A DNA stretch of 64,000 nucleotides from Reclinomonas americana ATCC 50394 (taxonomy: Eukaryota): the NCBI GenBank assembly GCA_048213135.1, contig PS015009.1, forward strand, positions 1,860,001 through 1,924,000. Direction: 5' to 3'. This document shows positions 1 through 64,000 of this stretch, one piece after another. A model generated the notes under the pieces. That model saw only the letters and a list, made by a program, of their open reading frames with translations, had not been told where the DNA came from and made no database searches. A program made the translations under genes and the position numbers. How positions within the stretch are numbered: position 1 is the first letter of the stretch; each line of letters starts with the position of its first letter.

Positions 1-181
1 ATCCTGCTTTTATGCCGCGTAGCCTGGCATTTGCAGGCACCCAGTTTGCCTGTCACATGAAAAACATGGACGATCATCTTTCACAAAAGCGGGAACGCTT
101 TCAATCTGCTTACCTGGTGCATGGACTATTCCTTTTTATTGTCCTTGCCGGAATAGCTTTTCGCGTAATCAATCATTATTT

Positions 182-265
182 ATGCTGACACTTATCCTTA
201 TTGTGGCCGGCATCGCCGGGTTTGTACTTTTTTTAAAATCCATCGACTGGTTCGATAAAATTTAA
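182..265 (+). CDS. 27-aa hydrophobic membrane peptide upstream of kdpF (MLTLILIVAGIAGFVLFLKSIDWFDKI)
   Basis: Manual translation, ATG182-TAA265; one TM-like segment; ends 3 nt before the kdpF start; below the ORF-track cutoff. Confidence 0.6.
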   Translation: MLTLILIVAGIAGFVLFLKSIDWFDKI

Positions 266-268
266 GTT

Positions 269-346
269 ATGACCATCATTTTCATCATTGCCATCCTGGT
301 GTTTCTCTACATCTGCTATGTGCTTGTCAAACCAGAAAAGTTTTAA
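269..346 (+). CDS. kdpF: K+-transporting ATPase subunit F (MTIIFIIAILVFLYICYVLVKPEKF)
   Basis: Manual translation; hydrophobic peptide ending in the KdpF-typical YVLVKPEKF; directly before kdpA. Confidence 0.9.
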   Translation: MTIIFIIAILVFLYICYVLVKPEKF

Positions 347-348
347 TT

Positions 349-2049
349 ATGAATACAGAACTCATTGGTATCATTGTCATATTTGCTGTCGCAATCCTCC
401 TGGCCATTCCGCTGGGAACCTATATCGGCAAAGTGTATAACGGTGAAAGAACATGGGCCGATCCTGTCTTTAACCCGATCGACAAATTCTTTTATAAGGC
501 GGGCGGTATCAATCCTGCAAAAGGAATGACATGGCAACAGAGCCTTGCATCACTTCTTGCCATTAACCTGGTCTGGTTTCTTCTTTCCATGTTCATACTG
601 ATGAATATGAGCTGGTTGCCGCTGAACCCTGATGGCAACCCGTCTATGCCTGCTGACCTCGCTTTTAACACCACGGTAAGTTTCGTTACCAACACCAACC
701 TGCAACACTATTCAGGCGAAAGCGGCTTATCCTACCTGGGTCAAATGTCTCTTATGCTTTGGCAGTTTATCAGTGCCGGTACCGGCATGGCAATCTGTGC
801 TGTTGCTATTAAAGCGCTGAAAGAAAAGAATACGGACAAACCCGGTAACTTTTTTGTGTACTGGGTAAGATCCTGTACAAGGGTATTACTTCCTGTCTGT
901 TTAATAATCGCGGTATTACTGTTATGTAATGGTACACCAATGACTTTTGCCGGGAAAGATCAGTTGATTTCACTCCAGGGTGATACCATGCAGGTTTCCC
1001 GCGGCCCTGCGGCTGCAATGATCGCCATCAAGCAATTGGGTACTAACGGCGGCGGATTCTTCGGGGTTAACAGTGCTCACCCCTTTGAGAACCCTAATTA
1101 TTTTACCAATATGATAGAGAACATCGCTATCATACTTATCCCGATTGCCATGGTATTCGCACTGGGGCGCATGCTTCAGAAAAGGAAACTGGCCTGGATG
1201 ATATTTGGAGTAATGACAGCAGGGTTCCTGTTACTGCTGATCCCTTCAGTATATCTTGAAATGAAAGGCAACACTGCTATAAGCAGTATGGGAATCACAC
1301 AGCAACTGGGCAGTATGGAAGGAAAAGAAGTCCGGTTTGGACCGGCCGCTTCCGCGTTCTGGGGAATCACAACAACCGTAACCTCAAACGGATCGGTAAA
1401 TGCCATGCATGATAGTTTTACGCCTCTTACAGGAATGACTGCCATGCTGGGTATGATGATCAATTCCTTTTATGGAGGCGTAGGAGTGGGTTTGCTGAAC
1501 TTCTTTGTATTTATGGTAATTGCCGTGTTTATCAGCGGACTGATGGTAGGCCGTACACCTGAATTACTCGGAAAAAAGATAGAGGCGAAGGAAATGAAGA
1601 TAGCAGCCATTATCGCTCTTCTGCATCCTTTACTCATACTCGCCGGAACTGCCATTGCTTCACATATATATGCAGGTAACCCGGGTGCATATGCCAGCTG
1701 GCTCAACAATCCCGGCCAGCATGGGTTCAGCGAAATGCTATACGAGTTCACCTCCTCATCGGCCAATAATGGAAGTGGTTTTGAGGGGTTAGGTGATAAT
1801 ACACCCTTCTGGAATATTGCCTGCGGTATTGTGATGTTACTGGCCCGTTACCTGCCAATCATAGGGCCGGTGGCCATTGCAGGTATCATGGCGAAGAAAA
1901 AGTATGTTCCTGAAAGTGCCGGAACACTCAAAACAGATAATGCCACATTTGGTATCATGGTATTTGCGGTGATCTTCATTATTGCTGCATTGTCATTCTT
2001 CCCGGCGCTGGCATTGGGGCCAATAGCAGAGTATTTCGGGATGAAATAA
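349..2049 (+). CDS. kdpA: K+-transporting ATPase subunit A
   Basis: [41 protein letters not shown] and NNGSGF motifs. Confidence 0.98.
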
Positions 2050-2102
2050 AATATCATAAAGTGTATGAAAATATAGTTTCAGAAAAGATCAAAAGAAAGA
2101 AA

Positions 2103-4154
2103 ATGTCAAAGCACATTAATAATAAACTATTTGAAGCAAAGCTGGTTACAACAGCATTGAAACAATCGTTTTTCAAGCTTAATCCCGCAACATTATTTCG
2201 CAACCCGGTTATGTTTACCGTAGAGATATGTACAGCGATCATGCTGGGCGTATGCATCTGGGTGGCTGCAGGCGAGCAATCGCAGGGTAGTTTGCTGTAC
2301 AACAGCATTATTTTCGGCGTGCTCCTGCTTACCCTGCTCTTTGCCAATTTTGCGGAAGCTATCGCGGAAGCAAGAGGCAAGGCGCAAGCAGACAGCCTCC
2401 GGAAAACAAGGGAAGATACACCCGCGAAAAAAGTTTTTATCATCGGAGATATGTATGTCAATGAAGTGAAGATCGTCCCTTCTTCACAACTGGTGAAGGA
2501 TGATATTTTTATTTGTGAAGCAGGCGATACTGTACCTATGGATGGAGAGATCATCTCTGGCATTGCTACAATAGATGAAAGTGCGATTACCGGTGAAAGT
2601 GCCCCGGTGATCAGGGAGAGCGGTGGCGATAAGTCTTCTGTTACCGGGGGTACCACAGTATTGTCCGATAAAATTACAGTCCGTGTAACTACTGATCCGG
2701 GAGAAAGCTTCCTGGACAAAATGATTGCCCTTGTAGAAGGAGCATCCCGCCAGAAAACACCCAATGAGATTGCGCTTACCATTCTCCTCGCAGGTTTTAC
2801 GCTGGTGTTCATCATTGTGTGCATTACCCTGCAACCTTTCGGGGATTATGCGAAAACGCCTATAAGCATTGCTGCTTTTATCGCATTATTTGTATGCCTG
2901 ATACCTACCACTATCGGAGGTCTGCTGAACGCGATTGGTATTGCCGGGATGGACAGGGCATTGAGGGCCAACGTGATCACCAAAAGCGGTAAGGCGGTGG
3001 AAACTGCCGGAGACCTGGATACTTTACTGCTGGATAAAACAGGTACAATTACCATCGGAAACAGGAAAGCAACCCACTTTTATCCTGCTGATGGCATTGA
3101 ACAGGACAGGTTTATTCGTGCCTGTGTTCTGGCGTCGCTTGCAGATGAAACGCCCGAAGGAAAATCGATCGTGGAACTGGCAGTATCCGGTGGAAACACG
3201 CTGCCTGCCCCGGGAGATAAAGTACAATATGTCCGCTTTACTGCTGAAACAAGAAGCAGCGGTATCAATATGCCGGATGGGGCGAAGATCAGAAAAGGCG
3301 CTTTTGATGCGATCCGTGACATGGTGATAAAGGCAGGTAACAATTTCCCCGGGGAGATCAGCGGGAAAGTAAATGAAATATCATCGAATGGTGGTACACC
3401 ACTGGTGGTTTGTGAAAATGCAAAAGTGCTTGGCGTGATCGAATTACAGGATATCATTAAACCCGGAATACAGGAACGCTTTGACCGGCTTCGTAAAATG
3501 GGAGTGAAAACAGTGATGGTAACCGGCGATAACCCCCTAACGGCAAAATTTATTGCAGAGAAAGCGGGCGTCGATGATTTTATTGCGGAAGCCCGCCCAG
3601 AGGATAAAATGAATTACATCCGCAATGAACAACAGGGCGGGAAGCTGGTCGCCATGATGGGCGATGGTACCAATGATGCGCCTGCACTGGCACAGGCCGA
3701 CGTAGGTGTGGCGATGAACAGCGGTACGACAGCAGCGAAGGAGGCCGGTAATATGGTTGACCTCGACAATGACCCCACCAAACTGATCGAAATTGTAGAG
3801 ATCGGGAAACAATTGCTGATGACAAGAGGCACGCTTACCACGTTCTCAATCGCCAATGACGTAGCCAAATATTTTGCCATCGTACCAGCTCTTTTTATTG
3901 CTTCCTTACCCGCCTTGCAAGGCATGAACCTTATGCGCCTGCACAGCCCGGAGAGCGCTATTCTTTCTGCAGTTATTTTTAATGCCATCATCATACCGTT
4001 GCTGATACCACTGGCTCTGAAAGGCGTGAGTTACAAACCCATCGGCGCAAGTGCTTTACTGCGACGTAATCTTTTCGTATATGGACTTGGCGGCATTGTC
4101 GTGCCTTTTATCGGCATCAAGTTGATCGATCTTATCGTATCCAACTGGTTCTGA
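2103..4154 (+). CDS. kdpB: K+-transporting ATPase subunit B (P-type ATPase)
   Basis: DKTGT phosphorylation motif, [22 protein letters not shown]2103 preferred over GTG2061. Confidence 0.98.
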
Positions 4155-4188
4155 TACACTCTTTGATTTATGAACATAAAAAATAAAA

Positions 4189-4752
4189 ATGAAACAATAT
4201 ATAATACCCGCCCTGCGACTGACATTAACCTCCATTCTGGTGTTTGCGGTGGCGTATACACTGGTAGTATTGGGAATAGCGCAGGTTGCACCCAATCATG
4301 GCGGCGGCGAACTGGTAAAGGTCAACGGTAAAACGGTTGGCTATAAAATACAGGGCCAGCTTTTTACACGGGACGATTATTTCAATGGGCGCCCCAGTGC
4401 AGTGAATTATAATGCTGCAGGTAGCGGAGGAAGTAACAAAGGCCCTTCCAATCCTGATTACCTGCAGCAGGTAAAAGACAGGATCGACAGTTTCCTGGTC
4501 CATAATCCCGGGATAAAAAAGCAGGATATACCCGCCGAACTGGTTACAGCTTCGGCCAGTGGCCTCGACCCTGACATTTCTCCCGAAGCGGCATATGTGC
4601 AAACTGCAAGAATCGCCAGGATAAGAAAAATACCCGAAGGCAGGCTGAGAGCATTAATAAACCGCCAGGTACAAAAGCCATTGCTGGGGGTATTGGGTAC
4701 AAAAAAAGTCAATGTATTACGGCTAAATATAGAACTGGATAAATTAAACTAA
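4189..4752 (+). CDS. kdpC: K+-transporting ATPase subunit C
   Basis: N-terminal TM; YFNGRPSA, SGGSNKGPSN, VTASASGLDPDIS and VNVLRLN motifs. Confidence 0.97.
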   Translation: MKQYIIPALRLTLTSILVFAVAYTLVVLGIAQVAPNHGGGELVKVNGKTVGYKIQGQLFTRDDYFNGRPSAVNYNAAGSGGSNKGPSNPDYLQQVKDRIDSFLVHNPGIKKQDIPAELVTASASGLDPDISPEAAYVQTARIARIRKIPEGRLRALINRQVQKPLLGVLGTKKVNVLRLNIELDKLN

Positions 4753-4758
4753 CAAAAT

Positions 4759-6117
4759 ATGAAAAGTGTTTTATTATGTATTGCGATTGGATTGAGTTCA
4801 GTTGCAGTATCCGCACAAGACAGTGCAAAAGTTGTGAAAATACCCTTCGACGGAATAGAAACCAATTGGCAGAACGGTAGCGACCGAAGGGAGTCGCCGT
4901 TGCTGCAGACGAAGTATTTCACCGGTAATATTATGCTGGACGTCAATTACACCCACTCCTTTAATAATCCTAATGACAATACGGTTGTTGGGTCAACTGC
5001 TCTTGCCCGTAATAATGAAGTGCAATTGGCACACCTTGTTTTTGGTGGCGACTTCAATTATAAGAACGCTCACGCAAGAGTAATGACACAGTTCGGTACA
5101 CGTTCAATAGTTATACCACGTAATGACCTTAGCCCATACCGGGGACAATATAAACTGGCGGATGTATATCGCTATCTCTGTGAGGCATACGCCGGTTATC
5201 ATTTCGACAAATGGTATGGCATTAATGTAGATGCCGGCCTTTTTCTATCGTACATTGGACTCAATTCTTATTACCAGGTAGAGAACTGGGAATACCAGGC
5301 GTCGTTTACGTCCGACAATACACCCTGGTTTTTTAATGGGGTGAGAATACAGATATTTCCTTCAAAGCACCTGAAAATTGAACCCTGGCTCATCAATGGC
5401 TGGCAAAGCTATGGCAAGTTCAACAAGATGCCCGGAATAGGCGCAAATATTACCTGGATGCCCAACAGCAATCTCAAACTGCTGACCAATGACTACTATG
5501 GGGCTGATGCAGCGGGTATCCCGGGACGTAAACGATTCCATTCAGACAACAGCTTCCTGTTCAGGTATTACAACAATAAAAAATCAACAGGGATCAGCCA
5601 GTCGGCACTATCTCTCACCGCAGATGTAGGTTTTGAGAAAGGTGGAGGAGTTAACGGATTTAAAAACAATGACCCTTCCAAACCCGCCCAGTATTTCCTG
5701 AGCGCAATGCTATATAACAGGATATGGTTCAACAAAAATAAGTTTGCCTGGACAATTGGCGGGGGCTATATTAAAAACCCGGGTCGTTACCTGGTATTGT
5801 ATCCTACAGGACAGGCAAGCCCGTTACCGAACCCCAATAATCCTACACAGACTGAAGGTGCTTATCCTTTCAGCGCCAATCCCGGTGATCCGTTTGAAGG
5901 ATGGGACGCATCAACTAATTTTGACTGGATGCCCAACCAGAGCATTACTTTCAGGGCTGAATATGTACACCGGCATGCTAATGTGCCTTATTTTGCCGGG
6001 CCAGACGGTGTAACTTCACCAAATGGTTACAGCACAACGCCGCTCCCGCCGGATTGGAGGCCCGATCTAAGAAAGACGGAAGACAGGATCATTTTTGCTG
6101 TCCTGTTCAGGTTATAA
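4759..6117 (+). CDS. Outer-membrane beta-barrel porin (putative beta-barrel porin-2/OmpL-like) in the kdp operon
   Basis: Signal peptide, aromatic-rich beta strands, C-terminal FRL; position between kdpC and kup. Confidence 0.75.
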   Translation: MKSVLLCIAIGLSSVAVSAQDSAKVVKIPFDGIETNWQNGSDRRESPLLQTKYFTGNIMLDVNYTHSFNNPNDNTVVGSTALARNNEVQLAHLVFGGDFNYKNAHARVMTQFGTRSIVIPRNDLSPYRGQYKLADVYRYLCEAYAGYHFDKWYGINVDAGLFLSYIGLNSYYQVENWEYQASFTSDNTPWFFNGVRIQIFPSKHLKIEPWLINGWQSYGKFNKMPGIGANITWMPNSNLKLLTNDYYGADAAGIPGRKRFHSDNSFLFRYYNNKKSTGISQSALSLTADVGFEKGGGVNGFKNNDPSKPAQYFLSAMLYNRIWFNKNKFAWTIGGGYIKNPGRYLVLYPTGQASPLPNPNNPTQTEGAYPFSANPGDPFEGWDASTNFDWMPNQSITFRAEYVHRHANVPYFAGPDGVTSPNGYSTTPLPPDWRPDLRKTEDRIIFAVLFRL

Positions 6118-6192
6118 GAATTCGATAATGATGGGTTATGAATGCAACATCGGCAGGCATTCATAACTCATGATTTTTAAATCAGGATTGCT

Positions 6193-8149
6193 ATGACAAA
6201 TCATCACACTCTTGATATCAGGAAATTATCCACTGCAGGCTTCCTGATTGCGACAGGCATCGTGTTTGGCGATATTGGAACATCGCCACTTTACACATTT
6301 AAAGCAATTATACAGGATGCCCCGGTAAACAGAGCATTAGTGATGGGCAGCGTAAGCGCTGTCTTCTGGACACTTTTTTTCCAAACCACACTTAAATATG
6401 TGATCATTACCCTAAAGGCAGATAACAACGGTGAAGGAGGCATATTCTCCCTGTATACCCTCATTCGCCGTTACAGGAAATGGCTTATCGTTCCGGCATT
6501 GCTGGGAGGCTCGTTTCTTATGGCAGACAGCATTATAACACCTCCTATTTCAGTTACTTCTGCTATTGAGGGATTAAAGATGCAGTATCCGTCCATTCCC
6601 GTGATACCGATTGTACTTGTGATTCTTTCCATACTTTTTTTATTACAGGCAATGGGCAGCAGCAGGATCGGCAAAATATTTGGTCCTGCCATGATGATCT
6701 GGTTTACCATGATAGGGATTATGGGACTGTATGCATTGAGCAAAGATCTTTCAGTGCTGAAAGCAGTCAACCCGGTTTACGCTTTTCGTTTTGTTACAGA
6801 ATATCCCGGAGGTTTCTGGTTGCTGGGAGCCGTATTCTTATGCACAACCGGCGCAGAAGCCTTGTATAGTGACCTTGGACATTGTGGCCGTAAGAATATA
6901 GAAGCAAGCTGGACCTTTATCAAAATATGCCTGGTACTTTGTTATTTCGGGCAGGCCGCCTGGCTGGTGAATCATGAAGGGATGGTGATGGGCGATGTCA
7001 ATTCTTTTTTTGCCATGATGCCGGGCTGGATGTTCTGGCCTGCCGTATGCATAGCCACCGTGGCCGCGATAATCGCATCCCAGGCACTTATCAGCGGTAC
7101 CTTCACACTGATCAATGAAGCAATTCGATTAAACCTCTTCCCGAGACTTAATGTCATTTATCCCAGCGAGGTAAGGGGGCAACTATATATTCCCGCGGTG
7201 AACTGGGCCCTGTTTGCCGGGTGTATCGGCGCTGTGCTTTTTTTTTCGGGAGTCTAAAAATATGGAAGCTGCATTCGGATTGTCAGTTACACTTACCATG
7301 CTGATGACAACTGTGTTGCTTATTTTTTATATGTATTCCAAAAGAAGGAACCTCTTTTTCATAGTATCACTTACACTGCTTTTTCTTACAATTGAAACCA
7401 CCTTCCTGGTGGCAAACCTTCAAAAATTTAAAGAAGGAGGATTTATTACCCTGCTGCTTGGCCTTTTCTTATTCTGGGTGATGTTTACCTGGCAATACGC
7501 CGGAAAGATCAAAAACGGGCTGATCCGGTTTGTTGGCCTTAAACCGCACATACCCATGCTGGAAGCCTTGAGTAATGATAAAGAAATACCAAAATATGCC
7601 ACGCACCTGGTATACTTAACCAACAGTACGCGCCAGGAAAAAATAGAAGAAAGGATTATTGAATCGATTTATTATAAGTTTCCCAAACGGGCCGACCTGT
7701 ACTGGTTTGTGCATATACATGTAACCGACGAACCGTTTACAACCGAGTACAAGGCAGAAGTTATACAAAAAGATGAAGTGATGCGGGTGACATTCAACCT
7801 TGGCTTTCGTATTGTACCCCGTATTAATGTATTGTTTAAGAAAGTGCTGTCAGACTTATATGAACAAAAAGAATTCAATGTCTCTGATAGTCACAAATCT
7901 TTTTACCGGCATTTTCCCGCAGGCGAATACAGGTTCATTGTTTTTGAAAGCTACCTGAGCCAGGAAAACGAACTGCCGCTGTGGAAACGTGTTCCTATGA
8001 AACTCTATTTTATGCTGAAGTCGATAGAACTGGATTCAAAGCGATCGTTCGGGCTTGAGGAAAGCACGGTTACGGAAGAAAAACTTCCGCTGGTGATAGA
8101 ATCTCCGCAAAATATATACCTGAAAAGAATAACTGATTCATATGCCTGA
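6193..8149 (+). pseudogene. kup: KUP/HAK/KT potassium transporter, split by a +1 frameshift in a T9 run (7238-7246); probably a sequencing error in an intact gene
   Basis: GIVFGDIGTSPLY, ADNNGEGG and TGAEALYSDLGH in ORF 6193-7257; continues as FRESKNMEAAFG in ORF 7214-8149; removing one T joins them. Confidence 0.9.
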
Positions 8150-9266
8150 TCAGGATAATAATGCTGAGCAATTCCTTGACCTTATCCGCAAAAGCAGGAA
8201 AGGGAAGTTCAAGATATACATTGGCATGAGCGCCGGCGTCGGTAAAACTTACCGTATGCTGCAGGAGGCTCATAGTTTATTGCGCAATGGCGTGGATGTA
8301 AAGATTGGGTACATTGAAACGCATCAACGCAAAGAAACGGAGAGCCTGGTGGAAGGTCTGCCCCTGGTACCGCGTCGCCGCTTATTTTATAAAGGAAAGG
8401 AACTGGATGAGCTCGATCTGCAGGCCATTCTTAACCTGAGGCCGGAAGTGGTGGTGATTGATGAACTGGCCCACACCAATATTGAAGGCAGCAAAAATGA
8501 AAAGCGCTGGCAGGATGTGATGGATATCCTTGATGCAGGGATCAACGTAATCAGCGCTGTTAATATCCAGCATATCGAAAGCCTGTATGCCGATGTAAAA
8601 GCCATAACAGGCATTGATATGTCCGAAAGGATACCGGACAGCGTTTTACAGAAAGCGGATGAAGTGGTGAATATTGATCTTACCGCCGATGAACTGATCA
8701 CACGGCTTAAGGAAGGGAAAATATATGCCGCCGATAAGATCGCCATTTCACTGAAGAATTTCTTTCAGAGCGAACGTATCCTGCAACTGAGAGAACTGGC
8801 ACTGAAGGAAGTGGCCAGCCAGGTGGAAAGAAAAATCGAGACAGAGTTGCCCAGGAATACGCACCTGAAAAAAGAAAGGTTTATGGCATGCATCAGCAGT
8901 AACCATGAGATCGCCCGAAAAGTGATCAGGAAAACCTCAAGGCTCGCTGCTTATTATGGCAGCAAATGGTACGTACTGTATATACAAACTCCAAAGGAGG
9001 AGATGGATAAAATAGGCCTTGCTGCACAACGTCACCTGATCAATAATTTCAAGCTGGCTGCGGAGCTGGGAGGTGAAGTGATCAAAATAAAAACGGCTAA
9101 TATCGCCAAGGGTATTGCTGATGCCACTTTACAGTATGAGGTCACCACGCTCTGTATAGGCAAGCCGCACCTGAATCTGTTTAATATTATTTTAAATACA
9201 GCCGTATTCAACCAGTTGCTGAAGAAATTGTCGGCTGCTGAAGTTGATATTGTAATTTTATCATAA
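8142..9266 (+). CDS. kdpD: KdpD N-terminal sensor + USP domain protein (split KdpD)
   Basis: GKFKIYIGMSAGVGKTYRML, DELAHTN, KRWQDV, NIQHIESL; no TM or kinase domain. Confidence 0.92.
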   Translation: MPDQDNNAEQFLDLIRKSRKGKFKIYIGMSAGVGKTYRMLQEAHSLLRNGVDVKIGYIETHQRKETESLVEGLPLVPRRRLFYKGKELDELDLQAILNLRPEVVVIDELAHTNIEGSKNEKRWQDVMDILDAGINVISAVNIQHIESLYADVKAITGIDMSERIPDSVLQKADEVVNIDLTADELITRLKEGKIYAADKIAISLKNFFQSERILQLRELALKEVASQVERKIETELPRNTHLKKERFMACISSNHEIARKVIRKTSRLAAYYGSKWYVLYIQTPKEEMDKIGLAAQRHLINNFKLAAELGGEVIKIKTANIAKGIADATLQYEVTTLCIGKPHLNLFNIILNTAVFNQLLKKLSAAEVDIVILS

Positions 9267-9267
9267 G

Positions 9268-10962
9268 ATGGCAATGCGTTTGAAAACAAAACTGGGGCTT
9301 GGACTGTCGTTCCTGCTGGTGGTTATACTCACTTACGGGATACTTGCCATTATTTATTTCAACCGGCTTAATACAGACTCACAATCTGTTTTAAAGAATA
9401 ACCTGGAATCCCTGCTGTATTGCAATGATATGCTGAAGGCCCTTGATGATCTTCCGGGAGATAAAGCAGCATTGGCATCCTTTGACAGCAGTCTTAAAAA
9501 GCAGGAAAGAAATATTACTGAACCGGGTGAAAAGGAAGCGACAGCCGCTATTCGTACTAATCTGCAACAACTGCTTAGTGGTATGCACGACTCTTTGTCC
9601 AGGACAGGAATCCGCCAGTCTGTACAAATTATCAATGACCTGAACCAGCAGGCCATTATCAGGAAGAGCCAGGCAGCCAGGCAAACGGCCGGGGATGCTA
9701 TTTTCTGGCTTACGCTGATCTTTGTCGTATTGGGGCTGATCACTTTCACTTTTGTCGTCAATTTTCCTTCTGTTATCTCTACTCCCATAAGTGCGCTTAA
9801 TGAGGGTATCCGGCAGATAGCCGGAAAAAACTACCATAAGCGGATATACCTCAAACAGCAGGATGAATTTGGAGACCTTGCACAGGCTTTTAATGTAATG
9901 GCTGAAAAACTTGATGAGTATGAAAACAGTAACCTGGCGCAACTCCGGTTTGAAAAAAGCCGCATTGAAACTATTATTAACCAGATGAAAGACGGTATTA
10001 TCGGGCTGGATGCCAAACGGAATATTCTTTTTCTGAATGTTGTTGCGCAAAACCTTCTGGGATTAAAAGAGCCGGAACTAATCGGAAAATACTCTGCCGA
10101 TGTAGCATTACGAAATGATCTTATGCGAACGCTTTTAAAAGAGGAAACCGGTAAGGAACTGAAAATATATGCTGATAATAAAGAGAGCTATTTCAATAAA
10201 GACATACTGGATGTTTCACATAACGGGGAGATCATTGGCCAGGTAATTGTGCTGAAAAACATAACACCCTTTCACGAGCTTAATGAAGCCAAAACCAATT
10301 TTATAGCCACGGTATCACACGAACTGAAAACGCCTATCTCTTCTATTAAAATGAGTGCGCAATTGCTGTTTGACCAACGGGTAGGTAACATGAATAGTGA
10401 ACAGAAAGAACTCACACAAAGTATTGTTGATGATGCGGAAAGGCTATTGAAAATAACAAGCGAACTTCTGAACATCGCACAGGTGGAAACGGGAAATATC
10501 CAGTTAAAAATGCACCCAACCCCGGTAAAGGATATTGTTGATCAGGCGGTGCAAACCGTTCAGCTGAAAGCGGCACAAAAAAGAATTAATATCAAATTAG
10601 ACATGCCTGATGCCGGCCTGCTCGTAAATGCCGATGAAGAAAAAACATCATGGGTACTTATTAATATTCTTACCAACGCTATCAAATACTCTCCTGAAGG
10701 TTCCATTGTGGAAGTTGCCGTTGTCCGAAAAGATAATGTAGCTGAGTTTTCGGTGAAGGATTATGGAAGAGGCATTGAAGGACGTTATCTCCCGCATATA
10801 TTTGACCGTTACTTTAAAGTTCCAGGCACACACGATGTTGCGGGCACAGGCTTGGGACTTTCCATATCAAGGGAGTTCATAGAAACCCAGGGAGGACATA
10901 TTATGGTTGCCAGCGAAATAGGCATGGGCAGCAGGTTTACTTTCTTTTTGCATTTAGTCTGA
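9268..10962 (+). CDS. Membrane sensor histidine kinase (HAMP-PAS-HisKA-HATPase), partner of split KdpD
   Basis: Two TMs, DEFGDLAQAFN HAMP, SHELKTP H-box, NAIKYS, DYGRGI, GTGLGL. Confidence 0.93.
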   Translation: MAMRLKTKLGLGLSFLLVVILTYGILAIIYFNRLNTDSQSVLKNNLESLLYCNDMLKALDDLPGDKAALASFDSSLKKQERNITEPGEKEATAAIRTNLQQLLSGMHDSLSRTGIRQSVQIINDLNQQAIIRKSQAARQTAGDAIFWLTLIFVVLGLITFTFVVNFPSVISTPISALNEGIRQIAGKNYHKRIYLKQQDEFGDLAQAFNVMAEKLDEYENSNLAQLRFEKSRIETIINQMKDGIIGLDAKRNILFLNVVAQNLLGLKEPELIGKYSADVALRNDLMRTLLKEETGKELKIYADNKESYFNKDILDVSHNGEIIGQVIVLKNITPFHELNEAKTNFIATVSHELKTPISSIKMSAQLLFDQRVGNMNSEQKELTQSIVDDAERLLKITSELLNIAQVETGNIQLKMHPTPVKDIVDQAVQTVQLKAAQKRINIKLDMPDAGLLVNADEEKTSWVLINILTNAIKYSPEGSIVEVAVVRKDNVAEFSVKDYGRGIEGRYLPHIFDRYFKVPGTHDVAGTGLGLSISREFIETQGGHIMVASEIGMGSRFTFFLHLV

Positions 10963-11062
10963 CAATCCCCGCACACCCACAATTTTTTTATATACCCCGT
11001 CGTTACTAACTTGCCGCGGAATTGATTCATAATTCGCCATTCATCATTCATAATTACGACCA

Positions 11063-12193
11063 ATGCTTTTATTAAGTGGCCCAAACATGGGCGGTAACGA
11101 ACTGAAATATGTAACCGAATGTATAGAGACAGGCTGGGTGAGCAGTGTAGGCAGTTACGTAGATAAGTTCGAAAAAATGAGCGCCGAATTCGCCGGCACT
11201 AAATATGCCGTAGCTACCAGCAGCGGTACCACGGCGCTGCACATCTGCCTGGTAATGGCCGGTGTTGGACCCGATGATATGGTCATTGCCCCTAACATCA
11301 CATTCATCGCTACACTTAACTCAATTAAATATACCGGGGCGTCGCCCGTACTCATCGACACCGATGAAAACAACTGGCAGATGGACCTTAACCTGCTGGA
11401 GGAATTCCTTTCCACGCAAACCGAACAACGCGATGGCGTATGTTATCACAAACCAACAGGTAAAAGAATACCCGTACTGATGCCCGTGCATGTGTTGGGC
11501 AATATCTGCGATATGGACAGGCTTGTGTCCCTGGCCAAACAGCATAACCTTATGGTGATTGAAGACAGCACCGAATCGCTGGGCAGTTATTATAAAGGAA
11601 AGCACACCGGTGGTTTTGGGCTGATGGGTACTTTCAGTTACAACGGCAACAAGATCATCACCACGGGTGGTGGCGGTATGATCGTTACCGATGATGAAGC
11701 TCTGGCTAAAAAAGCCAAACACCTCACCACGCAGGCTAAGAGCGATCCTTTTGAATATATCCACGACGAGATCGGGTACAACTACCGCCTCGTGAACGTA
11801 GCCGCGGCTATGGGCGTGGCGCAGATGGAACAGTTGCCAGGTTTCATACAAAGAAAAAAAGAGATCATCGCGTTTTACAAGCGGGAACTCAGCGGTGTGG
11901 GTGATATCCGTTTCCAGGAAGTGAGTGCCGACGTGAACCCTAACTGGTGGCTGCCCACCATTATGACCTCGCGCCAGAAAGAAGTGCTGAAGCTGCTTAA
12001 TGATAATAAAATGCAGAGCCGCCCCTTCTGGGTACCCATGAACCAGCTGCGTATGTTTGCCGGCGACCTCTATTTCCAGCACAACGACCGTTCTGATTTT
12101 GTATACCAGCATTGCCTCAGTATCCCGTGCAGTACCAACATTACCGATGAGGAACTGGAAGCTGTAGCTAAAAAGATCAAAGAAGCATTCTAG
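11063..12193 (+). CDS. LegC/DegT-family PLP-dependent nucleotide-sugar aminotransferase
   Basis: GWVSSVG, SSGTTALH, FSYNGNKIITTGGGG, GYNYRL motifs. Confidence 0.92.
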   Translation: MLLLSGPNMGGNELKYVTECIETGWVSSVGSYVDKFEKMSAEFAGTKYAVATSSGTTALHICLVMAGVGPDDMVIAPNITFIATLNSIKYTGASPVLIDTDENNWQMDLNLLEEFLSTQTEQRDGVCYHKPTGKRIPVLMPVHVLGNICDMDRLVSLAKQHNLMVIEDSTESLGSYYKGKHTGGFGLMGTFSYNGNKIITTGGGGMIVTDDEALAKKAKHLTTQAKSDPFEYIHDEIGYNYRLVNVAAAMGVAQMEQLPGFIQRKKEIIAFYKRELSGVGDIRFQEVSADVNPNWWLPTIMTSRQKEVLKLLNDNKMQSRPFWVPMNQLRMFAGDLYFQHNDRSDFVYQHCLSIPCSTNITDEELEAVAKKIKEAF

Positions 12194-12251
12194 ATACCGG
12201 ATGCCAGATACCGGTAGCAGTCATTCCTTCCGGCATCCGGTATCTGGCATC
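12192..12251. repeat. Intergenic inverted array of RGATRCC heptamers (REP-like hairpin)
   Basis: agatacc-ggatgcc-agatacc-gg followed by cc-ggcatcc-ggtatct-ggcatc (reverse complement). Confidence 0.6.
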
Positions 12252-12264
12252 AAATACCGAGCTT

Positions 12265-12921
12265 ATGTACAAATTCCTCAAACGTTTACTGGATATATTG
12301 TTGTCGGGCATAGCCCTCATCCTGCTGTCGCCCATTCTCATTCCTTCCATTTTAATATTGCTGGTAACCGGCGAAAAGGAAGTGTTCTATTTGCAAAAGC
12401 GCATCGGCTATAAGAACAAACCTTTCAACATATGGAAGTTTGCCACCATGCTTAAGAACAGTCCCAACATTGGCACCGGCGCCATCACCCTGCGCAACGA
12501 CCCGCGGGTAACGGCTTTTGGCAAAATACTGCGCATGACCAAGGTTAATGAACTGCCGCAGATCATCAATGTATTTAAAGGCGATATGAGCCTGGTAGGT
12601 CCACGGCCACTGATGGAAGTAAGTTTTAAACTCTACCCCGAAAATGTACAAAAAGTGATCTACAACAGCAGGCCCGGCATGACCGGCATCGGTTCACTGA
12701 TCTTCCGGGATGAAGAAAAGATCGTTTCTGAGGCCGATGATCCCCAGGCGATGTATGCCCGTATCTATCCCTACAAAGGCGCTCTCGAACTGTGGTACCA
12801 GGACCACGCCTCCCTGTATACCGACTGTATGATCATTTTCCTCACCGCCTGGTCTATTTTAGTACCCGATAACAAACTGGTGTACAAGGTGTTTAAGGAT
12901 CTTCCCCGGCGCGACTTCTGA
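12265..12921 (+). CDS. Bacterial sugar transferase (PglC/WcaJ-like phosphoglycosyl transferase)
   Basis: [45 protein letters not shown]. Confidence 0.93.
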
Positions 12922-12984
12922 TTCTGGCACTGTTCTTAAACAAAACTGGCAGCCAAATTGTAATAGCATTAGAAACAGATTCTG

Positions 12985-13863
12985 ATGCATTCATTTACGA
13001 TCAAAGACCTCGAAAATTTATCGGGCATCAAGGCCCACACGATCCGTATATGGGAGCAGCGCTACAATTTTTTGAAGCCCGCCCGTACGGGAACGAATAT
13101 CCGCTATTACAGCAATGAAGAGCTGAAAACCTTGCTGAACGTGGCCCTGCTGAATAAGTACGGGTTCAAGATCTCGCATATTGATAAGATGAGCGAGAAA
13201 GACATCCAGGAAAAAATACTGGCACTGGCCCAGATGGAAGCCCACCAGGAGCGTATTGTGAATGAACTCATCCAGGCCATGATCGACCTCAACCTGGAGC
13301 GGTTTGAAAGCATTCTCGATAACTATATTGAATCCCGTGGTATAGAACGAACCATTATGCAGGTCATTTTCCCCTTCCTGGAAAAGATAGGCATACTCTG
13401 GCTCACCAACCACATCAACCCCGCACAGGAACACCTGGTCAGCAATATCATCCGCCAGAAACTGATTGTGGGTATTGAAACGGCCCGTAAAACGCCGCTC
13501 CGCATCAACCGTTCGGTGCTGCTCTTTCTTCCGGAAGGCGAATACCACGAGATTGGCCTGCTGTTTATGAACTATCTCCTCAAAAGTCGTGGTGTGCATA
13601 CCCTGTACCTGGGGTGTTGTATCCCCATTGCCGACCTCGAATATGTGGCACAGGTAAAAAAGCCCGACTACCTTTATACCCATATGACCGCCCTGGCACC
13701 CAGGTTTAATTTTGACCGGTTTGCCTACTCGCTCAGTAAGGCTTTCCCCACCACACCCGTGATCCTGTCGGGCCAGCTGGGCAATTTCGAGAAAAAAATA
13801 CAGCCCCCGCTCATCTATAAACGCTCCTTTAACGAGGTGATGGATTTCATCGCTTCACTCTAG
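12985..13863 (+). CDS. CarH/LitR-like MerR regulator with cobalamin-binding domain
   Basis: MerR HTH (IKDLENLSGIKAHTIRIWEQRY), W-x9-EH (WLTNHINPAQEH) and ExH (GEYHEIG) B12 motifs; heads the crt cluster. Confidence 0.88.
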   Translation: MHSFTIKDLENLSGIKAHTIRIWEQRYNFLKPARTGTNIRYYSNEELKTLLNVALLNKYGFKISHIDKMSEKDIQEKILALAQMEAHQERIVNELIQAMIDLNLERFESILDNYIESRGIERTIMQVIFPFLEKIGILWLTNHINPAQEHLVSNIIRQKLIVGIETARKTPLRINRSVLLFLPEGEYHEIGLLFMNYLLKSRGVHTLYLGCCIPIADLEYVAQVKKPDYLYTHMTALAPRFNFDRFAYSLSKAFPTTPVILSGQLGNFEKKIQPPLIYKRSFNEVMDFIASL

Positions 13864-13940
13864 GCATCCTTTTTGGCCTACTGAAATACTGGCAGCCGCT
13901 GGTTCTGGCATTGCCTTTGTCTAATTACCTATGGAGAATA

Positions 13941-14003
13941 TTAAACAACAGTTTGGGAAAACCCAATCCAATTGTTTAAATTTATCGTATAAAGATTAAA
14001 CAA
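13941..14003. promoter_or_regulatory. TTAAACAA repeats (direct and inverted) upstream of the sigma gene; candidate CarH/LitR operator
   Basis: TTAAACAA 13941-13948, TTGTTTAA 13972-13979, TTAAACAA 13996-14003; another copy at 12936-12943 upstream of the regulator gene. Confidence 0.5.
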
Positions 14004-14009
14004 ATTCCT

Positions 14010-14510
14010 ATGTCAGCTATAGAATTCAACCAGGTTTTACTGAGTAACGCGGATTACCTGAAGCCTTTCGCTTTTACCCTCACCCGCGACAATGAATCGG
14101 CCCGCGACCTGTTGCAGGAAACCCTGTACCGGGCCCTGGCCAATAAGGAAAAGTACAGTGTGGGCACCAATATCAAGGCCTGGCTGTATACCATTATGCG
14201 GAACATTTTTATCAACAATTACCGCAAAAATGCCCGCCAGGTAGTGATCCTGGACGGTACAGCCAACGAGTTTCTGATCAATTCCCAGCAGTATACCACC
14301 ACCAACCTGGCCGAGATCAACCTTAACCTCAAAGCGGTGATGGCGGCGGTGCATAACCTGCCCGAGATCTTCCGGAACCCGTTTATGCTCTATTTTGAGG
14401 GGTATAAGTACCACGAAATCGCCGATATGCTGAAAGAACCCCTCGGCACCATCAAAAGCCGCATCCACTTTGCCCGGAAACTGCTGAAGGAACAGGTGAG
14501 CCGGTATTAA
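14010..14510 (+). CDS. ECF RNA polymerase sigma factor (LitS/CarQ-like position)
   Basis: ARDLLQET, KAWLYTIMRN, GYKYHEIA, LGTIKSRIHFAR. Confidence 0.93.
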   Translation: MSAIEFNQVLLSNADYLKPFAFTLTRDNESARDLLQETLYRALANKEKYSVGTNIKAWLYTIMRNIFINNYRKNARQVVILDGTANEFLINSQQYTTTNLAEINLNLKAVMAAVHNLPEIFRNPFMLYFEGYKYHEIADMLKEPLGTIKSRIHFARKLLKEQVSRY

Positions 14511-14572
14511 AAGTTTTTCAAATACCCACTGGTACTGTTTTTAATTAAAATCAATAACCGTATTTTCGCCTT

Positions 14573-16057
14573 CTGAAAAAAGTTGTCGTCATAGGAAGCG
14601 GGTTTGCAGGGCTGTCAGTAGCGTCGTTTATGGCCAAAGCGGGTTGGAAAGTGACCCTTTTGGAGAAGAATGAGGGACCGGGAGGCAGGGCCAGGCAGTT
14701 GAAAGAGTCGGGATTTACCTTCGATATGGGTCCCAGTTGGTACTGGATGCCCGATGTTTTTGAAAGATATTTCGCCTGTTTTGGCAAAAAAGTTTCCGAT
14801 TATTATGAATTACTGAGGCTTGACCCATCTTACCGGGTATACTGGGCCGACGGTCCGATGGATATACCGGCTGATTACAACGAGCTGAAACAGTTATTTG
14901 AAAGCATGGAACCCGGCAGTGGTAAGCAACTCGACCGTTTCCTGGAAGAGGCCGTTTACAAATACGAGATCGGTATTAACAAATTGGTTCATAAACCCGG
15001 AAGGTCATTTACCGAATTCCTGGATATGGATGTGGTGAAGGGCGTTTTTAAACTGGATGTATTTACCTCTATGCGTAAACACATTTCCCGGTTCTTTAAA
15101 AACCCGAAGCTGCGGCAATTGCTCGAATTCCCGGTATTGTTCCTGGGTGCTTTGCCCCAGAATATACCGGCCCTCTACAGCCTGATGAATTATGCCGATA
15201 TCAAACTGGGTACCTGGTATCCGCAAGGTGGCATGTATAAAGTGGTGGAAGGCATGGAATCGCTGGCCAAAGAGCTGGGGGTGGAGTTTAAATACAACAG
15301 TAAGGTCACCCAAGTGACGATTGACGGGAAAACCGCCAAAAGAGTGGAAGTGAACGGGGATACAGGGTCGCCGGAGTATTATGAAGCGGATGTAGTGATC
15401 GGCGGGGCCGATTATCATCATATAGAATCGCAGCTTTTGCCTGAAGAAAGCAGGAGTTATAGCGAGCAATACTGGAACAAAAGAGTGATGGCTCCCAGTT
15501 GTTTGTTATATTACGTGGGATTGAACAGGCGGCTGACCGGTTTTACACACCACGCGTTGTTCTTTGATACGGATTTTGGCGTTCACGGCGATGAGATCTA
15601 TACAGATCAGCAATGGCCCAGCAACCCGTTGTTTTATGTATCCGCCTCATCCTTAACCGATGATACGGTGGCGCCGGAAGGGTGCGAAAACCTGGTTTTC
15701 CTGATCCCTGTGGCCACCGGCCTCAAAGGTGACACGGAAGAGCTGAGACTGAAGTACCTGGATATGATCGTTGAGCGTTTTGAACGGCTGACTGGCCAAA
15801 AGATCAGCGACGCCATCATTTACCGGAAAACTTACTCGGTAAGTAATTTCGTAGATGATTATAATTCGTTTAAGGGAAATGCCTACGGACTGGCCAATAC
15901 ACTCATGCAAACGGCAATTTTAAGGCCCGCATGCAGGAGCAGTAAAATAAAAAACCTATTTTACACCGGCCAGCTCACCGTTCCGGGCCCGGGTGTTCCG
16001 CCCAGCCTGATCAGCGGGGAGGTCGTAGCGAAGGAAGTGCTTAAATATTACCGTTAA
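14573..16057 (+). CDS. crtI: Phytoene desaturase; probable CTG start upstream of the track's ATG14630
   Basis: In-frame LKKVVVIGSGFAGL (GxGxxG) lies upstream of ATG14630; GFTFDMGPSWYWMP; C-terminal PGPGVPP. Confidence 0.93.
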   Translation: MKKVVVIGSGFAGLSVASFMAKAGWKVTLLEKNEGPGGRARQLKESGFTFDMGPSWYWMPDVFERYFACFGKKVSDYYELLRLDPSYRVYWADGPMDIPADYNELKQLFESMEPGSGKQLDRFLEEAVYKYEIGINKLVHKPGRSFTEFLDMDVVKGVFKLDVFTSMRKHISRFFKNPKLRQLLEFPVLFLGALPQNIPALYSLMNYADIKLGTWYPQGGMYKVVEGMESLAKELGVEFKYNSKVTQVTIDGKTAKRVEVNGDTGSPEYYEADVVIGGADYHHIESQLLPEESRSYSEQYWNKRVMAPSCLLYYVGLNRRLTGFTHHALFFDTDFGVHGDEIYTDQQWPSNPLFYVSASSLTDDTVAPEGCENLVFLIPVATGLKGDTEELRLKYLDMIVERFERLTGQKISDAIIYRKTYSVSNFVDDYNSFKGNAYGLANTLMQTAILRPACRSSKIKNLFYTGQLTVPGPGVPPSLISGEVVAKEVLKYYR

Positions 16058-16121
16058 ACCACGATGCTGTGAACGGGGTATCCACCCTATCATTGCAGTT
16101 AAAACTTAAGAAACAAAGGAA

Positions 16122-16958
16122 ATGATATCGATTTTTCATGATCTGAGTGAACAGTGCAGCAAACTGACTACAGAGAAGTACAGTACTTCTTTCAGCAGTG
16201 CTATTAAGCTGTTGCACCCCGACCTGCGGACACCGGTATTCAATATCTACGGGTTTGTGAGGTTTGCCGACGAGATCGTTGATACTTTTCATGAGTACAA
16301 CAAGGAAGAACTGCTGAAGGAATTCAAAAGGGAAACCTATACTGCTATTGAAAGAGGTATCAGCCTTAATCCCATCCTGCACAGTTTTCAGAAAACCGTA
16401 CGGGAATACAATATCTCCCACGATCTCATCGAGGCCTTTTTCAAAAGTATGGAAATGGACCTCAGCAAAACCCTGTACAACAGCACAGGATATAAAGAAT
16501 ACATCTACGGAAGCGCCGAAGTGGTAGGCCTCATGTGCCTGTACGTTTTCTGTGAAGGCGACCGTACCATGTATGAAAAATTGAAGCCCGCCGCACAGTC
16601 GCTGGGTGCCGCTTTCCAGAAAGTGAACTTCCTGAGGGATGTGAAAGCGGATTATGAACAACTGAACCGCACTTATTTCCCCGGGGTGGACTTCAAAAAC
16701 TTCACTTCTTCCATGAAGAAGGAAATTGAGGCCGACATAGCCAGGGATTTTAAAGATGCGTATGACGGCATCGTACAACTGCCCGGAAAAGCCAAGTTTG
16801 GCGTGTATGTAGCCTATAAATATTATTTGTCGCTGTTCAGGAAGATCAAACGTACAGCGCCTTCCAATATCCTGGAACAAAGGATACGTATCCCCAATTA
16901 TGGTAAAGCCTATATCGTGGCAAAAGCAGGCGTAAGAAGCCAGTTCAATATTTTATAA
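16122..16958 (+). CDS. crtB: Phytoene synthase
   Basis: YSTSFS, IYGFVRFADEIVD, YIYGSAEVVGLM, FQKVNFLRD. Confidence 0.96.
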   Translation: MISIFHDLSEQCSKLTTEKYSTSFSSAIKLLHPDLRTPVFNIYGFVRFADEIVDTFHEYNKEELLKEFKRETYTAIERGISLNPILHSFQKTVREYNISHDLIEAFFKSMEMDLSKTLYNSTGYKEYIYGSAEVVGLMCLYVFCEGDRTMYEKLKPAAQSLGAAFQKVNFLRDVKADYEQLNRTYFPGVDFKNFTSSMKKEIEADIARDFKDAYDGIVQLPGKAKFGVYVAYKYYLSLFRKIKRTAPSNILEQRIRIPNYGKAYIVAKAGVRSQFNIL

Positions 16959-16975
16959 AGGAAAGAAGAGCGATC

Positions 16976-17500
16976 ATGGATGTAATACTGGTTGACGAGC
17001 AGGACCGGCCCACAGGCAGGATGGAAAAAATTGAAGCCCACCGGAAAGCCCTGTTGCACAGGGCTTTTAGCATTTTTATTTTTAATGAAAAAGGGCAGAT
17101 GCTGTTGCACAAACGTGCTGCCGGTAAATACCACAGCGGCGGTTTGTGGACCAATGCCTGCTGCAGTCATCCCCAGCCGGGCGAAGAAACCCTTGCTGCC
17201 GCGGAGAACCGGCTTGTAGAAGAGATGGGCATACGGGTACCGCTCACCAAAGCCTTTGATTTCAGTTACCGGGCTGAATTTGATAACGGCCTCACCGAAT
17301 ATGAATTCGATCACGTATTTACCGGTACTTATGATGGCGAAGTGAAACCCGATCCCAATGAAGTGAGCGACTATTGTTATAAATCCACGGAAGAGATCCG
17401 CGAGTCACTGGTAACACACCCGCAGCAGTATACAGCCTGGTTCAGGATCGCTTTCCCCAAACTGGAAGACCATATGGCTGCTGTATTGCCTTCCTCTTAA
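16976..17500 (+). CDS. idi: Isopentenyl-diphosphate delta-isomerase type 1
   Basis: LHRAFS, WTNACCSHP, EYEFDHV. Confidence 0.96.
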   Translation: MDVILVDEQDRPTGRMEKIEAHRKALLHRAFSIFIFNEKGQMLLHKRAAGKYHSGGLWTNACCSHPQPGEETLAAAENRLVEEMGIRVPLTKAFDFSYRAEFDNGLTEYEFDHVFTGTYDGEVKPDPNEVSDYCYKSTEEIRESLVTHPQQYTAWFRIAFPKLEDHMAAVLPSS

Positions 17501-17504
17501 CCTA

Positions 17505-18224
17505 ATGCCAAACAGTTCCGCACAGTTGCTGAAACGATTTTCCAAATACCAGGTGGCCACCGCCATCGCTATATTATTCCATGTCATCGGGCTGGGAGGT
17601 ATGCTGATGAGCAAAGACCCGTTCTTTTTAAAATCCACTCCCTTTAACCTGTTGCTGATGTTTGCCTTGTTGCTGTGGACGCAACCGGGTAAGAACATTC
17701 ATTTTTTTGGTTTTGTACTGGCCTGTTTTGTAACCGGTGTTGCCGTGGAGATCATTGGCGTGAAAACGGGCCTGTTGTTTGGTAATTACCAATATGGCGA
17801 AGTGCTGGGCTACCGTTTTATGGAAGTGCCGCTGCTGATAGGGGTAAACTGGTTCACTGTGATCTACTGTTCAGGCATTAGTACCTATACATTGATGAAC
17901 AACCTGCTCCGGAAAAATGAGGAGGGTGTACCGCGGGAACGCCGTCCCGCGCTGAAATTTTTATCCGTAGTGCTGGATGGGGCCTTACTCGCCGTATTCT
18001 TCGATTGGCTGATGGAGCCCGTAGCCGTAAAGCTGGGCTACTGGAAATGGCTGGGAGAAGATCCGGGCATACCTTTTTTCAATTATGTATGCTGGTTCAT
18101 GGTGAGTGTGCTGCTGCTGATCATCTTTCATTACAGTAAGTTCCTGAAGCAAAATAAATTCGCAGTAAATTTGCTGCTGATACAGCTCATGTTTTTCCTG
18201 GTGCTGAGAACGTTTTTGAAGTAA
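17505..18224 (+). CDS. cruF: Carotenoid 1,2-hydratase (CruF/DUF422 family)
   Basis: Multi-TM; EIIGVKTGLLFGNYQYG, VPLLIGVNW, DWLMEPVA, GYWKW, P.FNY. Confidence 0.8.
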   Translation: MPNSSAQLLKRFSKYQVATAIAILFHVIGLGGMLMSKDPFFLKSTPFNLLLMFALLLWTQPGKNIHFFGFVLACFVTGVAVEIIGVKTGLLFGNYQYGEVLGYRFMEVPLLIGVNWFTVIYCSGISTYTLMNNLLRKNEEGVPRERRPALKFLSVVLDGALLAVFFDWLMEPVAVKLGYWKWLGEDPGIPFFNYVCWFMVSVLLLIIFHYSKFLKQNKFAVNLLLIQLMFFLVLRTFLK

Positions 18225-18247
18225 AGCAATAATAATTAGAGAACCGC

Positions 18248-18724
18248 ATGTCCCTTATTGTTTACATAGCTATTGCCCTGGTCACTTTTGTGCTGATGGA
18301 AGGGTTTACGTGGTGCCTGCACCGCTATGTAATGCATGGGTTCCTGTGGTGGCTGCACGAGGATCATCATAAAAAAGGCCCGGGTTTTTTTGAAAAGAAC
18401 GACGCCTTCTTCCTCATTTTCGCTATTCCAAGCTGGTTGCTCATTATGCTGGGCGTTATGTACAAACAGTACTGGATGATCGCGATAGGGTCGGGATTTA
18501 CGATGTACGGTATCGCTTATTTCCTGGTGCACGAAGTCATTATTCACCAGCGGTTCAAATGGTTCACCCGCAGTAACAATACCTATGTACGCACCCTGCG
18601 CTGGGCCCACAAAATGCACCACAAGCACCTCGACAGGTTCAACGGTGAAAGCTTCGGTATGCTGTGGGTAGCCAAAAGATACTGGGATAAAGTGCGGGAT
18701 GACAAACGGAGGAACCAACGCTGA
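18248..18724 (+). CDS. crtZ: Beta-carotene hydroxylase
   Basis: His boxes HRYVMH, HEDHH, HEVIIHQR, HKMHH; FEKND. Confidence 0.92.
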   Translation: MSLIVYIAIALVTFVLMEGFTWCLHRYVMHGFLWWLHEDHHKKGPGFFEKNDAFFLIFAIPSWLLIMLGVMYKQYWMIAIGSGFTMYGIAYFLVHEVIIHQRFKWFTRSNNTYVRTLRWAHKMHHKHLDRFNGESFGMLWVAKRYWDKVRDDKRRNQR

Positions 18725-18748
18725 TCTTCATTTCAATAGTAGCATATC

Positions 18749-19429
18749 TTGAATTCACATTACACTTATTTTCTTATACTGGCCTTATCTATAGCGGGCC
18801 CGCTGGGTTTAAGCTTCGATAAAAAAGTGGCTTTCTACACCAAGTGGAAATATGTTCTTCCCGCTATGGTCATTCCCGCACTGCTGTACATTGGCTGGGA
18901 TATGTACTTTACGCATAAAGGCGTATGGTGGTTCAATGAAAAATACATCACCGGCATAAGGATAGGTAACCTGCCGCTGGAAGAAGTACTGTTCTTTTTG
19001 ATTGTGCCGTACTGCTGTGTATTTATATACGAGTGCATCCGCTGCTATTTCCCGCAGCTGAAAAATAAAAAGATCGCAGATAATATCCTGAAACTGCTGG
19101 CGGTGGTGCTGCTGGGGGTGGGATTGTATTTTCACGACCGGTATTACACGTCCTGGACATTTATCTTCACCGCGGTGTTCATCGGCCTGGTATACGCGTT
19201 GCCCTTCTTATCAAAAAAATTCGACGCCACTTCTTTCCTGGTGTCTTATGCTATCATCATCGTCCCCTTCCTGCTCGTGAACGGTTTTCTTACCGCTATA
19301 CCGGTTGTATTGTATAACGATGCGGAGAACCTGGCCTTCCGCATATACACCATTCCCTTTGAGGATGTGTTTTATGGTATGCTCCTCACCCTGATGATCA
19401 TCGTCATTTACGAAAAATTAAGGAAGTAG
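18749..19429 (+). CDS. crtY: Membrane lycopene cyclase (fused CrtYc/Yd-type, two cyclase repeats)
   Basis: Two repeats with LPLEEVLFF and IPFEDVFY motifs; TTG start; in crt operon. Confidence 0.85.
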   Translation: MNSHYTYFLILALSIAGPLGLSFDKKVAFYTKWKYVLPAMVIPALLYIGWDMYFTHKGVWWFNEKYITGIRIGNLPLEEVLFFLIVPYCCVFIYECIRCYFPQLKNKKIADNILKLLAVVLLGVGLYFHDRYYTSWTFIFTAVFIGLVYALPFLSKKFDATSFLVSYAIIIVPFLLVNGFLTAIPVVLYNDAENLAFRIYTIPFEDVFYGMLLTLMIIVIYEKLRK

Positions 19430-19430
19430 C

Positions 19431-20873
19431 TCAGAAGCGCTGCACCTTGCCTGTGGCCGTCATGGGCAACGAATCGACAATACGTATGCGTTGCGGCGCC
19501 TTGAAGGTGGACATTCTTTTTTTACAAAAACTGATCACGTCTTCTATGTCTACTGTAGCGCCCTCTTCCAGCACAATATCACCCTCAATGATCTGTCCCA
19601 TCAATGGATGCGGACTGCTGCTGATACGGGCCATTTTGATACCGGGAAAGGTTTCCAGCACGGCTTCCACTTCTTCAGGGAATATTTTGATACCGGAAAT
19701 ATTGATGACCGATTTGGCCCTTCCTTCTATTTTGATAAGCCCGTCGCCGGCTTTGGAAGCATAATCAGCTGTAAGGAAATAACCTTTGGTCGTTACCTCA
19801 TCCCGGGTTTGCGCCGGCAGCAGGTAAGCATCGAACATACCCGGACCTTTGATGGCCAGGTGGCCGGTAGTGCCATTGGGCAGGGGATTGAATTCATCAT
19901 CGAGTATGGCCACGTCAAAATCGGGAAGGGCATAACCCACGGCATCGGGGTGCTCGGCAGACTTGCGGTAGTTCAGCATGGGCAGACCTATCTCAATAAT
20001 ACCATAAGCCTGGCTAACGTCAATGCCAAAACGCTTTTTAAAAGCGAGGCATACATCCAATCCAATAGCCGCTGAAGTGGAGATGGCTTTTTTGAGCGTG
20101 GGCATTTGCTCCGTACCGGCATCATTGGCCAGCAGCCTGATCTGCATGGGGGAGGAGTACAACAGGGTACCGTTGCAGGTATTGGTAACCTCAATAATAT
20201 TCTTTGCCAGGAAATTGCCCACCACTGCAATGGCGGCACCAAAACGCACATACAATACAATCGACACCACGAAATGGTAAGCCATGGGCAGTACCCATAC
20301 CACGGTATCGCCCGGGCGCAGCTCCAGCCCTTTGTTGGCGGCTTCTATCCTTTCTATTACCGAACGGTGAGAGATCACCACTCCTTTTGACTTGCCCGTA
20401 GTGCCCGAAGTAAAACGGATGAACACCGGTTGATGCACATGCGGTGCAATGGGTGAACTGAACGTGATACCGGTAAAGCCCAGCCGGAAGGAACCTGCGC
20501 CCATGGCGATGACCTGTTTCACTTCTTCAACTGGCTGTACACCCGACTGGTCGTCGATAATGGCATGCAGACCTGCATCCTGGATAATATCATCGATCTC
20601 GTTCTGTTTGAGGAGATGGTACAAAGGCATAACCGTTGCCCCGCATCCCGCGATAGCGAAAAGCCCGGCGATAAAATTGCGGCCGTTCTTCGCCATCATA
20701 CCCACGCCCATACCGGGCTGAAGACCATTGACCAGCAGCGCATCCCTCAGCCTGCCAGACTCTTCCAGTAAACCGGAAAAAGACAGTGTGCCGTATTCAT
20801 CATGCACAGCAGGCCGGTCGGGCCACAGTGCAGCTGCCTGTTGTAATACGTCGTATACGGGAAGTTCATTCAC
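19431..20873 (-). CDS. Class I adenylate-forming enzyme (acyl-CoA/acyl-ACP ligase family)
   Basis: FTSGTTGKSKG, QAYGIIE, GRAKSVINISGIKIFPEEVE, LPMTATGKV. Confidence 0.9.
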   Translation of the reverse strand: MNELPVYDVLQQAAALWPDRPAVHDEYGTLSFSGLLEESGRLRDALLVNGLQPGMGVGMMAKNGRNFIAGLFAIAGCGATVMPLYHLLKQNEIDDIIQDAGLHAIIDDQSGVQPVEEVKQVIAMGAGSFRLGFTGITFSSPIAPHVHQPVFIRFTSGTTGKSKGVVISHRSVIERIEAANKGLELRPGDTVVWVLPMAYHFVVSIVLYVRFGAAIAVVGNFLAKNIIEVTNTCNGTLLYSSPMQIRLLANDAGTEQMPTLKKAISTSAAIGLDVCLAFKKRFGIDVSQAYGIIEIGLPMLNYRKSAEHPDAVGYALPDFDVAILDDEFNPLPNGTTGHLAIKGPGMFDAYLLPAQTRDEVTTKGYFLTADYASKAGDGLIKIEGRAKSVINISGIKIFPEEVEAVLETFPGIKMARISSSPHPLMGQIIEGDIVLEEGATVDIEDVISFCKKRMSTFKAPQRIRIVDSLPMTATGKVQRF

Positions 20874-20921
20874 GGTGCGAAGGTAAAATTAATGTGATGA
20901 TTTGAAGAGACGATCGCCCCG

Positions 20922-21494
20922 TTATTTACTGTTGAGCATCTTGCTTAAAAATTCCGGGGTAACGCCGATATAAGAAGCTACCTGTTTTTGGGAAAGACTG
21001 ACGGCAAGCGAAGGATACAAGGCTACAAAATTAGCATACCTGTCCCTGGCAGGCAGGCTCAGGTTATCGGTAAGCCGTTGCTGGTAAGCCGCCAGGGCGT
21101 TTTCGGCCAGTATGCGGAAGAACCGCTCCAGTTGAGGAATGCTTATGAATAGTTCGTCCAGCCCCGCTTTTGTGACCGTTAATATTTCGCTGTCCTCAAT
21201 GGCATCGATATTCAGGTTGCCCGGCTGGCCCGTGATCGCACTTTTCATATCGGCGATCCACCAGCCCGGCGGGGCAAACTGCAGCACATGTTCAAACCCG
21301 TTTTTATCAATGGCATAGCTGCGAAGGCAGCCACTGGTGACGAAGAACACCTGTTTTTGTACATCGCCTTCCCGGTGCAGGAACTTTTTCCGGCTTACCT
21401 GCTGCTCCCGGAATGCGGTTACCAGTACCCGCTGTTCTTCAGCGGAAAGAGCAATATGCCGTGTGATATTATTCAGCAGGAGTTCGTGTGCCAT
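20922..21494 (-). CDS. Crp/Fnr family transcriptional regulator
   Basis: cNMP-fold N-terminus, C-terminal QKQVASYIGVTPEFLS HTH. Confidence 0.92.
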   Translation of the reverse strand: MAHELLLNNITRHIALSAEEQRVLVTAFREQQVSRKKFLHREGDVQKQVFFVTSGCLRSYAIDKNGFEHVLQFAPPGWWIADMKSAITGQPGNLNIDAIEDSEILTVTKAGLDELFISIPQLERFFRILAENALAAYQQRLTDNLSLPARDRYANFVALYPSLAVSLSQKQVASYIGVTPEFLSKMLNSK

Positions 21495-21605
21495 ATCTTA
21501 TTTATGTGATAAAGTTATTAAAGGATAAGCAGTAGTTAACAGACTTTTGAATTTTGCCTTTTTACTTTTTACTTTCTTAATTTTAGTACCTCAGAAACAG
21601 CACAC

Positions 21606-23009
21606 ATGCAAAAAGCACAATTCGGAATGATAGGCCTCGGCACTATGGGCCGTAACCTGGTATTGAATATGGCTGACCATGGCATCGCCATTTGTGGTTA
21701 TGACAAGAACCCCGACCAGCAGAAAAGATTACTGGAAGAAGGGCAGGGTAAACCGGTACAGGCCGCGGCCTCAATGCAGGAATTCGTGAACAGCCTGGAA
21801 ACACCGCGCCGCATCATGATGCTGGTACCGGCGGGAAAGATCGTTGACCTGGTTATTGATGAGATCAGTCCCCTGCTGCAACCCGGCGATATCCTGATCG
21901 ACGGCGGCAACTCCCATTTCAGGGATACCGATGCCCGTATTGCCCGGCTGCAACCCACCGGCATACACTTTACCGGTATGGGGGTAAGCGGTGGTGAAGA
22001 TGGCGCCCGCCTTGGTCCGAGTATGATGCCTGGCGGCAATGCACAGGGCTACGCCGAACTGAAAAATATACTGGAAGCCATTGCGGCTAAAACGGAAGAC
22101 GGCCCCTGCGTGACTTTTGTAGGCAATGGTTCGGCAGGACACTATACCAAAATGGTGCACAACGGTATTGAGTACGCCATCATGCAACTGATCAGCGAAG
22201 CGTATATAATACTGAAGCAGGCAGGCGGCTGTAATAACGACGATCTGCATGCCATATTCGATTCCTGGAACCGGGGATCACTGCAATCCTTTTTGGTGGA
22301 GATCACCGCGAAAATATTCCTGCAACCAGATGATGAGGACAACAGCCGCCGCCTGGTGGATATGATCCTCGACCGTGCCGCACAGAAAGGTACCGGTATG
22401 TGGACGAGCAACAGCGCGCTGGAACTGCATGTGCCCACGCCGGGCATCGACGAAGCGGTTGCCGCAAGAGACCTTTCTTCTTACAAAACCGAAAGACAGG
22501 TAGTAGATGGATTCGAAAAGAAGGAGCAGACCGTGGTGGCTGATAAGGCCGGGCTGGTAACCCTGCTGCACGACGCGGTATATTTTGGTATGGCCATCAG
22601 TTATGTGCAGGGCCTGCATTTGCTGCAAACGGCTTCTGTTGCTTACCAGTACGGTATAGACCTGTCGGAGGTTACCCGCATCTGGAAAGGCGGCTGCATC
22701 ATCCGTTCGGCTATGCTCAGCGATATACGGGAAGCCTACCAGCGCACACCGGCATTGGTGAACCTGCTGCTGGACCGCTCCTTCTTCGACAGGCTGGTTA
22801 AACTGCGTACATCCGTTACCGGTATTTTGAAAACAGCCATGGACAATCATATCGCCGTACCCCTGCTCAGCAGCAGCCTGCAATATTTCGATATGTTCCG
22901 CACGGGACGTTCGGGTTCCAACCTGATACAGGCCCAGCGGGATTTCTTTGGGGCACATACGTATGAGCGAACCGATAAAGAAGGCTCCTTTCATAATAAC
23001 TGGAACTGA
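21606..23009 (+). CDS. gndA: NADP-dependent 6-phosphogluconate dehydrogenase
   Basis: GLGTMG, IDGGNS, GVSGGE, KMVHNGIEY, QKGTG, QAQRDFFGAHTY. Confidence 0.97.
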   Translation: MQKAQFGMIGLGTMGRNLVLNMADHGIAICGYDKNPDQQKRLLEEGQGKPVQAAASMQEFVNSLETPRRIMMLVPAGKIVDLVIDEISPLLQPGDILIDGGNSHFRDTDARIARLQPTGIHFTGMGVSGGEDGARLGPSMMPGGNAQGYAELKNILEAIAAKTEDGPCVTFVGNGSAGHYTKMVHNGIEYAIMQLISEAYIILKQAGGCNNDDLHAIFDSWNRGSLQSFLVEITAKIFLQPDDEDNSRRLVDMILDRAAQKGTGMWTSNSALELHVPTPGIDEAVAARDLSSYKTERQVVDGFEKKEQTVVADKAGLVTLLHDAVYFGMAISYVQGLHLLQTASVAYQYGIDLSEVTRIWKGGCIIRSAMLSDIREAYQRTPALVNLLLDRSFFDRLVKLRTSVTGILKTAMDNHIAVPLLSSSLQYFDMFRTGRSGSNLIQAQRDFFGAHTYERTDKEGSFHNNWN

Positions 23010-23033
23010 TCAATATAAAAGCATTTGTCATTC

Positions 23034-24551
23034 ATGAATACATCCACTGTAGCACCTGCCGCCATCGTCATATTTGGAGGAACAGGAGACCTGACCAGGA
23101 GAAAACTGGTGCCCGCACTGTATAATCTTTATCTTACCAAAGACTTGCCGGAGCGTTTCCGCATCATTTTGATCGGCCGCAACGATGATAAAAATGAACA
23201 GTTCAAAAAAGACCTGCTCTCCGGCGTGGAAGAATTTTCCAGGACAGGCAAACCCGACCGCCGCAACTGGCAGGTGTTCAGCAGCAACCTGTATTACCAG
23301 CAGGGGAACTTCCTGGAAGCGTCTACCTATTTAAACCTGAAAAGAGAACTGGAAGATTTTGATAAAGGGCATAAACGCAGCAACCGTATTTTCTATTTTG
23401 CCATTGCACCGCAATTCATTGAAACAGTTTCGAAAGGCTTGTATGACCATAAATTATGTAACAAAGTGCAGTCGGACCGCATTGTTGTGGAAAAGCCATT
23501 CGGTACCGACCTGGACTCCGCCCGCAAACTGAACCGTTTTTTGCAGAAGCGTTTCGCCGAAAACCAGATCTTCCGTATTGATCACTATCTCGGTAAAGAA
23601 ACGGTACAAAATATTATGGCCTTTCGCTTTGCCAATTCCGTGTTTGAGCCGCTGTGGAACAACCGGTTTATCGATCATGTACAGATCAGTGTGGCAGAAC
23701 AGGTGAGTGTGGGCAAACGTGGCAGCTACTACGATGGCAGCGGCGCCCTGCGGGATATGATACAGAATCACCTGATGCAGCTGCTTTGCGTTACAGCGAT
23801 GGAGTGCCCTGGTAAATATGAAGCGGAGTCTATCCGGAATGCCAAAGTAAATGTGCTGAAAGATATGCGTGTTTACGATGAAAAAGCAGTTGCTGCCAAC
23901 ATCGTACGGGGACAGTATACCAATGGTGAAACAACCGGCGGTAAACAGATCGCTTACCGGGAAGAAGAAAACGTGGGGCCCAAGTCCAACACGGAAACCT
24001 ATGTGGCCGCCCGTTTTTATATCGACAATAAAAGATGGAAAGGCGTTCCTTTTTTCCTGCGTACCGGTAAAAGCCTGCCGCTGCAGTCTTCCGTTATCGT
24101 GATCCAGTTCAAAGAATCAGAACATAAAATATTCAGGGATGATACGGTACCCAACCGGCTCATCATCAGTATTCAGCCTGAGCAGGAGATCAGCCTGCTG
24201 TTTGAAAGCAAAGTGCCCGGTGTGCAGATGAAACTGAAACCAGTGGAAATGGATTTCATGTATAAAGAATCGCACAGCGAAGCTTCTCCGGAAGCGTATG
24301 AAACGTTATTGCTGGATGTACTGGAAGGCGATGCCACCCTGTTTATGCGCAACGACCAGGTGGAAGCGGCCTGGAAAATAGTGATGCCCATCATTAATGC
24401 CTGGAAAAAAACCGGTAAAGGATTGAAGACCTATAAAGCCGGCTCCTGGGGGCCGCTGGCGGCAACGCAACTGCTGAAGCCATTCTCGAAAGAATGGATA
24501 TTACTGCCCGGTGTAAAAAATAAATTAGAATGGAAACCAACAACACCATAA
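23034..24551 (+). CDS. zwf: Glucose-6-phosphate 1-dehydrogenase
   Basis: GGTGDL, EKPFG, RIDHYLGKE, DMIQNH, RWKGVPF. Confidence 0.97.
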   Translation: MNTSTVAPAAIVIFGGTGDLTRRKLVPALYNLYLTKDLPERFRIILIGRNDDKNEQFKKDLLSGVEEFSRTGKPDRRNWQVFSSNLYYQQGNFLEASTYLNLKRELEDFDKGHKRSNRIFYFAIAPQFIETVSKGLYDHKLCNKVQSDRIVVEKPFGTDLDSARKLNRFLQKRFAENQIFRIDHYLGKETVQNIMAFRFANSVFEPLWNNRFIDHVQISVAEQVSVGKRGSYYDGSGALRDMIQNHLMQLLCVTAMECPGKYEAESIRNAKVNVLKDMRVYDEKAVAANIVRGQYTNGETTGGKQIAYREEENVGPKSNTETYVAARFYIDNKRWKGVPFFLRTGKSLPLQSSVIVIQFKESEHKIFRDDTVPNRLIISIQPEQEISLLFESKVPGVQMKLKPVEMDFMYKESHSEASPEAYETLLLDVLEGDATLFMRNDQVEAAWKIVMPIINAWKKTGKGLKTYKAGSWGPLAATQLLKPFSKEWILLPGVKNKLEWKPTTP

Positions 24552-25259
24552 GAACCGTTTGGCCCGATGCCACCGAACTGGCCACCGCTGCAGCTCATTT
24601 GATCGTTACGCTGAGCAACGAGGCCGTGGCACGAAAAGGAAGTTTCAGTATGGCCTTGTCGGGAGGCAATACGCCTAAACTGTTGTTCGAGTTATTGTCA
24701 TACCCTCCATTCGTTAATAATATCCCCTGGAAAAAAACGGTCATCGCTTTTGGTGACGAACGTTTTGTACCCCACAGCAGCGACGAAAGCAATTATAAAA
24801 TGGCGAATGCGGCTTTACTGGATCATGTGCCACTGGTCAAGAAAAACATATTGCCTGTTCAAACGGAAAAGATCACGCCCGGTAAAGCGGCTCAGCAATA
24901 TGAACAAAAGCTAAAACGGCACATAACCGCACAACACCCTTTCGACCTGGTATTGCTGGGCATCGGCGACGAGGGGCATACCGCTTCTATATTCCCGGGC
25001 AGCCCTTTGCTGGAGGATAAAAAAAAACTGGGTAAAGGAAATTTGGGTGCAGGAAAAGAACAGTCACCGCATCAGCTTCACCATGCCCTTCATTAACAAA
25101 ACCCGGCATATCGCCTTTCTTGTAAGTGGAGAAGGTAAGGCGGCAATCACTCAAAAGGTGTTCTCGGGTAAACACCCCCACCTTCCTGCCGCACAGGTAC
25201 AGGCAAAAGAGCAACTGTACTGGTTTCTTGATGAAGCAGCAGCAAGTTTCCTGAAATAA
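24530..25259 (+). pseudogene. pgl: 6-phosphogluconolactonase, split by a +1 frameshift in an A9 run (25019-25027); probably a sequencing error
   Basis: LSGGNTP, GDERFVP, LGIGDEGHTASIFP; continues as HRISFTMP..VSGEGKA..WFLDEAAA in another frame. Confidence 0.88.
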
Positions 25260-25340
25260 CCGGCACTATCCGGGGTCTGTCGTCGGTTGTCCGTCGTCAT
25301 CCCCTGTCTGCCTTATTTGTCTTACATTCGCCCCTCAATT

Positions 25341-26825
25341 ATGATCACAGAAAACAATAAAACCTGCGCCATTATTGGTGCCGGGGTATCAGGTATCGCG
25401 GCCTCCATCCGCATGAGGAACAAAGGGTATAAAGTATCCGTTTTTGAGGCCAATTCTTTTCCGGGCGGGAAATTGTCATCCGAAGTAAATAATGGCTACC
25501 GGTTCGATATGGGCCCGTCTGTATTTACCATGCCGCAATACGTGGATGAATTGTTTGAACTGTCCGGAAAAAATCCCAGGGATTATTTTAATTATATCCC
25601 GCTCAACCCTGTATACAAATATTTTTTTGAGGACGGTACCGTACTGGACGCCTATCATGATAAAGAAGATTTCGCGGCGGCCATGTCGAAACTGACAAAA
25701 GATTCCAAAGAAGATATTGTCCGTTACCTCAACAAAACAGAAAAAATATACGACCTCACCGCCGAAGTATTCCTGCACAATTCCCTGCATCGCCTGAAGA
25801 ATTTTTTCACCTGGCCGGTATTGAAGGGCATCATCAATTTTGGTAAGATCGGTGCTTTCGACACTATGAACAGCGCCAATGAAAAGGCTTTTAAAGATCC
25901 GCGGCTGGTACAGATATTCAATCGCTATGCTACGTACAACGGCTCAAGTCCTTACCTGTCGCCCGCCACGCTTAATGTGATCGCTCATGTGGAGATCGTG
26001 GAAGGCGCTTTCTATCCTGTAGGCGGCATGTACAGCATTACCAAATCGCTGGTACAACTGGCGAAAGACATTGGTGTGGAATTTCATTTCTCCACACCGG
26101 TGAGAGAAATTGTAATAGAGAATAAAAAGATCAAAGGCATACGCACCGATAACGGCAATCTTAATTTCGATGTGGTGATCAGTAATATGGACGTCTACAA
26201 CAGTTATCATAAACTGATGTCGTCGGAAAAGAAACCGGAGAAAACGCTGTCGCAGCCCAAATCCAGTTCCGGTGTCATTTTTTACTGGGGCATTAAAAAG
26301 GAATTCAAAGAATTGAGCCTGCATAACATCCTTTTCAGTGAGAACTATGAAGAGGAGTTTGACACCATCTTCTCTAAAAAAAGCATTTACCACGACCCCA
26401 CTGTATACCTCAACATCACCAGCAAGCACACACCCGAAGATGCGCCGCCCGGTTGCGAGAACTGGTTCTCCTTTATCAATGTGCCCAACAACAGCGGGCA
26501 GGACTGGGACCAGCTCATTGCCCAGGCACGGGAGAGCATTATTCAAAAAGTGAACCGCTTGCTGAAGACGGATATCCGCCCGCTGATAGAAGCCGAACTG
26601 GTATTTGATCCCCGGGTAATAGAAAAAAGGACCTCCAGTGCTTTCGGGGCTATTTACGGCAACAGTTCCAACAATAAATTCGCCGCCTTCCTGCGCCATG
26701 CCAACTTCTCAAAAACCGTTGAAAACCTGTATTTCTGCGGTGGCAGCGTTCACCCAGGGCCCAGCATCCCGCTTTGTTTATTGTCGGCCAAAATAACCAC
26801 CGGCCTTGTTAAACAGCCTAAATGA
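25341..26825 (+). CDS. crtD: CrtI-family desaturase, probably 1-hydroxycarotenoid 3,4-desaturase
   Basis: IIGAGVSG, GYRFDMGPSVFTMP, FNRYATYNGS, YGNSSN, GGSVHPG; ATG25341 follows a TAcaTTCG element. Confidence 0.8.
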   Translation: MITENNKTCAIIGAGVSGIAASIRMRNKGYKVSVFEANSFPGGKLSSEVNNGYRFDMGPSVFTMPQYVDELFELSGKNPRDYFNYIPLNPVYKYFFEDGTVLDAYHDKEDFAAAMSKLTKDSKEDIVRYLNKTEKIYDLTAEVFLHNSLHRLKNFFTWPVLKGIINFGKIGAFDTMNSANEKAFKDPRLVQIFNRYATYNGSSPYLSPATLNVIAHVEIVEGAFYPVGGMYSITKSLVQLAKDIGVEFHFSTPVREIVIENKKIKGIRTDNGNLNFDVVISNMDVYNSYHKLMSSEKKPEKTLSQPKSSSGVIFYWGIKKEFKELSLHNILFSENYEEEFDTIFSKKSIYHDPTVYLNITSKHTPEDAPPGCENWFSFINVPNNSGQDWDQLIAQARESIIQKVNRLLKTDIRPLIEAELVFDPRVIEKRTSSAFGAIYGNSSNNKFAAFLRHANFSKTVENLYFCGGSVHPGPSIPLCLLSAKITTGLVKQPK

Positions 26826-26908
26826 CCCGTTAAGGGGATTTGACCTAAATTTGCAGCCCGGTAAAGCCTGCAAAGCTTTTCCGCAGCCCATTACGGGGAC
26901 TATTGAAT

Positions 26909-27661
26909 ATGGAACAGAACGCGATCATAGAAATTGAGAACCTGACCAAAACCTTCCGGGAGGCGATGGAACCGGCGGTGCGGGGCATCTCTTTTTCCAT
27001 TTACCGCAACGAAATATTCGGACTGCTGGGGCCTAATGGGGCCGGAAAGACGACCACCATATCCATCCTCTGCGGACTGTTCCCGGCATCAGGCGGCAAA
27101 GTGCTGATCGATGGCAACGACCTGCACAGCGAACTGCCCAGGATACGGCCCATCATTGGCGTAGTACCGCAGGACATTGCCCTTTATCCCACCCTCACCG
27201 CCAGGGAGAACCTCGATTTTTACGGGCATATGTACGGACTGAAGGGAAGAGACCTGAAAACAAGGATCGATTCCTGGCTCGAAAAATTCGGGCTCACGGA
27301 TGCCGCCGACCGCCTGGTGTCTAAATTCTCCGGCGGTATGAAAAGAAGGGTGAACCTGATCGCAGGCGTACTGCACGAACCCAAAATATTATTCCTGGAT
27401 GAACCCACCGTAGGCGTGGACGTTCACAGCCGCAATGTGATCATAGAACATTTGAAAGAGGTGAATGCTTCGGGCACCACCATCATTTATACATCGCACC
27501 ATATGGATGAGGCGGAAGATTTTTGCACCCGCGTTTCCATTATCGACAACGGAACCATCATTACGCAGGGTACGCCTGCCGAACTGATCGCTTCGAATTC
27601 CGGCTGTCATGACCTGGAAGATGTTTTTTTACACCTGACCAAAAGAAAACTGAGGGACTAA
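26909..27661 (+). CDS. ABC-2 exporter ATP-binding protein
   Basis: GPNGAGKT, FSGGMKRR, LDEPTVGVD. Confidence 0.95.
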   Translation: MEQNAIIEIENLTKTFREAMEPAVRGISFSIYRNEIFGLLGPNGAGKTTTISILCGLFPASGGKVLIDGNDLHSELPRIRPIIGVVPQDIALYPTLTARENLDFYGHMYGLKGRDLKTRIDSWLEKFGLTDAADRLVSKFSGGMKRRVNLIAGVLHEPKILFLDEPTVGVDVHSRNVIIEHLKEVNASGTTIIYTSHHMDEAEDFCTRVSIIDNGTIITQGTPAELIASNSGCHDLEDVFLHLTKRKLRD

Positions 27662-28953
27662 TGATCAGCAAATTACTGGCATCGGTGAAGAAAGAATTCC
27701 TCCTGCTCATACGGGATAAGATCGGCTTGTCCATACTCTTCATTATGCCCATGATCCTGATACTGGTGATGACGCTGGTGCAGGATGCGGCCTTCCGCAC
27801 CATCAACGAAAAAGGTATTCCTATTGTGCTGGTGAACAACGACAATGATTCACTGGGTATACTCATCAAAAAAGGGTTGAGCAATAACGAACTCTGCAGC
27901 CTTTCCGACTCTATCGACGGGCGGCCCGCCGATGCCGTGCTGGCGCAGAAAGCCGTAGCTGAAGGCCGTTTTCTCGTAGGCATCATTATACCAAAAGGCG
28001 CTACCGATGCCATCAGGCGTAACGTAACCCGGCTGGTAAGTGAAACGATAGGCGACGACAGTGCTACGCATAAACGGCTGGTACTGGATGATTCGGTAGA
28101 GATCAATATCCTCATCGATCCTGTTACCAAAAAATCGGTACTCAGTTCCATCATGAGTAACCTGCGGGAATTTATTTCCGAGGTAAAGACCAAAGTTATG
28201 TTCGAAACTTTTTCCGACCAGGTTGCCGATATCATCCCCGATAAAAGTAAAAAACCCGCTCATGCTTTTGAGCGGTCGCAGATCATCAGGTATAACGAAA
28301 TATACGCTTCCACTACAGAGCAGAAGATCATTCCTAATGCGGTACAGCACAATGTGCCGGCCTGGGCCATCTTCGCCATGTTCTTTATTGCCATACCCCT
28401 TTCGGGTAGTATCATGAAAGAAAAGAATGAAGGCAGCGTGTTCCGTTTGTATACCATGCCCAGCAGTTATCTGCTGCTCGTGAATGGTAAGATCATTGTA
28501 TATGTGATCGTGTGCACCATCCAGTTCCTGCTCATGCTTTCGGTGGGCCTGTACATATTGCCCATGCTCGGCCTGCCCGCGCTGGTACTGGGCAACAGCT
28601 ACCCGGGCATACTCCTGCTTACTATGGCTACCGCTTTTGCGGCAACGGGCTACGGTGTAATGGTGGGAACGCTGGCAGGCACCGAACACCAGGCGGCTAT
28701 TGTAGGCGCCTTGTCTATTTTGCTGTTGTCGGCGCTGGGGGGAATTTGGGTACCCACCTATGTAATGCCGGAAATTATGCGTACTATTAGCGCTTTCTCG
28801 CCCCTGAACTGGGCGCTGGAAGGGTTTTATAAATTATTCCTGAGAGGAGGCAACATGGCATCCGTTGTACCCCAGGCCATTAAATTGTTTATTTTCTTTA
28901 TTGCCACCATGACGGTGTCCTCAGTTGTGAACCGTGTAAAAAGAAAGACCTGA
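27661..28953 (+). CDS. ABC-2 exporter permease
   Basis: KEFLLLIRD, large periplasmic loop, QHNVPAW, LGGIWVP, SPLNW. Confidence 0.92.
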   Translation: MISKLLASVKKEFLLLIRDKIGLSILFIMPMILILVMTLVQDAAFRTINEKGIPIVLVNNDNDSLGILIKKGLSNNELCSLSDSIDGRPADAVLAQKAVAEGRFLVGIIIPKGATDAIRRNVTRLVSETIGDDSATHKRLVLDDSVEINILIDPVTKKSVLSSIMSNLREFISEVKTKVMFETFSDQVADIIPDKSKKPAHAFERSQIIRYNEIYASTTEQKIIPNAVQHNVPAWAIFAMFFIAIPLSGSIMKEKNEGSVFRLYTMPSSYLLLVNGKIIVYVIVCTIQFLLMLSVGLYILPMLGLPALVLGNSYPGILLLTMATAFAATGYGVMVGTLAGTEHQAAIVGALSILLLSALGGIWVPTYVMPEIMRTISAFSPLNWALEGFYKLFLRGGNMASVVPQAIKLFIFFIATMTVSSVVNRVKRKT

Positions 28954-28955
28954 TT

Positions 28956-29213
28956 ATGGATGAAGTGATCATTATTGAAGAGATTAAAAAATATATCCAG
29001 TCGCATATCCTGGCCAGTGAAGTAACACTGGAAGCGGATACTGTATTGCAGGAAGCGGGTGTGGACTCCTTTTCTATTGTAGAGATCATCCTGTTTATTG
29101 AAAGACAATATGGTGTGGGTATTCCGGATGAAAAGTTGCTGCCCGAAAATTTCAGGACCCTGCGTGCGCTGGCCGCCACGGTGCAGGAACTCACCTCCAA
29201 AGCTGCGTTGTAA
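28956..29213 (+). CDS. Acyl/peptidyl carrier protein
   Basis: 85 aa, acidic, GVDSF phosphopantetheine-attachment motif. Confidence 0.88.
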   Translation: MDEVIIIEEIKKYIQSHILASEVTLEADTVLQEAGVDSFSIVEIILFIERQYGVGIPDEKLLPENFRTLRALAATVQELTSKAAL

Positions 29214-29218
29214 ACCGG

Positions 29219-30526
29219 ATGAAAGCTTTTGATACCACATCTCTCCCGGGCAAAGTTCCCCTCAGCGGTTCCGACTGTTTTCACCTGGTGCTCGACAGGC
29301 ATGCCCGCAGGCACAACTCCGGCAGTAATGTGATGCGTATCGTTTTTTATTTCGGTAAACGCATATCCGCCGAAAAGATTGGTGATGAACTGAAGCGATC
29401 GCCGCTTATTCACTGGCTCTGCAATATCAAACTGGTGCCGGGCTCTTTATTCAGCATTCCTTACTGGAAATATACGGATGAAGGCAGGGACATCATCATC
29501 AGCGAGCACCATCACGATGTGATCAACGATATTCCGGAAGTGGTGATGAAAAGGGATATTCCTGTAGATGCCAAACGATTCATCGACTGCGACATCATTC
29601 ATTATGCCGCACACAGCTCACTCGTCATTTCCTGGAATCATATAGTTATGGACGGCCGCGGTATTGGTATGCTGGTGCAGCACCTGAACGAGATCAGCAG
29701 CGGAGGTACTGTTCATCCTGTGGAAGTATTATTTCCTCAAAAAGAAAAAAAGACCGGCATTGTCACTTATATCCGCAACATGTATAAAGTGAAGCGGTTC
29801 ATACAGGAATCCTCTAAATCACCGATAGCATCTGTAGCGGATAAAAAGTCCACAAGCGCGGAACACTTTGATAACTACCTTATGTATTTTTCAAAGGAAG
29901 AAACGCGGCAGATACAAACCAACGCGTTTAAGAATGGTGCCCGTTTTGGTGCCAACCTTTTCTACCTGTCCTGCTGCGCCCATACCGTGAACCATATCAA
30001 TGAGCAACGCGGCCGGCAGGGAACGATGTGGATGCCCATTCCTTATGACGGCAGGCTGCGTGGCGCCTTTGGTCCGGTGATCTCCAATTCGGTGGCCTAT
30101 CTTTTTTACCGGGTGCCGCAAACCGAACTGGCATCTGTACCGCAAACGGTTAAATGTATGGGCGACCAGATGACCGGGCAGATGAAACAAAACATGCCGC
30201 AGCAGTATGGCATGCTCCTCAACATGATGAGGCATATCCCTTTATGGCTGTACTACTTCCTCATCAACCGTACCGGAGAAGGTACTTTTGCCAGTTTCCT
30301 CTATTCGTCTACCGGGGAGTATTTTAATAATGTATCCACCCTCTTTGGCGAAAAAGTGGAGCAGCTGACCATCTTTCCTTCGCCTACATTCCCACCGGGG
30401 CTTACCTTTTCTTTCCTGAAGCACGATGGCGCACTGAACATAAATATTGCCTATTCGTCGGACATAATTAGTAATATTGAACTCGAAACTATTGAGAACA
30501 AGTTAAGGAGCCTGCTATTGGCATAA
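29219..30526 (+). CDS. Stand-alone condensation-domain / CoA-dependent acyltransferase-like protein
   Basis: WNHIVMDGRG matches the HxxxDG catalytic motif; about 435 aa; next to the carrier protein. Confidence 0.65.
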   Translation: MKAFDTTSLPGKVPLSGSDCFHLVLDRHARRHNSGSNVMRIVFYFGKRISAEKIGDELKRSPLIHWLCNIKLVPGSLFSIPYWKYTDEGRDIIISEHHHDVINDIPEVVMKRDIPVDAKRFIDCDIIHYAAHSSLVISWNHIVMDGRGIGMLVQHLNEISSGGTVHPVEVLFPQKEKKTGIVTYIRNMYKVKRFIQESSKSPIASVADKKSTSAEHFDNYLMYFSKEETRQIQTNAFKNGARFGANLFYLSCCAHTVNHINEQRGRQGTMWMPIPYDGRLRGAFGPVISNSVAYLFYRVPQTELASVPQTVKCMGDQMTGQMKQNMPQQYGMLLNMMRHIPLWLYYFLINRTGEGTFASFLYSSTGEYFNNVSTLFGEKVEQLTIFPSPTFPPGLTFSFLKHDGALNINIAYSSDIISNIELETIENKLRSLLLA

Positions 30527-30529
30527 CGG

Positions 30530-31777
30530 ATGCAAACCATCATACATACCGATGTAGTTATTTTGGGCGGAGGTTCTGCGGGTGTAGCGGCCGCGGCGGC
30601 CGCGGCGGAAACGGGACTGAAAGTAACCCTTATAGAACGCAATGCTTTTTTGGGTGGTAAGGCCACAGCGGCGGAAGTAGGCACGGTTTGCGGATTGTAT
30701 AAGTTCAGCAAAAAAGAAGAACCCGAATACATCGCCAATGGTTTTGTTAAACAATTCGCGGAGGCACTGAAGCGGGGCTCCCATACAGAAGCACTGCACA
30801 ACAATACCGGTCTTCATTATCTTCCCTACAACATCGAGGTGTTTAAAAAGAACTGTGAAGTATTGCTTCGCGAAAGGGGTGTAAAAGTATACCTGGGTTC
30901 TACTCTTCATACCATCAGCATCAGTGAAGGCAGCATCGAATCAATCACGGTAAGTACTGGTGACAGCACCCTGCAACTGCACCTGAAATCGGTGATCGAC
31001 TGCTCCGGCGACAGCGTCATCAGCCAGTTTGCCAACCTGCCACTGATCAAAAGCGATAACTACCAGGCCGCGGCGCAGGTATTCACCCTGAAAGGTGTAA
31101 CCGAAACCAGTGAAGTTAGACTGGGTATGGTGCTGATGAAGGTCCTGCGCCAGGCGATCGTTGATAAAAAACTCGACCACTATTTCGATCGTGTATACAT
31201 TGTACAGGGATCGCTGAAGAACAATACCGTAAGTATTAAAATCGGCATCCCGCTCCCGGTTACCCATACACCAGAAAACCTGCTGGAACTGAAGATCACG
31301 GCGCATGCTTTTGTAAAAACACTGACCGACTTTCTTGTTAAAAATGTCCCTTCATTTCATGAAGCCAGTCTCCAGCACATTGCTCCCGAGATAGGTGTGC
31401 GGGTGGGTGTACGTACCGCCGGCAAATACATCCTTACAGAGGACGACGTACTCAGCTGCCGCAAATTTGATGACGCCATCGCCAACGCTTCCTGGCCCAT
31501 AGAGGAATGGGAACAGAACAGGCGTGTAAAGATGCGCTACTTTCAAACCGACGATTATTACCAGGTCCCTGCGGGCTGCCTGCAATCCGAAACCGTTGGT
31601 AACCTGTTCACTGCCGGGCGCAATATCTCCGCCACCGACAGCGCCATCGCCAGTGCCCGGGTAATGGGCATCTGCCTGCAAACGGGTTATGCTGCCGGCA
31701 AACTGGCCGCCGCAAAAGCCCTGTCACTCCCCGCCGGTAAAGCGGTACAGCAGATACAGGAAGAGCTTTTCCGTTAA
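30530..31777 (+). CDS. FAD-dependent oxidoreductase
   Basis: DVVILGGGSAGVAAA, IDCSGD, YQVPAGCL, AGRNIS, ARVMG. Confidence 0.88.
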   Translation: MQTIIHTDVVILGGGSAGVAAAAAAAETGLKVTLIERNAFLGGKATAAEVGTVCGLYKFSKKEEPEYIANGFVKQFAEALKRGSHTEALHNNTGLHYLPYNIEVFKKNCEVLLRERGVKVYLGSTLHTISISEGSIESITVSTGDSTLQLHLKSVIDCSGDSVISQFANLPLIKSDNYQAAAQVFTLKGVTETSEVRLGMVLMKVLRQAIVDKKLDHYFDRVYIVQGSLKNNTVSIKIGIPLPVTHTPENLLELKITAHAFVKTLTDFLVKNVPSFHEASLQHIAPEIGVRVGVRTAGKYILTEDDVLSCRKFDDAIANASWPIEEWEQNRRVKMRYFQTDDYYQVPAGCLQSETVGNLFTAGRNISATDSAIASARVMGICLQTGYAAGKLAAAKALSLPAGKAVQQIQEELFR

Positions 31778-31869
31778 TCACCGCCTTTCATTTACACATT
31801 CTTAATCTAGGTTATTGGAACAGGGTATCCTGTCTGCGTAGTTTTGTATTCCTAAAAAAGGAGATCATC

Positions 31870-32238
31870 ATGAACAAATGGAATATCATGCTCGTAGAAA
31901 GTAACGGAGATCATCGCAATGATGCCCTTGGCCGGTTGGGAGCAGAGCCTTCATGGGACGTTACGGCCGTTATGAACGCTGAAGAAGCGATCAGTTTACT
32001 GTACCGCCAGCCGGTCGACGTATTGGTACTGGGCAGTATGGATGAAACTGAGGAACGCAAGCTGCGCCGTGTGGCTGCTTATCACCAGCCTGAATTGCTG
32101 ATGGTAACACTCACACAGGAAGACCTGGCAGAAAGAGTGGCTCACGCCATTGCCCTGCTGGAAACCGGTAAACGGCCGGCGTTTCGTTTTGTAGACGATG
32201 CCCTTAAACATGCGGGCATACCTGTAATGGTTCAGTAA
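31870..32238 (+). CDS. Hypothetical protein, degenerate receiver-like fold
   Basis: IMLVE..AEEAI..VDVLVL pattern; first gene of the pirin cluster. Confidence 0.55.
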   Translation: MNKWNIMLVESNGDHRNDALGRLGAEPSWDVTAVMNAEEAISLLYRQPVDVLVLGSMDETEERKLRRVAAYHQPELLMVTLTQEDLAERVAHAIALLETGKRPAFRFVDDALKHAGIPVMVQ

Positions 32239-32341
32239 AGCACTACTGTACAAGAATGCGATCCCGACCTTCAGTACGGGACAAGCTGGAACTGCAGTTG
32301 GGTATTGTACCGCTGCTGATCAACAAAAAAATAAAAATAGT

Positions 32342-33211
32342 ATGAAAAAGACAATAGAAAGAATAGTTAAGAAACCCGCTCAACCAGGTATGGTGGGCGA
32401 CGGGTTCAGGGTATATAATTTCATTCCCGGCGCAGGCATTTCGCAACGCAGGATCAGCCCTTTCCTGATGCTTGATTTTAACGCGGAGTACGATTTTCCG
32501 GCATCCGATAAGCAACGGGGTGTAGATGTGCATCCCCATAAAGGTTTTGAGACCGTGACCATTGCTTACAAGGGCAGTGTGGCGCACCACGACAGTACCG
32601 GTAACAGCGGCATCATCAACCCCGGCGATGTACAGTGGATGACAGCCGGGTCCGGCATATTGCACAAGGAATACCACGAGGAAGCCTACTCCAAAAAAGG
32701 CGGTCCTTTTGAAATGGTGCAGTTGTGGGTCAACCTGCCTAAAGCCAGTAAGTCTGTGGCTCCGCATTACCAGCCCATCACCGCTTCGCAAATGGGTAAG
32801 GTGGAACTGGCAGATAATGCCGGCACGGTTAACGTGATTGCCGGGGAATACAATGGTGTAAAAGGTCCTGCATTCACTTACTCACCCGTAAGTATGTTTG
32901 ACATCAAATTGAATAAAGGCGGCAAAGTGCAGTTCAGTCTGCCGGCTGAATATAATACAGCCCTGCTGCTCATCAACGGATCTGCTGCAATCAATGGCAG
33001 CGATGCACCGGAACACAGTTTTGTATTATTTAAAAATGAAGGTGAGGCCATTGAAGTGGAGGCGAAAGAAAATGCGGTGCTGTTATTGCTCAGTGGAGAG
33101 CCTATCAACGAGCCCATTGCCAGCTATGGTCCGTTTGTAATGAACACGCAGGCGGAGATCTATGAGGCCATCGCGGAATACCAGGCGGGCAAGTTTGGCG
33201 AGTTGGAGTAA
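32342..33211 (+). CDS. Pirin family protein
   Basis: HPHKGFETVT, HHDSTG, VQWMTAGSGILHKE, QLWVNLP, YGPFVMNT. Confidence 0.95.
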   Translation: MKKTIERIVKKPAQPGMVGDGFRVYNFIPGAGISQRRISPFLMLDFNAEYDFPASDKQRGVDVHPHKGFETVTIAYKGSVAHHDSTGNSGIINPGDVQWMTAGSGILHKEYHEEAYSKKGGPFEMVQLWVNLPKASKSVAPHYQPITASQMGKVELADNAGTVNVIAGEYNGVKGPAFTYSPVSMFDIKLNKGGKVQFSLPAEYNTALLLINGSAAINGSDAPEHSFVLFKNEGEAIEVEAKENAVLLLLSGEPINEPIASYGPFVMNTQAEIYEAIAEYQAGKFGELE

Positions 33212-33323
33212 ACAGTAGTAAGTAGTGAGTATAAAGTAACAAGTTGAAGTTTGTCATGATGTGTGGTTATCTTTATACTTGCTACTTTATACTTGATTCC
33301 TTGTCTTACAAAAACCATTAATC

Positions 33324-33869
33324 ATGAACATTCTTATCATTTCCGGCAGTGCAAGACCCAAACGGCAGTCGCACCATGTAGCTGTAGCCATACAACGAAA
33401 GCTGGAAGGCAGACCCGAACTCGGTATACAACTGATGGACGTTCGCGAACACCCGTTACCGTTACTGGAATATGTATTTCAGTCGCACCCCTCACCATCG
33501 GATATGATGAAGAAATGGAAAGAAGCGGTGGACAAAGCCGACGCCTATATTATTGTTTCTCCTGAACACAATGCGGGTTTTGCCGGTGCGCTGAAAAATG
33601 CCATGGATCATTTTTACGATGAGTATGGTGATAAACCGCTGGCTATTGCTACAGCCTCCTCCGGTGTGCTGGGTGGCATCAATGCCGCGAAAGCCCTGCA
33701 GCTGTATGGTATCAAACTGCGGACCATCGTAATGCCCGACTTTCTCATTACACCTAAAGTGCAGACCCTTTTTGACGCGGACAGTAAGATCATTGACGAA
33801 GGTTACGAAAAGCGGCTGGACAAATTCGTTGACAGTTTCCTGCAATTCGCTGCAAAGCATAAAAAATAA
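33324..33869 (+). CDS. NADPH-dependent FMN reductase
   Basis: ISGSAR, ADAYIIVSPEHN, LKNAMD, KP..GG; ATG33324. Confidence 0.92.
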   Translation: MNILIISGSARPKRQSHHVAVAIQRKLEGRPELGIQLMDVREHPLPLLEYVFQSHPSPSDMMKKWKEAVDKADAYIIVSPEHNAGFAGALKNAMDHFYDEYGDKPLAIATASSGVLGGINAAKALQLYGIKLRTIVMPDFLITPKVQTLFDADSKIIDEGYEKRLDKFVDSFLQFAAKHKK

Positions 33870-33874
33870 CAAAG

Positions 33875-34729
33875 ATGAAAAAAGCGATCACACATATACT
33901 CACCGGGCGGGAGAAGCAGATCACCAAAGAAGAAACAGTGCTGCAACCCCTGCCGCACAAAGATTTTCGTTTTGCCAATCCCTTTATAGTACTGCACCAC
34001 AAATTACCGGAGCAAATACAACCCGGGTCTAAGATGCGCATACATCCACACCCCCACCGGGGCTTTGCACCCGTGACTTTTATATTGCAGGGCGAAGGAT
34101 ATCATAAGGATAACGCCGGGCATGACGAGACCGTTAAAGAAGGCGACGTGCAGTGGATGTTTGCCGGAAAAGGTTTACTGCACAGCGAAGGCCCTTCGCA
34201 ACACATACTGGACAATGGAGGTGTGCAGGAATTTATACAACTGTGGGTAAATGTACCGGCGGCTAATAAATGGGATGAACCCGGTTACCAGGCCGCCACC
34301 AAAGAGCAATTGCCGAAAGTACTGCAGCAGGATGGTGTTAACCTGCGCCTGGCCAGCGGTACTTATGATGGAGCCACAGGCCCGCTGAAAACATATACGC
34401 CGGTGATATCCATCGTAGGTGAGATAGAAAAGGGAAACCGCGTACTTCTGCCCGCCACTCCCGGCTACTGGACCCTGTTGTATATTGCCAAAGGAGATGT
34501 AACCGTGAACAATGAACCCGTGGCACCGTACCAATTGGTTGTATTTGAAAAAGAGAACGATGAGATCATTGTTTGTGCGGAAGATGATACGCAATTGCTT
34601 TTCCTTTCCGCTGAACCCATTAATGAACCCATTGCCGCGAAAGATAACTTTGTGATGAATACCATGGAAGAAGTGGACCAGGCCATGAATGATTATAAAG
34701 CCGGCTTGTTCGGCACTTTAAATTACTAA
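33875..34729 (+). CDS. Pirin family protein
   Basis: HPHRGFAPVT, VQWMFAGKGLLHSE, QLWVNVP, FVMNT. Confidence 0.94.
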   Translation: MKKAITHILTGREKQITKEETVLQPLPHKDFRFANPFIVLHHKLPEQIQPGSKMRIHPHPHRGFAPVTFILQGEGYHKDNAGHDETVKEGDVQWMFAGKGLLHSEGPSQHILDNGGVQEFIQLWVNVPAANKWDEPGYQAATKEQLPKVLQQDGVNLRLASGTYDGATGPLKTYTPVISIVGEIEKGNRVLLPATPGYWTLLYIAKGDVTVNNEPVAPYQLVVFEKENDEIIVCAEDDTQLLFLSAEPINEPIAAKDNFVMNTMEEVDQAMNDYKAGLFGTLNY

Positions 34730-34746
34730 ACCAAGAACTGTATATT

Positions 34747-35046
34747 ATGAAAGACGAGTACAAAGACCTGTTACTGGTGATGAATGAAGATGATCACCAG
34801 TTTGAAATGGAAGTGGACGGCGGTAAGGCCATCATCGTGTACCAGCAAAACGACAACATCATCAAACTGCTGCATACCGAAGTGCCGCAGGAACTGGAAG
34901 GCCGAGGTATTGCCACAGCCATTATCGAGAAAACACTGCACTACATTAAAGACAACAACCTGCGCCTGGTACCGCTGTGTCCTATGGTGGTGGCTTACAT
35001 CAAACGTCACCCGGAATGGGAGGCTATAGTAGCAGCGCGGCAGTGA
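34747..35046 (+). CDS. Small GNAT acetyltransferase (YjdJ-like)
   Basis: HTEVPQELEGRGIA, VPLCPMV. Confidence 0.9.
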   Translation: MKDEYKDLLLVMNEDDHQFEMEVDGGKAIIVYQQNDNIIKLLHTEVPQELEGRGIATAIIEKTLHYIKDNNLRLVPLCPMVVAYIKRHPEWEAIVAARQ

Positions 35047-35071
35047 TCTTCTTTACCCTTCAATTATAACT

Positions 35072-35515
35072 ATGCGTTACAGAATGGAAAGTCCCGTACA
35101 GGGAACGATTGGCGATATCAAATACCGGTGTGCTATGGAATGGCGCAACGGAAAATTTATTGCTGATGAACCGGTTTCTTCCGGCGGACAGGATACCGGC
35201 CCGGATCCGTACACCTTACTCCTGTCATCGCTCATCTCCTGTACGCTGGTTACCATGCGTATGTATGCTGACCGTAAGGGATGGGATATTCCCGGCATAA
35301 AAGTAGAAGCCAACCTGGCACAGGTAAGAAGAGGTGAGCAGCTCACGACATTCATCGACCGCAACATCAGTTTTGACGGCCCTGTTGAGCCTGAACAACA
35401 GCAACGTCTTTTCGAGATCGCTTCCGCCTGTCCTATTTCAAAAATGCTCGAAGCAGAAATTAAAGTGAGGAGTTTTATGAATGAAGATGGTTTGCAATTG
35501 CCGACAGATCAGTAA
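35072..35515 (+). CDS. OsmC/YhfA family protein
   Basis: DEPVSSGGQDTGPDP, SC...T.RMYA.RKGW, CPISKML. Confidence 0.92.
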   Translation: MRYRMESPVQGTIGDIKYRCAMEWRNGKFIADEPVSSGGQDTGPDPYTLLLSSLISCTLVTMRMYADRKGWDIPGIKVEANLAQVRRGEQLTTFIDRNISFDGPVEPEQQQRLFEIASACPISKMLEAEIKVRSFMNEDGLQLPTDQ

Positions 35516-35577
35516 CTATCGGCAATTAGCTGTTTTTAGAAAAGACCATTGTGTGCTTTATGGCTTAGCGGGATACA

Positions 35578-36861
35578 TTATTTTATGTCGAATAGTTCTT
35601 CCCACCGGGTAGTGTACCGCGGACTGCGCATTTCCATCCGCATCTTCCAGTCGCGTTTTGTACCTGCTGCGGCGAATTTCACCACTTCATCCCGCATAGC
35701 GAAATTAACATTGTCCAGCATCTGCATCAGCATCCGTTTACCGTTCTGTTTTTCCTCCACGAAAAGGTTACCCTGTATGGTGGCGTCGGGTACCAGTCCG
35801 CTCAGCATAACACCCGCTTTTTTATAAAGCGTTCCTTTTTCAAACAGGCGCCCGGCCATTTCCACAGCGGGTTTGATCAGTTCGTTGGTGGAAGAAGTGG
35901 CGATGGGCAGCGTGGTGTGCAGGCTGTGCGTTACCCCGCGGCGGAAACCCACATTGTGATTTTCTCCTTTTGCTACCACAAAAACACTGATGACCCTCGC
36001 GGCGCTGTGCTGCCGTCTTAATTTTTCCGCGGCCCTTGACGTATAGGTGGCCACTGCTTCGCGGATATCGTTCACGTTGCCTACATTATGCCCGAACATC
36101 CTGGTGGTGGCGATCATTTTTTTTGTTGTCAGTTCCTTTTCCATGTTTTTGGCCGGTTCTCCTTTCAGTTCTTTTATAAGCCTTACGCCAACTACCCCGC
36201 CCAGGTGGGTATGCGCCCAGGGTTCATTCTTTCTCGACAAGTCGAACGCCGTGAATACCGCATGCATGTCCCGCAGCTTTTCCGCGTACTGGTGCCCAAC
36301 ACCCCACACTTCGTTCACCGGAGTTTGCTGCAGGGCTTTTGCAATTTTTTCCGGGGTATCGAGTACAACAACGCAGTTGGTCCCCAGCTTATCTTTTTTA
36401 GCCCGGTGATTGGCCACCTTTGCCAATACCTTTGTGGGAGCCACTCCTACCGATACCTTAATACCCGTCCATTGTTCCACCGTTAACCGGATGTCGAGGG
36501 CCAGTTGCTGCAGGTCGGACGCGGTAAATTCATCCAGGTCCAGGAAAGCCTCATCCACCGAATACACTTCCACATTGTGTTTGCCCAGCATCACGCGAAG
36601 CGTTTCCATTACCCGCCAGCTCAGGTCGCCGTACAGGTTATAGTTCGAAGAAAAAGTGGCCACGTTGTTGGCTTCTATCACCGGCCTCGCTTCAAAGTAA
36701 GGTCCCGCCATGGGTATGCCCAGCGCTTTGGCTTCATCGCTGCGGGAAACGATACATCCGTCATTGTTACTGAGCACCACCACCGGCCGGTTGTCCAGGT
36801 GGGGCTTGAACAGGCGCTCACAGGAGCAGTAAAAATTGTTACAGTCTACGATCGCTTTCAT
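35578..36861 (-). CDS. umuC: Y-family DNA polymerase V catalytic subunit
   Basis: VDCNNFYCSCE, VVLSNNDGC, YSVDEAF, VWGVG, KAGVML, SPRYTTRW. Confidence 0.95.
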   Translation of the reverse strand: MKAIVDCNNFYCSCERLFKPHLDNRPVVVLSNNDGCIVSRSDEAKALGIPMAGPYFEARPVIEANNVATFSSNYNLYGDLSWRVMETLRVMLGKHNVEVYSVDEAFLDLDEFTASDLQQLALDIRLTVEQWTGIKVSVGVAPTKVLAKVANHRAKKDKLGTNCVVVLDTPEKIAKALQQTPVNEVWGVGHQYAEKLRDMHAVFTAFDLSRKNEPWAHTHLGGVVGVRLIKELKGEPAKNMEKELTTKKMIATTRMFGHNVGNVNDIREAVATYTSRAAEKLRRQHSAARVISVFVVAKGENHNVGFRRGVTHSLHTTLPIATSSTNELIKPAVEMAGRLFEKGTLYKKAGVMLSGLVPDATIQGNLFVEEKQNGKRMLMQMLDNVNFAMRDEVVKFAAAGTKRDWKMRMEMRSPRYTTRWEELFDIK

Positions 36862-36879
36862 GACGTTCTGTTTTATGCA

Positions 36880-37023
36880 TTACAAAAACCAGCCCCCGTG
36901 CAGTATGGCAGGGAACAGCATCTCATAGTCCCGTTTCTTTATTTTCGCCGGACGCTGTTTTTTTGGTTGCTGCACGCTTCGCCGGGGTTTTCCGGGCCGC
37001 GGTTTTGTTGGAGGGGTTCGCAT
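36880..37023 (-). CDS. 47-aa basic peptide between umuD and umuC (MRTPPTKPRPGKPRRSVQQPKKQRPAKIKKRDYEMLFPAILHGGWFL)
   Basis: Manual translation; fills the umuD-umuC gap in the same orientation. Confidence 0.4.
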   Translation of the reverse strand: MRTPPTKPRPGKPRRSVQQPKKQRPAKIKKRDYEMLFPAILHGGWFL

Positions 37024-37032
37024 GAGAAACGT

Positions 37033-37464
37033 TTAAAACTTCCTGATGGCGTAGATCACCACGCCCCATATTTTATAATCGTGGAATTCGGTGATCTCTA
37101 TCGGCGACAATCTTGTTGTATCCGGTATCAGCCTTACCTTATTGATCTGTTGTTCGTACCGCCTGATAAGCATTTCGCCGTCCAGTACCGCGATGACGAT
37201 CCTGCCATTGGTTGGTTTGAGGCTGCGGTCAACAATAACGATATCGCCTTCGGTAATACCGGCATTTTCCATGCTGTTGCCGTTAACCCGCATAAAAAAG
37301 GTGGCGGGTTTGTTGCGGATGAGCTGCTCGTTCAGGTCGATGCCCCGCTCCATATAATCGTCGGCCGCGGCGCCAAATCCCGTAGCGTTTGCCGTGGGTA
37401 CTTCCTGCTGGGTGAACCGCTTGGAACCGTTGTAACTGCTGCCGAAAAAATTTTCCACTTCCAT
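37033..37464 (-). CDS. umuD: UmuD-like S24 family protein
   Basis: GFGAAADDY..IDLNEQL, ATFFMRVNGNSM..AGI.EGD, IWGVV; upstream of umuC. Confidence 0.9.
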   Translation of the reverse strand: MEVENFFGSSYNGSKRFTQQEVPTANATGFGAAADDYMERGIDLNEQLIRNKPATFFMRVNGNSMENAGITEGDIVIVDRSLKPTNGRIVIAVLDGEMLIRRYEQQINKVRLIPDTTRLSPIEITEFHDYKIWGVVIYAIRKF

Positions 37465-37478
37465 AAAAATATTTTTAA

Positions 37479-37497
37479 TTACTAAATTATTTAGTAA
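37479..37497. promoter_or_regulatory. Palindrome TTACTAAAT-T-ATTTAGTAA (CTAA-N5-TTAG core), candidate SOS box
   Basis: 9-bp perfect inverted repeat between divergent umuD and the 2H gene; imperfect second copy CTAA-aatag-TTGG at 37505-37517. Confidence 0.7.
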
Positions 37498-37570
37498 ATT
37501 TATGCTAAAATAGTTGGTTGTGCAAATTTTTGAACACTTGATTTTTTAAATCACGATTAAATACAGGGTT

Positions 37571-38191
37571 ATGAAGAAGATCATCAACAGCATACCCGGT
37601 TACAGGGTATATGAATACCTGCTGGTGCTGAATCCCCACGAGGAATTACGCCAGCGCATCATGCAGGTGAAACAGGCTTTTTTTGACACGTACAAGGCGG
37701 GCACGGCCCTGTACAGCAAACCGCACCTTACGCTGGTGAACTTTGTACAGTATGAAATGATGGAGGAGCGCATCATCAACCGGTTACAGCTGATCACCAT
37801 GGGCTTCCAGCCGATCAAGGTGGAACTGAAGGATTTCGGCAGTTTCCCGGCGCACACCATCTATATCAATGTTACTTCCAAAATGCCCATCCAGGGACTG
37901 GTGAAATCGGTACGTGCCGAAACACAGCGGCTGATGAAACTTAATGATGACCACAAACCGCATTTCATGCTGGAGCCGCACCTCACCATTGCCCGGAAAC
38001 TGCAACCCTGGCAATATGAGCAGGGATGGCTGGAGTACAGTCACAAACATTTCACAGGGCGTTTCATCGCGGATGCCATGCTGCTGCTGAAAAGACCGGT
38101 GGGTGAAATGAAATACGAGATCATCCGGCGTTTTGATTTCCAGAACCTCCCGGTAAGTACGAAGCAGGGTGACCTGTTCGGTGGTATATAG
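37571..38191 (+). CDS. 2H phosphoesterase (2'-5' RNA ligase family)
   Basis: Two HxT motifs (PHLTLV, PHLTIA); C-terminal QGDLF. Confidence 0.88.
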   Translation: MKKIINSIPGYRVYEYLLVLNPHEELRQRIMQVKQAFFDTYKAGTALYSKPHLTLVNFVQYEMMEERIINRLQLITMGFQPIKVELKDFGSFPAHTIYINVTSKMPIQGLVKSVRAETQRLMKLNDDHKPHFMLEPHLTIARKLQPWQYEQGWLEYSHKHFTGRFIADAMLLLKRPVGEMKYEIIRRFDFQNLPVSTKQGDLFGGI

Positions 38192-38410
38192 CGTGCGATA
38201 AAAGCTATGTGCTTTGCACCTTCACCTGAATAACCTGTATAATCCGAAATGAACGCCACACACTTTGTACCCGGTGTGGTGATGGCCCGTTTTTAATCCG
38301 GCTACCCAACTTAAAAGCAAGAGTTTAAGAACATCCTCCACCCTCCGCAGGATAGTCAGCGACACCGTACCCGTCAATTATTCATTAACCGTATCATCAA
38401 CAAAAATCTT

Positions 38411-39521
38411 ATGTCCGGGAAACTTCAGCAGGATCATCATAAAGTGCAGGCGCAGCAACAGTCAGAGGAAAAACAATACCTCCATGGCCGCGGGGCGCAG
38501 ATCAATACAAAAAACCGCTTCCTCAAAAACGAGGTTACAAGGGAACACACAGAAGCCATCGACGATTGGGAAGAATCCAATGTTCCAACGCAATACCTCG
38601 AACAGCAATCGAAGACGATCGTGAATAAAGTGGAAAGTAAGGATGTAGGCATGGGGTACAGCATGAACCCTTATGCGGGCTGCGAACACGGCTGCATCTA
38701 TTGCTATGCCCGTAATGTGCACGAATACTGGGGATACAGTGCAGGACTGGATTTCGAACGAAAGATCATTATCAAAAAAAAACGCCCCGCAACTGCTGCG
38801 TAAATTCCTGATGCACCCCAAGTGGGATGCCACACCCATCATGCTCAGCGGCAATACCGACTGCTACCAGCCCGCTGAACAAAAATACCGGCTCACCCGC
38901 GGACTGCTTGAGGTATGCAACGAGTTCAACCAGCCTGTGGGCATACTTACCAAAAACTCGTGGATACTTAAAGACAAAGATGTACTGCAGGAAATGGCAA
39001 AGAAGCAGATCGTTTCGGCGATGGTGTCCATCACTTCTTTCAACGAAGACCTGCGCCGTATTATGGAACCCCGCACTACAACGGCCAAACAAAAATTGAA
39101 AGTGATAGAAGAACTCAGCAAAGCGGGCGTTCGTATGGGTATTATGATGGGGCCTATGATACCCGGTTTGAATGAGCACGAAATGCAACGCATCATGAAA
39201 GCCGCGGCCGACAATGGCGCCACGTTTACCGCATATACGTTCATCCGACTCAATGGCGCTATCAAATTTTTATTCCACGACTGGCTCTATAAAAACTTCC
39301 CCAACCATGCGGATAAAGTATGGCACCTCATCGAGCAAAGCCACGATGGCAAAGTGAATGATACCCGCTGGGGTGTTCGCATGCGGGGCGAAGGCAATAT
39401 CGCCGAACTGGTAGCGCAGCAATACAAAAAGTATGGGAAACTCTACAACATGAATGCGGAAGAGTGGAGCTTGAATTCGAAGTTGTTCAGGAGGCCGGGA
39501 GAGCAGGGGAAGTTGTTTTAA
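38411..39521 (+). pseudogene. PA0069/SplB-like radical SAM protein, split by a +1 frameshift in an A9 run (38774-38782); probably a sequencing error
   Basis: NPYAGCEHGCIYCYAR (CxxxCxxC); continues as NAPQLL..SGNTDCYQPAE..EPRT; C-terminal QGKLF. Confidence 0.88.
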
Positions 39522-39611
39522 TTTTTTCAAAAATAAGATATCTTGTAACCATTGATTTTACTGCTGTTCCCGGCGATGTGAAAATCAAATAAAAATATTT
39601 TTAAAAATAAA

Positions 39612-39644
39612 TTTGGCAAATCAGAAAAAATATTTTCATCTTTG
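39612..39644 (+). promoter_or_regulatory. Bacteroidota primary-sigma promoter of the leader/tRNA transcript
   Basis: TTTG (39612-39615), 21-nt spacer, CATCTTTG (39637-39644), close to the -33/-7 TTTG..TAnnTTTG consensus. Confidence 0.6.
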
Positions 39645-39676
39645 CATCGCAAATAAAAATTTTAAAACAACAAAAC

Positions 39677-39769
39677 ATGCTACGCAATATTTCACTCATA
39701 GGAGCGCAAAGCGGGTACAGCCACAAGGGCTTTGATACCACGTGCGGGGCATGTTATGCTGAAGGATAG
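39677..39769 (+). CDS. Putative leader peptide 1 (MLRNISLIGAQSGYSHKGFDTTCGACYAEG)
   Basis: ATG after an A-rich initiation region; followed by a terminator whose 5' arm is complementary to 39744-39750 inside the ORF. Confidence 0.6.
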   Translation: MLRNISLIGAQSGYSHKGFDTTCGACYAEG

Positions 39770-39794
39770 TACCAAAACTGATTCGCTATAACAC

Positions 39795-39822
39795 AAGCCC
39801 CGCCTGAGATGCGGGGTTTTTT
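39795..39822 (+). terminator. Intrinsic terminator / attenuator 1
   Basis: aagccccgc-ctgagat-gcggggtt followed by a T run. Confidence 0.85.
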
Positions 39823-39873
39823 ATTATCCCGATCTCCAAAACCGGGTGGAAGTTCCGGCGTTCAAAAAAACAG

Positions 39874-39984
39874 ATGATGACACGACAATATAAACGATTT
39901 ACAGCCAATGGCCGGTTGTTCGCAAAAAAAATGCGAATACACGGCGCCGGTAGTAATGATAAACCTAACAACGACCGAAGTTGA
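39874..39984 (+). CDS. Putative leader peptide 2 (MMTRQYKRFTANGRLFAKKMRIHGAGSNDKPNNDRS)
   Basis: Manual translation; four CGA codons; CGACCG (39972-39977) is complementary to the next terminator arm. Confidence 0.55.
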   Translation: MMTRQYKRFTANGRLFAKKMRIHGAGSNDKPNNDRS

Positions 39985-40013
39985 ACAGGTAAGGTATAGC
40001 CATGCCTTCTTGC

Positions 40014-40045
40014 AGCCCGGTCGCCAGTAACGACCGGGCTTTTTT
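40014..40045 (+). terminator. Intrinsic terminator / attenuator 2
   Basis: agcccggtcg-ccagtaa-cgaccgggct followed by TTTTT. Confidence 0.85.
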
Positions 40046-40072
40046 ATGCCCGAAAATAAAAGGAGGTATGAC

Positions 40073-40207
40073 ATGAAATTTTTAGCGATTGTATTGATCA
40101 TCAGGATCATCATCGCTTTGCTCCATAAAGAAAAAAACGAAGCAGCAAACGATGACGTCAGCAGGAACGAGGTAAGGCATCCTGCCGAGTTCAGGTTAAG
40201 GTATTGA
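40073..40207 (+). CDS. 44-aa peptide with hydrophobic N-terminus (MKFLAIVLIIRIIIALLHKEKNEAANDDVSRNEVRHPAEFRLRY)
   Basis: AGGAGGT Shine-Dalgarno at 40061-40067; all five Arg codons are AGG; followed by a hairpin and T run at 40221-40260. Confidence 0.5.
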   Translation: MKFLAIVLIIRIIIALLHKEKNEAANDDVSRNEVRHPAEFRLRY

Positions 40208-40281
40208 GTGCAGAAAGGAGAGAACGGGCGACCCTGTATTAGCCGCAGGGCCCCGTTTTTAAAATCCTGTCAAACGCACCT

Positions 40282-40352
40282 GTTGTCTTTAGCTTATTGG
40301 CAAAGTACTGCACTGTGAATGCAGGGAACAGGGTTCGATTCCCGGAGACAAC
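40282..40352 (+). tRNA. tRNA-His(GUG), T-stem one base short
   Basis: G-1:C73 pair, acceptor ttgtctt/gagacaa, anticodon arm ctgca-ctGTGaa-tgcag, TTCGATT loop; no encoded CCA. Confidence 0.8.
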
Positions 40353-40364
40353 CCCGGAAGATAA

Positions 40365-40458
40365 TACGGCCTGGTGTAAGGGTAACATGACCAGCCTCCT
40401 TCCTTTCTGGAAGGTAAACACAGGCGGGATGTTTCCGGTTCAAATCCGGAGGTCGTAC
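40365..40458 (+). ncRNA. tRNA-like element with normal acceptor/D/T arms and an expanded structured anticodon region
   Basis: tacggcc/ggtcgta acceptor, tccgg-TTCAAAT-ccgga T arm; anticodon region replaced by gcct-ccttcc-tttct-ggaagg-taaacac-aggc. Confidence 0.65.
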
Positions 40459-40467
40459 AAAGATGAA

Positions 40468-40513
40468 AGTATTACCGGGGGTGCGGTGCCGGGTAATCCC
40501 GGCCGGTAATACT
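40468..40513 (+). ncRNA. Minihelix-like degenerate tRNA remnant
   Basis: agtattaccgg/ccggtaatact stem enclosing ccggg-taat-cccgg; related to 40623-40687. Confidence 0.4.
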
Positions 40514-40519
40514 GTATTC

Positions 40520-40591
40520 TGCGGCCTGGTGTAATGGTTAGCACGCCACTCTTATAAGGTGGTGATCCCGGTTCAAGTCCGGGGGCCGCGA
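40520..40591 (+). tRNA. tRNA-Ile(UAU)
   Basis: tgcggcc/ggccgcg acceptor, gtgt/gcac D stem, ccact-ctTATaa-ggtgg anticodon arm, cccgg-TTCAAGT-ccggg T arm; no encoded CCA. Confidence 0.85.
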
Positions 40592-40622
40592 CAAAAGGAA
40601 GGAGCAGGTAAGTGATTAAAAT

Positions 40623-40687
40623 ATTACCGGGTGGTGTATTGGAGAGTTCACCAGGCTTTGGCCCCGGGTTATGCCCGGCCCGGTAAC
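40623..40687 (+). ncRNA. Degenerate tRNA-like element (possible Gln-UUG remnant)
   Basis: ttaccggg/cccggtaa acceptor-like stem, gtg/cac D-like stem, ggc-tttg-gcc mini anticodon arm, ccggg-ttatg-cccgg T-like arm. Confidence 0.45.
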
Positions 40688-40689
40688 AA

Positions 40690-40761
40690 GGCGGTCTGTT
40701 GTAACGGTAACCTACTACTCTCATAAGGTAGATGATCCCGGTTCAAATCCGGGGGCCGCAA
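40690..40761 (+). tRNA. tRNA with CAU anticodon (Met or Ile2), weak D stem, G1:A72 mismatch
   Basis: ctact-ctCATaa-ggtag anticodon arm, cccgg-TTCAAAT-ccggg T arm; close paralogue of the UAU tRNA. Confidence 0.72.
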
Positions 40762-40766
40762 CAAAA

Positions 40767-40839
40767 TGGTTCGTAGCTCAATGGTGAGAGTACCCGGCTT
40801 TTAACCGGGGGGCTGTGCGTTCGAATCGCACCGGGCCAG
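40767..40839 (+). tRNA. tRNA-Lys(UUU)
   Basis: tggttcg/cgggcca acceptor, gctc/gagt D stem, cccgg-ctTTTaa-ccggg, gtgcg-TTCGAAT-cgcac; no encoded CCA. Confidence 0.9.
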
Positions 40840-40902
40840 CAAAAGAAACAAGGTTGCAGGGTAGTGCATTTTCATCCTCCGGTAACCGCAAAAAATAAAA
40901 CG

Positions 40903-41970
40903 ATGAACGATCAGCAAATGATAATTAATGCCAACAGCGTTTTTGCATCGCATTACCTCGACAGTAAGGCACTGTACATGTATGCTTTCAAAACGGTGCC
41001 CTGCGTGAGTTTTGTCAATCATATTGACGGTGAAAAAGCTTTTGACGCGGTAAAGGAAAAATATGGAACGATGATTTTGTCGGTACACCGTTACAGGAGC
41101 TACAACAGGAAAGACACACATGCGGATTTCGACGACACCCTGGTATTGCTGAGTAATAACTGCCTGCTGGAATTCGATTCAGGTTATTGTGAAATACTCC
41201 ACAATTACGGTTCCGAAGCATTCGTAAAAGACCTGACCGCTTTCCTGAAAACATTCAGGGAGCGGCAAAGGAAAAAACCGCTGGAGATCAACCTGATCGT
41301 TCGCAATGGCGGTTACCTGGAACTGAAGTCCATGGAAGTGAAAAAGACAGCCCTTGACCTGGGCCTGTTTTATGAAGATGATTTCAGGGAAACCGACACC
41401 ATCATCCGGCAAAGACTGAACCAGAAAAATGACAAAGGTATTGTACTGCTGCACGGGTTACCCGGCACCGGTAAAACAACTTACCTGCGCCACCTGATCG
41501 GGAAGATTAAAAAGAAAGTGATGTTCCTGTCACCCAATATCGCCGGAAGCCTGGTTGATCCTGAGTTCATCGACCTGCTGATCGACAACCCCAACAGTGT
41601 ACTGATCATTGAGGATGCGGAAAATATTATTATGGACAGGAGGAACAACAGCAATTCATCTGTATCCAACCTGCTGAATATATCCGATGGCCTGCTGGCA
41701 GACTTCCTGAATGTTCAGCTGATCTGCACTTTCAACAGTTCGCTTACGCTGGTCGACAGCGCGCTGATGCGTAAAGGGCGGCTGATAGCGAAATATGAAT
41801 TCGGCAAATTAGGCATCGGTAAAGCGCAGGCGCTGAGCGATCATTTGGGCAACAGCACCATCATCAACAAACCGATGACCATTGCCGAGATCGCCAACCA
41901 GCATGAGAAGGAGCAGCAGCCGGAAAGGGTCGAAGTGATCGGGTTCCGACGGGAAGAATTGATGAACTGA
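40903..41970 (+). CDS. AAA+ ATPase with uncharacterised N-terminal domain
   Basis: Walker A GLPGTGKT, Walker B LIIED, SNLLNISDGL, ALMRKGRL arginine finger; ATG40903 preferred. Confidence 0.9.
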   Translation: MNDQQMIINANSVFASHYLDSKALYMYAFKTVPCVSFVNHIDGEKAFDAVKEKYGTMILSVHRYRSYNRKDTHADFDDTLVLLSNNCLLEFDSGYCEILHNYGSEAFVKDLTAFLKTFRERQRKKPLEINLIVRNGGYLELKSMEVKKTALDLGLFYEDDFRETDTIIRQRLNQKNDKGIVLLHGLPGTGKTTYLRHLIGKIKKKVMFLSPNIAGSLVDPEFIDLLIDNPNSVLIIEDAENIIMDRRNNSNSSVSNLLNISDGLLADFLNVQLICTFNSSLTLVDSALMRKGRLIAKYEFGKLGIGKAQALSDHLGNSTIINKPMTIAEIANQHEKEQQPERVEVIGFRREELMN

Positions 41971-41979
41971 TGAATACCG

Positions 41980-43002
41980 CTAGCCGGGAATCTTATCATA
42001 CAACTCAGCCATCAGCCTTACTTTTTTCCTGATCTGCCTGACGATATTGGACGGGGATATGACCCTCAACCCTTCGCCAAAACCCATGAGTTCTCTTTCC
42101 AGTTCAAAATTGGGAATGACCTCTATACTGAAAAGGGTTCCGCCTTTTACCGGTTCGAGTGTTTTTTGCGAAGGGTGAATGGGCTTGGTTTTGATATAAG
42201 GAGCCTGGCGGTGGCTGGCCCAGAACACAATAAGGGTGGGCTTTTCGGCGAAGTTGCGGGTAACGCCCACAATATCCCTGAAATAAGTTTGGGCATCGAA
42301 ATTCCGGTGCTCTAGAAAAAGTTCGTCAGGATGAGGTTGTACCTGCTGGATACGATCAAGTGCGAAAGTGATCAATTCCTTTCCCTTTTTGATCATACCC
42401 AGCACAAACCAGCGGTTGCGGTATTCTTTAAGCAGGCATGGATAGAAGATGATGTCATTGGCCTGCCGGGCCTTGAAAGACTGGTAAGTTAATACAACAG
42501 TGGTACGTCCAACGATGGCTTTGTATAATACATCCAGCCATTCGATACCGGTGAGCAGGTCGTTCTTTTCAAAATCGATGACCGGCGATTGGGCATGCTG
42601 TTCACTGTAGATCTTGTCTTCCAGTTTATTGACCATTTCATTAACATCATTGAAATGCGTGAACCCTTTGAACTGGCGCAGGAGATGCGATACTTCCTGG
42701 AGGATGTTCAGGTCCTGGGAGGTAAGCGGGATATTGGTGATCGAGTATTCCGGGTCTTCGTAGCTGTAATATTTTTTTTCAGTTACGATGATCGGGGCGT
42801 TATACCCCAGTTTGTCGCTGCGCATGGCGTTGAGGTCAAGCCGTATGGTACGCAGACTTACACCCCTGTCGAGTCCTTCGTATTCATAAAGGGCATCATT
42901 GCAGGCATCAATTAGCTGCTCAATGGTCCATTTGCGGCGGCGGTTCTGAAGACATTTATCAATGGTCCGGTACCTGATCAGGGCGTTGCGGTTAACGGGC
43001 AT
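41980..43002 (-). CDS. WYL-domain transcriptional regulator (wHTH-WYL-WCX)
   Basis: N-terminal NRNALIRY..ID..L wHTH, P.LLKEYRNRWFVLG, FALDRI, C-terminal WCX; divergent from TROVE. Confidence 0.93.
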   Translation of the reverse strand: MPVNRNALIRYRTIDKCLQNRRRKWTIEQLIDACNDALYEYEGLDRGVSLRTIRLDLNAMRSDKLGYNAPIIVTEKKYYSYEDPEYSITNIPLTSQDLNILQEVSHLLRQFKGFTHFNDVNEMVNKLEDKIYSEQHAQSPVIDFEKNDLLTGIEWLDVLYKAIVGRTTVVLTYQSFKARQANDIIFYPCLLKEYRNRWFVLGMIKKGKELITFALDRIQQVQPHPDELFLEHRNFDAQTYFRDIVGVTRNFAEKPTLIVFWASHRQAPYIKTKPIHPSQKTLEPVKGGTLFSIEVIPNFELERELMGFGEGLRVISPSNIVRQIRKKVRLMAELYDKIPG

Positions 43003-43038
43003 AAAAACTTTTTTTGCAAATTATAGAAAATATTTTTT

Positions 43039-43061
43039 ACTGTGCAAATAGATTGCACAGT
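43039..43061. promoter_or_regulatory. Inverted repeat ACTGTGCAA-N5-TTGCACAGT, candidate WYL operator
   Basis: Perfect 9-bp arms in the WYL/TROVE intergenic region, just upstream of an imperfect -7 element (GAgcTTTG). Confidence 0.7.
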
Positions 43062-43106
43062 TGTGTTGGAGCTTTGACTTATCAAACAAAAACAAAGGAG
43101 GTTACC

Positions 43107-44627
43107 ATGAAATTTAACCTGAAACTGAGAAGCAAAACAAAACAAGTAAGGAACTACGAAGGAGAAAAAGCATTTGTGCTGACCCCGAAGCTGGAACTGT
43201 ATACTGCTGTAGTTACTGCCGGTCTGAGCGACCAGTTCTACGAAACCGCACCGGAAAAGCTGGCCCGTATCCGGCAACTGATAGCTGCCAACGACCCGGT
43301 TTTCACAGCAAAGCTGGCAGTATATGCCCGGGAAGCGATGCACCTCCGCAGCATACCCCTGGTACTGGCTGTGGAACTGGCAAAACAGCACAGCGGCGAT
43401 ACACTGGTAAGTGAACTGGCCAGCCGGGTAATACAAAGGGCTGATGAAATAGCGGAACTGCTGGCTTACTACGCCCAGGCGAATGAACGGAAAGACATAA
43501 AACAACTGAATAAGCTGAGTAAGCAACTGCAGAAAGGCCTGGCGGAAGCATTTAACCGGTTCGACGAATACCAGTTTGCCAAATACAACCGTGATGCCAA
43601 AGTGAAACTGAAAGATGCCCTGTTCCTGGTACACCCGAAAGCGAAGAATGAAGAACAGCAGGTGCTGTTCAACAAAATAGTGAAAGATGAACTGCAGGTT
43701 CCGTATACCTGGGAAGTGGAAATGAGTGTGGCGGGACAACAAAAATTTGACTCTGCGGAAGTGAAGAAAGCGGCTTTCCGTGCAAAATGGGAAGAGCTGA
43801 TCTTCAGCAACAAAATGGGTTATATGGCAACGCTGCGTAACCTGCGCAACATACTGGAAGCGGAAGTGAGCAAAGAAGCACTGCAGAAAATATGTGAATA
43901 CATCGCCAGTGAAAAGGCGGTAGCGGCAAGTAAACAACTGCCGTTCCGGTTCCTGGCGGCGTACAGGGAACTGAAATCATTAAACAACGGTCGTACCGGT
44001 AAAGTGCTGGATGCGCTGGAAGATGCGATCCGGCACAGCGCAGCCAACATCGCAGGTTATAATGAAGATACCCGCGTGGTGATCGCTGCCGACGTAAGTG
44101 CCAGTATGCAAAAAAACATCAGCGCAAAAAGCAAACTGATGTATTACGATATTGGACTGGTGCTGGCCATGCTGCTGCAAAGCCGCTGCGAAAATGTGGT
44201 TACCGGCATATTCGGTGATACCTGGAAAGTGATCAGCATGCCGAAGAAAAATATACTGGCTTCCGTAACCGGTTTTTATGGCCGTGAAGGTGAAGTGGGT
44301 TACAGCACCAATGGTTACCTGGTGATCAAAGACCTGCTGCAAAGGAAAAGGGTGGTTGATAAGGTAATGATCTTCACCGATTGCCAGCTGTGGAACAGCT
44401 ACAACAGCGGTGAAAGCATCGCAAACCTGTGGAAAAAATACAAACAGGTAGCGCCGGGTGCCAAACTGTACCTGTTCGACCTGGCCGGTTATGGCCATGT
44501 TCCGCTGAATGTGATGAGGGATGATGTGTTCCTGGTAGCGGGCTGGAGCGATAAGATCTTCCAGGTACTGAAAGCAATAGAAGAGGGCAGCGATGCGGTA
44601 AAAATGATCGATAGCATTGCCCTGTAA
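43107..44627 (+). CDS. rsr: Ro60/Rsr TROVE-domain RNA-binding protein with vWA domain
   Basis: Helical TROVE region (YAREAMHLRS, RADE, FDEYQFAKY, TWE, MATLRNLRN, LPFRFLAAY); vWA MIDAS DVSASM and IFTDCQ; AAGGAGG before ATG43107. Confidence 0.95.
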   Translation: MKFNLKLRSKTKQVRNYEGEKAFVLTPKLELYTAVVTAGLSDQFYETAPEKLARIRQLIAANDPVFTAKLAVYAREAMHLRSIPLVLAVELAKQHSGDTLVSELASRVIQRADEIAELLAYYAQANERKDIKQLNKLSKQLQKGLAEAFNRFDEYQFAKYNRDAKVKLKDALFLVHPKAKNEEQQVLFNKIVKDELQVPYTWEVEMSVAGQQKFDSAEVKKAAFRAKWEELIFSNKMGYMATLRNLRNILEAEVSKEALQKICEYIASEKAVAASKQLPFRFLAAYRELKSLNNGRTGKVLDALEDAIRHSAANIAGYNEDTRVVIAADVSASMQKNISAKSKLMYYDIGLVLAMLLQSRCENVVTGIFGDTWKVISMPKKNILASVTGFYGREGEVGYSTNGYLVIKDLLQRKRVVDKVMIFTDCQLWNSYNSGESIANLWKKYKQVAPGAKLYLFDLAGYGHVPLNVMRDDVFLVAGWSDKIFQVLKAIEEGSDAVKMIDSIAL

Positions 44628-44633
44628 AACAAT

Positions 44634-44676
44634 AAGGTGGTTCCGCCACGGCGGGCCACCTTTAAAAGTTCTTTGA
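44634..44676 (+). promoter_or_regulatory. Hairpin plus boxA-like GTTCTTTGA ahead of the ncRNA array
   Basis: aaggtgg...ccacctt hairpin 44634-44662, then GTTCTTTGA 44668-44676, resembling rRNA-leader boxB/boxA. Confidence 0.55.
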
Positions 44677-44702
44677 TCAAATTAAAATATTAAAAGAAAG
44701 TA

Positions 44703-44822
44703 AGGATGTCGTAGAAATGGGTTACTTCGTCACCATAACAGGGGCCAGGGTCCCGGGCAACCGGGAAGAGGTGCAAATCCTCAGCTTGACAGCGGCCATT
44801 TCTCATTTCGCCTGTTACTCCT
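44703..44822 (+). ncRNA. Y-RNA-like unit 1 (degenerate tRNA-like insert)
   Basis: GGATGTCGTAG..GTTACTTCG 5' motif, CGCCTGTTACTCC 3' motif; insert has cccgg-gcaa-ccggg and gagg-TGCAAAT-cctc T-like arm. Confidence 0.7.
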
Positions 44823-44829
44823 GAACTCA

Positions 44830-44965
44830 TTGAGGTGTCGTAGTGCAGCATTGCTTTGGTAGAGCATCCCGTCACAGGCGGGAAGGCCGCAGGTTCAAGC
44901 CCTGCTCTTCCATTACAACCGGAAGATAGCTCAGCAAAACGCGGCTGCCCGCCTGTCACCCTCAA
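44830..44965 (+). ncRNA. Y-RNA-like unit 2 (tRNA circularly permuted at the D loop)
   Basis: ttgagg/cctcaa outer stem; insert order D3' (ggtagagc), anticodon arm (tcccg/cggga), T arm (gcagg-TTCAAGC-cctgc), loop-closed acceptor (tcttcc/ggaaga), D5' (tagctcag). Confidence 0.78.
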
Positions 44966-44971
44966 AACTTA

Positions 44972-45090
44972 TAAATGATGCCGTAGAGCAGGGTTACTTC
45001 GTAATTCATATGGCTAGAATGTTTCACTTCCGGTGAAAATGCAGCGGGTTCGACTCCCGCCATGTGCCCTGTTCGCCTGTTGCTCATTTA
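44972..45090 (+). ncRNA. Y-RNA-like unit 3 (unpermuted D-anticodon-T body, Gly-like UCC loop, no own acceptor stem)
   Basis: taaatga/tcattta outer stem; attc/gaat D stem, tttca-ctTCCgg-tgaaa, gcggg-TTCGACT-cccgc. Confidence 0.78.
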
Positions 45091-45098
45091 CAATAAAA

Positions 45099-45218
45099 AA
45101 AGGTGCCGTAGGGTAGCGTTACTTCGGCTCTGTTAGTTGAACGGTTACAACCATGCCGCGGCATGATGTGGGTTCGAATCCCATACAGAAAATACCGCAG
45201 CCCGGTTTATCGCCCTTT
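45099..45218 (+). ncRNA. Y-RNA-like unit 4 (unpermuted tRNA body, shortened anticodon loop)
   Basis: aaagg/ccttt outer stem; tctgt/acaga acceptor, gttg/caac D stem, catgc-cgcg-gcatg, gtggg-TTCGAAT-cccat. Confidence 0.78.
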
Positions 45219-45263
45219 CTGTTTTTTGCTATTTTCAGTGTAACAACTGATCCATATAAGATA

Positions 45264-45391
45264 TTACAGGTGTCGTAGAGAAAAGTTACTTCGACTATTA
45301 ATCGGCGGGTCGCAGGTTCGAGTCCTGCTCCTTGCAAAAAGGATAGCTCAGTTGGTTAGAGCAGCTACTTTTTTCGCCTGTTACCCTGTAA
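45264..45391 (+). ncRNA. Y-RNA-like unit 5 (YrlA-type T-acceptor-D order, residual Asn-like anticodon loop)
   Basis: ttacagg/cctgtaa outer stem; cga-ctATTaa-tcg, gcagg-TTCGAGT-cctgc, tcctt/aagga closed acceptor, gctc-agttggtta-gagc D arm. Confidence 0.85.
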
Positions 45392-45397
45392 CCGTAT

Positions 45398-45518
45398 CCA
45401 GGTGCCGTAGATAAAAGCTACTTCGTACAAAAACGATCCAACGCAGGTTCGAATCCTGCTCCCTGCAAAGGGATGGCTGAGTGGTTAAGCAGACTGCTTT
45501 TATTGTTTGTCGCCCTGG
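45398..45518 (+). ncRNA. Y-RNA-like unit 6 (YrlA-type T-acceptor-D order)
   Basis: ccagg/cctgg outer stem; gcagg-TTCGAAT-cctgc, tccct-gcaa-aggga, gct-gagtggtta-agc D arm. Confidence 0.83.
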
Positions 45519-45565
45519 TTTTTTTATAACAAAACGGATCAGCTCCGTGAACAAAAAATACAGTC

Positions 45566-46324
45566 ATGAAAGAAATAATGAATGCACTGGAAAAGTTAGA
45601 AACCAGTGAAAAAATAAGGATACTGTACGCCTGCGAAACGGGCAGCAGGGCCTGGGGATTTCCATCACCCGACAGTGACTATGATGTACGTTTCATCTAT
45701 ATAAGAGAAAGGAACTGGTATTTGTCTCTGGGAAAACGGAAAGATACGCTTGAGCAAATGGCTGGTGATCTTGATATCACAGGATGGGATCTCAATAAGA
45801 GCCTGCTCCTGCTCTCCAGGTCAAACGCGGCGCTGATAGAAAGATTTCAATCGCCTGTATTTTACAAAAAAGATGAATTGTTTTACAGCGAAATGAGAGC
45901 ACTGGTGGAACGGAACTATTCTCCCATAGCCGTGTTCTTTCATCATTACGCACTGGCCGGTAATCTCTGGGAAGAGATGGACGATAAAAAAGAGGTGAGC
46001 CTGAAAAAATATTTTTATGTTATCCGGTCGTTGATGTCCTGTTACTGGGCCATGAAAACAGGTGAACTCATGCCCATGCACCTCGAAGGACTGATGACCA
46101 TATGGAACGACGAAGTGAAAGCCATGCTCCGGGATCTTGTCCGCGTAAAATCGGGTGTAAAGGAAGGGTATCTTTACCGCCCCGGGAAGCCGGAAACAGG
46201 CTGGATAACACAACTGTGGAAAGAAGTAGAAGAGGGAAAGGAGGGCCTGGCAACAAGGAAAGGCGACTTTAAAGAACTGAATGATTTTTTCACCAGCACA
46301 ATCAACAAAAATGCTGACAATTGA
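45566..46324 (+). CDS. Pol-beta superfamily nucleotidyltransferase (YcgL/RlaP-type)
   Basis: ETGSRAWGFPSPDSDYDVRF (GS..DxD), DITGWDL, LKKYFYVIR. Confidence 0.9.
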   Translation: MKEIMNALEKLETSEKIRILYACETGSRAWGFPSPDSDYDVRFIYIRERNWYLSLGKRKDTLEQMAGDLDITGWDLNKSLLLLSRSNAALIERFQSPVFYKKDELFYSEMRALVERNYSPIAVFFHHYALAGNLWEEMDDKKEVSLKKYFYVIRSLMSCYWAMKTGELMPMHLEGLMTIWNDEVKAMLRDLVRVKSGVKEGYLYRPGKPETGWITQLWKEVEEGKEGLATRKGDFKELNDFFTSTINKNADN

Positions 46325-47381
46325 CGACATAAAAGAAAAAGGCTGGCTGATATTCGAAGCCATCGCCGGCAGCAGGGCTTATGGCCTGGCAGGTGAAGGA
46401 TCAGATACGGACATCAAAGGCGTTTTTATACTGCCGCAGCATTTGCTGTATTCCCTGGATTATGTGCCACAGGTAACAAATGCTTCCAATGATATAGTAT
46501 ACTATGAACTGGGGCGTTTTATGGAACTGCTGGAGAAGAACAACCCGGGTATGATGGAAATGCTTAACATTCCCGAACACTGCATCCTGCTGAAACATCC
46601 TGTAATGGATAAGATAAAGCAGGAGGATTTCCTGTCCCGCCTTTGCGAACAACGTTTTGCCAACTACGCCTATGCGCAGGTAAAAAAGGCTTACGGCCTG
46701 GAAAAGAAGATCATCAACCCGGAAGATGGCAAACGGAAAAGCCTGCTGGACTTTTGTTATGTATATACCAGTGAGAAAGCGGTTAGCCTGCCCGGCTACC
46801 TGGCAGAAAAAGAGATCGACCAGGAGCAGTTGGGTTTGTCGGCGATCGATCATATGAAAGATTGTTACCGCCTCTATCTTTCAGAGAAAGGTAGGTACTC
46901 AGGTGTGGTTAAAAAAGAGCATTCCGATTCAGTTGCCCTGAGCCATATACCAAAAGGTGAGGAACCGGTTGGGCTTCTGTACTTTAATAAAGATGCTTAT
47001 TCTGTTCATTGTAAAAAATATAAAGAATACCGGGAATGGGAAGCAGAAAGGAACCCGCAAAGGTATGCAGCCACCATAGCGCATGGAAAGCGGTACGATT
47101 CAAAAAATATGATGCATGTTTTCCGCCTGCTGCTGATGGCAAAAGAGATCGCGACAGAAAGAAGGATCAATGTTTTCCGGTCCGACAGGGATTTGCTGCT
47201 GGATATTAAACAGGGAAAATTTGAGTATGACGACCTGCTCAACAGGGCTGCTGCTCTCCAGGCGGAACTACCTGCCCTGTATGCCGCATCTGGTCTGCGT
47301 GACGAGCCGGTGCCCGGATTGGCCAGTAAGTTGCTGGTGGAGATGCGAACCCTCCTGTATAAAGAGGAGAAGTTCAGGTAA
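46311..47381 (+). CDS. Second Pol-beta superfamily nucleotidyltransferase (RlaP-type, longer form)
   Basis: AGSRAYGL...SDTDIKGVF, NNPGMME, YDSKNMMHVFRLL; ATG46311 overlaps the upstream gene. Confidence 0.9.
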   Translation: MLTIDDIKEKGWLIFEAIAGSRAYGLAGEGSDTDIKGVFILPQHLLYSLDYVPQVTNASNDIVYYELGRFMELLEKNNPGMMEMLNIPEHCILLKHPVMDKIKQEDFLSRLCEQRFANYAYAQVKKAYGLEKKIINPEDGKRKSLLDFCYVYTSEKAVSLPGYLAEKEIDQEQLGLSAIDHMKDCYRLYLSEKGRYSGVVKKEHSDSVALSHIPKGEEPVGLLYFNKDAYSVHCKKYKEYREWEAERNPQRYAATIAHGKRYDSKNMMHVFRLLLMAKEIATERRINVFRSDRDLLLDIKQGKFEYDDLLNRAAALQAELPALYAASGLRDEPVPGLASKLLVEMRTLLYKEEKFR

Positions 47382-47468
47382 ACAGATGATAAGCGGGATG
47401 AAGCTGAACGGAGCGTCGCCACTGAAGCTCGTTGCAGCACTGACGCTGACAAACAAAAAAACTAAATC

Positions 47469-48920
47469 ATGAAAAAATTAAAAATAGAAGGAAAACAATT
47501 AAGGGCCATTGGTTACCCGGAAGGACCGGTGATCAGCATCGCTATGAAGACGATGGAAAAAAATTACAAACATCATACTCATGACGGGGCTATGAAAATC
47601 CTTGCTGCGGTGCTGGAAAACCCGGCATCGTATAAGGAAGACCAGGTGCTGGGCCCGGTAGCGGAACAATTGCTGCCAAAAGAAGACCCGGAAGGAGCGG
47701 AGATATCGCTTAACCAAACAGGTATCCGGTTCAATGTGTTCGGACAGGAATTTATTGAAGAGGGCGCCATGCACCAGATGTACCAGGCCGCCAAACTGCC
47801 GGTGAGTATAGCCGGTGCGCTGATGCCGGATGCCCACAGCGGGTATGGGTTACCGATAGGTGGTGTACTGGCAACAGACAACGCGGTTATACCTTACGGT
47901 GTAGGTGTTGATATCGGTTGCCGGATGTGCCTGAGCGTGTTTGATATTGATCCGAAAGAATTGTCGCAGCGGGAATCATTCTTCACAAGAGAATTGAACG
48001 AAGCCACATTGTTTGGAAGCGGTCAGCAGTTTGTACATGCTGAAGATCATGAAGTAATGGACCGGGAAGAATTTTATGCCACACCATTGCTGAAGAACCT
48101 GCACGGAAGGGCCTGGAAACAACTGGGATCGTCCGGCAGCGGTAACCACTTCGCGGAATTCGGTATCGTGGAAATAGGTGAAAAGGATGCGGTGCTGGGT
48201 ATTGAACCGGGTGTTTATACCGGTTTTCTTACCCATTCAGGATCAAGAGCCCTGGGCGCTAATATCGCCAACCACTATACCTTGTTAGCCAAAAAGAAAA
48301 GAAGGCTTCCGGGCGATGTGTCGCACCTGGCCTGGTTTTCACTGGATGAAGAGGAAGGGATGGAATACTGGCTGTCGATGAACCTGGCGGGTGATTATGC
48401 CTCCGCATGTCATCATGTAATACATGATAAGATCGCCAAACAACTGGGCCGGAAACCAATGAAACGGGTAGAGAATCACCACAACTTTGCCTGGAAGGAG
48501 AACTGGGAAGGCAAAGAAGTGATTGTACATCGTAAAGGGGCCACACCGGCAGGTAAAGATGTACTGGGTATCATCCCGGGATCTATGACTGCACCGGGTT
48601 ATATCGTAAAAGGCAAGGGTGTGGAAGCATCGGTTAACTCCGCTTCGCATGGAGCGGGAAGGCAGATGAGCCGTACCAAAGCAATGGCGAATATTACCGA
48701 GAAAGCAATGAAAGATATCCTGGCTGCCAATGGGGTAAAACTGATCGGCGGCGGATTGGATGAAGCGCCTTTTGCTTACAAGGATATTGAAAAGGTCATG
48801 CAATCACAGCAAACACTCGTTGATACCGTAGGAAAGTTTACACCAAAAATTGTAAAGATGGATGGCGCATCATCGAAGAAATGGACAAAGAAAAGAAGCG
48901 ATGATATCGCAGGTGAATAG
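47469..48920 (+). CDS. rtcB: RtcB RNA ligase (3'-phosphate/2',3'-cyclic phosphate to 5'-OH)
   Basis: MPDAH.GYGLPIGG, VGVDIGC, LGSSGSGNHF, HSGSR, HHN, HRKGAT, PGSM, SHGAGR. Confidence 0.96.
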   Translation: MKKLKIEGKQLRAIGYPEGPVISIAMKTMEKNYKHHTHDGAMKILAAVLENPASYKEDQVLGPVAEQLLPKEDPEGAEISLNQTGIRFNVFGQEFIEEGAMHQMYQAAKLPVSIAGALMPDAHSGYGLPIGGVLATDNAVIPYGVGVDIGCRMCLSVFDIDPKELSQRESFFTRELNEATLFGSGQQFVHAEDHEVMDREEFYATPLLKNLHGRAWKQLGSSGSGNHFAEFGIVEIGEKDAVLGIEPGVYTGFLTHSGSRALGANIANHYTLLAKKKRRLPGDVSHLAWFSLDEEEGMEYWLSMNLAGDYASACHHVIHDKIAKQLGRKPMKRVENHHNFAWKENWEGKEVIVHRKGATPAGKDVLGIIPGSMTAPGYIVKGKGVEASVNSASHGAGRQMSRTKAMANITEKAMKDILAANGVKLIGGGLDEAPFAYKDIEKVMQSQQTLVDTVGKFTPKIVKMDGASSKKWTKKRSDDIAGE

Positions 48921-48922
48921 AG

Positions 48923-48949
48923 AACGGCAACATATGTTGCCGTTTTTTT
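48923..48949 (+). terminator. Intrinsic terminator closing the rsr-rtcB operon
   Basis: aacggcaac-atat-gttgccgtt followed by a T run. Confidence 0.85.
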
Positions 48950-49004
48950 ATGCCTGCTGTTTATGTAAACAGGAGAAATCCTGCATCCGTTTGTAAAATG
49001 CTTT

Positions 49005-52000
49005 ATGAGAAGAATTGCTTTTGTGGTATGGATGATGATCGCTTTTAATGCAGGGTTTGCACAGCAAAGAGTTTTTAATTATCCTTTGAAACTGAAATCA
49101 TGCCATGTAACTATAGAAGTTAACCAGTTCATTGCCAGCACCTGGATTGAACTGGAATTTTATAACCCCACAGCTGCAGAAGTGGAAGGTTACCAGCGGC
49201 TGAATTTTTCCGAAAACCAGGTGGTGTCTGGCTTTCAGCTTGACCTGGATGGAAAATACCGGGAAGGGTCGATAGAAGAAAGATGGAAAGCAACCAATAC
49301 CTATAATACGATTGTAGGCAAAAGAGTCGACCCTGCCTTGCTGCAGATGTACAGCCGTACAGACTATGGATTGAATATTTATCCTGTTCCCGCCAAAGGG
49401 AGCCGCAAGGTGAAAATATTTCTGCAGGAATTGGTGAAGGAAGACAGCAACAGGATCAGGTACACGCTGCCAATGAACTTCAGGGATACAACAACGAGCT
49501 TCAGTGTGCAGGTTAAAGTGATGCAATCATCCCAGGCACCTTACACCAATGCGGGTTTACTTGAAGAGAGCGCTTTCAGCCAAACAGATCTTGGTTATGG
49601 TCTTTATACTCAAAGTACCGGCATTGTGCTCAACAAACCCATTGATTTTTACCTACCCCTCTCTGAAAGTAATACCCGTCTTTGTCTTTCAACTGAAAAT
49701 GGCGTCTCCCGTTTTTTATTGCGTACCAGCCCTGTTGTACCGGCGATCAATGAAAAGCAGGTACAGTCGCTAACTGTTTTCTGGGATGTGTCGCGTTCCG
49801 CGAGGGGAAGAGACAGGGTGAAGGAGCTGGAATACCTGAGGCGATACATTGCATTGCACCAGGTGGGCAAAACGGAGATCGTTCTTTTTAACCAGAAACT
49901 GCGGCAAAAGATCATTTATAACAGCGCGACGGGAAGTTTTGATGCCACCAGGAAATACCTGCTGGAATATGATTGCGATGGCGGAACAGAATTGGCCAAT
50001 CTCAATTTTGCTTCGGTAAAATCAGATATGATCCTGCTGTTCTCTGATGGCGCCAGTGTTTTTGGAAAGGCTTTACCGGTGCCGGGGAATGTCCAGGTAA
50101 ACAGTATTGTATCGGGTAATATGTTTAATGAAAGAATGCTCGACCAGATCACATCTTCATCAGGAGGAAGAATCATTAACCTCAATCAATATACAGATCC
50201 GGCAAAGTCACTGGTGCGGGAGTACGCTATCAACTACCTGCTGGAAGTACGATCCGGGAATAAAACGGTGATGATTAATGAGCTGCTTCCGCTTCGTTAT
50301 AACAAAGTGATCGGCCTGTCGGGTATCGCACCGGAACAGGATACGATTGAACTGGTGTATGGCAACAGCAGTACGGGTAAGTATGTGCAACGCATCCCGG
50401 TTAGCCTGGCAGTGGGACAATGCAATAATTATTTATCCAACAAAGTGAGGATGCTGAAAAGCTACGATTCTATCATGTCGTATAATAATTATCGCAATTA
50501 CTATCGCTGGTACGATCAGCTGGCATTTGGTATCAGGGAAAAAGTGCTCACTTATCAAACGGCTTTCCTGGTATTGGAACGAATAGAAGATTACATCAAA
50601 TTCAATATAGAACCTCCTGCTGAACTGGAAGAAGCCTGCCGGCAGCGCAATTATGTATACAAAAGCGACTACCGGATAAAAGCGCTGGAGGAATATAAAA
50701 AGACCAATGACCTGCAAAGGGTTGTCAACAACTATAATCAGCGCATCAGGCGATGGGATAAAAACGCTCCACTGGTAGACCTGAATAAACCGCTGGAGAT
50801 ACCGGCAACAGGCGCTGGTGAAAGCATGACCTACACTACACCGAAGGGAGAAATGAAACAGTCGTTTATGCTGCCACTGCAACCCGGGGGAGGTGAATTA
50901 AAAGAAGTGGTGGTTACTGGTGCATTCAATACCAAACGAACCGCACGGCAAACCTCTTTTAATGTACAAGTGGTCAGCCAGGCTCAACTGGATGTGATCA
51001 GGCAGGTGGATCTTAACAATGCCCTTGCCGGTAAAGTATCGGGTTTGCAGGTAAGAAGCCAGTCTGCCGCAATGCTTGGTGCAGAAACCATTGTCAGGCT
51101 GAGAGGAGAGAATGGTTTAAACATAGGAAGATCTGCGCCGTTGTATGTGGTTAATGGAACCGTTGTTCCGGATTCTAGGGATATTAATTTAAACGACATT
51201 GAAGATGTGACGGTATTACAAGGCCCGGCGGCTGCGGCGTTGTTTGGTTCCGAAGGGGCGAATGGCGCTATCGTAGTCAATTATAAAAGGGCAAAACGGT
51301 TGTATGGAAATATGTGGGTCTCTTATGACCTCGAATCTGTGGAAGATGAAGACTACCTGCAGCAGGTACAGCAGGCAGAACTGATGGATGTATACAACAT
51401 TTTCAGGGAGCTGGAAAAAACCCACAGCAATTCACCCTGTTTCTATTTCGACATGGCCAGGCATTTTCATGAACGGGGTATGCACAGGGAGGCCATGGAA
51501 GTACTGGAAACCGCGGCGGAAATAAGCTCTTACAACAGCAAAGGCTTAAGGGCAATTGCCTACATACTTGAAGAATGGAAAATGTTTGACAAGGCCATCG
51601 CCATATACCGGCAATTGATTGCGGGGGAATACTATAGCGCTATGGTGAACAGGGAACTGGCCCTGGCCCTTTTCAGGAATAAACAATACCAGGAAGCGAT
51701 AGATGTGCTTAATGAAGTTATAAAACGACCCGACCAGGATGGTGAAGACAATACCCTTCAGAAAGAACAGGCGCTTTCGGAAATGAATGCTTTTATAGTG
51801 GCGAGCCCCATCACTCCTGATCTTTCCGACATTGACCTGCGCCTGGTAAAGACCATGCCTGCTGACTTGCGTATAACCGTTGGGGGTAATGAATCTATTT
51901 ACTTCTATAATAATATCAGGCTGACGGAGCCCGATGGAACCAGGTGCAGTTCGGTTAACCCCGATTCGCGTAATGGCAATCATTTTACAAGTGACGGGTT

Positions 52001-52250
52001 TTCAGAACGCTTATATTATAACAGCTATCCATCTGCCTGCGCCGAATATGTAGCGCACAAAGCAGAGAAAGGGAAATACAAAATAAATATCAATGCCTAT
52101 GACTGGCACAATACACCCGATCGCATACCCAGTTATGTCCGTGTAGTGGTATTCAAAAAATTCCACAGCTCCGGGCTGTCGGTAGAAGTAAAGAATATCC
52201 AGGTCGATAACCAGTACGGAGATGTATGCATCGCTAAAATCTCATGGTAG
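49005..52250 (+). CDS. Secreted multidomain protein: VIT, vWA-like, TonB-receptor plug, TPR and DUF2135-like C-terminus
   Basis: Signal peptide; VIT-like RVDPALL/YPVPAKGSR; WDVSRS and LFSDG; plug DIEDVTVLQGPAAAALFGSEGANGAIVV; helical repeats. Confidence 0.75.
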   Translation: MRRIAFVVWMMIAFNAGFAQQRVFNYPLKLKSCHVTIEVNQFIASTWIELEFYNPTAAEVEGYQRLNFSENQVVSGFQLDLDGKYREGSIEERWKATNTYNTIVGKRVDPALLQMYSRTDYGLNIYPVPAKGSRKVKIFLQELVKEDSNRIRYTLPMNFRDTTTSFSVQVKVMQSSQAPYTNAGLLEESAFSQTDLGYGLYTQSTGIVLNKPIDFYLPLSESNTRLCLSTENGVSRFLLRTSPVVPAINEKQVQSLTVFWDVSRSARGRDRVKELEYLRRYIALHQVGKTEIVLFNQKLRQKIIYNSATGSFDATRKYLLEYDCDGGTELANLNFASVKSDMILLFSDGASVFGKALPVPGNVQVNSIVSGNMFNERMLDQITSSSGGRIINLNQYTDPAKSLVREYAINYLLEVRSGNKTVMINELLPLRYNKVIGLSGIAPEQDTIELVYGNSSTGKYVQRIPVSLAVGQCNNYLSNKVRMLKSYDSIMSYNNYRNYYRWYDQLAFGIREKVLTYQTAFLVLERIEDYIKFNIEPPAELEEACRQRNYVYKSDYRIKALEEYKKTNDLQRVVNNYNQRIRRWDKNAPLVDLNKPLEIPATGAGESMTYTTPKGEMKQSFMLPLQPGGGELKEVVVTGAFNTKRTARQTSFNVQVVSQAQLDVIRQVDLNNALAGKVSGLQVRSQSAAMLGAETIVRLRGENGLNIGRSAPLYVVNGTVVPDSRDINLNDIEDVTVLQGPAAAALFGSEGANGAIVVNYKRAKRLYGNMWVSYDLESVEDEDYLQQVQQAELMDVYNIFRELEKTHSNSPCFYFDMARHFHERGMHREAMEVLETAAEISSYNSKGLRAIAYILEEWKMFDKAIAIYRQLIAGEYYSAMVNRELALALFRNKQYQEAIDVLNEVIKRPDQDGEDNTLQKEQALSEMNAFIVASPITPDLSDIDLRLVKTMPADLRITVGGNESIYFYNNIRLTEPDGTRCSSVNPDSRNGNHFTSDGFSERLYYNSYPSACAEYVAHKAEKGKYKININAYDWHNTPDRIPSYVRVVVFKKFHSSGLSVEVKNIQVDNQYGDVCIAKISW

Positions 52251-52262
52251 TTTGTGGTAATA

Positions 52263-52295
52263 GAAAAGCCTCTGCCTTTTGGCAGGGGTTTTTTC
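52263..52295 (+). terminator. Intrinsic terminator
   Basis: aaaagcctctgcc-tttt-ggcaggggtttttt. Confidence 0.8.
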
Positions 52296-52334
52296 GTGCC
52301 CAAAAAAGTCTATTTTTACCGCCAATACAACAGC

Positions 52335-53789
52335 ATGGATATAACTACCAGCGATATAGCGTCGGCCTTTTCCGCATTCAGTCCGGCAGCCATTACCTCA
52401 ATTGATAAACTGCCACAGGCCGGGAGCGAACGTAACTATTTCCGCGTACATACAGCCGGGCGTTCTTACATAGCTACCTACGGCGCCAATATCAAGGAGA
52501 ATGAATCATTCATCTATTTCTCAGATCATTTTCATTCGAAGGGGATATGCACGCCGGAGATCTATTATATAAACGATAAAAGAAACATCTATATACAGGA
52601 GGATTTCGGCGATCTTTCTTTACTACAGCAACTGGAAACGGAAGGTTTTACCGAACATGTATATGAACTGTACCGCAAAAGCCTGGAGCAACTGGTGATC
52701 TTGCAGGTTCGCGGAGACCAGGGACTGGATTATGACAAATGCCTTACCAATGCGGCTTTTGGTAAACAAGCCATCATGGCTGATCTGCTCTACTTTAAAT
52801 ATTATTTCCTGGACGCATTGCGCCGCCCTTACGATAAGCAGAAACTGATCGATGACTTTGAAGCGCTGAGCACCTATCTTTCTTATACCGAGTATAAATA
52901 TTTTATGTTCCGCGATTTCCAGAGCAGGAACATCATGGTAACGCCGGATGAAAACGTACATTTCATCGACTACCAGGGCGGTATGAAAGGGGCTCCGCAG
53001 TATGATGTGGCGTCGCTGCTCTCACAGGCACGTGCTAACCTGCCCGAGGACTGGAAGAAAAGACTGCTGGAAGATTATATCGACGCGTTTGAAAAAGAAG
53101 TAGGGCAGAAAGTGGACCGCGATGTATTCCGCAGCCAGTATAACGGTTACGTACTCATACGCATGTTGCAGGTGCTGGGCGCTTATGGCTTCCGCGGGCT
53201 TTTTGAACGCAAAGCGCATTTCCTTACCAGCATACCGCTGGCGCTGGAAAATCTGAAAGGATTTGTTACTACACAAAGCATCGGCATAGCCGTTCCGGAA
53301 TTTAAAAAAGTACTGGAGTTGTGTATCAGTGATGAAGTGGTACAGGAATTCACTTATGTAAAAGCCACACCCGATACACCACTGGTCGTTACCATCAACA
53401 GCTTTTCCTTTCTTAAGTCAGGTTATCCTAAAGATATCACCGGCAATGGTGGCGGTTTTGTGTTCGATTGCCGTGGCATACTTAACCCGGGCAGGATAAC
53501 GGAATACAAACAACTCACCGGCAGGGACAAATCTGTAAAAGATTATCTCGAACAGGAAACGCAAATGCCCGAATTCCTTTCCAATATCTATAACCTTGTT
53601 GACATCGCAGTAGAGGATTACATCAAAAGAGGATTCGAGAACCTGGTGATCAACTTCGGTTGTACAGGCGGGCAACACCGCAGCGTATATGCCGCCGATG
53701 CGGTGGCCAGGCATCTCCGGAATAAATTCGGTATCAGGTACCGCCTCAATCATATGGAACAGGATATCCACGAAAGCAAAGGCATATGA
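52335..53789 (+). CDS. AmgK-like phosphotransferase fused to a RapZ C-terminal domain
   Basis: GSERNYFR, RDFQSRNIM, IDYQG, YDVASLL; C-terminal SFSF..GGGFVFDCR..NP, FGCTGGQHRSV. Confidence 0.87.
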   Translation: MDITTSDIASAFSAFSPAAITSIDKLPQAGSERNYFRVHTAGRSYIATYGANIKENESFIYFSDHFHSKGICTPEIYYINDKRNIYIQEDFGDLSLLQQLETEGFTEHVYELYRKSLEQLVILQVRGDQGLDYDKCLTNAAFGKQAIMADLLYFKYYFLDALRRPYDKQKLIDDFEALSTYLSYTEYKYFMFRDFQSRNIMVTPDENVHFIDYQGGMKGAPQYDVASLLSQARANLPEDWKKRLLEDYIDAFEKEVGQKVDRDVFRSQYNGYVLIRMLQVLGAYGFRGLFERKAHFLTSIPLALENLKGFVTTQSIGIAVPEFKKVLELCISDEVVQEFTYVKATPDTPLVVTINSFSFLKSGYPKDITGNGGGFVFDCRGILNPGRITEYKQLTGRDKSVKDYLEQETQMPEFLSNIYNLVDIAVEDYIKRGFENLVINFGCTGGQHRSVYAADAVARHLRNKFGIRYRLNHMEQDIHESKGI

Positions 53790-54502
53790 AAGCGATCATC
53801 TTCAGCGCGGGGCTGGGTACCCGGTTCAAACCCTGGACAGACAAGCATCCTAAAGCGCTGGCCCCGGTGAATGGAAAATCATTGTTACAACGGAATGTAG
53901 AATACCTGCAGCAATACGGTGTTACTGATGTGGTGGTGAATGTGCATCATTTTGCGCAACAGATCATTGACGCGGTTGATATTGCCAAAGGCTGGGGCAG
54001 CAGGATCACGATCAGCGACGAAACAAACGAAGTGCTGGAAACAGGAGGCGGACTTTTAAAAGCAAGACCATTACTGGAAGACGGCGAACCCTTTATTTCC
54101 CTGAATGTCGATATCCTTACCAATCTTGATATCAGTAAACTGCTGCAGTTTCACCGGAAGCACCGGCCACTCATTTCTTTTGGCATTACCAGCCGGAAAA
54201 CATCCCGCAATTTTTTATTTGATGATGAGGCCAGGTTGTGCGGCTGGGCCAATAACCAAACCGGCGAGAAAAAAATAATGATCGATAAACCCGGCTTATC
54301 AGAGATGGCTTACAGTTGCGTAGTGGTATTTGAACAGGCGGTTTTTGATCTAATACCTCAGCGCGGGAAATTTTCATTAACGGAAACCTACCTCAGCCTG
54401 GCGAAAGAACATTTGATACTGGGCTACGATCATACCGGTGATAAACTGGTAGATGTGGGTAAACCTGAAAGTATGGCCGTGGCTGAACAACTGTTCCCCT
54501 GA
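53786..54502 (+). CDS. Sugar-phosphate nucleotidyltransferase (MurU-like)
   Basis: AGLGTRFKP.T...PKAL, VVNVHH, LETGGGL, DVGKPE; coupled to the AmgK-like gene. Confidence 0.88.
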   Translation: MKAIIFSAGLGTRFKPWTDKHPKALAPVNGKSLLQRNVEYLQQYGVTDVVVNVHHFAQQIIDAVDIAKGWGSRITISDETNEVLETGGGLLKARPLLEDGEPFISLNVDILTNLDISKLLQFHRKHRPLISFGITSRKTSRNFLFDDEARLCGWANNQTGEKKIMIDKPGLSEMAYSCVVVFEQAVFDLIPQRGKFSLTETYLSLAKEHLILGYDHTGDKLVDVGKPESMAVAEQLFP

Positions 54503-54510
54503 TCTTCTTT

Positions 54511-55416
54511 TTAAAACGACTCATCCGTCAGCTCCCTGTTCAATGCCGCACCTGCCATGGAACCTGTGGCGACAGCAAACGCCACCGACCTCATGGGCTG
54601 GGAATTATCGCCGCAGGCAAAAACACCGGGCACGGTCGTTTTCTGCTGTACATCTACCTGTATATATCCCTGTTCTGTAAGGGCACAACCCAGCTCCGCC
54701 GGTATCCCGGAATGCTGAACAAAGGGAGGTCTTGTATAAAGCGCACTGACAGCTGCTTTTGTATTGTCCTTAAAAACAAGGTTGCGTATGCTTCCCTGTT
54801 GCTGTTCAATGTGATCAATTGGGGTTTCTATGATGCGGACACGAGGGCTGATCTTTTCGGTTTGTTCCCGGGTTAATATGGATGCGCCGTTGGTAAACAG
54901 GGTGAGGTCATTTGTCCAGTTGCTGATCATCTTCGAAAATTCAAATCCGTATTCTCCATTACCCAGTATCCCGGTTTTTTGATCGCGTACTTCATAGCCA
55001 TGACAGTAAGGGCAATGGATGACAGAGATGCCCCAGCATGCTTTGATACCTTCTATGTCGGGCAATATATCTTTTATGCCGGTGGCCAGTACGATCTTTT
55101 TTGAGATGAAGCGGTCGCCTGCGCCGGTCATCACCTCAAAACCTGTTGCTGTTTTAACTGCCGACGCGGCTGTACCTTCATAAAATGTTACCGTTTTGTA
55201 GGCCGATACCTGTTCCCTGGCAATGCCGCTGATCACGGCAGGAGTTTGTCCATCCTGTGTAAGAAAATTATGGGAGTGGGGCGTAGCGCTGTTGCAGGGT
55301 TGGCCACTGTCTATGAGTAGTACCTGCCGGAGCGCCCTGCCCAGGCTCATCGCGGCGGAAAGCCCTGCATAACTACCGCCGATTATGATCACCTCAAAAC
55401 CAGTTTTACCTGTCAT
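54511..55416 (-). CDS. Thioredoxin-reductase-like NAD(P)/FAD oxidoreductase
   Basis: IIGGSYAGL, LATG, HCPYCHGYE, GVFACGD. Confidence 0.92.
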   Translation of the reverse strand: MTGKTGFEVIIIGGSYAGLSAAMSLGRALRQVLLIDSGQPCNSATPHSHNFLTQDGQTPAVISGIAREQVSAYKTVTFYEGTAASAVKTATGFEVMTGAGDRFISKKIVLATGIKDILPDIEGIKACWGISVIHCPYCHGYEVRDQKTGILGNGEYGFEFSKMISNWTNDLTLFTNGASILTREQTEKISPRVRIIETPIDHIEQQQGSIRNLVFKDNTKAAVSALYTRPPFVQHSGIPAELGCALTEQGYIQVDVQQKTTVPGVFACGDNSQPMRSVAFAVATGSMAGAALNRELTDESF

Positions 55417-55443
55417 AATTTTTTTGTAAAGATAAGCAGGATT

Positions 55444-55474
55444 TCATAAAATGCAACTATGTTGCATTTTATGA
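55444..55474. promoter_or_regulatory. Perfect 14-bp inverted repeat TCATAAAATGCAAC-TAT-GTTGCATTTTATGA, candidate operator
   Basis: Read directly; sits about 30 nt upstream of the oxidoreductase start. Confidence 0.6.
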
Positions 55475-55533
55475 TTCGGGAAAAATAAAACCCGAATCTG
55501 TGGAACCCGGGTTTTGCAATACGTTTTGCATGT

Positions 55534-56894
55534 CTATTTCTCGAAGAGTTCTTTCTTATCTACCGATTTCACCTGCTGACCAACTTTGAGTGATTTGCTG
55601 ATGGCCTCATACGGACCTGTCACCACTTCATCGCCTTCTTTCAGTCCTTCGGTGATCTCTATATTGTTGATGTCCTGGATGTCTGTTTTTACTTTTACTT
55701 TTTTCACTTTCCTTTCTTTGTCTACCACAAATACGATCACTTCCAGGTCATCATCTTTATTACTGTCATTATTGGGTTTGATGTCGGAGTCATCTGTTTT
55801 TTCTTTACCGCTTTTTCTTTATTGTCTTCGTTTTTATCCCTGGTGGTAACGGCGTTGATGGGAACGCTTAACACATTCGTGTGCGTTTTGGTTTGTATGT
55901 CGGCGCTGGCGCTCATGCCCGGCCTGAAAGGAAAAGTACCATGGCCGATCAGGTCGCGGTAGCTGTCGGCCAGTATCCGGATGTATACTTTATATTGAGT
56001 AACGTCGGTTGTCGTATTGGCCAGTGCGCTTTCGGTAGCGGCCCCGTTATTACTGCTGGCGATCTGCGTAACGATGCCCCTGAATTTACGGCCATTATAA
56101 GCATCCACTTCCACATTGGCACTGTCGCCAAGCTTTACTTTTGGTATATCGTTCTCACCCACATCAACCCTTACTTCAATGCCATTCATATCCGCAATAC
56201 GCATCATTTCCGTACCCACATTAAAACTGTTGCCCGCAACTTTTTCGCCTTTCTTTACATTAAGCAGCGAGATCACGCCATCACGCGGTGCGGTGATCAC
56301 GGTACGGCTGAGGTCTTTGTTTGCTTTGTCGAGGTTGGCCCTGGCGCTTTGTACACCGGCCTGGTTACCGCGGATGCCTTCCTGTGCGGCGCTGTAGTTG
56401 GCCTGTGCACTTTTAAGGTTGGATTCGGCAACATTGAACTCATTGCGGCTGATCACTTTTTCATCGAACAGCTTTTTCTGCATATCATAAGTACGCTGCG
56501 CCTGTTCCAGCTGCGCTTTCAACGCGTTGATGGCAGCCTGCGAGTTGCCTACCTGCGCCTGTGACTGTACAACACCGCTGGCGGCCTGGTTGCGCTGTAT
56601 GTCATATATATCGGCATAAATACGTGCCAGCACCTGTCCTTTTTTAACTGTGTCGCCTTCCGCCACATTCAGTTCGGTGATCTCGCCGCTGATATCCGGG
56701 CTGATCTTTACCTCCACTTCCGGGTATACCCTTCCGCTGGCATTGACGATCTCGGTGATCGTTTGCCGCTTTACTTTTTCGGTGGTCACTTTCGTTCCCT
56801 CATCTTTACCAAAAGCCCCGGTCTTGGAAAGTATCACCAGTATTACTACCAGTATACCTACCGATATCAGTATCCATTTAAGGGTCTTGCTCAT
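55534..56894 (-). pseudogene. Efflux membrane-fusion (periplasmic adaptor) protein, frameshifted near the C-terminus at a 6-base homopolymer (55797-55802); probably a sequencing error
   Basis: N-terminal TM, ISGEI..L.V.EGD.VKKGQ, coiled coil, FRPGMSA; the tail DDLEVIVFVV..EITEGLKEGDEVVTG is in another frame. Confidence 0.85.
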
Positions 56895-56922
56895 GTTGCG
56901 TTGTTTATGGTTAGGCTTACAC

Positions 56923-58371
56923 TTATAATTTAAGGCCCTGGCCTTTATAAAATTCCAGCACCTTCATTTTGAATACATAGTCGAACTGGTTCAGTATATT
57001 CTGCAGGCGCTGTGTAAACAGGTTGTTCTGGTTGGTGATCAGTTCCAGCGTGCTCAGCATACCCACATCATATCTTTTCTGCGCATAGAAAAAACTGCGC
57101 TCCGCTGTTTCCAGTGCTTTTTTACCGGCATTGAACTTTTCCAGTGCTACCAGGGCGCTGTTATAGGCGCTGTAAATATCCTGCTTGGTTTTCTGGTTAT
57201 CGATGTCGCGTTGCAGTTCCAGTATTTTAATATTCACTTTCGACCTTTCATACCCGGCGCGGGCCTGCCACCCGTTGAAGATGGGAACACTGAGGCTGAG
57301 GCCGATGGATTGCCGGAAGTTATCAGAAAACTGGGTGCCGAACGCATCCGATTTAGTATAACCCAGCCTGGCGCCCTGCGACAATTCAGGAGAATACACA
57401 TCATACGTCACACCGTTCACGATCGTTACCAGCCCGGTGGGTTTGTTATTGCCCGTTGGTACCTGCTGGTAATAAGGCGTCCGCGAAGCGATGTAACCGG
57501 TACTCAGGCTGCCGAACCCACTTAAGGTAGGATAGAGCGCACTTTTAGCGGCGGCGCTGCTTTTGAAAGCCGCCTTCAGTTTGTAGTCGTTGTATTTTTG
57601 TTGCGGCAGGTTGGCAATAGCCGAAGCATATACCAGGGCGGGATCAAGATCAGCGATCTTCTCTACAAATATCTTGTCTGCCGGCGGCGTATCTATTTCG
57701 AAAGGGGCAGCCGCATCTATACTCATATACGCCTTCAGCGAAAGGAGGGAAGAAGTTACATTGCCCCTGGCTGTGATCACATTCGAACTGTCCAGTGCCA
57801 CCTGCGTTTCCAGTTCCACGGCATTCAGCTCAGGAAGGGAACCGGCGTCCACCAGTTTGCGGGTATTGTTATACTGGGCACGGCTTTGCTGTAATTGTAC
57901 TTCAGTAATTTTTACCTGCTCAATCGCCAGCAGGGTCTGCAGGTAAAGGTTGGCAACGGTAAGGGCGATATCGTTCTTGAGTTTATCCGTATTGGCTTTA
58001 GCAGCCAGTACTTCCCATTCATTGGCCGCGATCGTATTTCTTTTACTGAAGAAATTGAAGATGTCGCCGCTGGTCTGCAACTGCATATTATCCGAAATAT
58101 AACTCTGCGTGGTGAGACTGAAAGAAGTGGGATTCTGGTTACGTCCCGAGTTGAAACTGGCGCTGTTACTGAAGTTAAGGCTGGGATATTGCGACAGCCT
58201 GCTTTGCTTGAGGGTGATGCCGCTCAACTTCTCCTGCAACGCGGTTTGTTTTACGGTCAGGTTGTTTTCCATGGCATGCTGTATACACCTGAGCAGGTCC
58301 CATTTTTCCTGTGCCCGGGCTGGTAAGGTCATACCCGAAATGACCAGGAGAAGAAGTACAATATTGCGCAT
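56923..58371 (-). CDS. TolC family outer-membrane efflux protein
   Basis: Signal peptide, CIQHAMENN, YPSL/YPTL repeats, LSVPIFNG, RYDVG. Confidence 0.93.
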   Translation of the reverse strand: MRNIVLLLLVISGMTLPARAQEKWDLLRCIQHAMENNLTVKQTALQEKLSGITLKQSRLSQYPSLNFSNSASFNSGRNQNPTSFSLTTQSYISDNMQLQTSGDIFNFFSKRNTIAANEWEVLAAKANTDKLKNDIALTVANLYLQTLLAIEQVKITEVQLQQSRAQYNNTRKLVDAGSLPELNAVELETQVALDSSNVITARGNVTSSLLSLKAYMSIDAAAPFEIDTPPADKIFVEKIADLDPALVYASAIANLPQQKYNDYKLKAAFKSSAAAKSALYPTLSGFGSLSTGYIASRTPYYQQVPTGNNKPTGLVTIVNGVTYDVYSPELSQGARLGYTKSDAFGTQFSDNFRQSIGLSLSVPIFNGWQARAGYERSKVNIKILELQRDIDNQKTKQDIYSAYNSALVALEKFNAGKKALETAERSFFYAQKRYDVGMLSTLELITNQNNLFTQRLQNILNQFDYVFKMKVLEFYKGQGLKL

Positions 58372-58645
58372 ATCTACAAAAATATAATTTCCTTTTGTAA
58401 AACGCCGGGCATTTATATAAATGGAACGGTCTGCCCGGGGAGTTCATTTTACCGGGGTATCCGAAAGTATTCGTGGACTTTTCCGGCCCCGGTTGACTAT
58501 AAAAGCTGTTTACAGGGGTATTTTTCAAATAATTTGTCTTTTAAGGCATCCTTTCTCTTCTGGGAACTGTCTTAGTTGATATCATTCGTCCTTATCCTGG
58601 CCTGCCTCACCACGCTCATTATTGTTGACCAAGAAATGCAGGAGT

Positions 58646-59551
58646 ATGTTAATAGAGCAGGATCATTTTCAGTTTATAACGGAAGGGATAAGGCCGGTAG
58701 CCGATGGCGCAGACCGGGTATATTATACAGAAGCACGGGATCATTATGATGAACGGGCTTTCCGCAATTTCAGTATTAAAATACCGCAGCACGGGACTGT
58801 GCTGTTCGAGACCGGCAGTAATAATTTTGAACTGGAGCCGGGGTGCTACCTGCTGGCACGGGCTCAACAGGGAAAGATGGTAATTGAATCGGCACAACCG
58901 GCACGCTGTATTTGTATCGATATCAGCAAAGCTACCATCAGGCAGGCCATTACTACGCTGGAAGCATCGGGCAATTTGCCGGTAGATTTGTTCAGTGCGG
59001 ATTATTTTTTTTCTCCCGATTTTTTTGAGAGCACCTATCCTTTGCGGGGCAATGACCTGGGTACGGCGCTGAATAACCTAGGAGGCAACCTGCTGCATAA
59101 TAAGGTAAGTATATCCATAACTACATTTCAAAACCTTGCGCGGGAACTGGTATTGCATGAGTATCATAACCTGCTTTGCCTGGGCAGGCTCAAGGCCCGC
59201 AGGGCGGGAACCAGGAAAGGCCTGCTTTCCCGTTTGTGGAAGGCCCGTTCTTTTATGGATGAACATTACCTGCGTAATCCACCGATACCCGAAGTGGCGG
59301 CACATTGCAATATGTCCGGGTTTTACTTTTTCAGGAGTTTCAAACAGGCATTTGAAGTAACGCCCTACGAATACATAACGGCCAAACGCCTGGCGCACGC
59401 CCAAAAATTGCTGTTTAATGATATTTCCCTTACTGCGATAGCCGTCACCTGCGGTTTCCCGGATGTATTTACTTTCAGTAAAGCGTTTAAGAAATGTAAC
59501 GGGCTCTCTCCTTCCAAATTCAGGCTGGCATATAATAGTAAGGCCGTATAA
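58646..59551 (+). CDS. AraC family transcriptional regulator
   Basis: C-terminal VAAHCNMS..FFRSFKQAF..TPYEY, IAVTCGF.D..FSKAFKK..G.SPSKFR. Confidence 0.9.
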   Translation: MLIEQDHFQFITEGIRPVADGADRVYYTEARDHYDERAFRNFSIKIPQHGTVLFETGSNNFELEPGCYLLARAQQGKMVIESAQPARCICIDISKATIRQAITTLEASGNLPVDLFSADYFFSPDFFESTYPLRGNDLGTALNNLGGNLLHNKVSISITTFQNLARELVLHEYHNLLCLGRLKARRAGTRKGLLSRLWKARSFMDEHYLRNPPIPEVAAHCNMSGFYFFRSFKQAFEVTPYEYITAKRLAHAQKLLFNDISLTAIAVTCGFPDVFTFSKAFKKCNGLSPSKFRLAYNSKAV

Positions 59552-59774
59552 TAAAAAGGGCAGGTAGTTGAAACCACCCACCGATTATGTAAACTTTAAT
59601 CGTTCACATGAGAAGAATATAAATTTCTTTTGGCTGGTTCAGTTTCTCAAATGGAAAGCGAAACTAGCGCCCCCTGCCATTATGAACAACTGTTTTATTT
59701 CTTATTGATGTTAAACGAGTTTGTGGTAACAGATAAATGGAGTGGCTGCTTTTTTTAGCACTTTTAGACAAACG

Positions 59775-60542
59775 TTAATGTTCTTCGATCCATTCGCGGA
59801 GCCTGTAAAAGTTCCGCTGACCGATTTCGAGTTCCAGGTTACTGGCGATATCGAGTACGATGATAAACCTGCCCTTTCCCGACTGTGTAATTCGTTTAAT
59901 GAATTTTTTATTGATAATGAACTGGCGGCTGGCGCGGAAAAACGAAAAGGGGCTCAGGTGACTTTCCAGTTCTATAAGCGTGGTTTGTATGGTGAATTTG
60001 GTGCCGTCCCTGTCGTAACCGAAAGTGAGTTTGTTGTCGCTGTAAAACGCGGCGATACTGTCGGTATTCACAGGCTGGTAATCTTTTCCTTTTTTGATCA
60101 GGAATGTTCTTGAGGTGCTGTTGCTGTTTTTGCCATTGATCTTTCCCGCCCGTTCTTTTTTTACAAATTTTCTTACGGTTTCTATTCTCTTCAGTTTTTT
60201 ATCGAGCTGTCCGGCAGTGATCGGCAATAAAATGTATTCAAAAACCAGGTTCCTGGCCGTGTTTGCATACGGCGCAATCGTTTCGGAGAATACGAAAAGC
60301 GGTGCCGGGAAGGATTTTCCGGTGCTTTCCATTGCTTCAAAAGCGGCCTGGTCGGTGGCCAGGAAATCCATTTCATCAGGGTGAGGTTCTGCATTAAGCA
60401 GGTCATATACAGAGGTATAGGTCTTAAGCAGGAGTACGGAAGTAGGCGTATCGCGGAAACAATTTTTGATGATCTCCGCGGAGCTGGCATTACCACAGGC
60501 TATACAAAACCTGAGGGCATTCGATAAGGTTGGGGTTGACAT
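59775..60542 (-). CDS. LytTR DNA-binding domain regulator with degenerate receiver domain
   Basis: FLIKKG, LIELESHLSP..FFRASRQFIIN; YILLPI remnant; start uncertain. Confidence 0.82.
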   Translation of the reverse strand: MSTPTLSNALRFCIACGNASSAEIIKNCFRDTPTSVLLLKTYTSVYDLLNAEPHPDEMDFLATDQAAFEAMESTGKSFPAPLFVFSETIAPYANTARNLVFEYILLPITAGQLDKKLKRIETVRKFVKKERAGKINGKNSNSTSRTFLIKKGKDYQPVNTDSIAAFYSDNKLTFGYDRDGTKFTIQTTLIELESHLSPFSFFRASRQFIINKKFIKRITQSGKGRFIIVLDIASNLELEIGQRNFYRLREWIEEH

Positions 60543-60847
60543 ACAAACATAATTATGGGTTAAGCGGGTACATAGTTTATATAGAGTGGTGAAACAAAAG
60601 AAAAGTTGCAATGGTGATTAAATTGTTTTCCTGCTCGGCCTTCCTGTGCGCCGGATTGCGTTGCGGAAACGGTTTTTATGCATGTCAAATTATGCTTCTT
60701 TTTTTCTTCATTCTGAAATTTTCGACACTCACATCTGCATAGTATTCTCTCGCTCTTTTCGCTGCTTTTTCAGTGCATCATATTCGTTAATTAACATGCC
60801 CTTAGTAATTAAGGATCGAAAATCCATTAACTAAACTTTTATCATTT

Positions 60848-63800
60848 ATGAAGAAAATTGAACTCTTACTGTTGTTCTTCTTTGCCGGGATAACCTGTGT
60901 TTTTTCCCAGGTAAGAAGTATTTCAGGGAAGATAACAGACAAGGATGGCAATCCTGTTTCGTTTGCGAGTGTAACCCTCCTGGATACAAAAACAGGAATT
61001 TCTGCGGATGTGAACGGTACATTTACACTGAAAGTAAAAAGCGGGGATGTACTTCATTTTACAGCCTCCGGTTTTTCAACGCTTGATGTAACGATCAGCA
61101 GCCAGAACAGCCTCTCGGTTATGATGGAAAAATCTTCCGGGAATAGTCTCCGGGAAGTAGTAGTCTCCGGTGCCTACGGGATCAGGCGGACAGCCAAAAG
61201 TACGACCGCGAATATTCAGTCCATCACCGGGGAACAACTGAATACGGCTCGGCAGTCCGACATTAATAATGCTATCGCCGGTAAAGTGGCAGGCATACAG
61301 GTACGCAGCCAGTCTGCCGTGGCCCTCGGCCGGGAAACGATCGTGCGTTCACGCGGTGAGAACGGCCTGGGTGTTGGTGGCGGAGCTCTCTATGTAGTAG
61401 ACGGAACCATACTGCCCAGTGGCGGAGATGTGAACGCGGATGATGTTGAAGACATCTCTGTACTGCAGGGCCCCGCAGGTTCTGCCCTCTTCGGTCCTGA
61501 TGGTGCCAACGGCGTTATTGTCGTTACCACAAAAAAAGGAAAGCGTAATGCGCTGGGTAATGGCATTGAAGTGAACACTGCTATTGTATACGATAAAGTA
61601 TATATACTGCCTGATTACCAGAATACCTATGCCGGAGGATCCGGGCCCGACCTGATACAATATAACTACCGGGCAGGTGATCCGGAAGGATGGAAAGCCC
61701 TGGATGGTAAATGGTATCACAATTATGACGATGATGCCAGCTGGGGACCCCGTATGATGGGACAGGAATACATTCCATGGTATGCCTGGTCAGGAGGCCA
61801 TGAGCGCTCTTTCAAAACAGCGCTGCTCACCCCTCAGCCTAATAATGCCAGGGATTTCTTTAATACCGGTGTTACCAAAACAACGAATGTCAACTTCAGC
61901 CGGGCAAATGAGTTCAGCAATTTCAGGCTCTCTTACACCAACCTCGATATCAAGGGACTGATGCCGAACTCTTATATGAAAAGGCATACATTCAATATGA
62001 GCTTCTCGTATGACATTACACCTAAGCTTACGGTATCATCCGATATCAATTTCATTACACAGAACAGGAATTCGGAATCGAATGACGGATACAGCAATGG
62101 CAGTTCAGGATCGTTCAACCAGTGGTTTCACCGAGACCTGGATATCGATATCCTGAGAGAACTGCGGGGACTTAAAACACCCGGCGGCGTATATTATTCC
62201 TCCTGGAATATCTCCAATCCTACAAGTTATAGTGCTGCCAATCCCGACGCTTTTTATAAAGGCAATTATTGGTTCAATCCGTATACCCAACTTGATCTGC
62301 AGAAAAACTATGACCAGCGCAACCGCCTGTTCGGCAACCTGGCGCTTAGTTACAAGCTGACCAATGCCCTGAAGGTGAAAGCCACTTACCGCCGCCAGCA
62401 ACTCACTACGAACGGGTATAACATTTACCCGACAGAAATGCAGCTGAGCACTATACAGTCTGGCTTTAATCCTTATGCGGAAACAACGGCTGAAGGTATC
62501 CTGGCCGCTTACAAAACTGGCCAGTCGAGCAACATAAGGCAGAATTTTGAAGGACTGCTTACTTACGATAAAAAGTTCAGGAATTTTTCTGTGATGCTTA
62601 ACGCAGGCTTTGACATCCTGAAATCCAATGAACGCAGTTTCAATGCCAACACCAGTGGTGGTCTTACCATACCCAATGTTTATTCGCTCGCCAATTCGGT
62701 GAACCCGATCCGTAATGCCGGCGGGCCGGATAATAACGGGCAGTTTGAAGTGATCACCGAGTTTACCAGGAGGGCCTTACTGGCTAACCTTACCCTGGGT
62801 TATCGCAACCTGCTCTTTGTGGAAGGCACCTACCGCAGGGACCATAGTTCAACCGAACCCAAAGGCAGTTATATCGAAACCAAATCGGTTGGCGCCTCAC
62901 TCATTATCTCTGATCTTTTACCGGGAAATAATGTACTCAGTTACGCGAAACTGAGGGGCTCATACGGGCAGGTACTGAATACGCTGAACCCCTACAACCT
63001 GAATAATTATTATACCATTTCCAATAATGTAAACGGTAATGCCATACTGGGCGAGCCCAATACACTGATCAATCCTGCGCTGCACGGTGCATCCAATTCT
63101 GAAAAGGAGCTGGGACTGGAACTCCGTTTCTGGAAAAACCGTTTCGGTATTTCCGGAACCTATTGGGACAGGACCAATAAAGATTTCCCTGTAAGCATTA
63201 CGCTTTCCGGTGCCTCGGGTTATACAGCTTACCGGACCAACGCCGGAGAGGTTGCCAAAAAGGGTGTGGATGTACAGGCATTCCTGGAAGTGATCAGGTC
63301 TAAGAACTTTAACTGGAGACTTACCGGCACATGGGGAACCCTTATTGAAAACAAAGTGGTGTCACTGGATAAAGAAGGACAGATCAAATCACTGATATCT
63401 TCAGGGGGCGCTTTCAGCCCGGCACAGGGCAGCAGCACAAGAGCGGCGTGGGTAACCAGCCAGGTTGGCGAAACCTGGGGCATGCTTACCGGTACCGGTA
63501 TTAAACGTATCAATGGTGTTCCGGTTATTGATGACAACGGGCTGTATGTAGCCGAGAATAATGTTAAATACGGCAGTGTATTGCCTAACTACACAGGTGG
63601 TGTACAAAGCTCGATCAACTTCCTGAAGAACTTCACCTTCAATGTGAACGTGGATTATTCCGTTGGCGGTAAATACTTCTCCCTTTCTGATTACTGGGGC
63701 AGTTTCTCGGGTCTGACTGCAAAAACAGCCGTCTTGAACGACAAGGGTAACTCCATCAGGGACGCGATTGAAGACGGCGGAGGTGTGCACGTTTTTGGTG

Positions 63801-64000
63801 TGGACGGAACAGGTAAGGCGATCGATAAATACGTTGATGCCCAGACCTATTTTCACCAGTTCAACGGCTCCAATATCAGCGAAGCCAGCGTATACGATCT
63901 CACATTCGTAAAAATGAGGGAAGTGAGCCTGGGTTACAAGCTGCCTATGGATAAACTCGGTATCGGGAGATATATCAAAGGGGCCACCTTCTCAGTTATA
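60848..64000 (+). CDS. SusC/RagA TonB-linked outer-membrane protein (runs off the window end)
   Basis: Absent from the ORF track (no stop in window); MKKIELLLLFFFAG signal, ISGKITDKDG, plug DDVEDISVLQGPAGSALFGPDGANGVIVVTTKKG, barrel strands. Confidence 0.93.
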   Translation, partial: MKKIELLLLFFFAGITCVFSQVRSISGKITDKDGNPVSFASVTLLDTKTGISADVNGTFTLKVKSGDVLHFTASGFSTLDVTISSQNSLSVMMEKSSGNSLREVVVSGAYGIRRTAKSTTANIQSITGEQLNTARQSDINNAIAGKVAGIQVRSQSAVALGRETIVRSRGENGLGVGGGALYVVDGTILPSGGDVNADDVEDISVLQGPAGSALFGPDGANGVIVVTTKKGKRNALGNGIEVNTAIVYDKVYILPDYQNTYAGGSGPDLIQYNYRAGDPEGWKALDGKWYHNYDDDASWGPRMMGQEYIPWYAWSGGHERSFKTALLTPQPNNARDFFNTGVTKTTNVNFSRANEFSNFRLSYTNLDIKGLMPNSYMKRHTFNMSFSYDITPKLTVSSDINFITQNRNSESNDGYSNGSSGSFNQWFHRDLDIDILRELRGLKTPGGVYYSSWNISNPTSYSAANPDAFYKGNYWFNPYTQLDLQKNYDQRNRLFGNLALSYKLTNALKVKATYRRQQLTTNGYNIYPTEMQLSTIQSGFNPYAETTAEGILAAYKTGQSSNIRQNFEGLLTYDKKFRNFSVMLNAGFDILKSNERSFNANTSGGLTIPNVYSLANSVNPIRNAGGPDNNGQFEVITEFTRRALLANLTLGYRNLLFVEGTYRRDHSSTEPKGSYIETKSVGASLIISDLLPGNNVLSYAKLRGSYGQVLNTLNPYNLNNYYTISNNVNGNAILGEPNTLINPALHGASNSEKELGLELRFWKNRFGISGTYWDRTNKDFPVSITLSGASGYTAYRTNAGEVAKKGVDVQAFLEVIRSKNFNWRLTGTWGTLIENKVVSLDKEGQIKSLISSGGAFSPAQGSSTRAAWVTSQVGETWGMLTGTGIKRINGVPVIDDNGLYVAENNVKYGSVLPNYTGGVQSSINFLKNFTFNVNVDYSVGGKYFSLSDYWGSFSGLTAKTAVLNDKGNSIRDAIEDGGGVHVFGVDGTGKAIDKYVDAQTYFHQFNGSNISEASVYDLTFVKMREVSLGYKLPMDKLGIGRYIKGATFSVI

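Follow-up and report, generated by a model that had tools for sequence, protein, structure and literature searches.

A candidate response locus for translation-apparatus damage in a Bacteroidota bacterium, built of two separable modules with one common RtcB ligase

The locus at positions 39612 to 48950 of the window (the whole 64,000-nucleotide stretch that was analysed) is carried by a soil-type Bacteroidota bacterium and consists of two separable modules, A and B, which are joined and have one RtcB in common. Module B, whose host group is the Chitinophagaceae, is ordered as a leader of small ORFs and terminators, an array of extra tRNAs divergent in sequence, an AAA ATPase resembling Bcs1 and YjoB, a variable cassette and RtcB. 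Module A pairs a WYL gene with a divergently oriented set of rsr, Y RNAs and rtcB, and is free-standing across the Bacteroidota. Judged by its sequence, the locus looks like an emergency kit that would serve when the translation machinery is damaged, and its interpretation as a chromosomal locus that responds to such damage, with two modules and the common RtcB operating by the mechanism described below, is favoured with a probability of about 0.6. A sequence-only reading had listed the genes and RNAs of the locus; ARAGORN, Pfam and Rfam searches recovered every element of that list, at or near the place assigned to it.

Leader, tRNA array and AAA ATPase of module B

The features of module B as far as the AAA ATPase, with one upstream neighbour, are:

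37571..38191, +, LigT-like 2H phosphoesterase of the 2',3'-cyclic phosphodiesterase family (Pfam 2_5_RNA_ligase2, E 1.4e-14)
39612..39646, +, promoter-like element: TTTG, spacer, then TCTTTGCA
39677..39769, +, leader small ORF 1, 30 codons (conserved in the alignment)
39795..39826, +, terminator 1 (hairpin scan, 39795-39819)
39874..39984, +, leader small ORF 2, 36 codons (related ORFs at the same position in relatives)
40014..40047, +, terminator 2 (hairpin scan, 40014-40040)
40073..40207, +, small ORF 3, 44 codons (AAGGAGG in front)
40222..40260, +, terminator 3 (inner stem 40232-40250 from the hairpin scan)
40282..40355, +, tRNA-His(GUG), G-1 opposite C73 (ARAGORN; Rfam 44.2 bits)
about 40365..40458, +, non-canonical tRNA-like RNA (conserved in 25 aligned sequences)
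40520..40592, +, tRNA-Ile(UAU) (ARAGORN; Rfam 59.6 bits)
40690..40762, +, tRNA with CAU anticodon, Met, or Ile2 if modified (ARAGORN; Rfam 41.7 bits)
40767..40840, +, tRNA-Lys(UUU) (ARAGORN; Rfam 65.1 bits)
40903..41970, +, AAA ATPase, Bcs1/YjoB-like, with its own N-terminal domain (PF00004, 42.3 bits)

The TTTG and CTTTGC columns of the promoter-like element, putatively of the Bacteroidota type, show no change in 36 aligned sequences. Small ORF 1 measures 30-31 codons in all 36, its indels being in-frame, and bases 39743-39754 in its 3' part complement the 5' arm of terminator 1, a hairpin paired in 95.2% of the alignment cells, with two pairs changed on both sides (covariation). The possible antiterminator pairing is 85% paired as against 36-49% when slid; covariation of this pairing was not found in the 36-sequence alignment, because its core never varies, and the GC pairs of the core are retained in 34-36 of the 36 sequences. 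Wobble positions hardly vary in the Cys-Gly-Ala codons of small ORF 1, within the segment mirroring the terminator arm. The same design recurs downstream, where the 3' end of small ORF 2 contains a repeat of the terminator 2 3' arm; this upstream CGACCG copy is conserved in 29 sequences, across which the stem and T-run of terminator 2 are almost invariant. Each of the three terminator-like hairpins ahead of the tRNAs comes after a short ORF. The region-wide count of such hairpins does not exceed that of shuffles (13 versus 11.3), and these three are supported instead by their conservation in relatives.

Relatives were represented by the best 80 of 426 confirmed Chitinophagaceae AAA loci. Of this best-80-of-426 set, 64 loci have 4.5 kb or more of upstream sequence, and the leader is present in 44 of them. 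It precedes the first tRNA in 38 of 39 loci and occurs also in five loci without tRNAs. Three genomes each contain a single copy, at the AAA locus; in a fourth the match covered only 31 bases, and in a fifth there was none. In view of the constant ORF length, the covarying terminator, the possible antiterminator pairing and the recurrent design, leader-controlled attenuation of the tRNA/AAA unit, already suggested when the tRNAs were described as attenuated, is plausible.

Alternatively, the short ORFs could encode functional small proteins followed by gene-end terminators, small ORF 3 being for instance a membrane peptide, with tRNA transcription depending on leaky read-through or on a promoter that escaped recognition. 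The small ORF 3 peptide has a hydrophobic N-terminus and a conserved C-terminal HPAEF-x-LR end, and a strict pattern of it matches the window and 19 of the 80 loci (best 80 of 426), every match being in front of AAA and co-oriented with it, and none elsewhere. Peptide motifs recur in small ORFs 1 and 2 as well. The antiterminator without covariation, and the absence of codon bias towards the array tRNAs (served residues 0.749 against a background of 0.696, which are close), also favour small proteins; obvious regulatory codons were not seen in the leader small ORFs. Since they are conserved as peptides, small ORF 3 above all, the three leader peptides may be functional small proteins more than sensors. 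As an account of the whole leader, this explanation is nevertheless improbable in the face of the nearly invariant wobble positions in small ORF 1, the terminator-arm copy inside small ORF 2, the gap between terminator 3 and tRNA-His (about 20 bases as read from the sequence), which is too small for a promoter, and the retention of the leader ahead of AAA even where tRNAs are lacking.

The tRNA set of the window is small (four genes versus up to 16 in relatives) and its spacers read like decayed tRNA remnants, so part of the array may be degenerating. In one complete relative genome, the array tRNAs are extra to the housekeeping set: all 20 amino acids are served by the 42 tRNAs encoded elsewhere, and the array members are only 51-71% identical to housekeeping genes of the same anticodon. 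The array repertoire is rich in A/U-rich anticodons. A fifth tRNA-like gene of the cluster, absent from the earlier list and called in the window by neither ARAGORN nor Rfam, has an extended anticodon arm with an invariant UUUCU loop; 14 of its 28 predicted pairs carry compensatory changes among the 25 sequences.

The AAA protein has a PDB profile match to Bcs1 (E 1.4e-5), and the top Foldseek matches of its structure model, which is only moderately confident (pLDDT 68.6), are YjoB and Bcs1 (E about 1e-11, TM about 0.4). At the loci of distant family members, WYL and PD-(D/E)XK and DEDD nucleases are the neighbours, and tRNAs and RtcB are absent.

A mobile or phage-derived tRNA island, used for codon-usage adjustment or left as a prophage remnant, would account for the divergence of the array from the housekeeping tRNAs and for an anticodon repertoire like that of phage tRNA sets; jumbo phages moreover combine tRNAs with RtcB, RlaP and TROVE (PMC7824862). 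Such an origin is very unlikely given the conserved chromosomal flanks, with radical SAM and LigT genes upstream in 30-31 of 54 loci (LigT-like genes in 30 of the 54 with at least 8 kb upstream; best 80 of 426) and a VIT/TonB gene downstream in several loci. Furthermore, no integrase was found among the ORFs scanned, and of 11 viral contigs that encode a distant homologue of AAA, none has tRNAs, RtcB or WYL within 6 kb. The LigT-like protein, as a conserved upstream neighbour, is a possible RNA end-healing partner.

WYL regulator, Rsr, Y RNAs and the RlaP-RtcB genes

The remainder of the locus comprises:

41980..43002, -, WYL-WCX transcription regulator, divergent from rsr (Pfam WYL 1.3e-11, WCX 1.2e-9)
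43040..43060, strand., palindromic candidate WYL operator, TGTGCA, 7 bases, TGCACA (wyl-rsr intergenic)
43107..44627, +, Rsr/Ro60 orthologue, TROVE plus vWA (TROVE E 1.2e-25)
44702..44822, +, Y-RNA-like unit 1 (motif at 44707; ends pair in fold)
44831..44963, +, Y-RNA-like unit 2, T-arm and D-arm-like parts (motif at 44836)
44975..45085, +, Y-RNA-like unit 3 (motif at 44979; tRNA model 35.6 bits)
45099..45229, +, Y-RNA-like unit 4 (motif at 45104)
45266..45389, +, Y-RNA-like unit 5, the most YrlA-like (motif at 45271)
45398..45526, +, Y-RNA-like unit 6, T-run at end (motif at 45403)
45566..46324, +, RlaP nucleotidyltransferase 1, full length (PF10127, E 1.9e-66, 224.7 bits)
46281..47381, +, RlaP nucleotidyltransferase 2 (PF10127, E 6.8e-23, 82.1 bits)
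47469..48920, +, RtcB RNA ligase (PF01139, E 2.6e-78, 264.6 bits)
48924..48950, +, terminator after rtcB (read as 8-bp stem, 4-base loop, T-run)

The WYL-WCX gene is also matched by PADLOC (WYL, 1.4e-22), and its orthologues adjoin rsr in 13 of 19 other Bacteroidota TROVE loci. The candidate operator occurs once in the window, where no copy is expected by chance, is conserved in the window and in all six WYL-bearing AAA loci, and has a variant form in all 12 other wyl-rsr regions examined. A search for RtcR in five related genomes found none (0/5; E. coli control positive). The proposal that WYL here replaces RtcR fits these observations. Because the operator is single in the window, the tRNA/AAA unit is probably not under WYL control.

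Rsr is matched by PDB TROVE chains (E 2.2e-25, residues 14-499); a start at 43014 was replaced by the ATG at 43107, which has AAGGAGG directly ahead of it. The Y-RNA 5' motif, TGYCGTAG followed after 4-10 bases by a GTTACTT-like word, has exactly six copies in the 64-kb window, all on the plus strand between 44707 and 45403. The six units all fall under the Rfam gathering threshold. Several have weak tRNA matches, such as unit 2 (27.4 bits) and a 29.6-bit match spanning units 5 and 6, and unit 5 has a partial YrlA match of 43.5 bits (model positions 24-84; gathering score 69). Fold z-scores are -2.6 for units 2 and 6, while the single-sequence fold of unit 4 is unconvincing (+0.8). A tRNA-Gly called by ARAGORN at 44995-45069 was reassigned to unit 3.

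The second RlaP protein has its RlaP domain at residues 22-137, followed by an extension, and the two RlaP genes are equally frequent in relatives (8 and 8 of 58 AAA loci, from the best 80 of 426). In a quick tree, the window RtcB nests within the AAA-linked RtcBs of the Chitinophagaceae. The hairpin after rtcB was missed by the terminator scan and is visible on reading the sequence.

Co-location and separability of the modules

Among the best 80 of 426 AAA loci, 69 have at least 3 kb of upstream sequence, and in 54 of these tRNAs precede AAA by no more than 4.5 kb (at least three tRNAs in 46 loci and at least six in 37). A same-strand RtcB follows AAA in 50 of the 58 that extend 6 kb or more downstream, and 39 of the 52 with both flanks combine the tRNAs with RtcB. 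AAA and RtcB abut directly in many loci of this best-80-of-426 set (smallest gap 8 bases), and the interval between them turns over heavily, its inserts (Band-7, RlaP, RNA ligase, DEDD exoribonuclease, HEPN) being nearly all RNA-acting. The slot occupied in the window by module A and the RlaP pair corresponds to the Band-7 slot of relatives: of 58 AAA loci from the best 80 of 426, 33 carry Band-7, four Rsr, none both and 21 neither. At the 19 other Bacteroidota TROVE loci, WYL was found in 13 and RtcB in 15, an AAA or RlaP gene in none and three or more tRNAs in one. Genome G160 has both modules, separated by 2.6 Mb, and an RtcB in each. The integrated island envisaged in the sequence-only reading thus stands as regards the tRNA/AAA unit, which sits with RtcB in relatives, and does not extend to the rsr unit, which is separable; likewise, the association expected around TROVE genes held for WYL and RtcB and failed for AAA, RlaP and tRNA clusters.

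This separability, together with the single WYL operator, is what would be expected if the tRNA cluster, AAA and the rsr-rtcB operon were independent neighbours in inherited Chitinophagaceae synteny, the tRNAs being ordinary supplementary genes. That explanation is rather unlikely, as the order of leader, tRNAs, AAA and RtcB persists despite the heavy turnover between AAA and RtcB, the variable inserts are nearly all RNA-acting and the array tRNAs are redundant and divergent. Y RNAs are, in addition, interleaved with array tRNAs: among the AAA loci compared they are confined to Rsr-bearing ones, and in three of these a Y RNA lies inside the array (L013 and L052 by motif, L013 and L071 by sub-threshold YrlA match).

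Proposed mechanism and known parallels

In the favoured reading of a damage-response locus, module B would be transcribed from a single promoter at about 39612 through three short ORFs with an intrinsic terminator behind each. During fast leader translation, ribosomes would mask the ORF segment able to pair with the terminator 5' arm, so that terminators form and the downstream genes stay silent. Slow or stalled elongation, caused by damaged or depleted tRNAs or by ribosome poisons, would let antiterminators form, with read-through into the four divergent extra tRNAs, the odd tRNA-like RNA and the AAA ATPase. In module A, the WYL regulator acting on the wyl-rsr palindrome would control rsr, the six YrlA-type Y RNAs, both RlaP genes and rtcB, its WYL domain possibly sensing an RNA-derived ligand as the proposed counterpart of the CARF domain of RtcR in enterobacteria. 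The modules would presumably be co-induced, supplying replacement tRNAs, RlaP to trim or refill cut RNA ends and RtcB to reseal them, with Ro60 and the tRNA-shaped Y RNAs as a putative scaffold or decoy. Protection from ribotoxins, phage or translation stress, as put forward in the sequence-only reading, would be a possible role.

The rsr-yrlBA-rtcBA operon reportedly described in Salmonella is one published precedent for the window locus. RtcR is a sensor of damaged tRNAs (PMC7790460) and RlaP extends damaged RNA 3' ends by 1-2 nucleotides (preprint 10.64898/2025.12.29.696909). A further precedent is provided by Anabaena, in which the tRNA L-array is silent, induced by translation inhibitors and co-regulated with rtcB (PMC8421152), and by the TrcR regulon, which includes the trn array, rtcB, an AAA ATPase and a slipin protein (PMC10272220).

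Composition of the island and the locus type to which it belongs

The sequence-only reading had proposed a tRNA-damage response island in the window, and the elements it listed, namely the tRNAs, an AAA ATPase, a WYL regulator, Ro60, six non-coding RNA units, a pair of RlaP-type enzymes and RtcB, were all confirmed. The principal features are as follows:

40282-40355, plus strand: tRNA-His (ARAGORN)
40520-40592, plus strand: tRNA-Ile(UAU) (ARAGORN)
40690-40762, plus strand: CAU tRNA (ARAGORN)
40767-40840, plus strand: tRNA-Lys(UUU) (ARAGORN)
40903-41970, plus strand: AAA ATPase (PF00004)
41980-43002, minus strand: WYL-WCX regulator, between the AAA gene and rsr (Pfam)
start placed at the ATG at 43107, plus strand: Ro60/Rsr, with AAGGAGG ahead (TROVE E-value 1.2e-25)
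45566-46324 and 46281-47381, plus strand: the two RlaP genes (Pfam)
47469-48920, plus strand: RtcB (Pfam)
48924-48950, plus strand: hairpin with a T-run after RtcB

The four tRNAs score 41.7-65.1 bits with Rfam, and a non-coding stretch of 940 bases lies between rsr and the first RlaP gene. The locus is real and conserved across relatives, and is best described as a leader-gated spare-tRNA/AAA/RtcB locus to which an rsr-Y RNA module under WYL control and a pair of RlaP genes are fused, gating and control being predicted functions. Its component parts belong to known kinds. As far as our searches reach, what is undescribed is their combination, the threefold leader, the phylum-wide candidate operator of WYL and the exchange between Ro60 and Band-7. 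No account of the arrangement seen in Chitinophagaceae, of the leader or of any link between WYL and rsr came up in a literature search, though the supplements of Burroughs and Aravind 2016 may bear on these points. In a search of sequencing runs, metatranscriptomes were listed that contain 18-24% of the sampled words, a figure that carries no information on expression.

An alignment of the AAA homologues led to 426 confirmed places in a species-representative genome collection, of which the best 80, with record titles nearly all from Chitinophagaceae or related Bacteroidota, were kept; Niastella caeni, Terrimonas pollutisoli, Lacibacter luteus and Puia dinghuensis are among the species so named. 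Among these best 80 loci, same-strand tRNAs occur within 4.5 kb upstream of the AAA gene in 54 of the 69 having at least 3 kb of upstream sequence, with at least three tRNAs in 46 loci, at least six in 37 and a maximum of 16. A same-strand RtcB gene follows in 50 of the 58 loci having at least 6 kb downstream, and upstream tRNAs and downstream RtcB are found together in 39 of 52. The AAA and RtcB genes abut in many loci (minimum gap 8 bases) and are elsewhere 0.7-9 kb apart. Of the 112 intervening ORFs, 44 were scanned with Pfam. Most encode either an RNase-H-like protein of the YkuK type (PF04308) or an SPFH/Band-7 protein, and HEPN proteins, an RNA ligase, a DEDD exoribonuclease, DinB_2 and Fic turn up sporadically.

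In the same 58 loci, tblastn identified Band-7 in 33, Rsr in 4 and neither in 21; both together were found in none, and the two behave as mutually exclusive alternatives in this locus type. YkuK was found in 37 of the 58 and the RlaP pair in 8, while the window gave no tblastn match to Band-7 or YkuK. The locus type is a common one, and the window holds its less frequent, Ro60-bearing version, in which the Ro60/Y RNA cassette occupies the position held by Band-7 in relatives.

Some irregularities were observed in and around these loci. A contig titled Bordetella parapertussis (L054) carries a Chitinophagaceae-type AAA, Band-7 and RtcB locus, and its RtcB nests among those of the Chitinophagaceae, so that the bin is probably mislabelled or contaminated. 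In G160, a genome carrying both modules, tRNAs for Phe and Gln lie downstream rather than upstream of the abutting AAA and RtcB genes (L185, 9781-9931), and L039 is arranged likewise. Directly downstream of RtcB in the window (49005-52250) is a gene for a protein of 1081 residues combining a VIT domain, a TonB-receptor plug with a SusC signature and TPR repeats, homologues of which hold the same place in several relatives (for example L004, L010, L017 and L044). On the other flank, a radical SAM gene of the PA0069 family is broken into two ORFs that overlap but differ in frame (38411-38803 and 38673-39521); it is single-framed in relatives, and its split in the window represents a frameshift or an assembly error. 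Further upstream, an ORF of 326 residues ahead of LigT (36505-37485) has no match in Pfam or NCBIfam, and relatives often carry one or two copies of it in the same place, at 25-48% identity.

The AAA protein matches PF00004 over profile positions 1-129 of 131, and its Walker A motif GLPGTGKT is invariant across the homologue alignment. Judged by sequence and by a structural model of moderate confidence (pLDDT 68.6), it is in all probability a classic AAA protein of the Bcs1/YjoB-like kind, N-terminal domain included; a role as remodeller is a guess. To our knowledge, neither Bcs1 nor YjoB has an RNA-repair link on record. They are the best sequence and fold matches with the N-terminal domain included (Bacillus subtilis YjoB and Bcs1; PDB 6sh3, 7w42), Bcs1 being the closest of the solved sequences (E-value 1.4e-5) and both leading the Foldseek results (E-value about 1e-11), but identity is just 14-16% and the TM-score about 0.4.

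The AAA family is present in 21 of 401 sampled Bacteroidota genomes. Thirteen distant members (L135-L147; 32-46% identity) had no tRNA array or RtcB nearby; the 15-kb stretches around them encode WYL-WCX in 7, a PDDEXK_4 nuclease in 5 and an RNase_T/DEDD exonuclease in 3, and may represent a separate WYL-controlled nuclease/AAA module. A phage origin of the locus was considered and set aside, as the AAA homologues on the 11 viral contigs recovered are all distant, and tRNAs, RtcB and WYL are missing from their surroundings.

The array of the window comprises four tRNAs and one tRNA-like gene. Its spacers (40460-40519 and 40593-40689) hold mini-helices resembling an acceptor and T-arm (TTACCGG ... 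CCGGTAA around a GGTTC-like hairpin) and look like decayed tRNA genes, which suggests that the array may have shrunk. In the one complete relative genome analysed, there are 50 tRNA matches, and the 42 that do not belong to the array suffice for all twenty amino acids; the array tRNAs for Gln, His, Ile, Lys, Asn and Phe repeat housekeeping anticodons, with an identity of 51-71% to the housekeeping tRNAs of the same anticodon. Among the 51 loci with at least three array tRNAs, Phe(GAA) leads with 39 loci, ahead of Asn(GUU) with 38 and Lys(UUU) with 37; Arg(ACG) and His(GUG) follow with 34 each and Gln(UUG) with 29. Thr is absent from all 51 and Ala is present in just 3. Anticodon nucleases (colicin E5, colicin D, PrrC and zymocin-type toxins) classically attack several of the common array tRNAs, which provides a lead. 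The tRNA-like element (about 40365-40458) is kept in 25 aligned sequences, in which its fold is a cloverleaf whose anticodon arm is doubled and whose UUUCU loop is invariant, with compensatory changes at 14 of the 28 predicted pairs.

Leader open reading frames and terminators upstream of the tRNAs

Three short ORFs (sORF1-3), each followed by a terminator-like hairpin (terminators 1-3), precede the tRNAs of the window. The start of this leader (39600-39830, 230 bases) is conserved in 46 of the best 80 of the 426 AAA loci and was found in 44 of the 64 having at least 4.5 kb upstream. In 38 of 39 loci it lies ahead of the first tRNA, and 5 loci devoid of tRNAs retain it. When five genomes were searched with it, three gave one match each, at the AAA locus, and the other two gave one 31-base match on a different contig and no match, respectively. 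The leader opens with a box which we take to be a promoter-like element of the Bacteroidota type, followed by an A-rich stretch.

sORF1 measures 30-31 codons in all 36 sequences compared, its insertions and deletions being in-frame, and terminator 1 is 95% paired with two covarying pairs. Twelve bases in the 3' part of sORF1 are the reverse complement of the 5' arm of terminator 1. The core GC pairs of this pairing are retained in 34-36 of the 36 sequences, and 85% of the alignment cells pair, as against 36-49% when the partner is slid. The pairing core never varies, and hence covariation of the candidate antiterminator is not seen; the near-fixed wobble positions within the pairing segment indicate that the RNA itself is under constraint. 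Terminator 2 is almost invariant, and a copy of its 3' arm lies about 55 bases upstream, inside the end of sORF2, so that module 2 appears to repeat the design of module 1. sORF3 has a hydrophobic N-terminal start and ends in HPAEF-x-LR; its strict pattern matches 19 of the best 80 of the 426 loci and nowhere else within those loci. Terminator 3 ends about 20 bases ahead of tRNA-His, which leaves the tRNAs apparently dependent on read-through.

The leader ORFs of trp- and his-type attenuators have a 3' part that can pair with the 5' arm of the terminator, a segment that is masked by the terminating ribosome. The leader described here fits a trp-like attenuation logic, and its regulation is predicted on this pattern: a ribosome at the leader stop codon would mask the antiterminator segment, and a lagging ribosome would leave it free. 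The conservation of the leader peptides themselves counts against this reading, as does the absence of a regulatory codon bias in a composition test of sORF1 against the long ORFs of the window. A variant in which the leader ORF samples the codons of the array tRNAs, as a test track for them, was dropped, since the composition is too near to background (74.9% 'array' amino acids in residues 2-22 of sORF1 versus 69.6% in the long ORFs of the window).

The WYL-rsr-Y RNA module and its relation to the tRNA/AAA locus

The regulator matches WYL with 44.8 bits and WCX with 38.8 bits (Pfam) and the WYL models of PADLOC with an E-value of 1.4e-22; no HTH family was found in it at an E-value of 0.001 (Pfam), and no PDB sequence matched. 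A palindrome, TGTGCA-7 bases-TGCACA, occurs once in the window (43040-43060; 0 expected by chance), about 35 bases from the WYL start. It is located likewise in all six other WYL-bearing AAA loci, where it precedes Rsr or Band-7 cassettes. At other TROVE loci, all 12 WYL-adjacent intergenic regions examined carry TGCGCA-7 bases-TGCGCA; these were taken from 13 WYL-bearing loci, the thirteenth, in which WYL adjoins rtcB, being left out. The Chitinophagaceae form of this candidate operator and the wider Bacteroidota form differ by a matched change in both half-sites, and its distance from the start codon is fixed in all 19 regions examined. One wyl-rsr intergenic region (L179, 8165-8446) holds two operator copies about 110 bases apart.

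An even sample of 401 Bacteroidota genomes yielded TROVE in 20, and 19 neighbourhoods were surveyed by tblastn, the twentieth genome (L148) standing outside the 19. The Bacteroides thetaiotaomicron genome used as a control also gave a TROVE match. Rsr was visible in 18 of these loci, with RtcB adjoining in 15. An orthologue of the WYL protein (45-74% identity) was present in 13, mostly divergent from rsr. The AAA and RlaP genes were found in none of the 19 and at least three tRNAs in one. In this survey, the co-occurrence that the sequence-only reading proposed to look for was seen for WYL and RtcB, not for the AAA gene and the RlaP pair, and at one locus only for a tRNA cluster. Together with the conservation of the operator, the survey indicates that WYL-rsr-Y RNA-rtcB exists as an independent unit throughout the phylum. 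Five related genomes gave no match to RtcR (PF06956), an Escherichia coli control being positive, and Pfam identified neither RtcA nor RtcR among the proteins of the island. The proposal that WYL stands in the place of RtcR is, with the 13 WYL-bearing loci and the conserved candidate operator, the best supported of the earlier inferences.

In G160 the two units are separate, with AAA and RtcB abutting at 1.12 Mb and a WYL-Rsr-RtcB unit at 3.75 Mb. They are fused, with a single shared RtcB, in the window and in L006, L076 and L148. A quick RtcB tree, with SH-aLRT support only, places the RtcB of the window within the AAA-linked Chitinophagaceae clade (support 96, 60 rows) and 11 of the 12 stand-alone Rsr-linked RtcBs outside it. 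The simplest reading is that a WYL-rsr-Y RNA cassette and the RlaP pair entered the variable slot of an AAA locus, ahead of the resident RtcB.

Rsr matches TROVE with 91.1 bits and vWA_Ro60 with 27.3 bits, slightly below the cut-off of 27.7, and TROVE chains in PDB align with its residues 14-499 (E-value 2.2e-25). Its score of 23 bits for the NCBIfam equivalog NF041674, against a cut-off of 900, makes it a distant orthologue and not the curated equivalog. The RlaP proteins (PF10127) exceed the cut-off of 23 bits with scores of 224.7 and 82.1, the second matching the N-terminal catalytic half only. RtcB (PF01139) scores 264.6 bits against a cut-off of 27, over profile positions 1-423 of 426; with 174.8 against the PRK09588 (NCBIfam equivalog) cut-off of 407, it belongs to a divergent subfamily, its N-terminus being extended by about 100 residues. 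PADLOC returned nothing meaningful for AAA, Rsr, RlaP, RtcB and LigT.

Six Y-RNA-like units lie directly downstream of rsr, each opening with TGYCGTAG-short spacer-GTTACTT or a close variant. The 64 kb contain this 5' word six times, always in the non-coding stretch after rsr, and the motif is found in 4 of 5 Rsr-positive loci versus none of 75 others. The best YrlA (RF02553) match in the window is partial (model positions 24-84) and reaches 43.5 bits, the gathering score being 69; in relatives the matches are full-length, at 31.9-42.3 bits, below the same threshold. Several units in the window give weak Rfam tRNA matches, and the 'tRNA-Gly' reported by ARAGORN at 44995-45069 was rejected as a tRNA, being Y-RNA unit 3. 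The ends pair in five of the six folds, with weak z-scores (-2.6 to +0.8), and an alignment of 17 units displays conserved T-arm and D-arm blocks, units 1, 3 and 4 having no clear D-arm. As the single-sequence folds of four of the six behave like shuffles, the identity of the units rests on the motif, the co-occurrence with Rsr and the partial Rfam matches. In three related loci Rsr lies upstream of the tRNA array and a YrlA-like element inside it:

L013, 9656-9790: motif and sub-threshold YrlA match
L052, 5414-5548: motif
L071, 4727-4845: sub-threshold YrlA match

A possible two-input reading and comparison with known systems

The locus can be read as a two-input, cis-encoded emergency kit for translation, in which the release of the tRNAs and the AAA protein is gated by the leader and that of Ro60, the Y RNAs, RlaP and RtcB by WYL. 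This reading is tentative, and we would give it roughly one chance in four. In the first input, the three tandem leader ORF-terminator modules would act as sensors of ribosome speed that open only on faltering elongation, releasing a spare, sequence-divergent tRNA set. The tRNA-like RNA with the stretched anticodon arm could serve as bait for anticodon nucleases, and the Bcs1/YjoB-like AAA machine might strip or remodel protein from damaged tRNA or ribosomes. In the second, independent input, the WYL protein would act as a repressor that responds to RNA fragments by switching on Ro60, the six tRNA-shaped Y RNAs, RlaP and RtcB.

This locus type bears on the cellular roles of bacterial Ro60/Y RNA, RtcB, RlaP and redundant tRNA arrays, and groups all of them, along with an AAA ATPase, in a conserved order behind recognisable control elements. 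It offers experimental handles in the mutable leader ORFs and terminators, in a WYL protein with a candidate operator conserved across Bacteroidota, and in the natural variants that swap Ro60/Y RNA and Band-7. If the two-input reading is true, WYL-rsr-Y RNA-rtcB would be the Bacteroidota-wide counterpart of the RtcR system, testable in tractable TROVE carriers. If attenuation is true, the locus would sense a general failure of translation and answer it with replacement tRNAs and repair, a cis-encoded counterpart of the Anabaena TrcR regulon.

Like the trp/his attenuators, the leader has a pairing segment and a stop codon apparently placed for masking. It differs from them in having no regulatory codon run, in its three tandem modules and in its cargo of tRNAs and repair genes instead of a biosynthetic operon. 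The RtcB-centred repair systems of Burroughs and Aravind 2016 reportedly combine Ro/Y RNA or Band-7/tRNA-like scaffolds with RlaP, and the island agrees with these systems, as reported, in parts list and modular shuffling. As regards their Band-7/tRNA-like/RtcB system, the SPFH/Band-7 gene is absent from the operon of the window and present in the 33 related loci. The 2016 paper is cited in PMC6514570 and PMC7824862, and a preprint states that RlaP adds 1-2 nucleotides to damaged RNA 3' ends (10.64898/2025.12.29.696909).

The rsr-yrlBA-rtcBA operon of Salmonella and other enterobacteria, controlled by RtcR and sigma-54, resembles the island in that Rsr, YrlA-type Y RNAs and RtcB form one same-strand unit, and both have a dedicated divergent regulator with a ligand-binding domain (PMC7790460 and PMC4201824, the latter being Chen et al. 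2014, in which YrlA is defined). In the operon, damaged tRNAs activate RtcR, and YrlA is suggested to compete with tRNA for the nuclease, according to Hughes et al. 2020 (PMC7790460). Compared with the operon as described there, the island has no RtcA, a WYL-WCX protein and a palindromic candidate operator instead of RtcR, six Y-RNA units versus two, two inserted RlaP genes and a fusion to the tRNA/AAA unit.

Long tRNA arrays occur in several phyla, Bacteroidetes included, and in some cyanobacteria such an L-array lies near rtcB (Santamaria-Gomez et al. 2021, PMC8421152). The trn L-array of Anabaena sp. PCC 7120 is described there as silent, induced by impaired translation and co-regulated with rtcB. 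TrcR represses the trn array, and among the genes derepressed in a TrcR mutant are rtcB, an AAA family ATPase and a slipin protein (PMC10272220). Both the Anabaena system and the present locus type link a tRNA array to rtcB, an array shown here to be redundant in one relative genome, and the TrcR regulon also lists an AAA ATPase and a slipin (Band-7). The parts are clustered in cis at the island and lie at scattered, co-regulated sites in Anabaena; the proposed control is by leader-ORF/terminator switches and WYL, in place of the RHH repressor TrcR; and the array numbers 4 genes in the window and up to 16 in relatives, versus 26 in Anabaena.

Jumbo phages combine tRNA sets with RtcB, RlaP and TROVE (Iyer et al. 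2021, PMC7824862). No viral contig with the arrangement of the island was found among the 11 carrying a distant AAA homologue. The phages and the island share the possession of their own tRNAs along with RtcB, RlaP and TROVE; the phage set is presented as a counter to RNA-targeting attack. The set of the island is chromosomal, syntenic and, by prediction, regulated.

Follow-up and report, generated by a model that had tools for sequence, protein, structure and literature searches.

Two probable ribosome-coupled attenuators in series as a likely translation-stress switch for a tRNA and AAA-ATPase operon of Chitinophagaceae type

Two probable ribosome-coupled attenuators lie in series ahead of a small tRNA array in the 64,000-nt stretch of DNA analysed here (the window), and it is likely that they restrict transcription of the tRNAs and the adjoining AAA-ATPase gene mainly to times when translation fails broadly, tRNA shortage included. 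We regard such stall-gated tRNA transcription as likely because the layout is conserved in dozens of relatives and because the first reading frame samples many codon types; the units themselves are real and conserved, and probably functional. The evidence comprises the anatomy of the two units, the extent to which they are conserved, substitutions of coding type in leader 1, a codon diversity across the family that exceeds expectation and a link between this diversity and the size of the tRNA array.

In the proposed mechanism, the switch of which rests on folding models, a healthy ribosome behind RNA polymerase would reach codon ~21 of leader 1 and melt the antiterminator, and transcription would stop at terminator 1. 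Were the ribosome stalled early or absent, antiterminator 1 would instead capture the 5' arm of the terminator before the 3' arm had been made. A polymerase that had passed unit 1 would then face the same test at unit 2 before transcribing the tRNAs and the ATPase gene. Shortage of a tRNA whose codon occurs in the leaders would be one form of the failure sensed. We infer the stimulus, a benefit of unit 2 as an AND gate that lowers leak and a rescue role for the array tRNAs, which may replace damaged or depleted ones with the aid of the neighbouring RtcB and Ro60 repair genes.

The first-pass annotation of this DNA had described both leader ORFs, both terminators and both complementary cores (Table 1), and on rechecking all of its coordinates and counts proved exact, as did the composition given for ORF1 (27 different codons among 30, encoding 17 amino acids). 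A promoter had also been placed ahead of ORF1. A motif scan of positions 39400-40900 returned two matches, both 5' of ORF1, and no downstream promoter belonging to the tRNAs themselves; the promoter is a predicted one, called with the Bacteroidota consensus. In relatives, a loose match to the motif is found before the tRNAs, between the units, in 11 of 58 homologues, a figure that carries no chance control.

Table 1. Features of the attenuator locus and the inferred operon (window coordinates)
Feature	Position	Strand	Remarks
Promoter -7 element, Bacteroidota-type housekeeping (predicted)	39637..39644	+	motif scan; -33-type element 21 nt farther 5'
Leader ORF1, 30 codons	39677..39769	+	predicted sensing window, codons 2 to ~20
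Antiterminator 1 core GCGGGGC, codons 23-25	39744..39750	+	complement of GCCCCGC 39797-39803
Intrinsic terminator 1	39795..39822	+	
Leader ORF2, 36 codons	39874..39984	+	~30 nt and 7 nt missing relative to aligned homologues
Antiterminator 2 core CGACCG	39972..39977	+	complement of CGGTCG 40018-40023
Small predicted hairpin, gap between leader 2 and terminator 2	39986..40012	+	folds; similar hairpins seen in homologues
Intrinsic terminator 2	40014..40045	+	
Conserved 44-codon ORF	40073..40207	+	hydrophobic N-terminus, HPAEF-like C-terminal motif; first gene past the attenuators
Third hairpin, short U run	40222..40258 (region 40208-40262)	+	diverged homologue of a conserved hairpin
tRNA-His(GUG), low score	40282..40355	+	
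tRNA-like element, over-long anticodon arm	40365..40460	+	relaxed ARAGORN; fold
tRNA-Ile(UAU)	40520..40592	+	
tRNA with CAU anticodon, called Met	40690..40762	+	
tRNA-Lys(UUU)	40767..40840	+	
AAA+ ATPase	40903..41970	+	PF00004, E 1e-10; last gene of the inferred operon

Folding predicts that the antiterminator 1 helix reaches ~39770, with its partner strand at 39775-39804, and that the small hairpin 3' of leader 2 places the antiterminator 2 core beside the terminator arm. Taken alone, the complement in the window's unit 1 exceeds what shuffling produces (a perfect 7-mer in 40 of 2000 shuffles, the duplex energy in 14 of 2000) whereas that of unit 2 is not above chance (108 of 2000 for a perfect match and 527 of 2000 for duplex energy). 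A short ORF just 5' of a terminator is found only at units 1 and 2 among the 24 terminators on both strands of the window. A search of Rfam 15 named neither leader, with only tRNA reaching the gathering score beside two generic hairpin matches (E 1.4-2.5), and Pfam and NCBIfam searches likewise supplied no name for either.

The ATPase encoded at the locus shares 60-75% identity with proteins from Chitinophagaceae-type genomes, among which a quick tree also places it. The best 80 of 312 ATPase matches were taken as relatives, making, with the window, 81 Chitinophagaceae-type loci, and DNA profiles of the units were seeded from 40 of these in which both terminators are present. Conservation of the layout had been put forward as a check on the attenuation reading, and it is extensive: 72 of the 81 loci have unit 1, 62 have unit 2 and 60 have the two together, and eight of the nine loci without unit 1 are truncated. 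The conserved context of the units is 5' of the tRNA array and the AAA ATPase, often with RtcB or Ro60. Leader 1 could be called in 69 of 72 cases, the other three being those without a terminator call. It has 28-32 codons, starts with ATG in 67 of 69 and stops 14-32 nt 5' of the hairpin; the calling rule favoured starts near the expected position, so that start position is not independent of selection. Sixty-four of the 69 homologues have the TTTGC element no more than 60 nt 5' of the start codon. Leader 2, called in 60 of 62 units, is mostly 44-56 codons long, and its antiterminator core is read as Arg-Pro or similar in 50 of the 60.

Beyond these loci, a profile of the leader 1 peptide matches 73 of 251 sampled genomes of the family, with two matches in six of them, and the matches examined precede tRNA arrays, the ATPase, an RNase H-like gene, RtcB, TROVE or a MATE pump. 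A second copy of leader 1 was found neither in the assembly that contains the window (108 Mb, 16,441 contigs, the window's own contig exceeding 1.9 Mb) nor, at strong E-values, in five related genomes. Public sequencing runs contain this DNA: among the 20 of 24 runs listed, seven share at least half of its words, and the small shares in RNA runs do not count as evidence of expression. No conspecific copy of the locus was seen in metagenome contigs, since the exact 23-base ORF2 pattern had no match there and the closest metagenome ATPase is 76% identical to that of the window; no ATPase relatives were found in the viral contigs searched. For a more distant comparison, 301 genomes of the phylum were considered, of which 45 gave 58 rtcB matches, and 40 stretches upstream of these were retrieved. 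Sixteen of these 40 stretches contain the promoter motif, an ORF of 20-31 codons, an antiterminator and a terminator, compared with none of 40 on the opposite strand, and their paired sequences differ from those of the window yet stay complementary. A distant locus (L168:3868-4250) has two leader-terminator units of another sequence type in series, followed by two tRNAs, a band-7 gene and rtcB, which shows that the tandem layout recurs.

Is leader 1 translated? In a set of 48 leaders that are all 30 codons long, codons 2-21 have a pN/pS of 0.61 for all pairs, 0.48 for pairs of at least 70% identity and 0.41 at 80% or above, compared with 1.30 and 0.88 in the two shifted frames (the pairs are non-independent in these comparisons). 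Over codons 22-30, where the antiterminator lies, the ratio is 1.0-1.8, as expected where RNA pairing is the constraint. The substitution pattern supports translation of leader 1.

The overlap of ORF, antiterminator and terminator on which the first-pass annotation had based its proposal of ribosome-mediated attenuation is borne out as a conserved layout, with the support coming mainly from the relatives. The antiterminator cores are 87% (unit 1) and 86% (unit 2) paired across the family, and the complement reaches a duplex P < 0.05 in 58 of 69 copies of unit 1 and 44 of 60 of unit 2. Covariation exceeds that of shuffles for unit 2 (0 of 500), in an alignment in which the window row is misaligned; for antiterminator 1 it does not within the family (91 of 500), and the inner helix is only 54% paired. 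RNAalifold run on the family alignment returned the terminator but no consensus antiterminator.

The switch was modelled with minimum-energy folds of the nascent RNA under a ribosome mask. In unit 1 the terminator 5' arm is captured in 65 of 69 copies without a ribosome and in 68 of 69 with the A-site at codons 13-18, falling to 50 of 69 at codon 20 and to at most five of 69 from codon 21 onwards; in unit 2, capture goes from 53 of 60 without a ribosome to at most seven of 60 once the ribosome advances. The last permissive codon modelled for the window is 19-21 in ORF1 and 29-31 in ORF2, varying with the footprint assumed. The capture criterion is lenient, as ~40% of shuffled sequences pass it, and because of this weakness it was replaced by the complement-length and duplex tests given above. 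At equilibrium the terminator state is the more stable in 51 of 69 copies of unit 1 and 58 of 60 of unit 2, and in the window's unit 2 it is favoured by ~11 kcal/mol. Readthrough must therefore be kinetic, with the antiterminator winning by forming first. The model also predicts readthrough with no ribosome at all, and thus goes beyond early stalling alone.

The proposal that leader 1 is a general sensor and not an amino-acid-specific one also gains its support mainly from the relatives, whose leaders are over-diverse and free of codon runs. The first 23 codons encode a family mean of 16.7 amino acids, compared with 13.0 in gene windows and 13.6 in base shuffles. At least 19 amino acids are encoded there in 12 of 69 leaders (gene null 2e-5) and all 20 in four of 69, in two different orders, a result obtained in none of 200,000 gene windows. 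As the 23-codon cut had been picked after the consensus was seen, the test was repeated on codons 2-20 as defined by the model: leaders contain 14.8 amino acids and 16.5 codon boxes compared with 11.5 and 12.2 for genes, and against base shuffles the mean z is 2.1 for amino acids and 2.4 for boxes. Repeated amino acids tend toward different boxes. CTA, ATA, TCA and AGT are over-used, AUA making up 49% of leader 1 Ile codons against 23% in genes, although A-richness could partly explain this. When real leaders were set against hybrids in 30 disjoint nearest pairs (60 leaders), the real ones were the more diverse by 21 to 2 in amino acids and 23 to 1 in boxes, which points to compensation, with the proviso that local misalignment can mimic or inflate the effect.

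Diversity also follows the tRNA supply. The more tRNAs separate leader 1 from the ATPase gene, the more codon boxes the leader samples (rho 0.69, n=69); this tRNA count is at least ten in 21 of the 69 related loci and zero in 20. Phylogenetic contrasts of boxes with array size on a quick tree give r 0.44, with 44 of 59 contrasts of the same sign and the result surviving a branch-length control; a strict independent-pairs test goes in the same direction but is not significant (median p 0.125-0.25). A held-out metagenome set yielded 24 leaders from 54 loci with enough upstream DNA, 20 of them new and picked by position, one of which is probably a false pick that was kept. These 20 give z 2.5 for amino acids and 2.7 for boxes, none containing all 20 amino acids, and array size correlates with boxes at rho 0.51 (p 0.02) and with amino acids at rho 0.38 (p 0.10). 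Leader 2 is less extreme (z 1.4 for amino acids, 1.3 for boxes), and the distant rtcB leaders have a mean z of ~1, many of them not being diverse. Among loci with three tRNAs or more, 41 of 44 have unit 2, compared with 18 of 25 among the rest (p 0.03). We rejected the possibility that leader 2 adds to the set of codons sensed, as units in series must both be read through.

One reading of these data, to which we give about an even chance, is that Chitinophagaceae carry the pangram leader as a purpose-built, minimal roll call of tRNAs, 20-23 codons long and kept non-redundant by selection, with the second attenuator as backup, such that cleavage, uncharging or undermodification of any tRNA would switch on spare tRNAs and RNA-repair genes. 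If so, the leader would close a self-contained loop in which tRNA supply feeds back on itself as a defence against anticodon nucleases and starvation, and rtcB genes across Bacteroidota would be preceded by simpler versions of it. Our preferred reading likewise has leader 1 probably evolving as a compact checklist of tRNA species. The element would reveal selection acting on the non-redundancy of a peptide instead of its sequence. The purpose of the arrays would become testable, as leader codons would predict which tRNA losses induce the operon. It would also bear indirectly on how transcription and translation are coupled in Bacteroidota, and could serve as a compact natural reporter when translation is under stress.

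The copy in the window is a drifted member of this family. The first 23 codons of its ORF1 specify 16 amino acids, which is only mildly unusual (P=0.04), and codons 2-20 specify 13 (P=0.23) from 15 boxes (P=0.06), with C, E, M, P, T, V and W missing, while the diversity of ORF2 is ordinary (z 0.09 for amino acids, -1.0 for boxes). The last codons of ORF2 lie in another frame on account of the stretches apparently missing relative to homologues, and this end frame is found in three of 60 copies, but the ORF is still open across its antiterminator. Four tRNAs (His, Ile(UAU), CAU and Lys) are left in the array, beside a single aberrant element. In both leaders the switch point is preceded by codons that these tRNAs read (His CAC, Ile AUA and Lys), although His, Ile and Lys codons occur in most family leaders anyway. 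Read in this comparative light, the window's copy appears to have drifted together with its shrunken tRNA array, its leaders being among the less diverse members.

These observations bear on other explanations of the locus. The attenuators might report only global stalling, caused by antibiotics, damaged ribosomes or failed initiation, with the codon diversity an ancestral accident or an avoidance of starvation-specific runs. The modelled readthrough without a ribosome in 65 of 69 copies fits this, as do the distant rtcB leaders that share the layout and are often not diverse, the ordinary diversity of the window's own leaders and the persistence of leaders in the 20 of 69 loci that lack tRNAs ahead of the ATPase. 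We nevertheless think it unlikely, given that leaders with all 20 amino acids exist in two different orders, that real pairs are more diverse than hybrids and that diversity follows array size both after phylogenetic contrasts and in the held-out set.

Two further explanations concern one leader or one genome. Leader 1 could encode a specific arrest or trans-acting peptide, or could sense a handful of conserved codons (Arg CGC at 3, His at 7, Ile at 8 and Phe-Ser-Pro), as the pN/pS below 1 at codons 2-21, the several columns that are ~80-90% conserved and the presence of CGC at codon 3 in 34 of 48 leaders might suggest. Yet no residue is invariant, with only Met1 and the RNA-constrained Gly24 reaching 90% or more; several homologues read the antiterminator in another frame while keeping their length, and the HIE and FSP motifs are lost from the window's leader 1, all of which makes such a function highly improbable. 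The loss of ~30 nt and 7 nt from ORF2 with its rare end frame, the unit 2 complement that by itself is within chance, the diverged third hairpin and the array of four tRNAs and one aberrant element would, on the other hand, suit a system partly vestigial in the window genome, in which unit 2 terminates constitutively or is decaying, or a protein factor sets readthrough, and the reduced array is nearly silent. This is very unlikely in our view: ORF2 remains open from its start codon across the antiterminator, with the modelled switch persisting at codons 29-31, both terminators and both cores fit the family consensus, and the ATPase frame is intact.

How does the locus compare with known systems? 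In classical attenuators such as the trpL, hisL, thrL and ilv leaders, the position of the ribosome decides between mutually exclusive antiterminator and terminator structures, and the leader of vmlR in B. subtilis is described in the same terms (PMC9226507). These systems depend on runs of cognate codons or on an anti-antiterminator, and their induction needs leader translation; leaders of the window type have no codon run and are modelled to read through without a ribosome. An amino-acid-specific attenuator of the trp, his or thr type was therefore rejected: there is no run or enrichment of a cognate codon, the capture of the 5' arm without a ribosome (65 of 69 and 53 of 60 in the model) is not anti-antiterminator behaviour, and downstream lie tRNAs, the AAA ATPase, RtcB, TROVE, RNase H-like and MatE genes and no biosynthetic or synthetase operon.

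The logic appears closer to that of the whiB7 and PA5471.1 leaders, by likeness of mechanism and not by membership, the regulated genes being different. The whiB7/wblC leader of mycobacteria likewise combines a uORF, an antiterminator and an intrinsic terminator, with efficient translation leading to termination and stalling to readthrough; the composition of its uORF sets which starvation signals induce, and the M. smegmatis uORF includes every amino acid except Cys (PMC10274678). That uORF, to which no sequence relation is expected, is described as longer, Ala-enriched and single, and controls a transcription factor, whereas the window has a 30-codon leader with almost no repeats, doubled in series ahead of tRNA and RNA-repair genes. 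In Pseudomonas aeruginosa, the PA5471.1 attenuator lies ahead of the RtcB-like gene armZ and of prfH and is induced by ribosome-targeting drugs, defective tRNA and an early stop codon (PMC12057347, PMC13041342), with tRNA CCA defects acting on armZ through PA5471.1 codons (PMC13041342). It too is leader-peptide attenuation before an RtcB-like gene, but it is a single unit in Proteobacteria with efflux derepression as its output, and neither a tRNA array nor selection for codon diversity features in these descriptions as far as they were available (PMC12057347, PMC13041342).

In output, the nearest likeness is the trn operon of Anabaena PCC 7120, a supernumerary tRNA array described as silent until translation is impaired and co-induced with rtcB; Bacteroidetes are among the phyla named as carrying long tRNA arrays (PMC8421152). 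The array of the window has four tRNAs. Control in Anabaena differs in involving a protein repressor, TrcR (PMC10272220), and the main text of the trn account contains neither 'attenuat' nor 'leader' (PMC8421152). The available part of PMC11109978 mentions neither Bacteroidota nor rtcB. In the main texts of the open-licence papers and preprints searched, we found no description of the element, of attenuation acting on tRNA arrays or of any leader under selection to include all amino acids. Within general translation-stress attenuation the locus stands out by its near-pangram leader, by its tandem layout and by having tRNAs as output. It would offer a mechanism for switching on silent spare-tRNA arrays and RNA-repair operons in Bacteroidota, for which we found no such regulator described.

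The first-pass annotation had taken the tRNA cluster as the output. The tRNAs do follow the attenuators, but the output is better described as an operon comprising a small membrane-type ORF, the tRNAs and the AAA ATPase, and operons of relatives additionally hold RtcB, Ro60, an RNase H-like gene or a MATE pump. The conserved 44-codon ORF and the third hairpin, both between terminator 2 and the tRNAs, had been overlooked. The ORF has no match in Pfam or NCBIfam and is preceded by a GGAGG Shine-Dalgarno-like motif (40061-40066) that is present in many homologues too; a strong GGAGG motif also precedes Ro60 (43095-43102). Bacteroidota rarely use Shine-Dalgarno motifs, and those at the ORF and Ro60 could represent a second, translational layer of stress control. 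A profile of the third hairpin has matches in 36 of 81 loci, the window scoring only 14 bits; family members (for example L011, L012 and L017) have a GAUGCA loop, with an upstream UGCA as possible partner, and often UUUUCCA at the 3' end. It is without a match in Rfam.

Within the array, the tRNA-like element directly 3' of tRNA-His recurs in near-identical design in one relative (L021), and other arrays have unassigned tRNA calls at the matching position. tRNA-Ile with a UAU anticodon is rare in bacteria; it is present in 15 of 69 related arrays. The tRNA with the CAU anticodon is possibly Ile2, as its body resembles that of the Ile-UAU gene. G+C-rich hairpin spacers at 40468-40512 and 40624-40688 have similar ends, each lying ahead of a tRNA gene, and the same contig holds further tRNA genes outside the four-tRNA array. 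The ATPase gene, with its frame intact, faces a convergent WYL-domain gene at 41980, after which come TROVE/Ro60, tRNA-/Y-RNA-like repeats, two RlaP nucleotidyltransferases and RtcB.

Directly 5' of the locus, at 35578-39521, lie umuC, umuD, a 2H phosphoesterase gene and a PA0069-type radical SAM gene, so that DNA-damage genes adjoin the RNA-repair region. A frameshift close to a run of A interrupts the radical SAM gene (38411-39521), a possible assembly indel, and a second gene, at 6193-8149, is also read as two overlapping ORFs and may contain another. Between the divergent WYL-domain and Ro60 genes, a 7-bp inverted repeat with a 5-nt spacer (43041-43059) is a candidate operator of the WYL regulator. 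After the Ro60 gene, at 44700-45500, at least six repeated RNA units share a starting motif and tRNA-like arms; with weak matches to YrlA (E 2e-7, short of the gathering score) and to tRNA, they are probably a Y-RNA-like or tRNA-mimic array.

Follow-up and report, generated by a model that had tools for sequence, protein, structure and literature searches.

A varied, modular Y-RNA array downstream of Ro60

In the 64,000-nt stretch of DNA analysed here (the window), the space between a Ro60 gene and the first of two nucleotidyltransferase genes is occupied by a series of short, related units. What are these units, in what respects do they differ, and what might they do? Inspection of the sequence alone had led to the proposal that they form an expanded, modular repertoire of Y RNAs, in which a constant Ro60-binding handle displays tRNA elbows in several geometries. 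We find that the array is real, widespread and modular, and more varied than has been described for these RNAs. A covarying handle, tRNA bodies joined to it at three places, and conservation of the arrangement beside Ro60 genes of Bacteroidota all uphold the proposal; the notion that the cargo is derived from tRNA only is too narrow, because related arrays also carry cargo of other kinds.

A repair locus with six units 3' of Ro60

The repair locus has the order WYL–Ro60–RlaP–RlaP–RtcB, with the six-unit array 3' of Ro60 (Table 1). The closest chains to the window Ro60 in the PDB are those of phage Ro60 (9L5Y and 9KOP, E 2e-25), and RlaP is described as adding nucleotides to damaged RNA (10.64898/2025.12.29.696909). 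The palindrome 5' of Ro60 lies 48 nt before the Ro60 start, with 0.06 chance matches expected in the window, and may be bound by the WYL protein; a looser form of the pattern matches in 38 of 80 related loci (a count made with no control), and in Chryseobacterium often stands 5' of the array itself. The 9-nt motif that follows the hairpin after Ro60, presumably boxA-like, is found no more than 250 nt from the first unit in 13 of 77 loci (the window included), with one match on the reverse strand and one further upstream as controls; it was not found in the single rRNA operon examined. A scan for sigma-70 promoters and terminators, which does not cover the promoters of Bacteroidota, remained at chance level.

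Table 1. Features of the repair locus and its Y-RNA array (positions in the window).
Feature	Position	Strand	Support
Accessory tRNA cluster (His, Ile-UAU, Met, Lys) and AAA ATPase	40282..41970	+	
WYL-WCX transcription regulator, divergent from Ro60	41980..43002	-	Pfam WYL 1e-11, WCX 1e-9
Palindrome 5' of Ro60; candidate WYL operator	43041..43059	.	sole match in the window
Ro60/Rsr (TROVE + vWA), 506 aa	43107..44627	+	Pfam TROVE 9e-26
GC-rich hairpin after Ro60 stop, then conserved 9-nt motif	44635..44675	+	hairpin from sequence
Unit 1: handle, hairpin and T-loop arm (UGCAA variant), two crossing short helices	44700..44825	+	
Unit 2: tRNA body opened in the D loop	44829..44966	+	ARAGORN 113.5 as circle, junction position 15
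Unit 3: unpermuted D – anticodon-like arm – T	44972..45090	+	Rfam tRNA 35.6 bits, ARAGORN 112.4
Unit 4: unpermuted tRNA-like body	45097..45220	+	Rfam tRNA 30.3 bits, model positions 1-71
Relic of a seventh unit, outer stem alone left	45234..45251	+	ends like empty-loop units
Unit 5: YrlA-type T – closed acceptor – D	45264..45391	+	Rfam YrlA 43.5 bits, E 6e-8
Unit 6: YrlA-type T – closed acceptor – D, class-II-like D arm	45396..45520	+	Rfam YrlA 19.9 bits
RlaP nucleotidyltransferase 1	45566..46324	+	Pfam PF10127 2e-66
RlaP nucleotidyltransferase 2	46311..47381	+	Pfam PF10127 8e-23
RtcB RNA ligase	47469..48920	+	Pfam PF01139 3e-78

The accessory tRNA cluster and the AAA ATPase gene probably belong to the same repair island. 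The ATPase gene (40903-41970) may be a regular member of such islands, since a similar gene stands between a tRNA cluster and RtcB in one relative (locus L158, G418:C1:6573000-6581000), where three handle units are followed by ten tRNAs, the AAA-like gene and RtcB; no TROVE gene was found in that long-contig genome (G418). The four accessory tRNA genes of the window (40282-40840) are without an encoded CCA, a tRNA-like stretch lies near 40367-40460, and the same His, Ile-UAU, Met and Lys types are also found between Y RNA units of relatives. 5' of the tRNA cluster, positions 39677-40070 hold short leader-like reading frames, GC-rich hairpins and T runs, an attenuator-like arrangement. Just upstream (35578-39521) are a UmuC/UmuD-like pair, a 2H phosphoesterase and a radical SAM gene, that is, a damage-response neighbourhood. 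Directly 3' of RtcB (49005-52250) a VIT-domain protein is fused to a TonB plug and TPR repeats; TROVE genes often have VIT/vWA genes as neighbours.

The gap between Ro60 and the first RlaP gene measures 938 nt (44628-45565) and holds six units on the + strand, as the sequence-only reading had it; counted with 7-nt outer stems, they are 119-138 nt long rather than 120-136 nt. Every unit carries GRTGYCGTAG near its 5' end (at 44705, 44834, 44977, 45102, 45269 and 45401). These six copies are all there are in the 64 kb, with none on the reverse strand and a mean of 0.17 in shuffled sequence (n=30). Before GTTACTTCG stands a spacer that had been put at 7 or 8 nt; in units 1 and 3-6 it measures 6 nt. 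Of the features listed earlier, the 3' motifs and the six complementary stem pairs are all present. The first unit starts 73 nt past the Ro60 stop on the same strand, within the ~4 kb around a Ro60 gene in which bacterial Y RNAs are encoded. A covariance model of the unit-2 class, the training set of which includes unit 2 itself, recovers all six units at E <= 1.2e-6, the next match scoring 16.4 bits.

The T arm is retained in all six units and the D-loop guanines in five; what changes is the order of the arms. In units 5 and 6 the T arm precedes the D arm, in units 3 and 4 it follows the D arm, and unit 2 starts with the 3' half of D, runs through an anticodon-like arm, T and a loop-closed acceptor, and ends with the 5' half of D. 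The proposed D-loop opening of unit 2 is confirmed by its score and junction when closed into a circle (Table 1), and the proposed T–acceptor–D order of units 5 and 6 by the order of their arms, weak YrlA matches and circle scores of 117.9 (unit 5, junction at 29) and 105.5 (unit 6). In unit 5 the opening is on the 5' side of the anticodon stem, with a closed 7-nt anticodon-like loop beside the handle; in the alignment of the unit-6 type (A6), 22 of 30 pairs show compensatory changes. The Rfam tRNA match of unit 3 covers model positions 7-64, the inner stem of the handle replacing the acceptor stem; ARAGORN calls it a tRNA-Gly, a call that borrows the handle as acceptor. Unit 4 has an acceptor stem of its own (5-6 bp), a shrunken anticodon arm and no CCA, and does weakly as a circle (86.8). 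Unit 1 is without a D arm and fails as a circle (77.1). The z-scores of single-sequence folding are -0.39 for unit 1, +0.16 for unit 4 and -2.1 to -2.7 for the others, so the structures of units 1 and 4 rest on homologues.

In one sequencing run (probably of DNA), a single contig covers the whole 4.6-kb stretch with all six units and 278 differing letters, so the array is not an assembly artefact. Contigs from two RNA runs of one study jump over 45092-45230, with 10 differing letters, so that unit 4 is gone as a block, most likely a strain difference. A depth peak at 45210-45363 in two RNA runs was discarded as an array signal, its source being 46-nt contigs of unrelated tRNAs. Contigs from three metatranscriptome runs, all of one study, span the array of a relative; they carry neither end nor strand information and may have DNA as their source.

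A handle under selection and linked to Ro60

Folding of sequence-only alignments gives a handle composed of an outer stem, a bulged U, two pairs, a CGUA internal loop, an 8-bp inner stem and an unpaired WUACUUCG strand. That stems within the one locus differ and yet stay complementary had been read as covariation, and homologues bear this out. The fraction of paired cells and the pairs with compensatory changes are 93.8% and 20/26 in the unit-2 class (17 sequences), 96.8% and 18/20 in the unit-1 class (27 of 50 sequences), and 96.1% and 13/26 in the unit-3 class (9 sequences); in none of these three classes did any of 500 shuffles reach the observed value, and slid partners were 39-59% paired, figures to be read with the provisos that unit ends were picked by pairing, that the shuffles ignore kinship, and that the structures used for the unit-1 and unit-2 classes were derived from those same alignments. 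The Y-R pair adjoining the bulge, which was not scored in extraction, is present in 439 of 463 units. The WUACUUCG strand is kept in 74 units with an empty loop (the element also served in unit finding), so it is part of the handle and not of the tRNA fold. The published YrlA alignment has a 5' motif, 6-9 nt and then a YUAY element, and the spacing of the handle agrees with it; the papers place YUAY at the start of the variable loop, whereas here that element belongs to a handle common to all types of cargo.

As relatives we examined the best 80 among 503 Ro60 loci of GTDB genomes; they are nearly all of Bacteroidota and more than half of Chryseobacterium, and are therefore non-independent. 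A first pattern, run with the window included, matched 300 times downstream of Ro60 and 8 times upstream, never inside the gene and three times on the reverse strand; shuffles gave 1.3 matches. From these matches a weight matrix was trained which, combined with a stem score, called 463 units, five in the window and 458 in 76 of the 80 loci, with none on the reverse strand; unit 2 was missed by the matrix and entered by hand, making 464 inserts in total. At least three units are present in 72 of the 80 loci, at least five in 56 and at least eight in 19, the maximum being 12. In the four loci without units the sequence stops within 300 nt of Ro60, and in L034 the array lies upstream of Ro60. In L040 (8267-8660) a block of two units occurs as a tandem duplicate, which points to recent expansion of the array.

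A strict pattern matched 7 of 20 Ro60-positive versus 3 of 281 Ro60-negative genomes among 301 of the phylum, the centre genome of which (G002) was picked as a carrier (a reversed control pattern gave 2 matches), and 19 of 22 matches lie 0.05-2.6 kb 3' of Ro60 on the same strand. In the family of G002, the unit-2-class covariance model matched 13 of 151 genomes; Ro60 was found in 3 of the 13 and in 9 of the remaining 10. A scan of viral DNA gave 20 stretches in 18 contigs, of which 8 have Ro60 within the fetched DNA and 12 have not; several fall in tRNA clusters. In viral contigs L121, L125, L133, L136, L138 and L139, Ro60 genes are flanked by up to eight handle units with further cargo, and in L123, L127, L130, L131 and L135 units stand within tRNA clusters in fetched DNA without Ro60. 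RlaP and RtcB are inside the fetched flanks in a minority of loci only.

Together these data show that the handle and the class-specific helices of its cargo are under selection, and that the handle is tightly linked to Ro60. Judged from their position and structure, the six units are very probably Y RNAs bound by the Ro60 encoded just upstream. Against this, and against the adaptor function considered below, we count the GYCGUAG motif, the genome in which no TROVE gene was found, the 12 of 20 viral stretches without Ro60 in the fetched DNA, and the small share of loci with RlaP and RtcB inside the fetched flanks. We also count the high turnover implied by the degenerate handle motif of unit 2 in the window, the collapse of a seventh unit and the loss of unit 4 in a relative.

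Cargo classes and points of opening

Clustering of the inserts from the 80 loci separated the YrlA type (74 loci), a lone T arm (54), an empty loop (53), the unit-1 class (50), a second T-before-D group (44), the D-loop-opened type (16, plus 4 with a Leu-like D arm), a 23S type (15), one further class (14), the unit-3 class (8) and the unit-4 class (3). Outer stems are specific to each cargo class, and array order is regular: the unit-1 class comes first in 18 of 23 cases and the YrlA type last in 18 of 23. The relic of the seventh unit matches the ends of empty-loop units found at the same array position in L003, L006, L007 and L009. When 463 inserts were compared by BLAST with two tmRNAs, two RNase P RNAs and a single rRNA operon, the matches were of tRNA arms and 23S, apart from scattered weak ones. 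At L024:8105-8237 and in 13 other Chryseobacterium loci a conserved cargo (cluster 35) forms two hairpins and has no tRNA score; T-loop insertions of 20-60 nt occur in YrlA-type units of L024 (7786-7920), L033 (+2564), L037 (+3038), L053 and L067.

Independently of the clustering, 360 of the 464 inserts (17 clusters) were closed into circles and scored by ARAGORN. A score of at least 100 was reached by 188 of the 360 inserts, versus none of 360 shuffles. The junction of the circle reports where the tRNA body is opened: for the main YrlA cluster it falls in the anticodon arm (114 of 118 units), for the two D-opened clusters in the D loop (13 of 16 and 3 of 4), and for the unit-3 cluster at the acceptor end (5 of 7). 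The unit-4 class fails this test (0/4) yet has an unpermuted full-length match to the tRNA model. At least two kinds of opening occur together in 16 of 80 loci and three kinds in two, one of which (L070) depends on a doubtful unit-1-class call; by cluster labels, five loci contain all three openings.

Could such inserts be permuted pre-tRNAs, excised, joined by RtcB and matured to working tRNAs as in red algae? The circle scores just given, the RtcB and RlaP genes adjoining the array, and the cleavage by RNase P and addition of CCA described for M. smegmatis YrlA would fit; anticodon loops that are non-canonical or missing, acceptors of varying length, the lack of CCA, unconserved triplets and the many classes that have no tRNA body make it very improbable. 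In the window, the traits of a working tRNA in RF00005 (7-bp acceptor, free 3' end, canonical 7-nt anticodon loop, U33) are lacking, and the Rfam tRNA matches of units 2-4 are partial. The arrays do resemble the permuted tRNA genes of red algae and archaea in their inverted halves, closed acceptor and reconstitution in silico, and differ in that the ends are clamped in a Y-RNA handle and that neither anticodon loops nor acceptor stems are of the working-tRNA type (10.1101/312249).

Unit 1 had been grouped with units 3 and 4 as an unpermuted, degenerate tRNA joined at the acceptor end. That description holds for units 3 and 4 and fails for unit 1: an ARAGORN score of 100 is reached by 0 of 15 and 1 of 33 members of its class. 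Class members instead share a hairpin and a T-loop arm framed by two crossing helices, the first of which forms in 29 of 48 units (swap control mean 15, maximum 23) and the second in 46 of 48 (mean 35, maximum 40), two units without a matching T loop having been left out. Unit 1 is a separate conserved class, not a degenerate tRNA.

In the main YrlA cluster, 19 of the 118 units, unit 5 among them, have a closed anticodon-like loop of 7 nt, which the last CG of the handle helps to close and in which the triplet varies; the T-before-D clusters overall have 19 triplets among 31 anticodon-like loops (counts without a control). The 23S-type unit is present in 15 of 80 loci and absent from the window. 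Its insert starts with up to 33 nt identical to 23S rRNA, which we take to be helix 69-70; the expected pairs, together with a short hairpin that replaces helix 71, leave 95.8% of cells paired, compensatory changes being confined to the short hairpin. A metagenome scan for this cargo gave 15 stretches: 11 inside arrays with this handle, 2 with a different 5' motif, in tRNA clusters that lie upstream of a Ro60 gene at some distance, 1 real large-subunit rRNA and 1 without context. A 23S-type and a D-loop-opened unit share an array in L156 and L159. Units of the type are seen at L011:6502-6668, L024:8527-8750 and L031:7609-7834, in 12 more loci, and in L149, L151, L156 and L159; after the 23S copy come ~70-150 nt of conserved structure, and the type also occurs in another lineage, where the handle motif differs. 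That the remainder of the unit copies other parts of 23S domain IV found no support in sequence (4 of 22 units at <= 20 of 200 shuffles).

Both the loops and the 23S cargo would be expected if the units were decoys, that is, Ro60-stabilised RNAs that mimic what tRNA- and rRNA-cutting toxins attack, whether the anticodon loop, the D loop, the acceptor end or 23S helices 69-70, and absorb the toxins, with RtcB and RlaP mending the real targets. The handle units in viral contigs, several within tRNA clusters, speak for decoys too, as does a suggestion in PMC7790460 that YrlA may competitively inhibit an anticodon nuclease; according to the same paper, that nuclease leaves YrlA uncut. The anticodon-like loops of the unit 2-4 classes differ in length and sequence, unlike a specific nuclease target, and empty units offer nothing as bait. 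We regard a decoy function as somewhat unlikely.

The 74 empty units speak for a view in which only the handle matters, the RNAs gating or stabilising Ro60 and the cargo being whatever compact fold recombination brought in from tRNA genes nearby, kept for nuclease resistance, with permutations as by-products of tandem tRNA arrays. Free tRNA genes 3' of Ro60, which in 16 of 80 loci lie between the units or close to them, the gain and loss of whole units, and the dimeric-tRNA origin and protective role proposed for YrlA (10.1101/312249; PMC4201824) are in keeping with such a history. Protection would need just one stable fold, however, and cargo classes are kept across genera with covarying arms, a fixed rank and outer stems of their own; 23S-derived cargo, moreover, is also found in the other lineage with a different handle motif. 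This explanation, which we judge unlikely as a whole, may account for the origin of the cargo, not for its retention.

Relation to known Y RNAs and possible function

At gathering score Rfam detects no Y RNA in the window. The sequence-only reading forecast YrlA (RF02553) matches for units 5 and 6 and none or weak ones for units 1-4; the direction was right, with no YrlA match for units 1-4, and the scores of units 5 and 6 (Table 1) fall below the cut-off of 69 bits. The Deinococcus Y RNA model RF01053 has no match at E <= 10 in 44300-45900 and gives 18.6 bits for a unit-4 homologue (cut-off 80); array-related searches returned no Rfam match to a cobalamin riboswitch, group I intron or Y_RNA. 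The units share with YrlA their place beside Ro60 on the same strand, a terminal stem with a conserved 5' strand and a YUAY-like element, and units 5 and 6 also have the order T arm, loop-closed acceptor, D arm. They differ in the 5' motif, GYCGUAG in all six window units, one letter from the GNCGAAN0-1G of YrlA (U stands at the differing place in 99% of the 463 units, which were selected by motif), in the topology of the other four (split D in unit 2, D before T in units 3 and 4, no D in unit 1), and in that the loop following the YUAY-like element in unit 5 resembles an anticodon loop. By the broad description of a bacterial Y RNA, a long stem from the 5' and 3' ends with a conserved 5' strand, the units belong, as covariation attests.

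Parts of this picture are in print. Table S1 of Chen 2014 names a single YrlA per species or genome for Chitinophaga pinensis, Niastella, Haliscomenobacter, Bacteroides, Fibrisoma and three Chryseobacterium genomes, and the paper describes at least two Y RNAs per species, five small RNAs at the Deinococcus locus, and opposite T/D orientations in Yrn1 and YrlA, treated as independent lineages in different species (PMC4201824). Deinococcus radiodurans Yrn1/Yrn2 with RNAs a, b and d (RF01053) thus offer a precedent for several small RNAs at one Ro60 locus; Yrn1, modelled as D–anticodon–T, has the orientation of units 3 and 4, and Yrn2 and YrlB are hairpins, as is the empty class here. The difference is that both orientations here sit on one homologous handle in one array. 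The Salmonella rsr-yrlBA-rtcBA operon likewise unites Ro60, Y RNAs and RtcB under a divergent regulator, whereas the present locus has WYL rather than RtcR, two RlaP rather than RtcA and six Y RNAs rather than two (PMC7790460).

Earlier, it could be said only that no account of mixed permutations in one array was known. YrlA, several Y RNAs per locus and the opposite orientation prove to be published; for D-loop-opened Y RNAs, mixed openings within an array and rRNA cargo we found no description in a search that covered part of the literature, text of PMC7790460, PMC8058203, PMC7824862 and PMC12135203 included. Further Yrl families were reportedly named by Sim and Wolin in 2018, so part of the present findings may be in print.

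What, then, might the array do? We consider the chances about even that it supplies adaptors coupling Ro60 to different tRNA- or ribosome-handling repair and decay enzymes. RNA damage would activate the WYL regulator; Ro60, the array, RlaP and RtcB would be made as one transcript, from which the units would be cleaved and bound by Ro60 through the handle. With its acceptor end sealed or replaced and its anticodon loop free to drift, the cargo could not decode and would display the tRNA elbow. Since the handle is attached to the anticodon arm in units 5 and 6, to the D loop in unit 2 and to the acceptor end in units 3 and 4, the Ro60 ring would sit at the anticodon end, at the corner of the elbow or at the acceptor end of the tRNA shape, and a protein gripping the tRNA would meet the ring at a different place in each particle. 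Candidate partners are RtcB, RlaP and PNPase. The role shown for Yrn1 is to tether Ro60 to PNPase, and the YrlA module has been described as folding into the L of a tRNA, the conserved elbow of which is proposed to be the effector site (PMC4201824; 10.1101/312249); the latter source (Wang 2018) presents a YrlA structure and the dimeric-tRNA model.

The arrays separate handle from cargo, and add D-loop-opened and pseudoknot-like classes to the Y RNAs, classes for which the literature searched held no description; the Rfam cut-off leaves most members of this family undetected. A tentative reading, possible rather than probable, is that the handle is a general display cassette, a damage-induced library of Ro60 particles that would show pieces of the translation apparatus as if broken and clamped: tRNA opened at the anticodon arm, D loop or acceptor end, the T arm by itself, a T-loop module with a pseudoknot and also, among relatives, helices 69-71 of 23S. 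If so, each class would serve a different repair enzyme or trap a different ribotoxin, and cassettes would be gained and lost as units by bacteria and phages. Up to a dozen modules on one handle stand at a single locus in culturable strains of Chryseobacterium, Paraflavitalea and Flavobacterium, which makes the question of what each module does a testable one.
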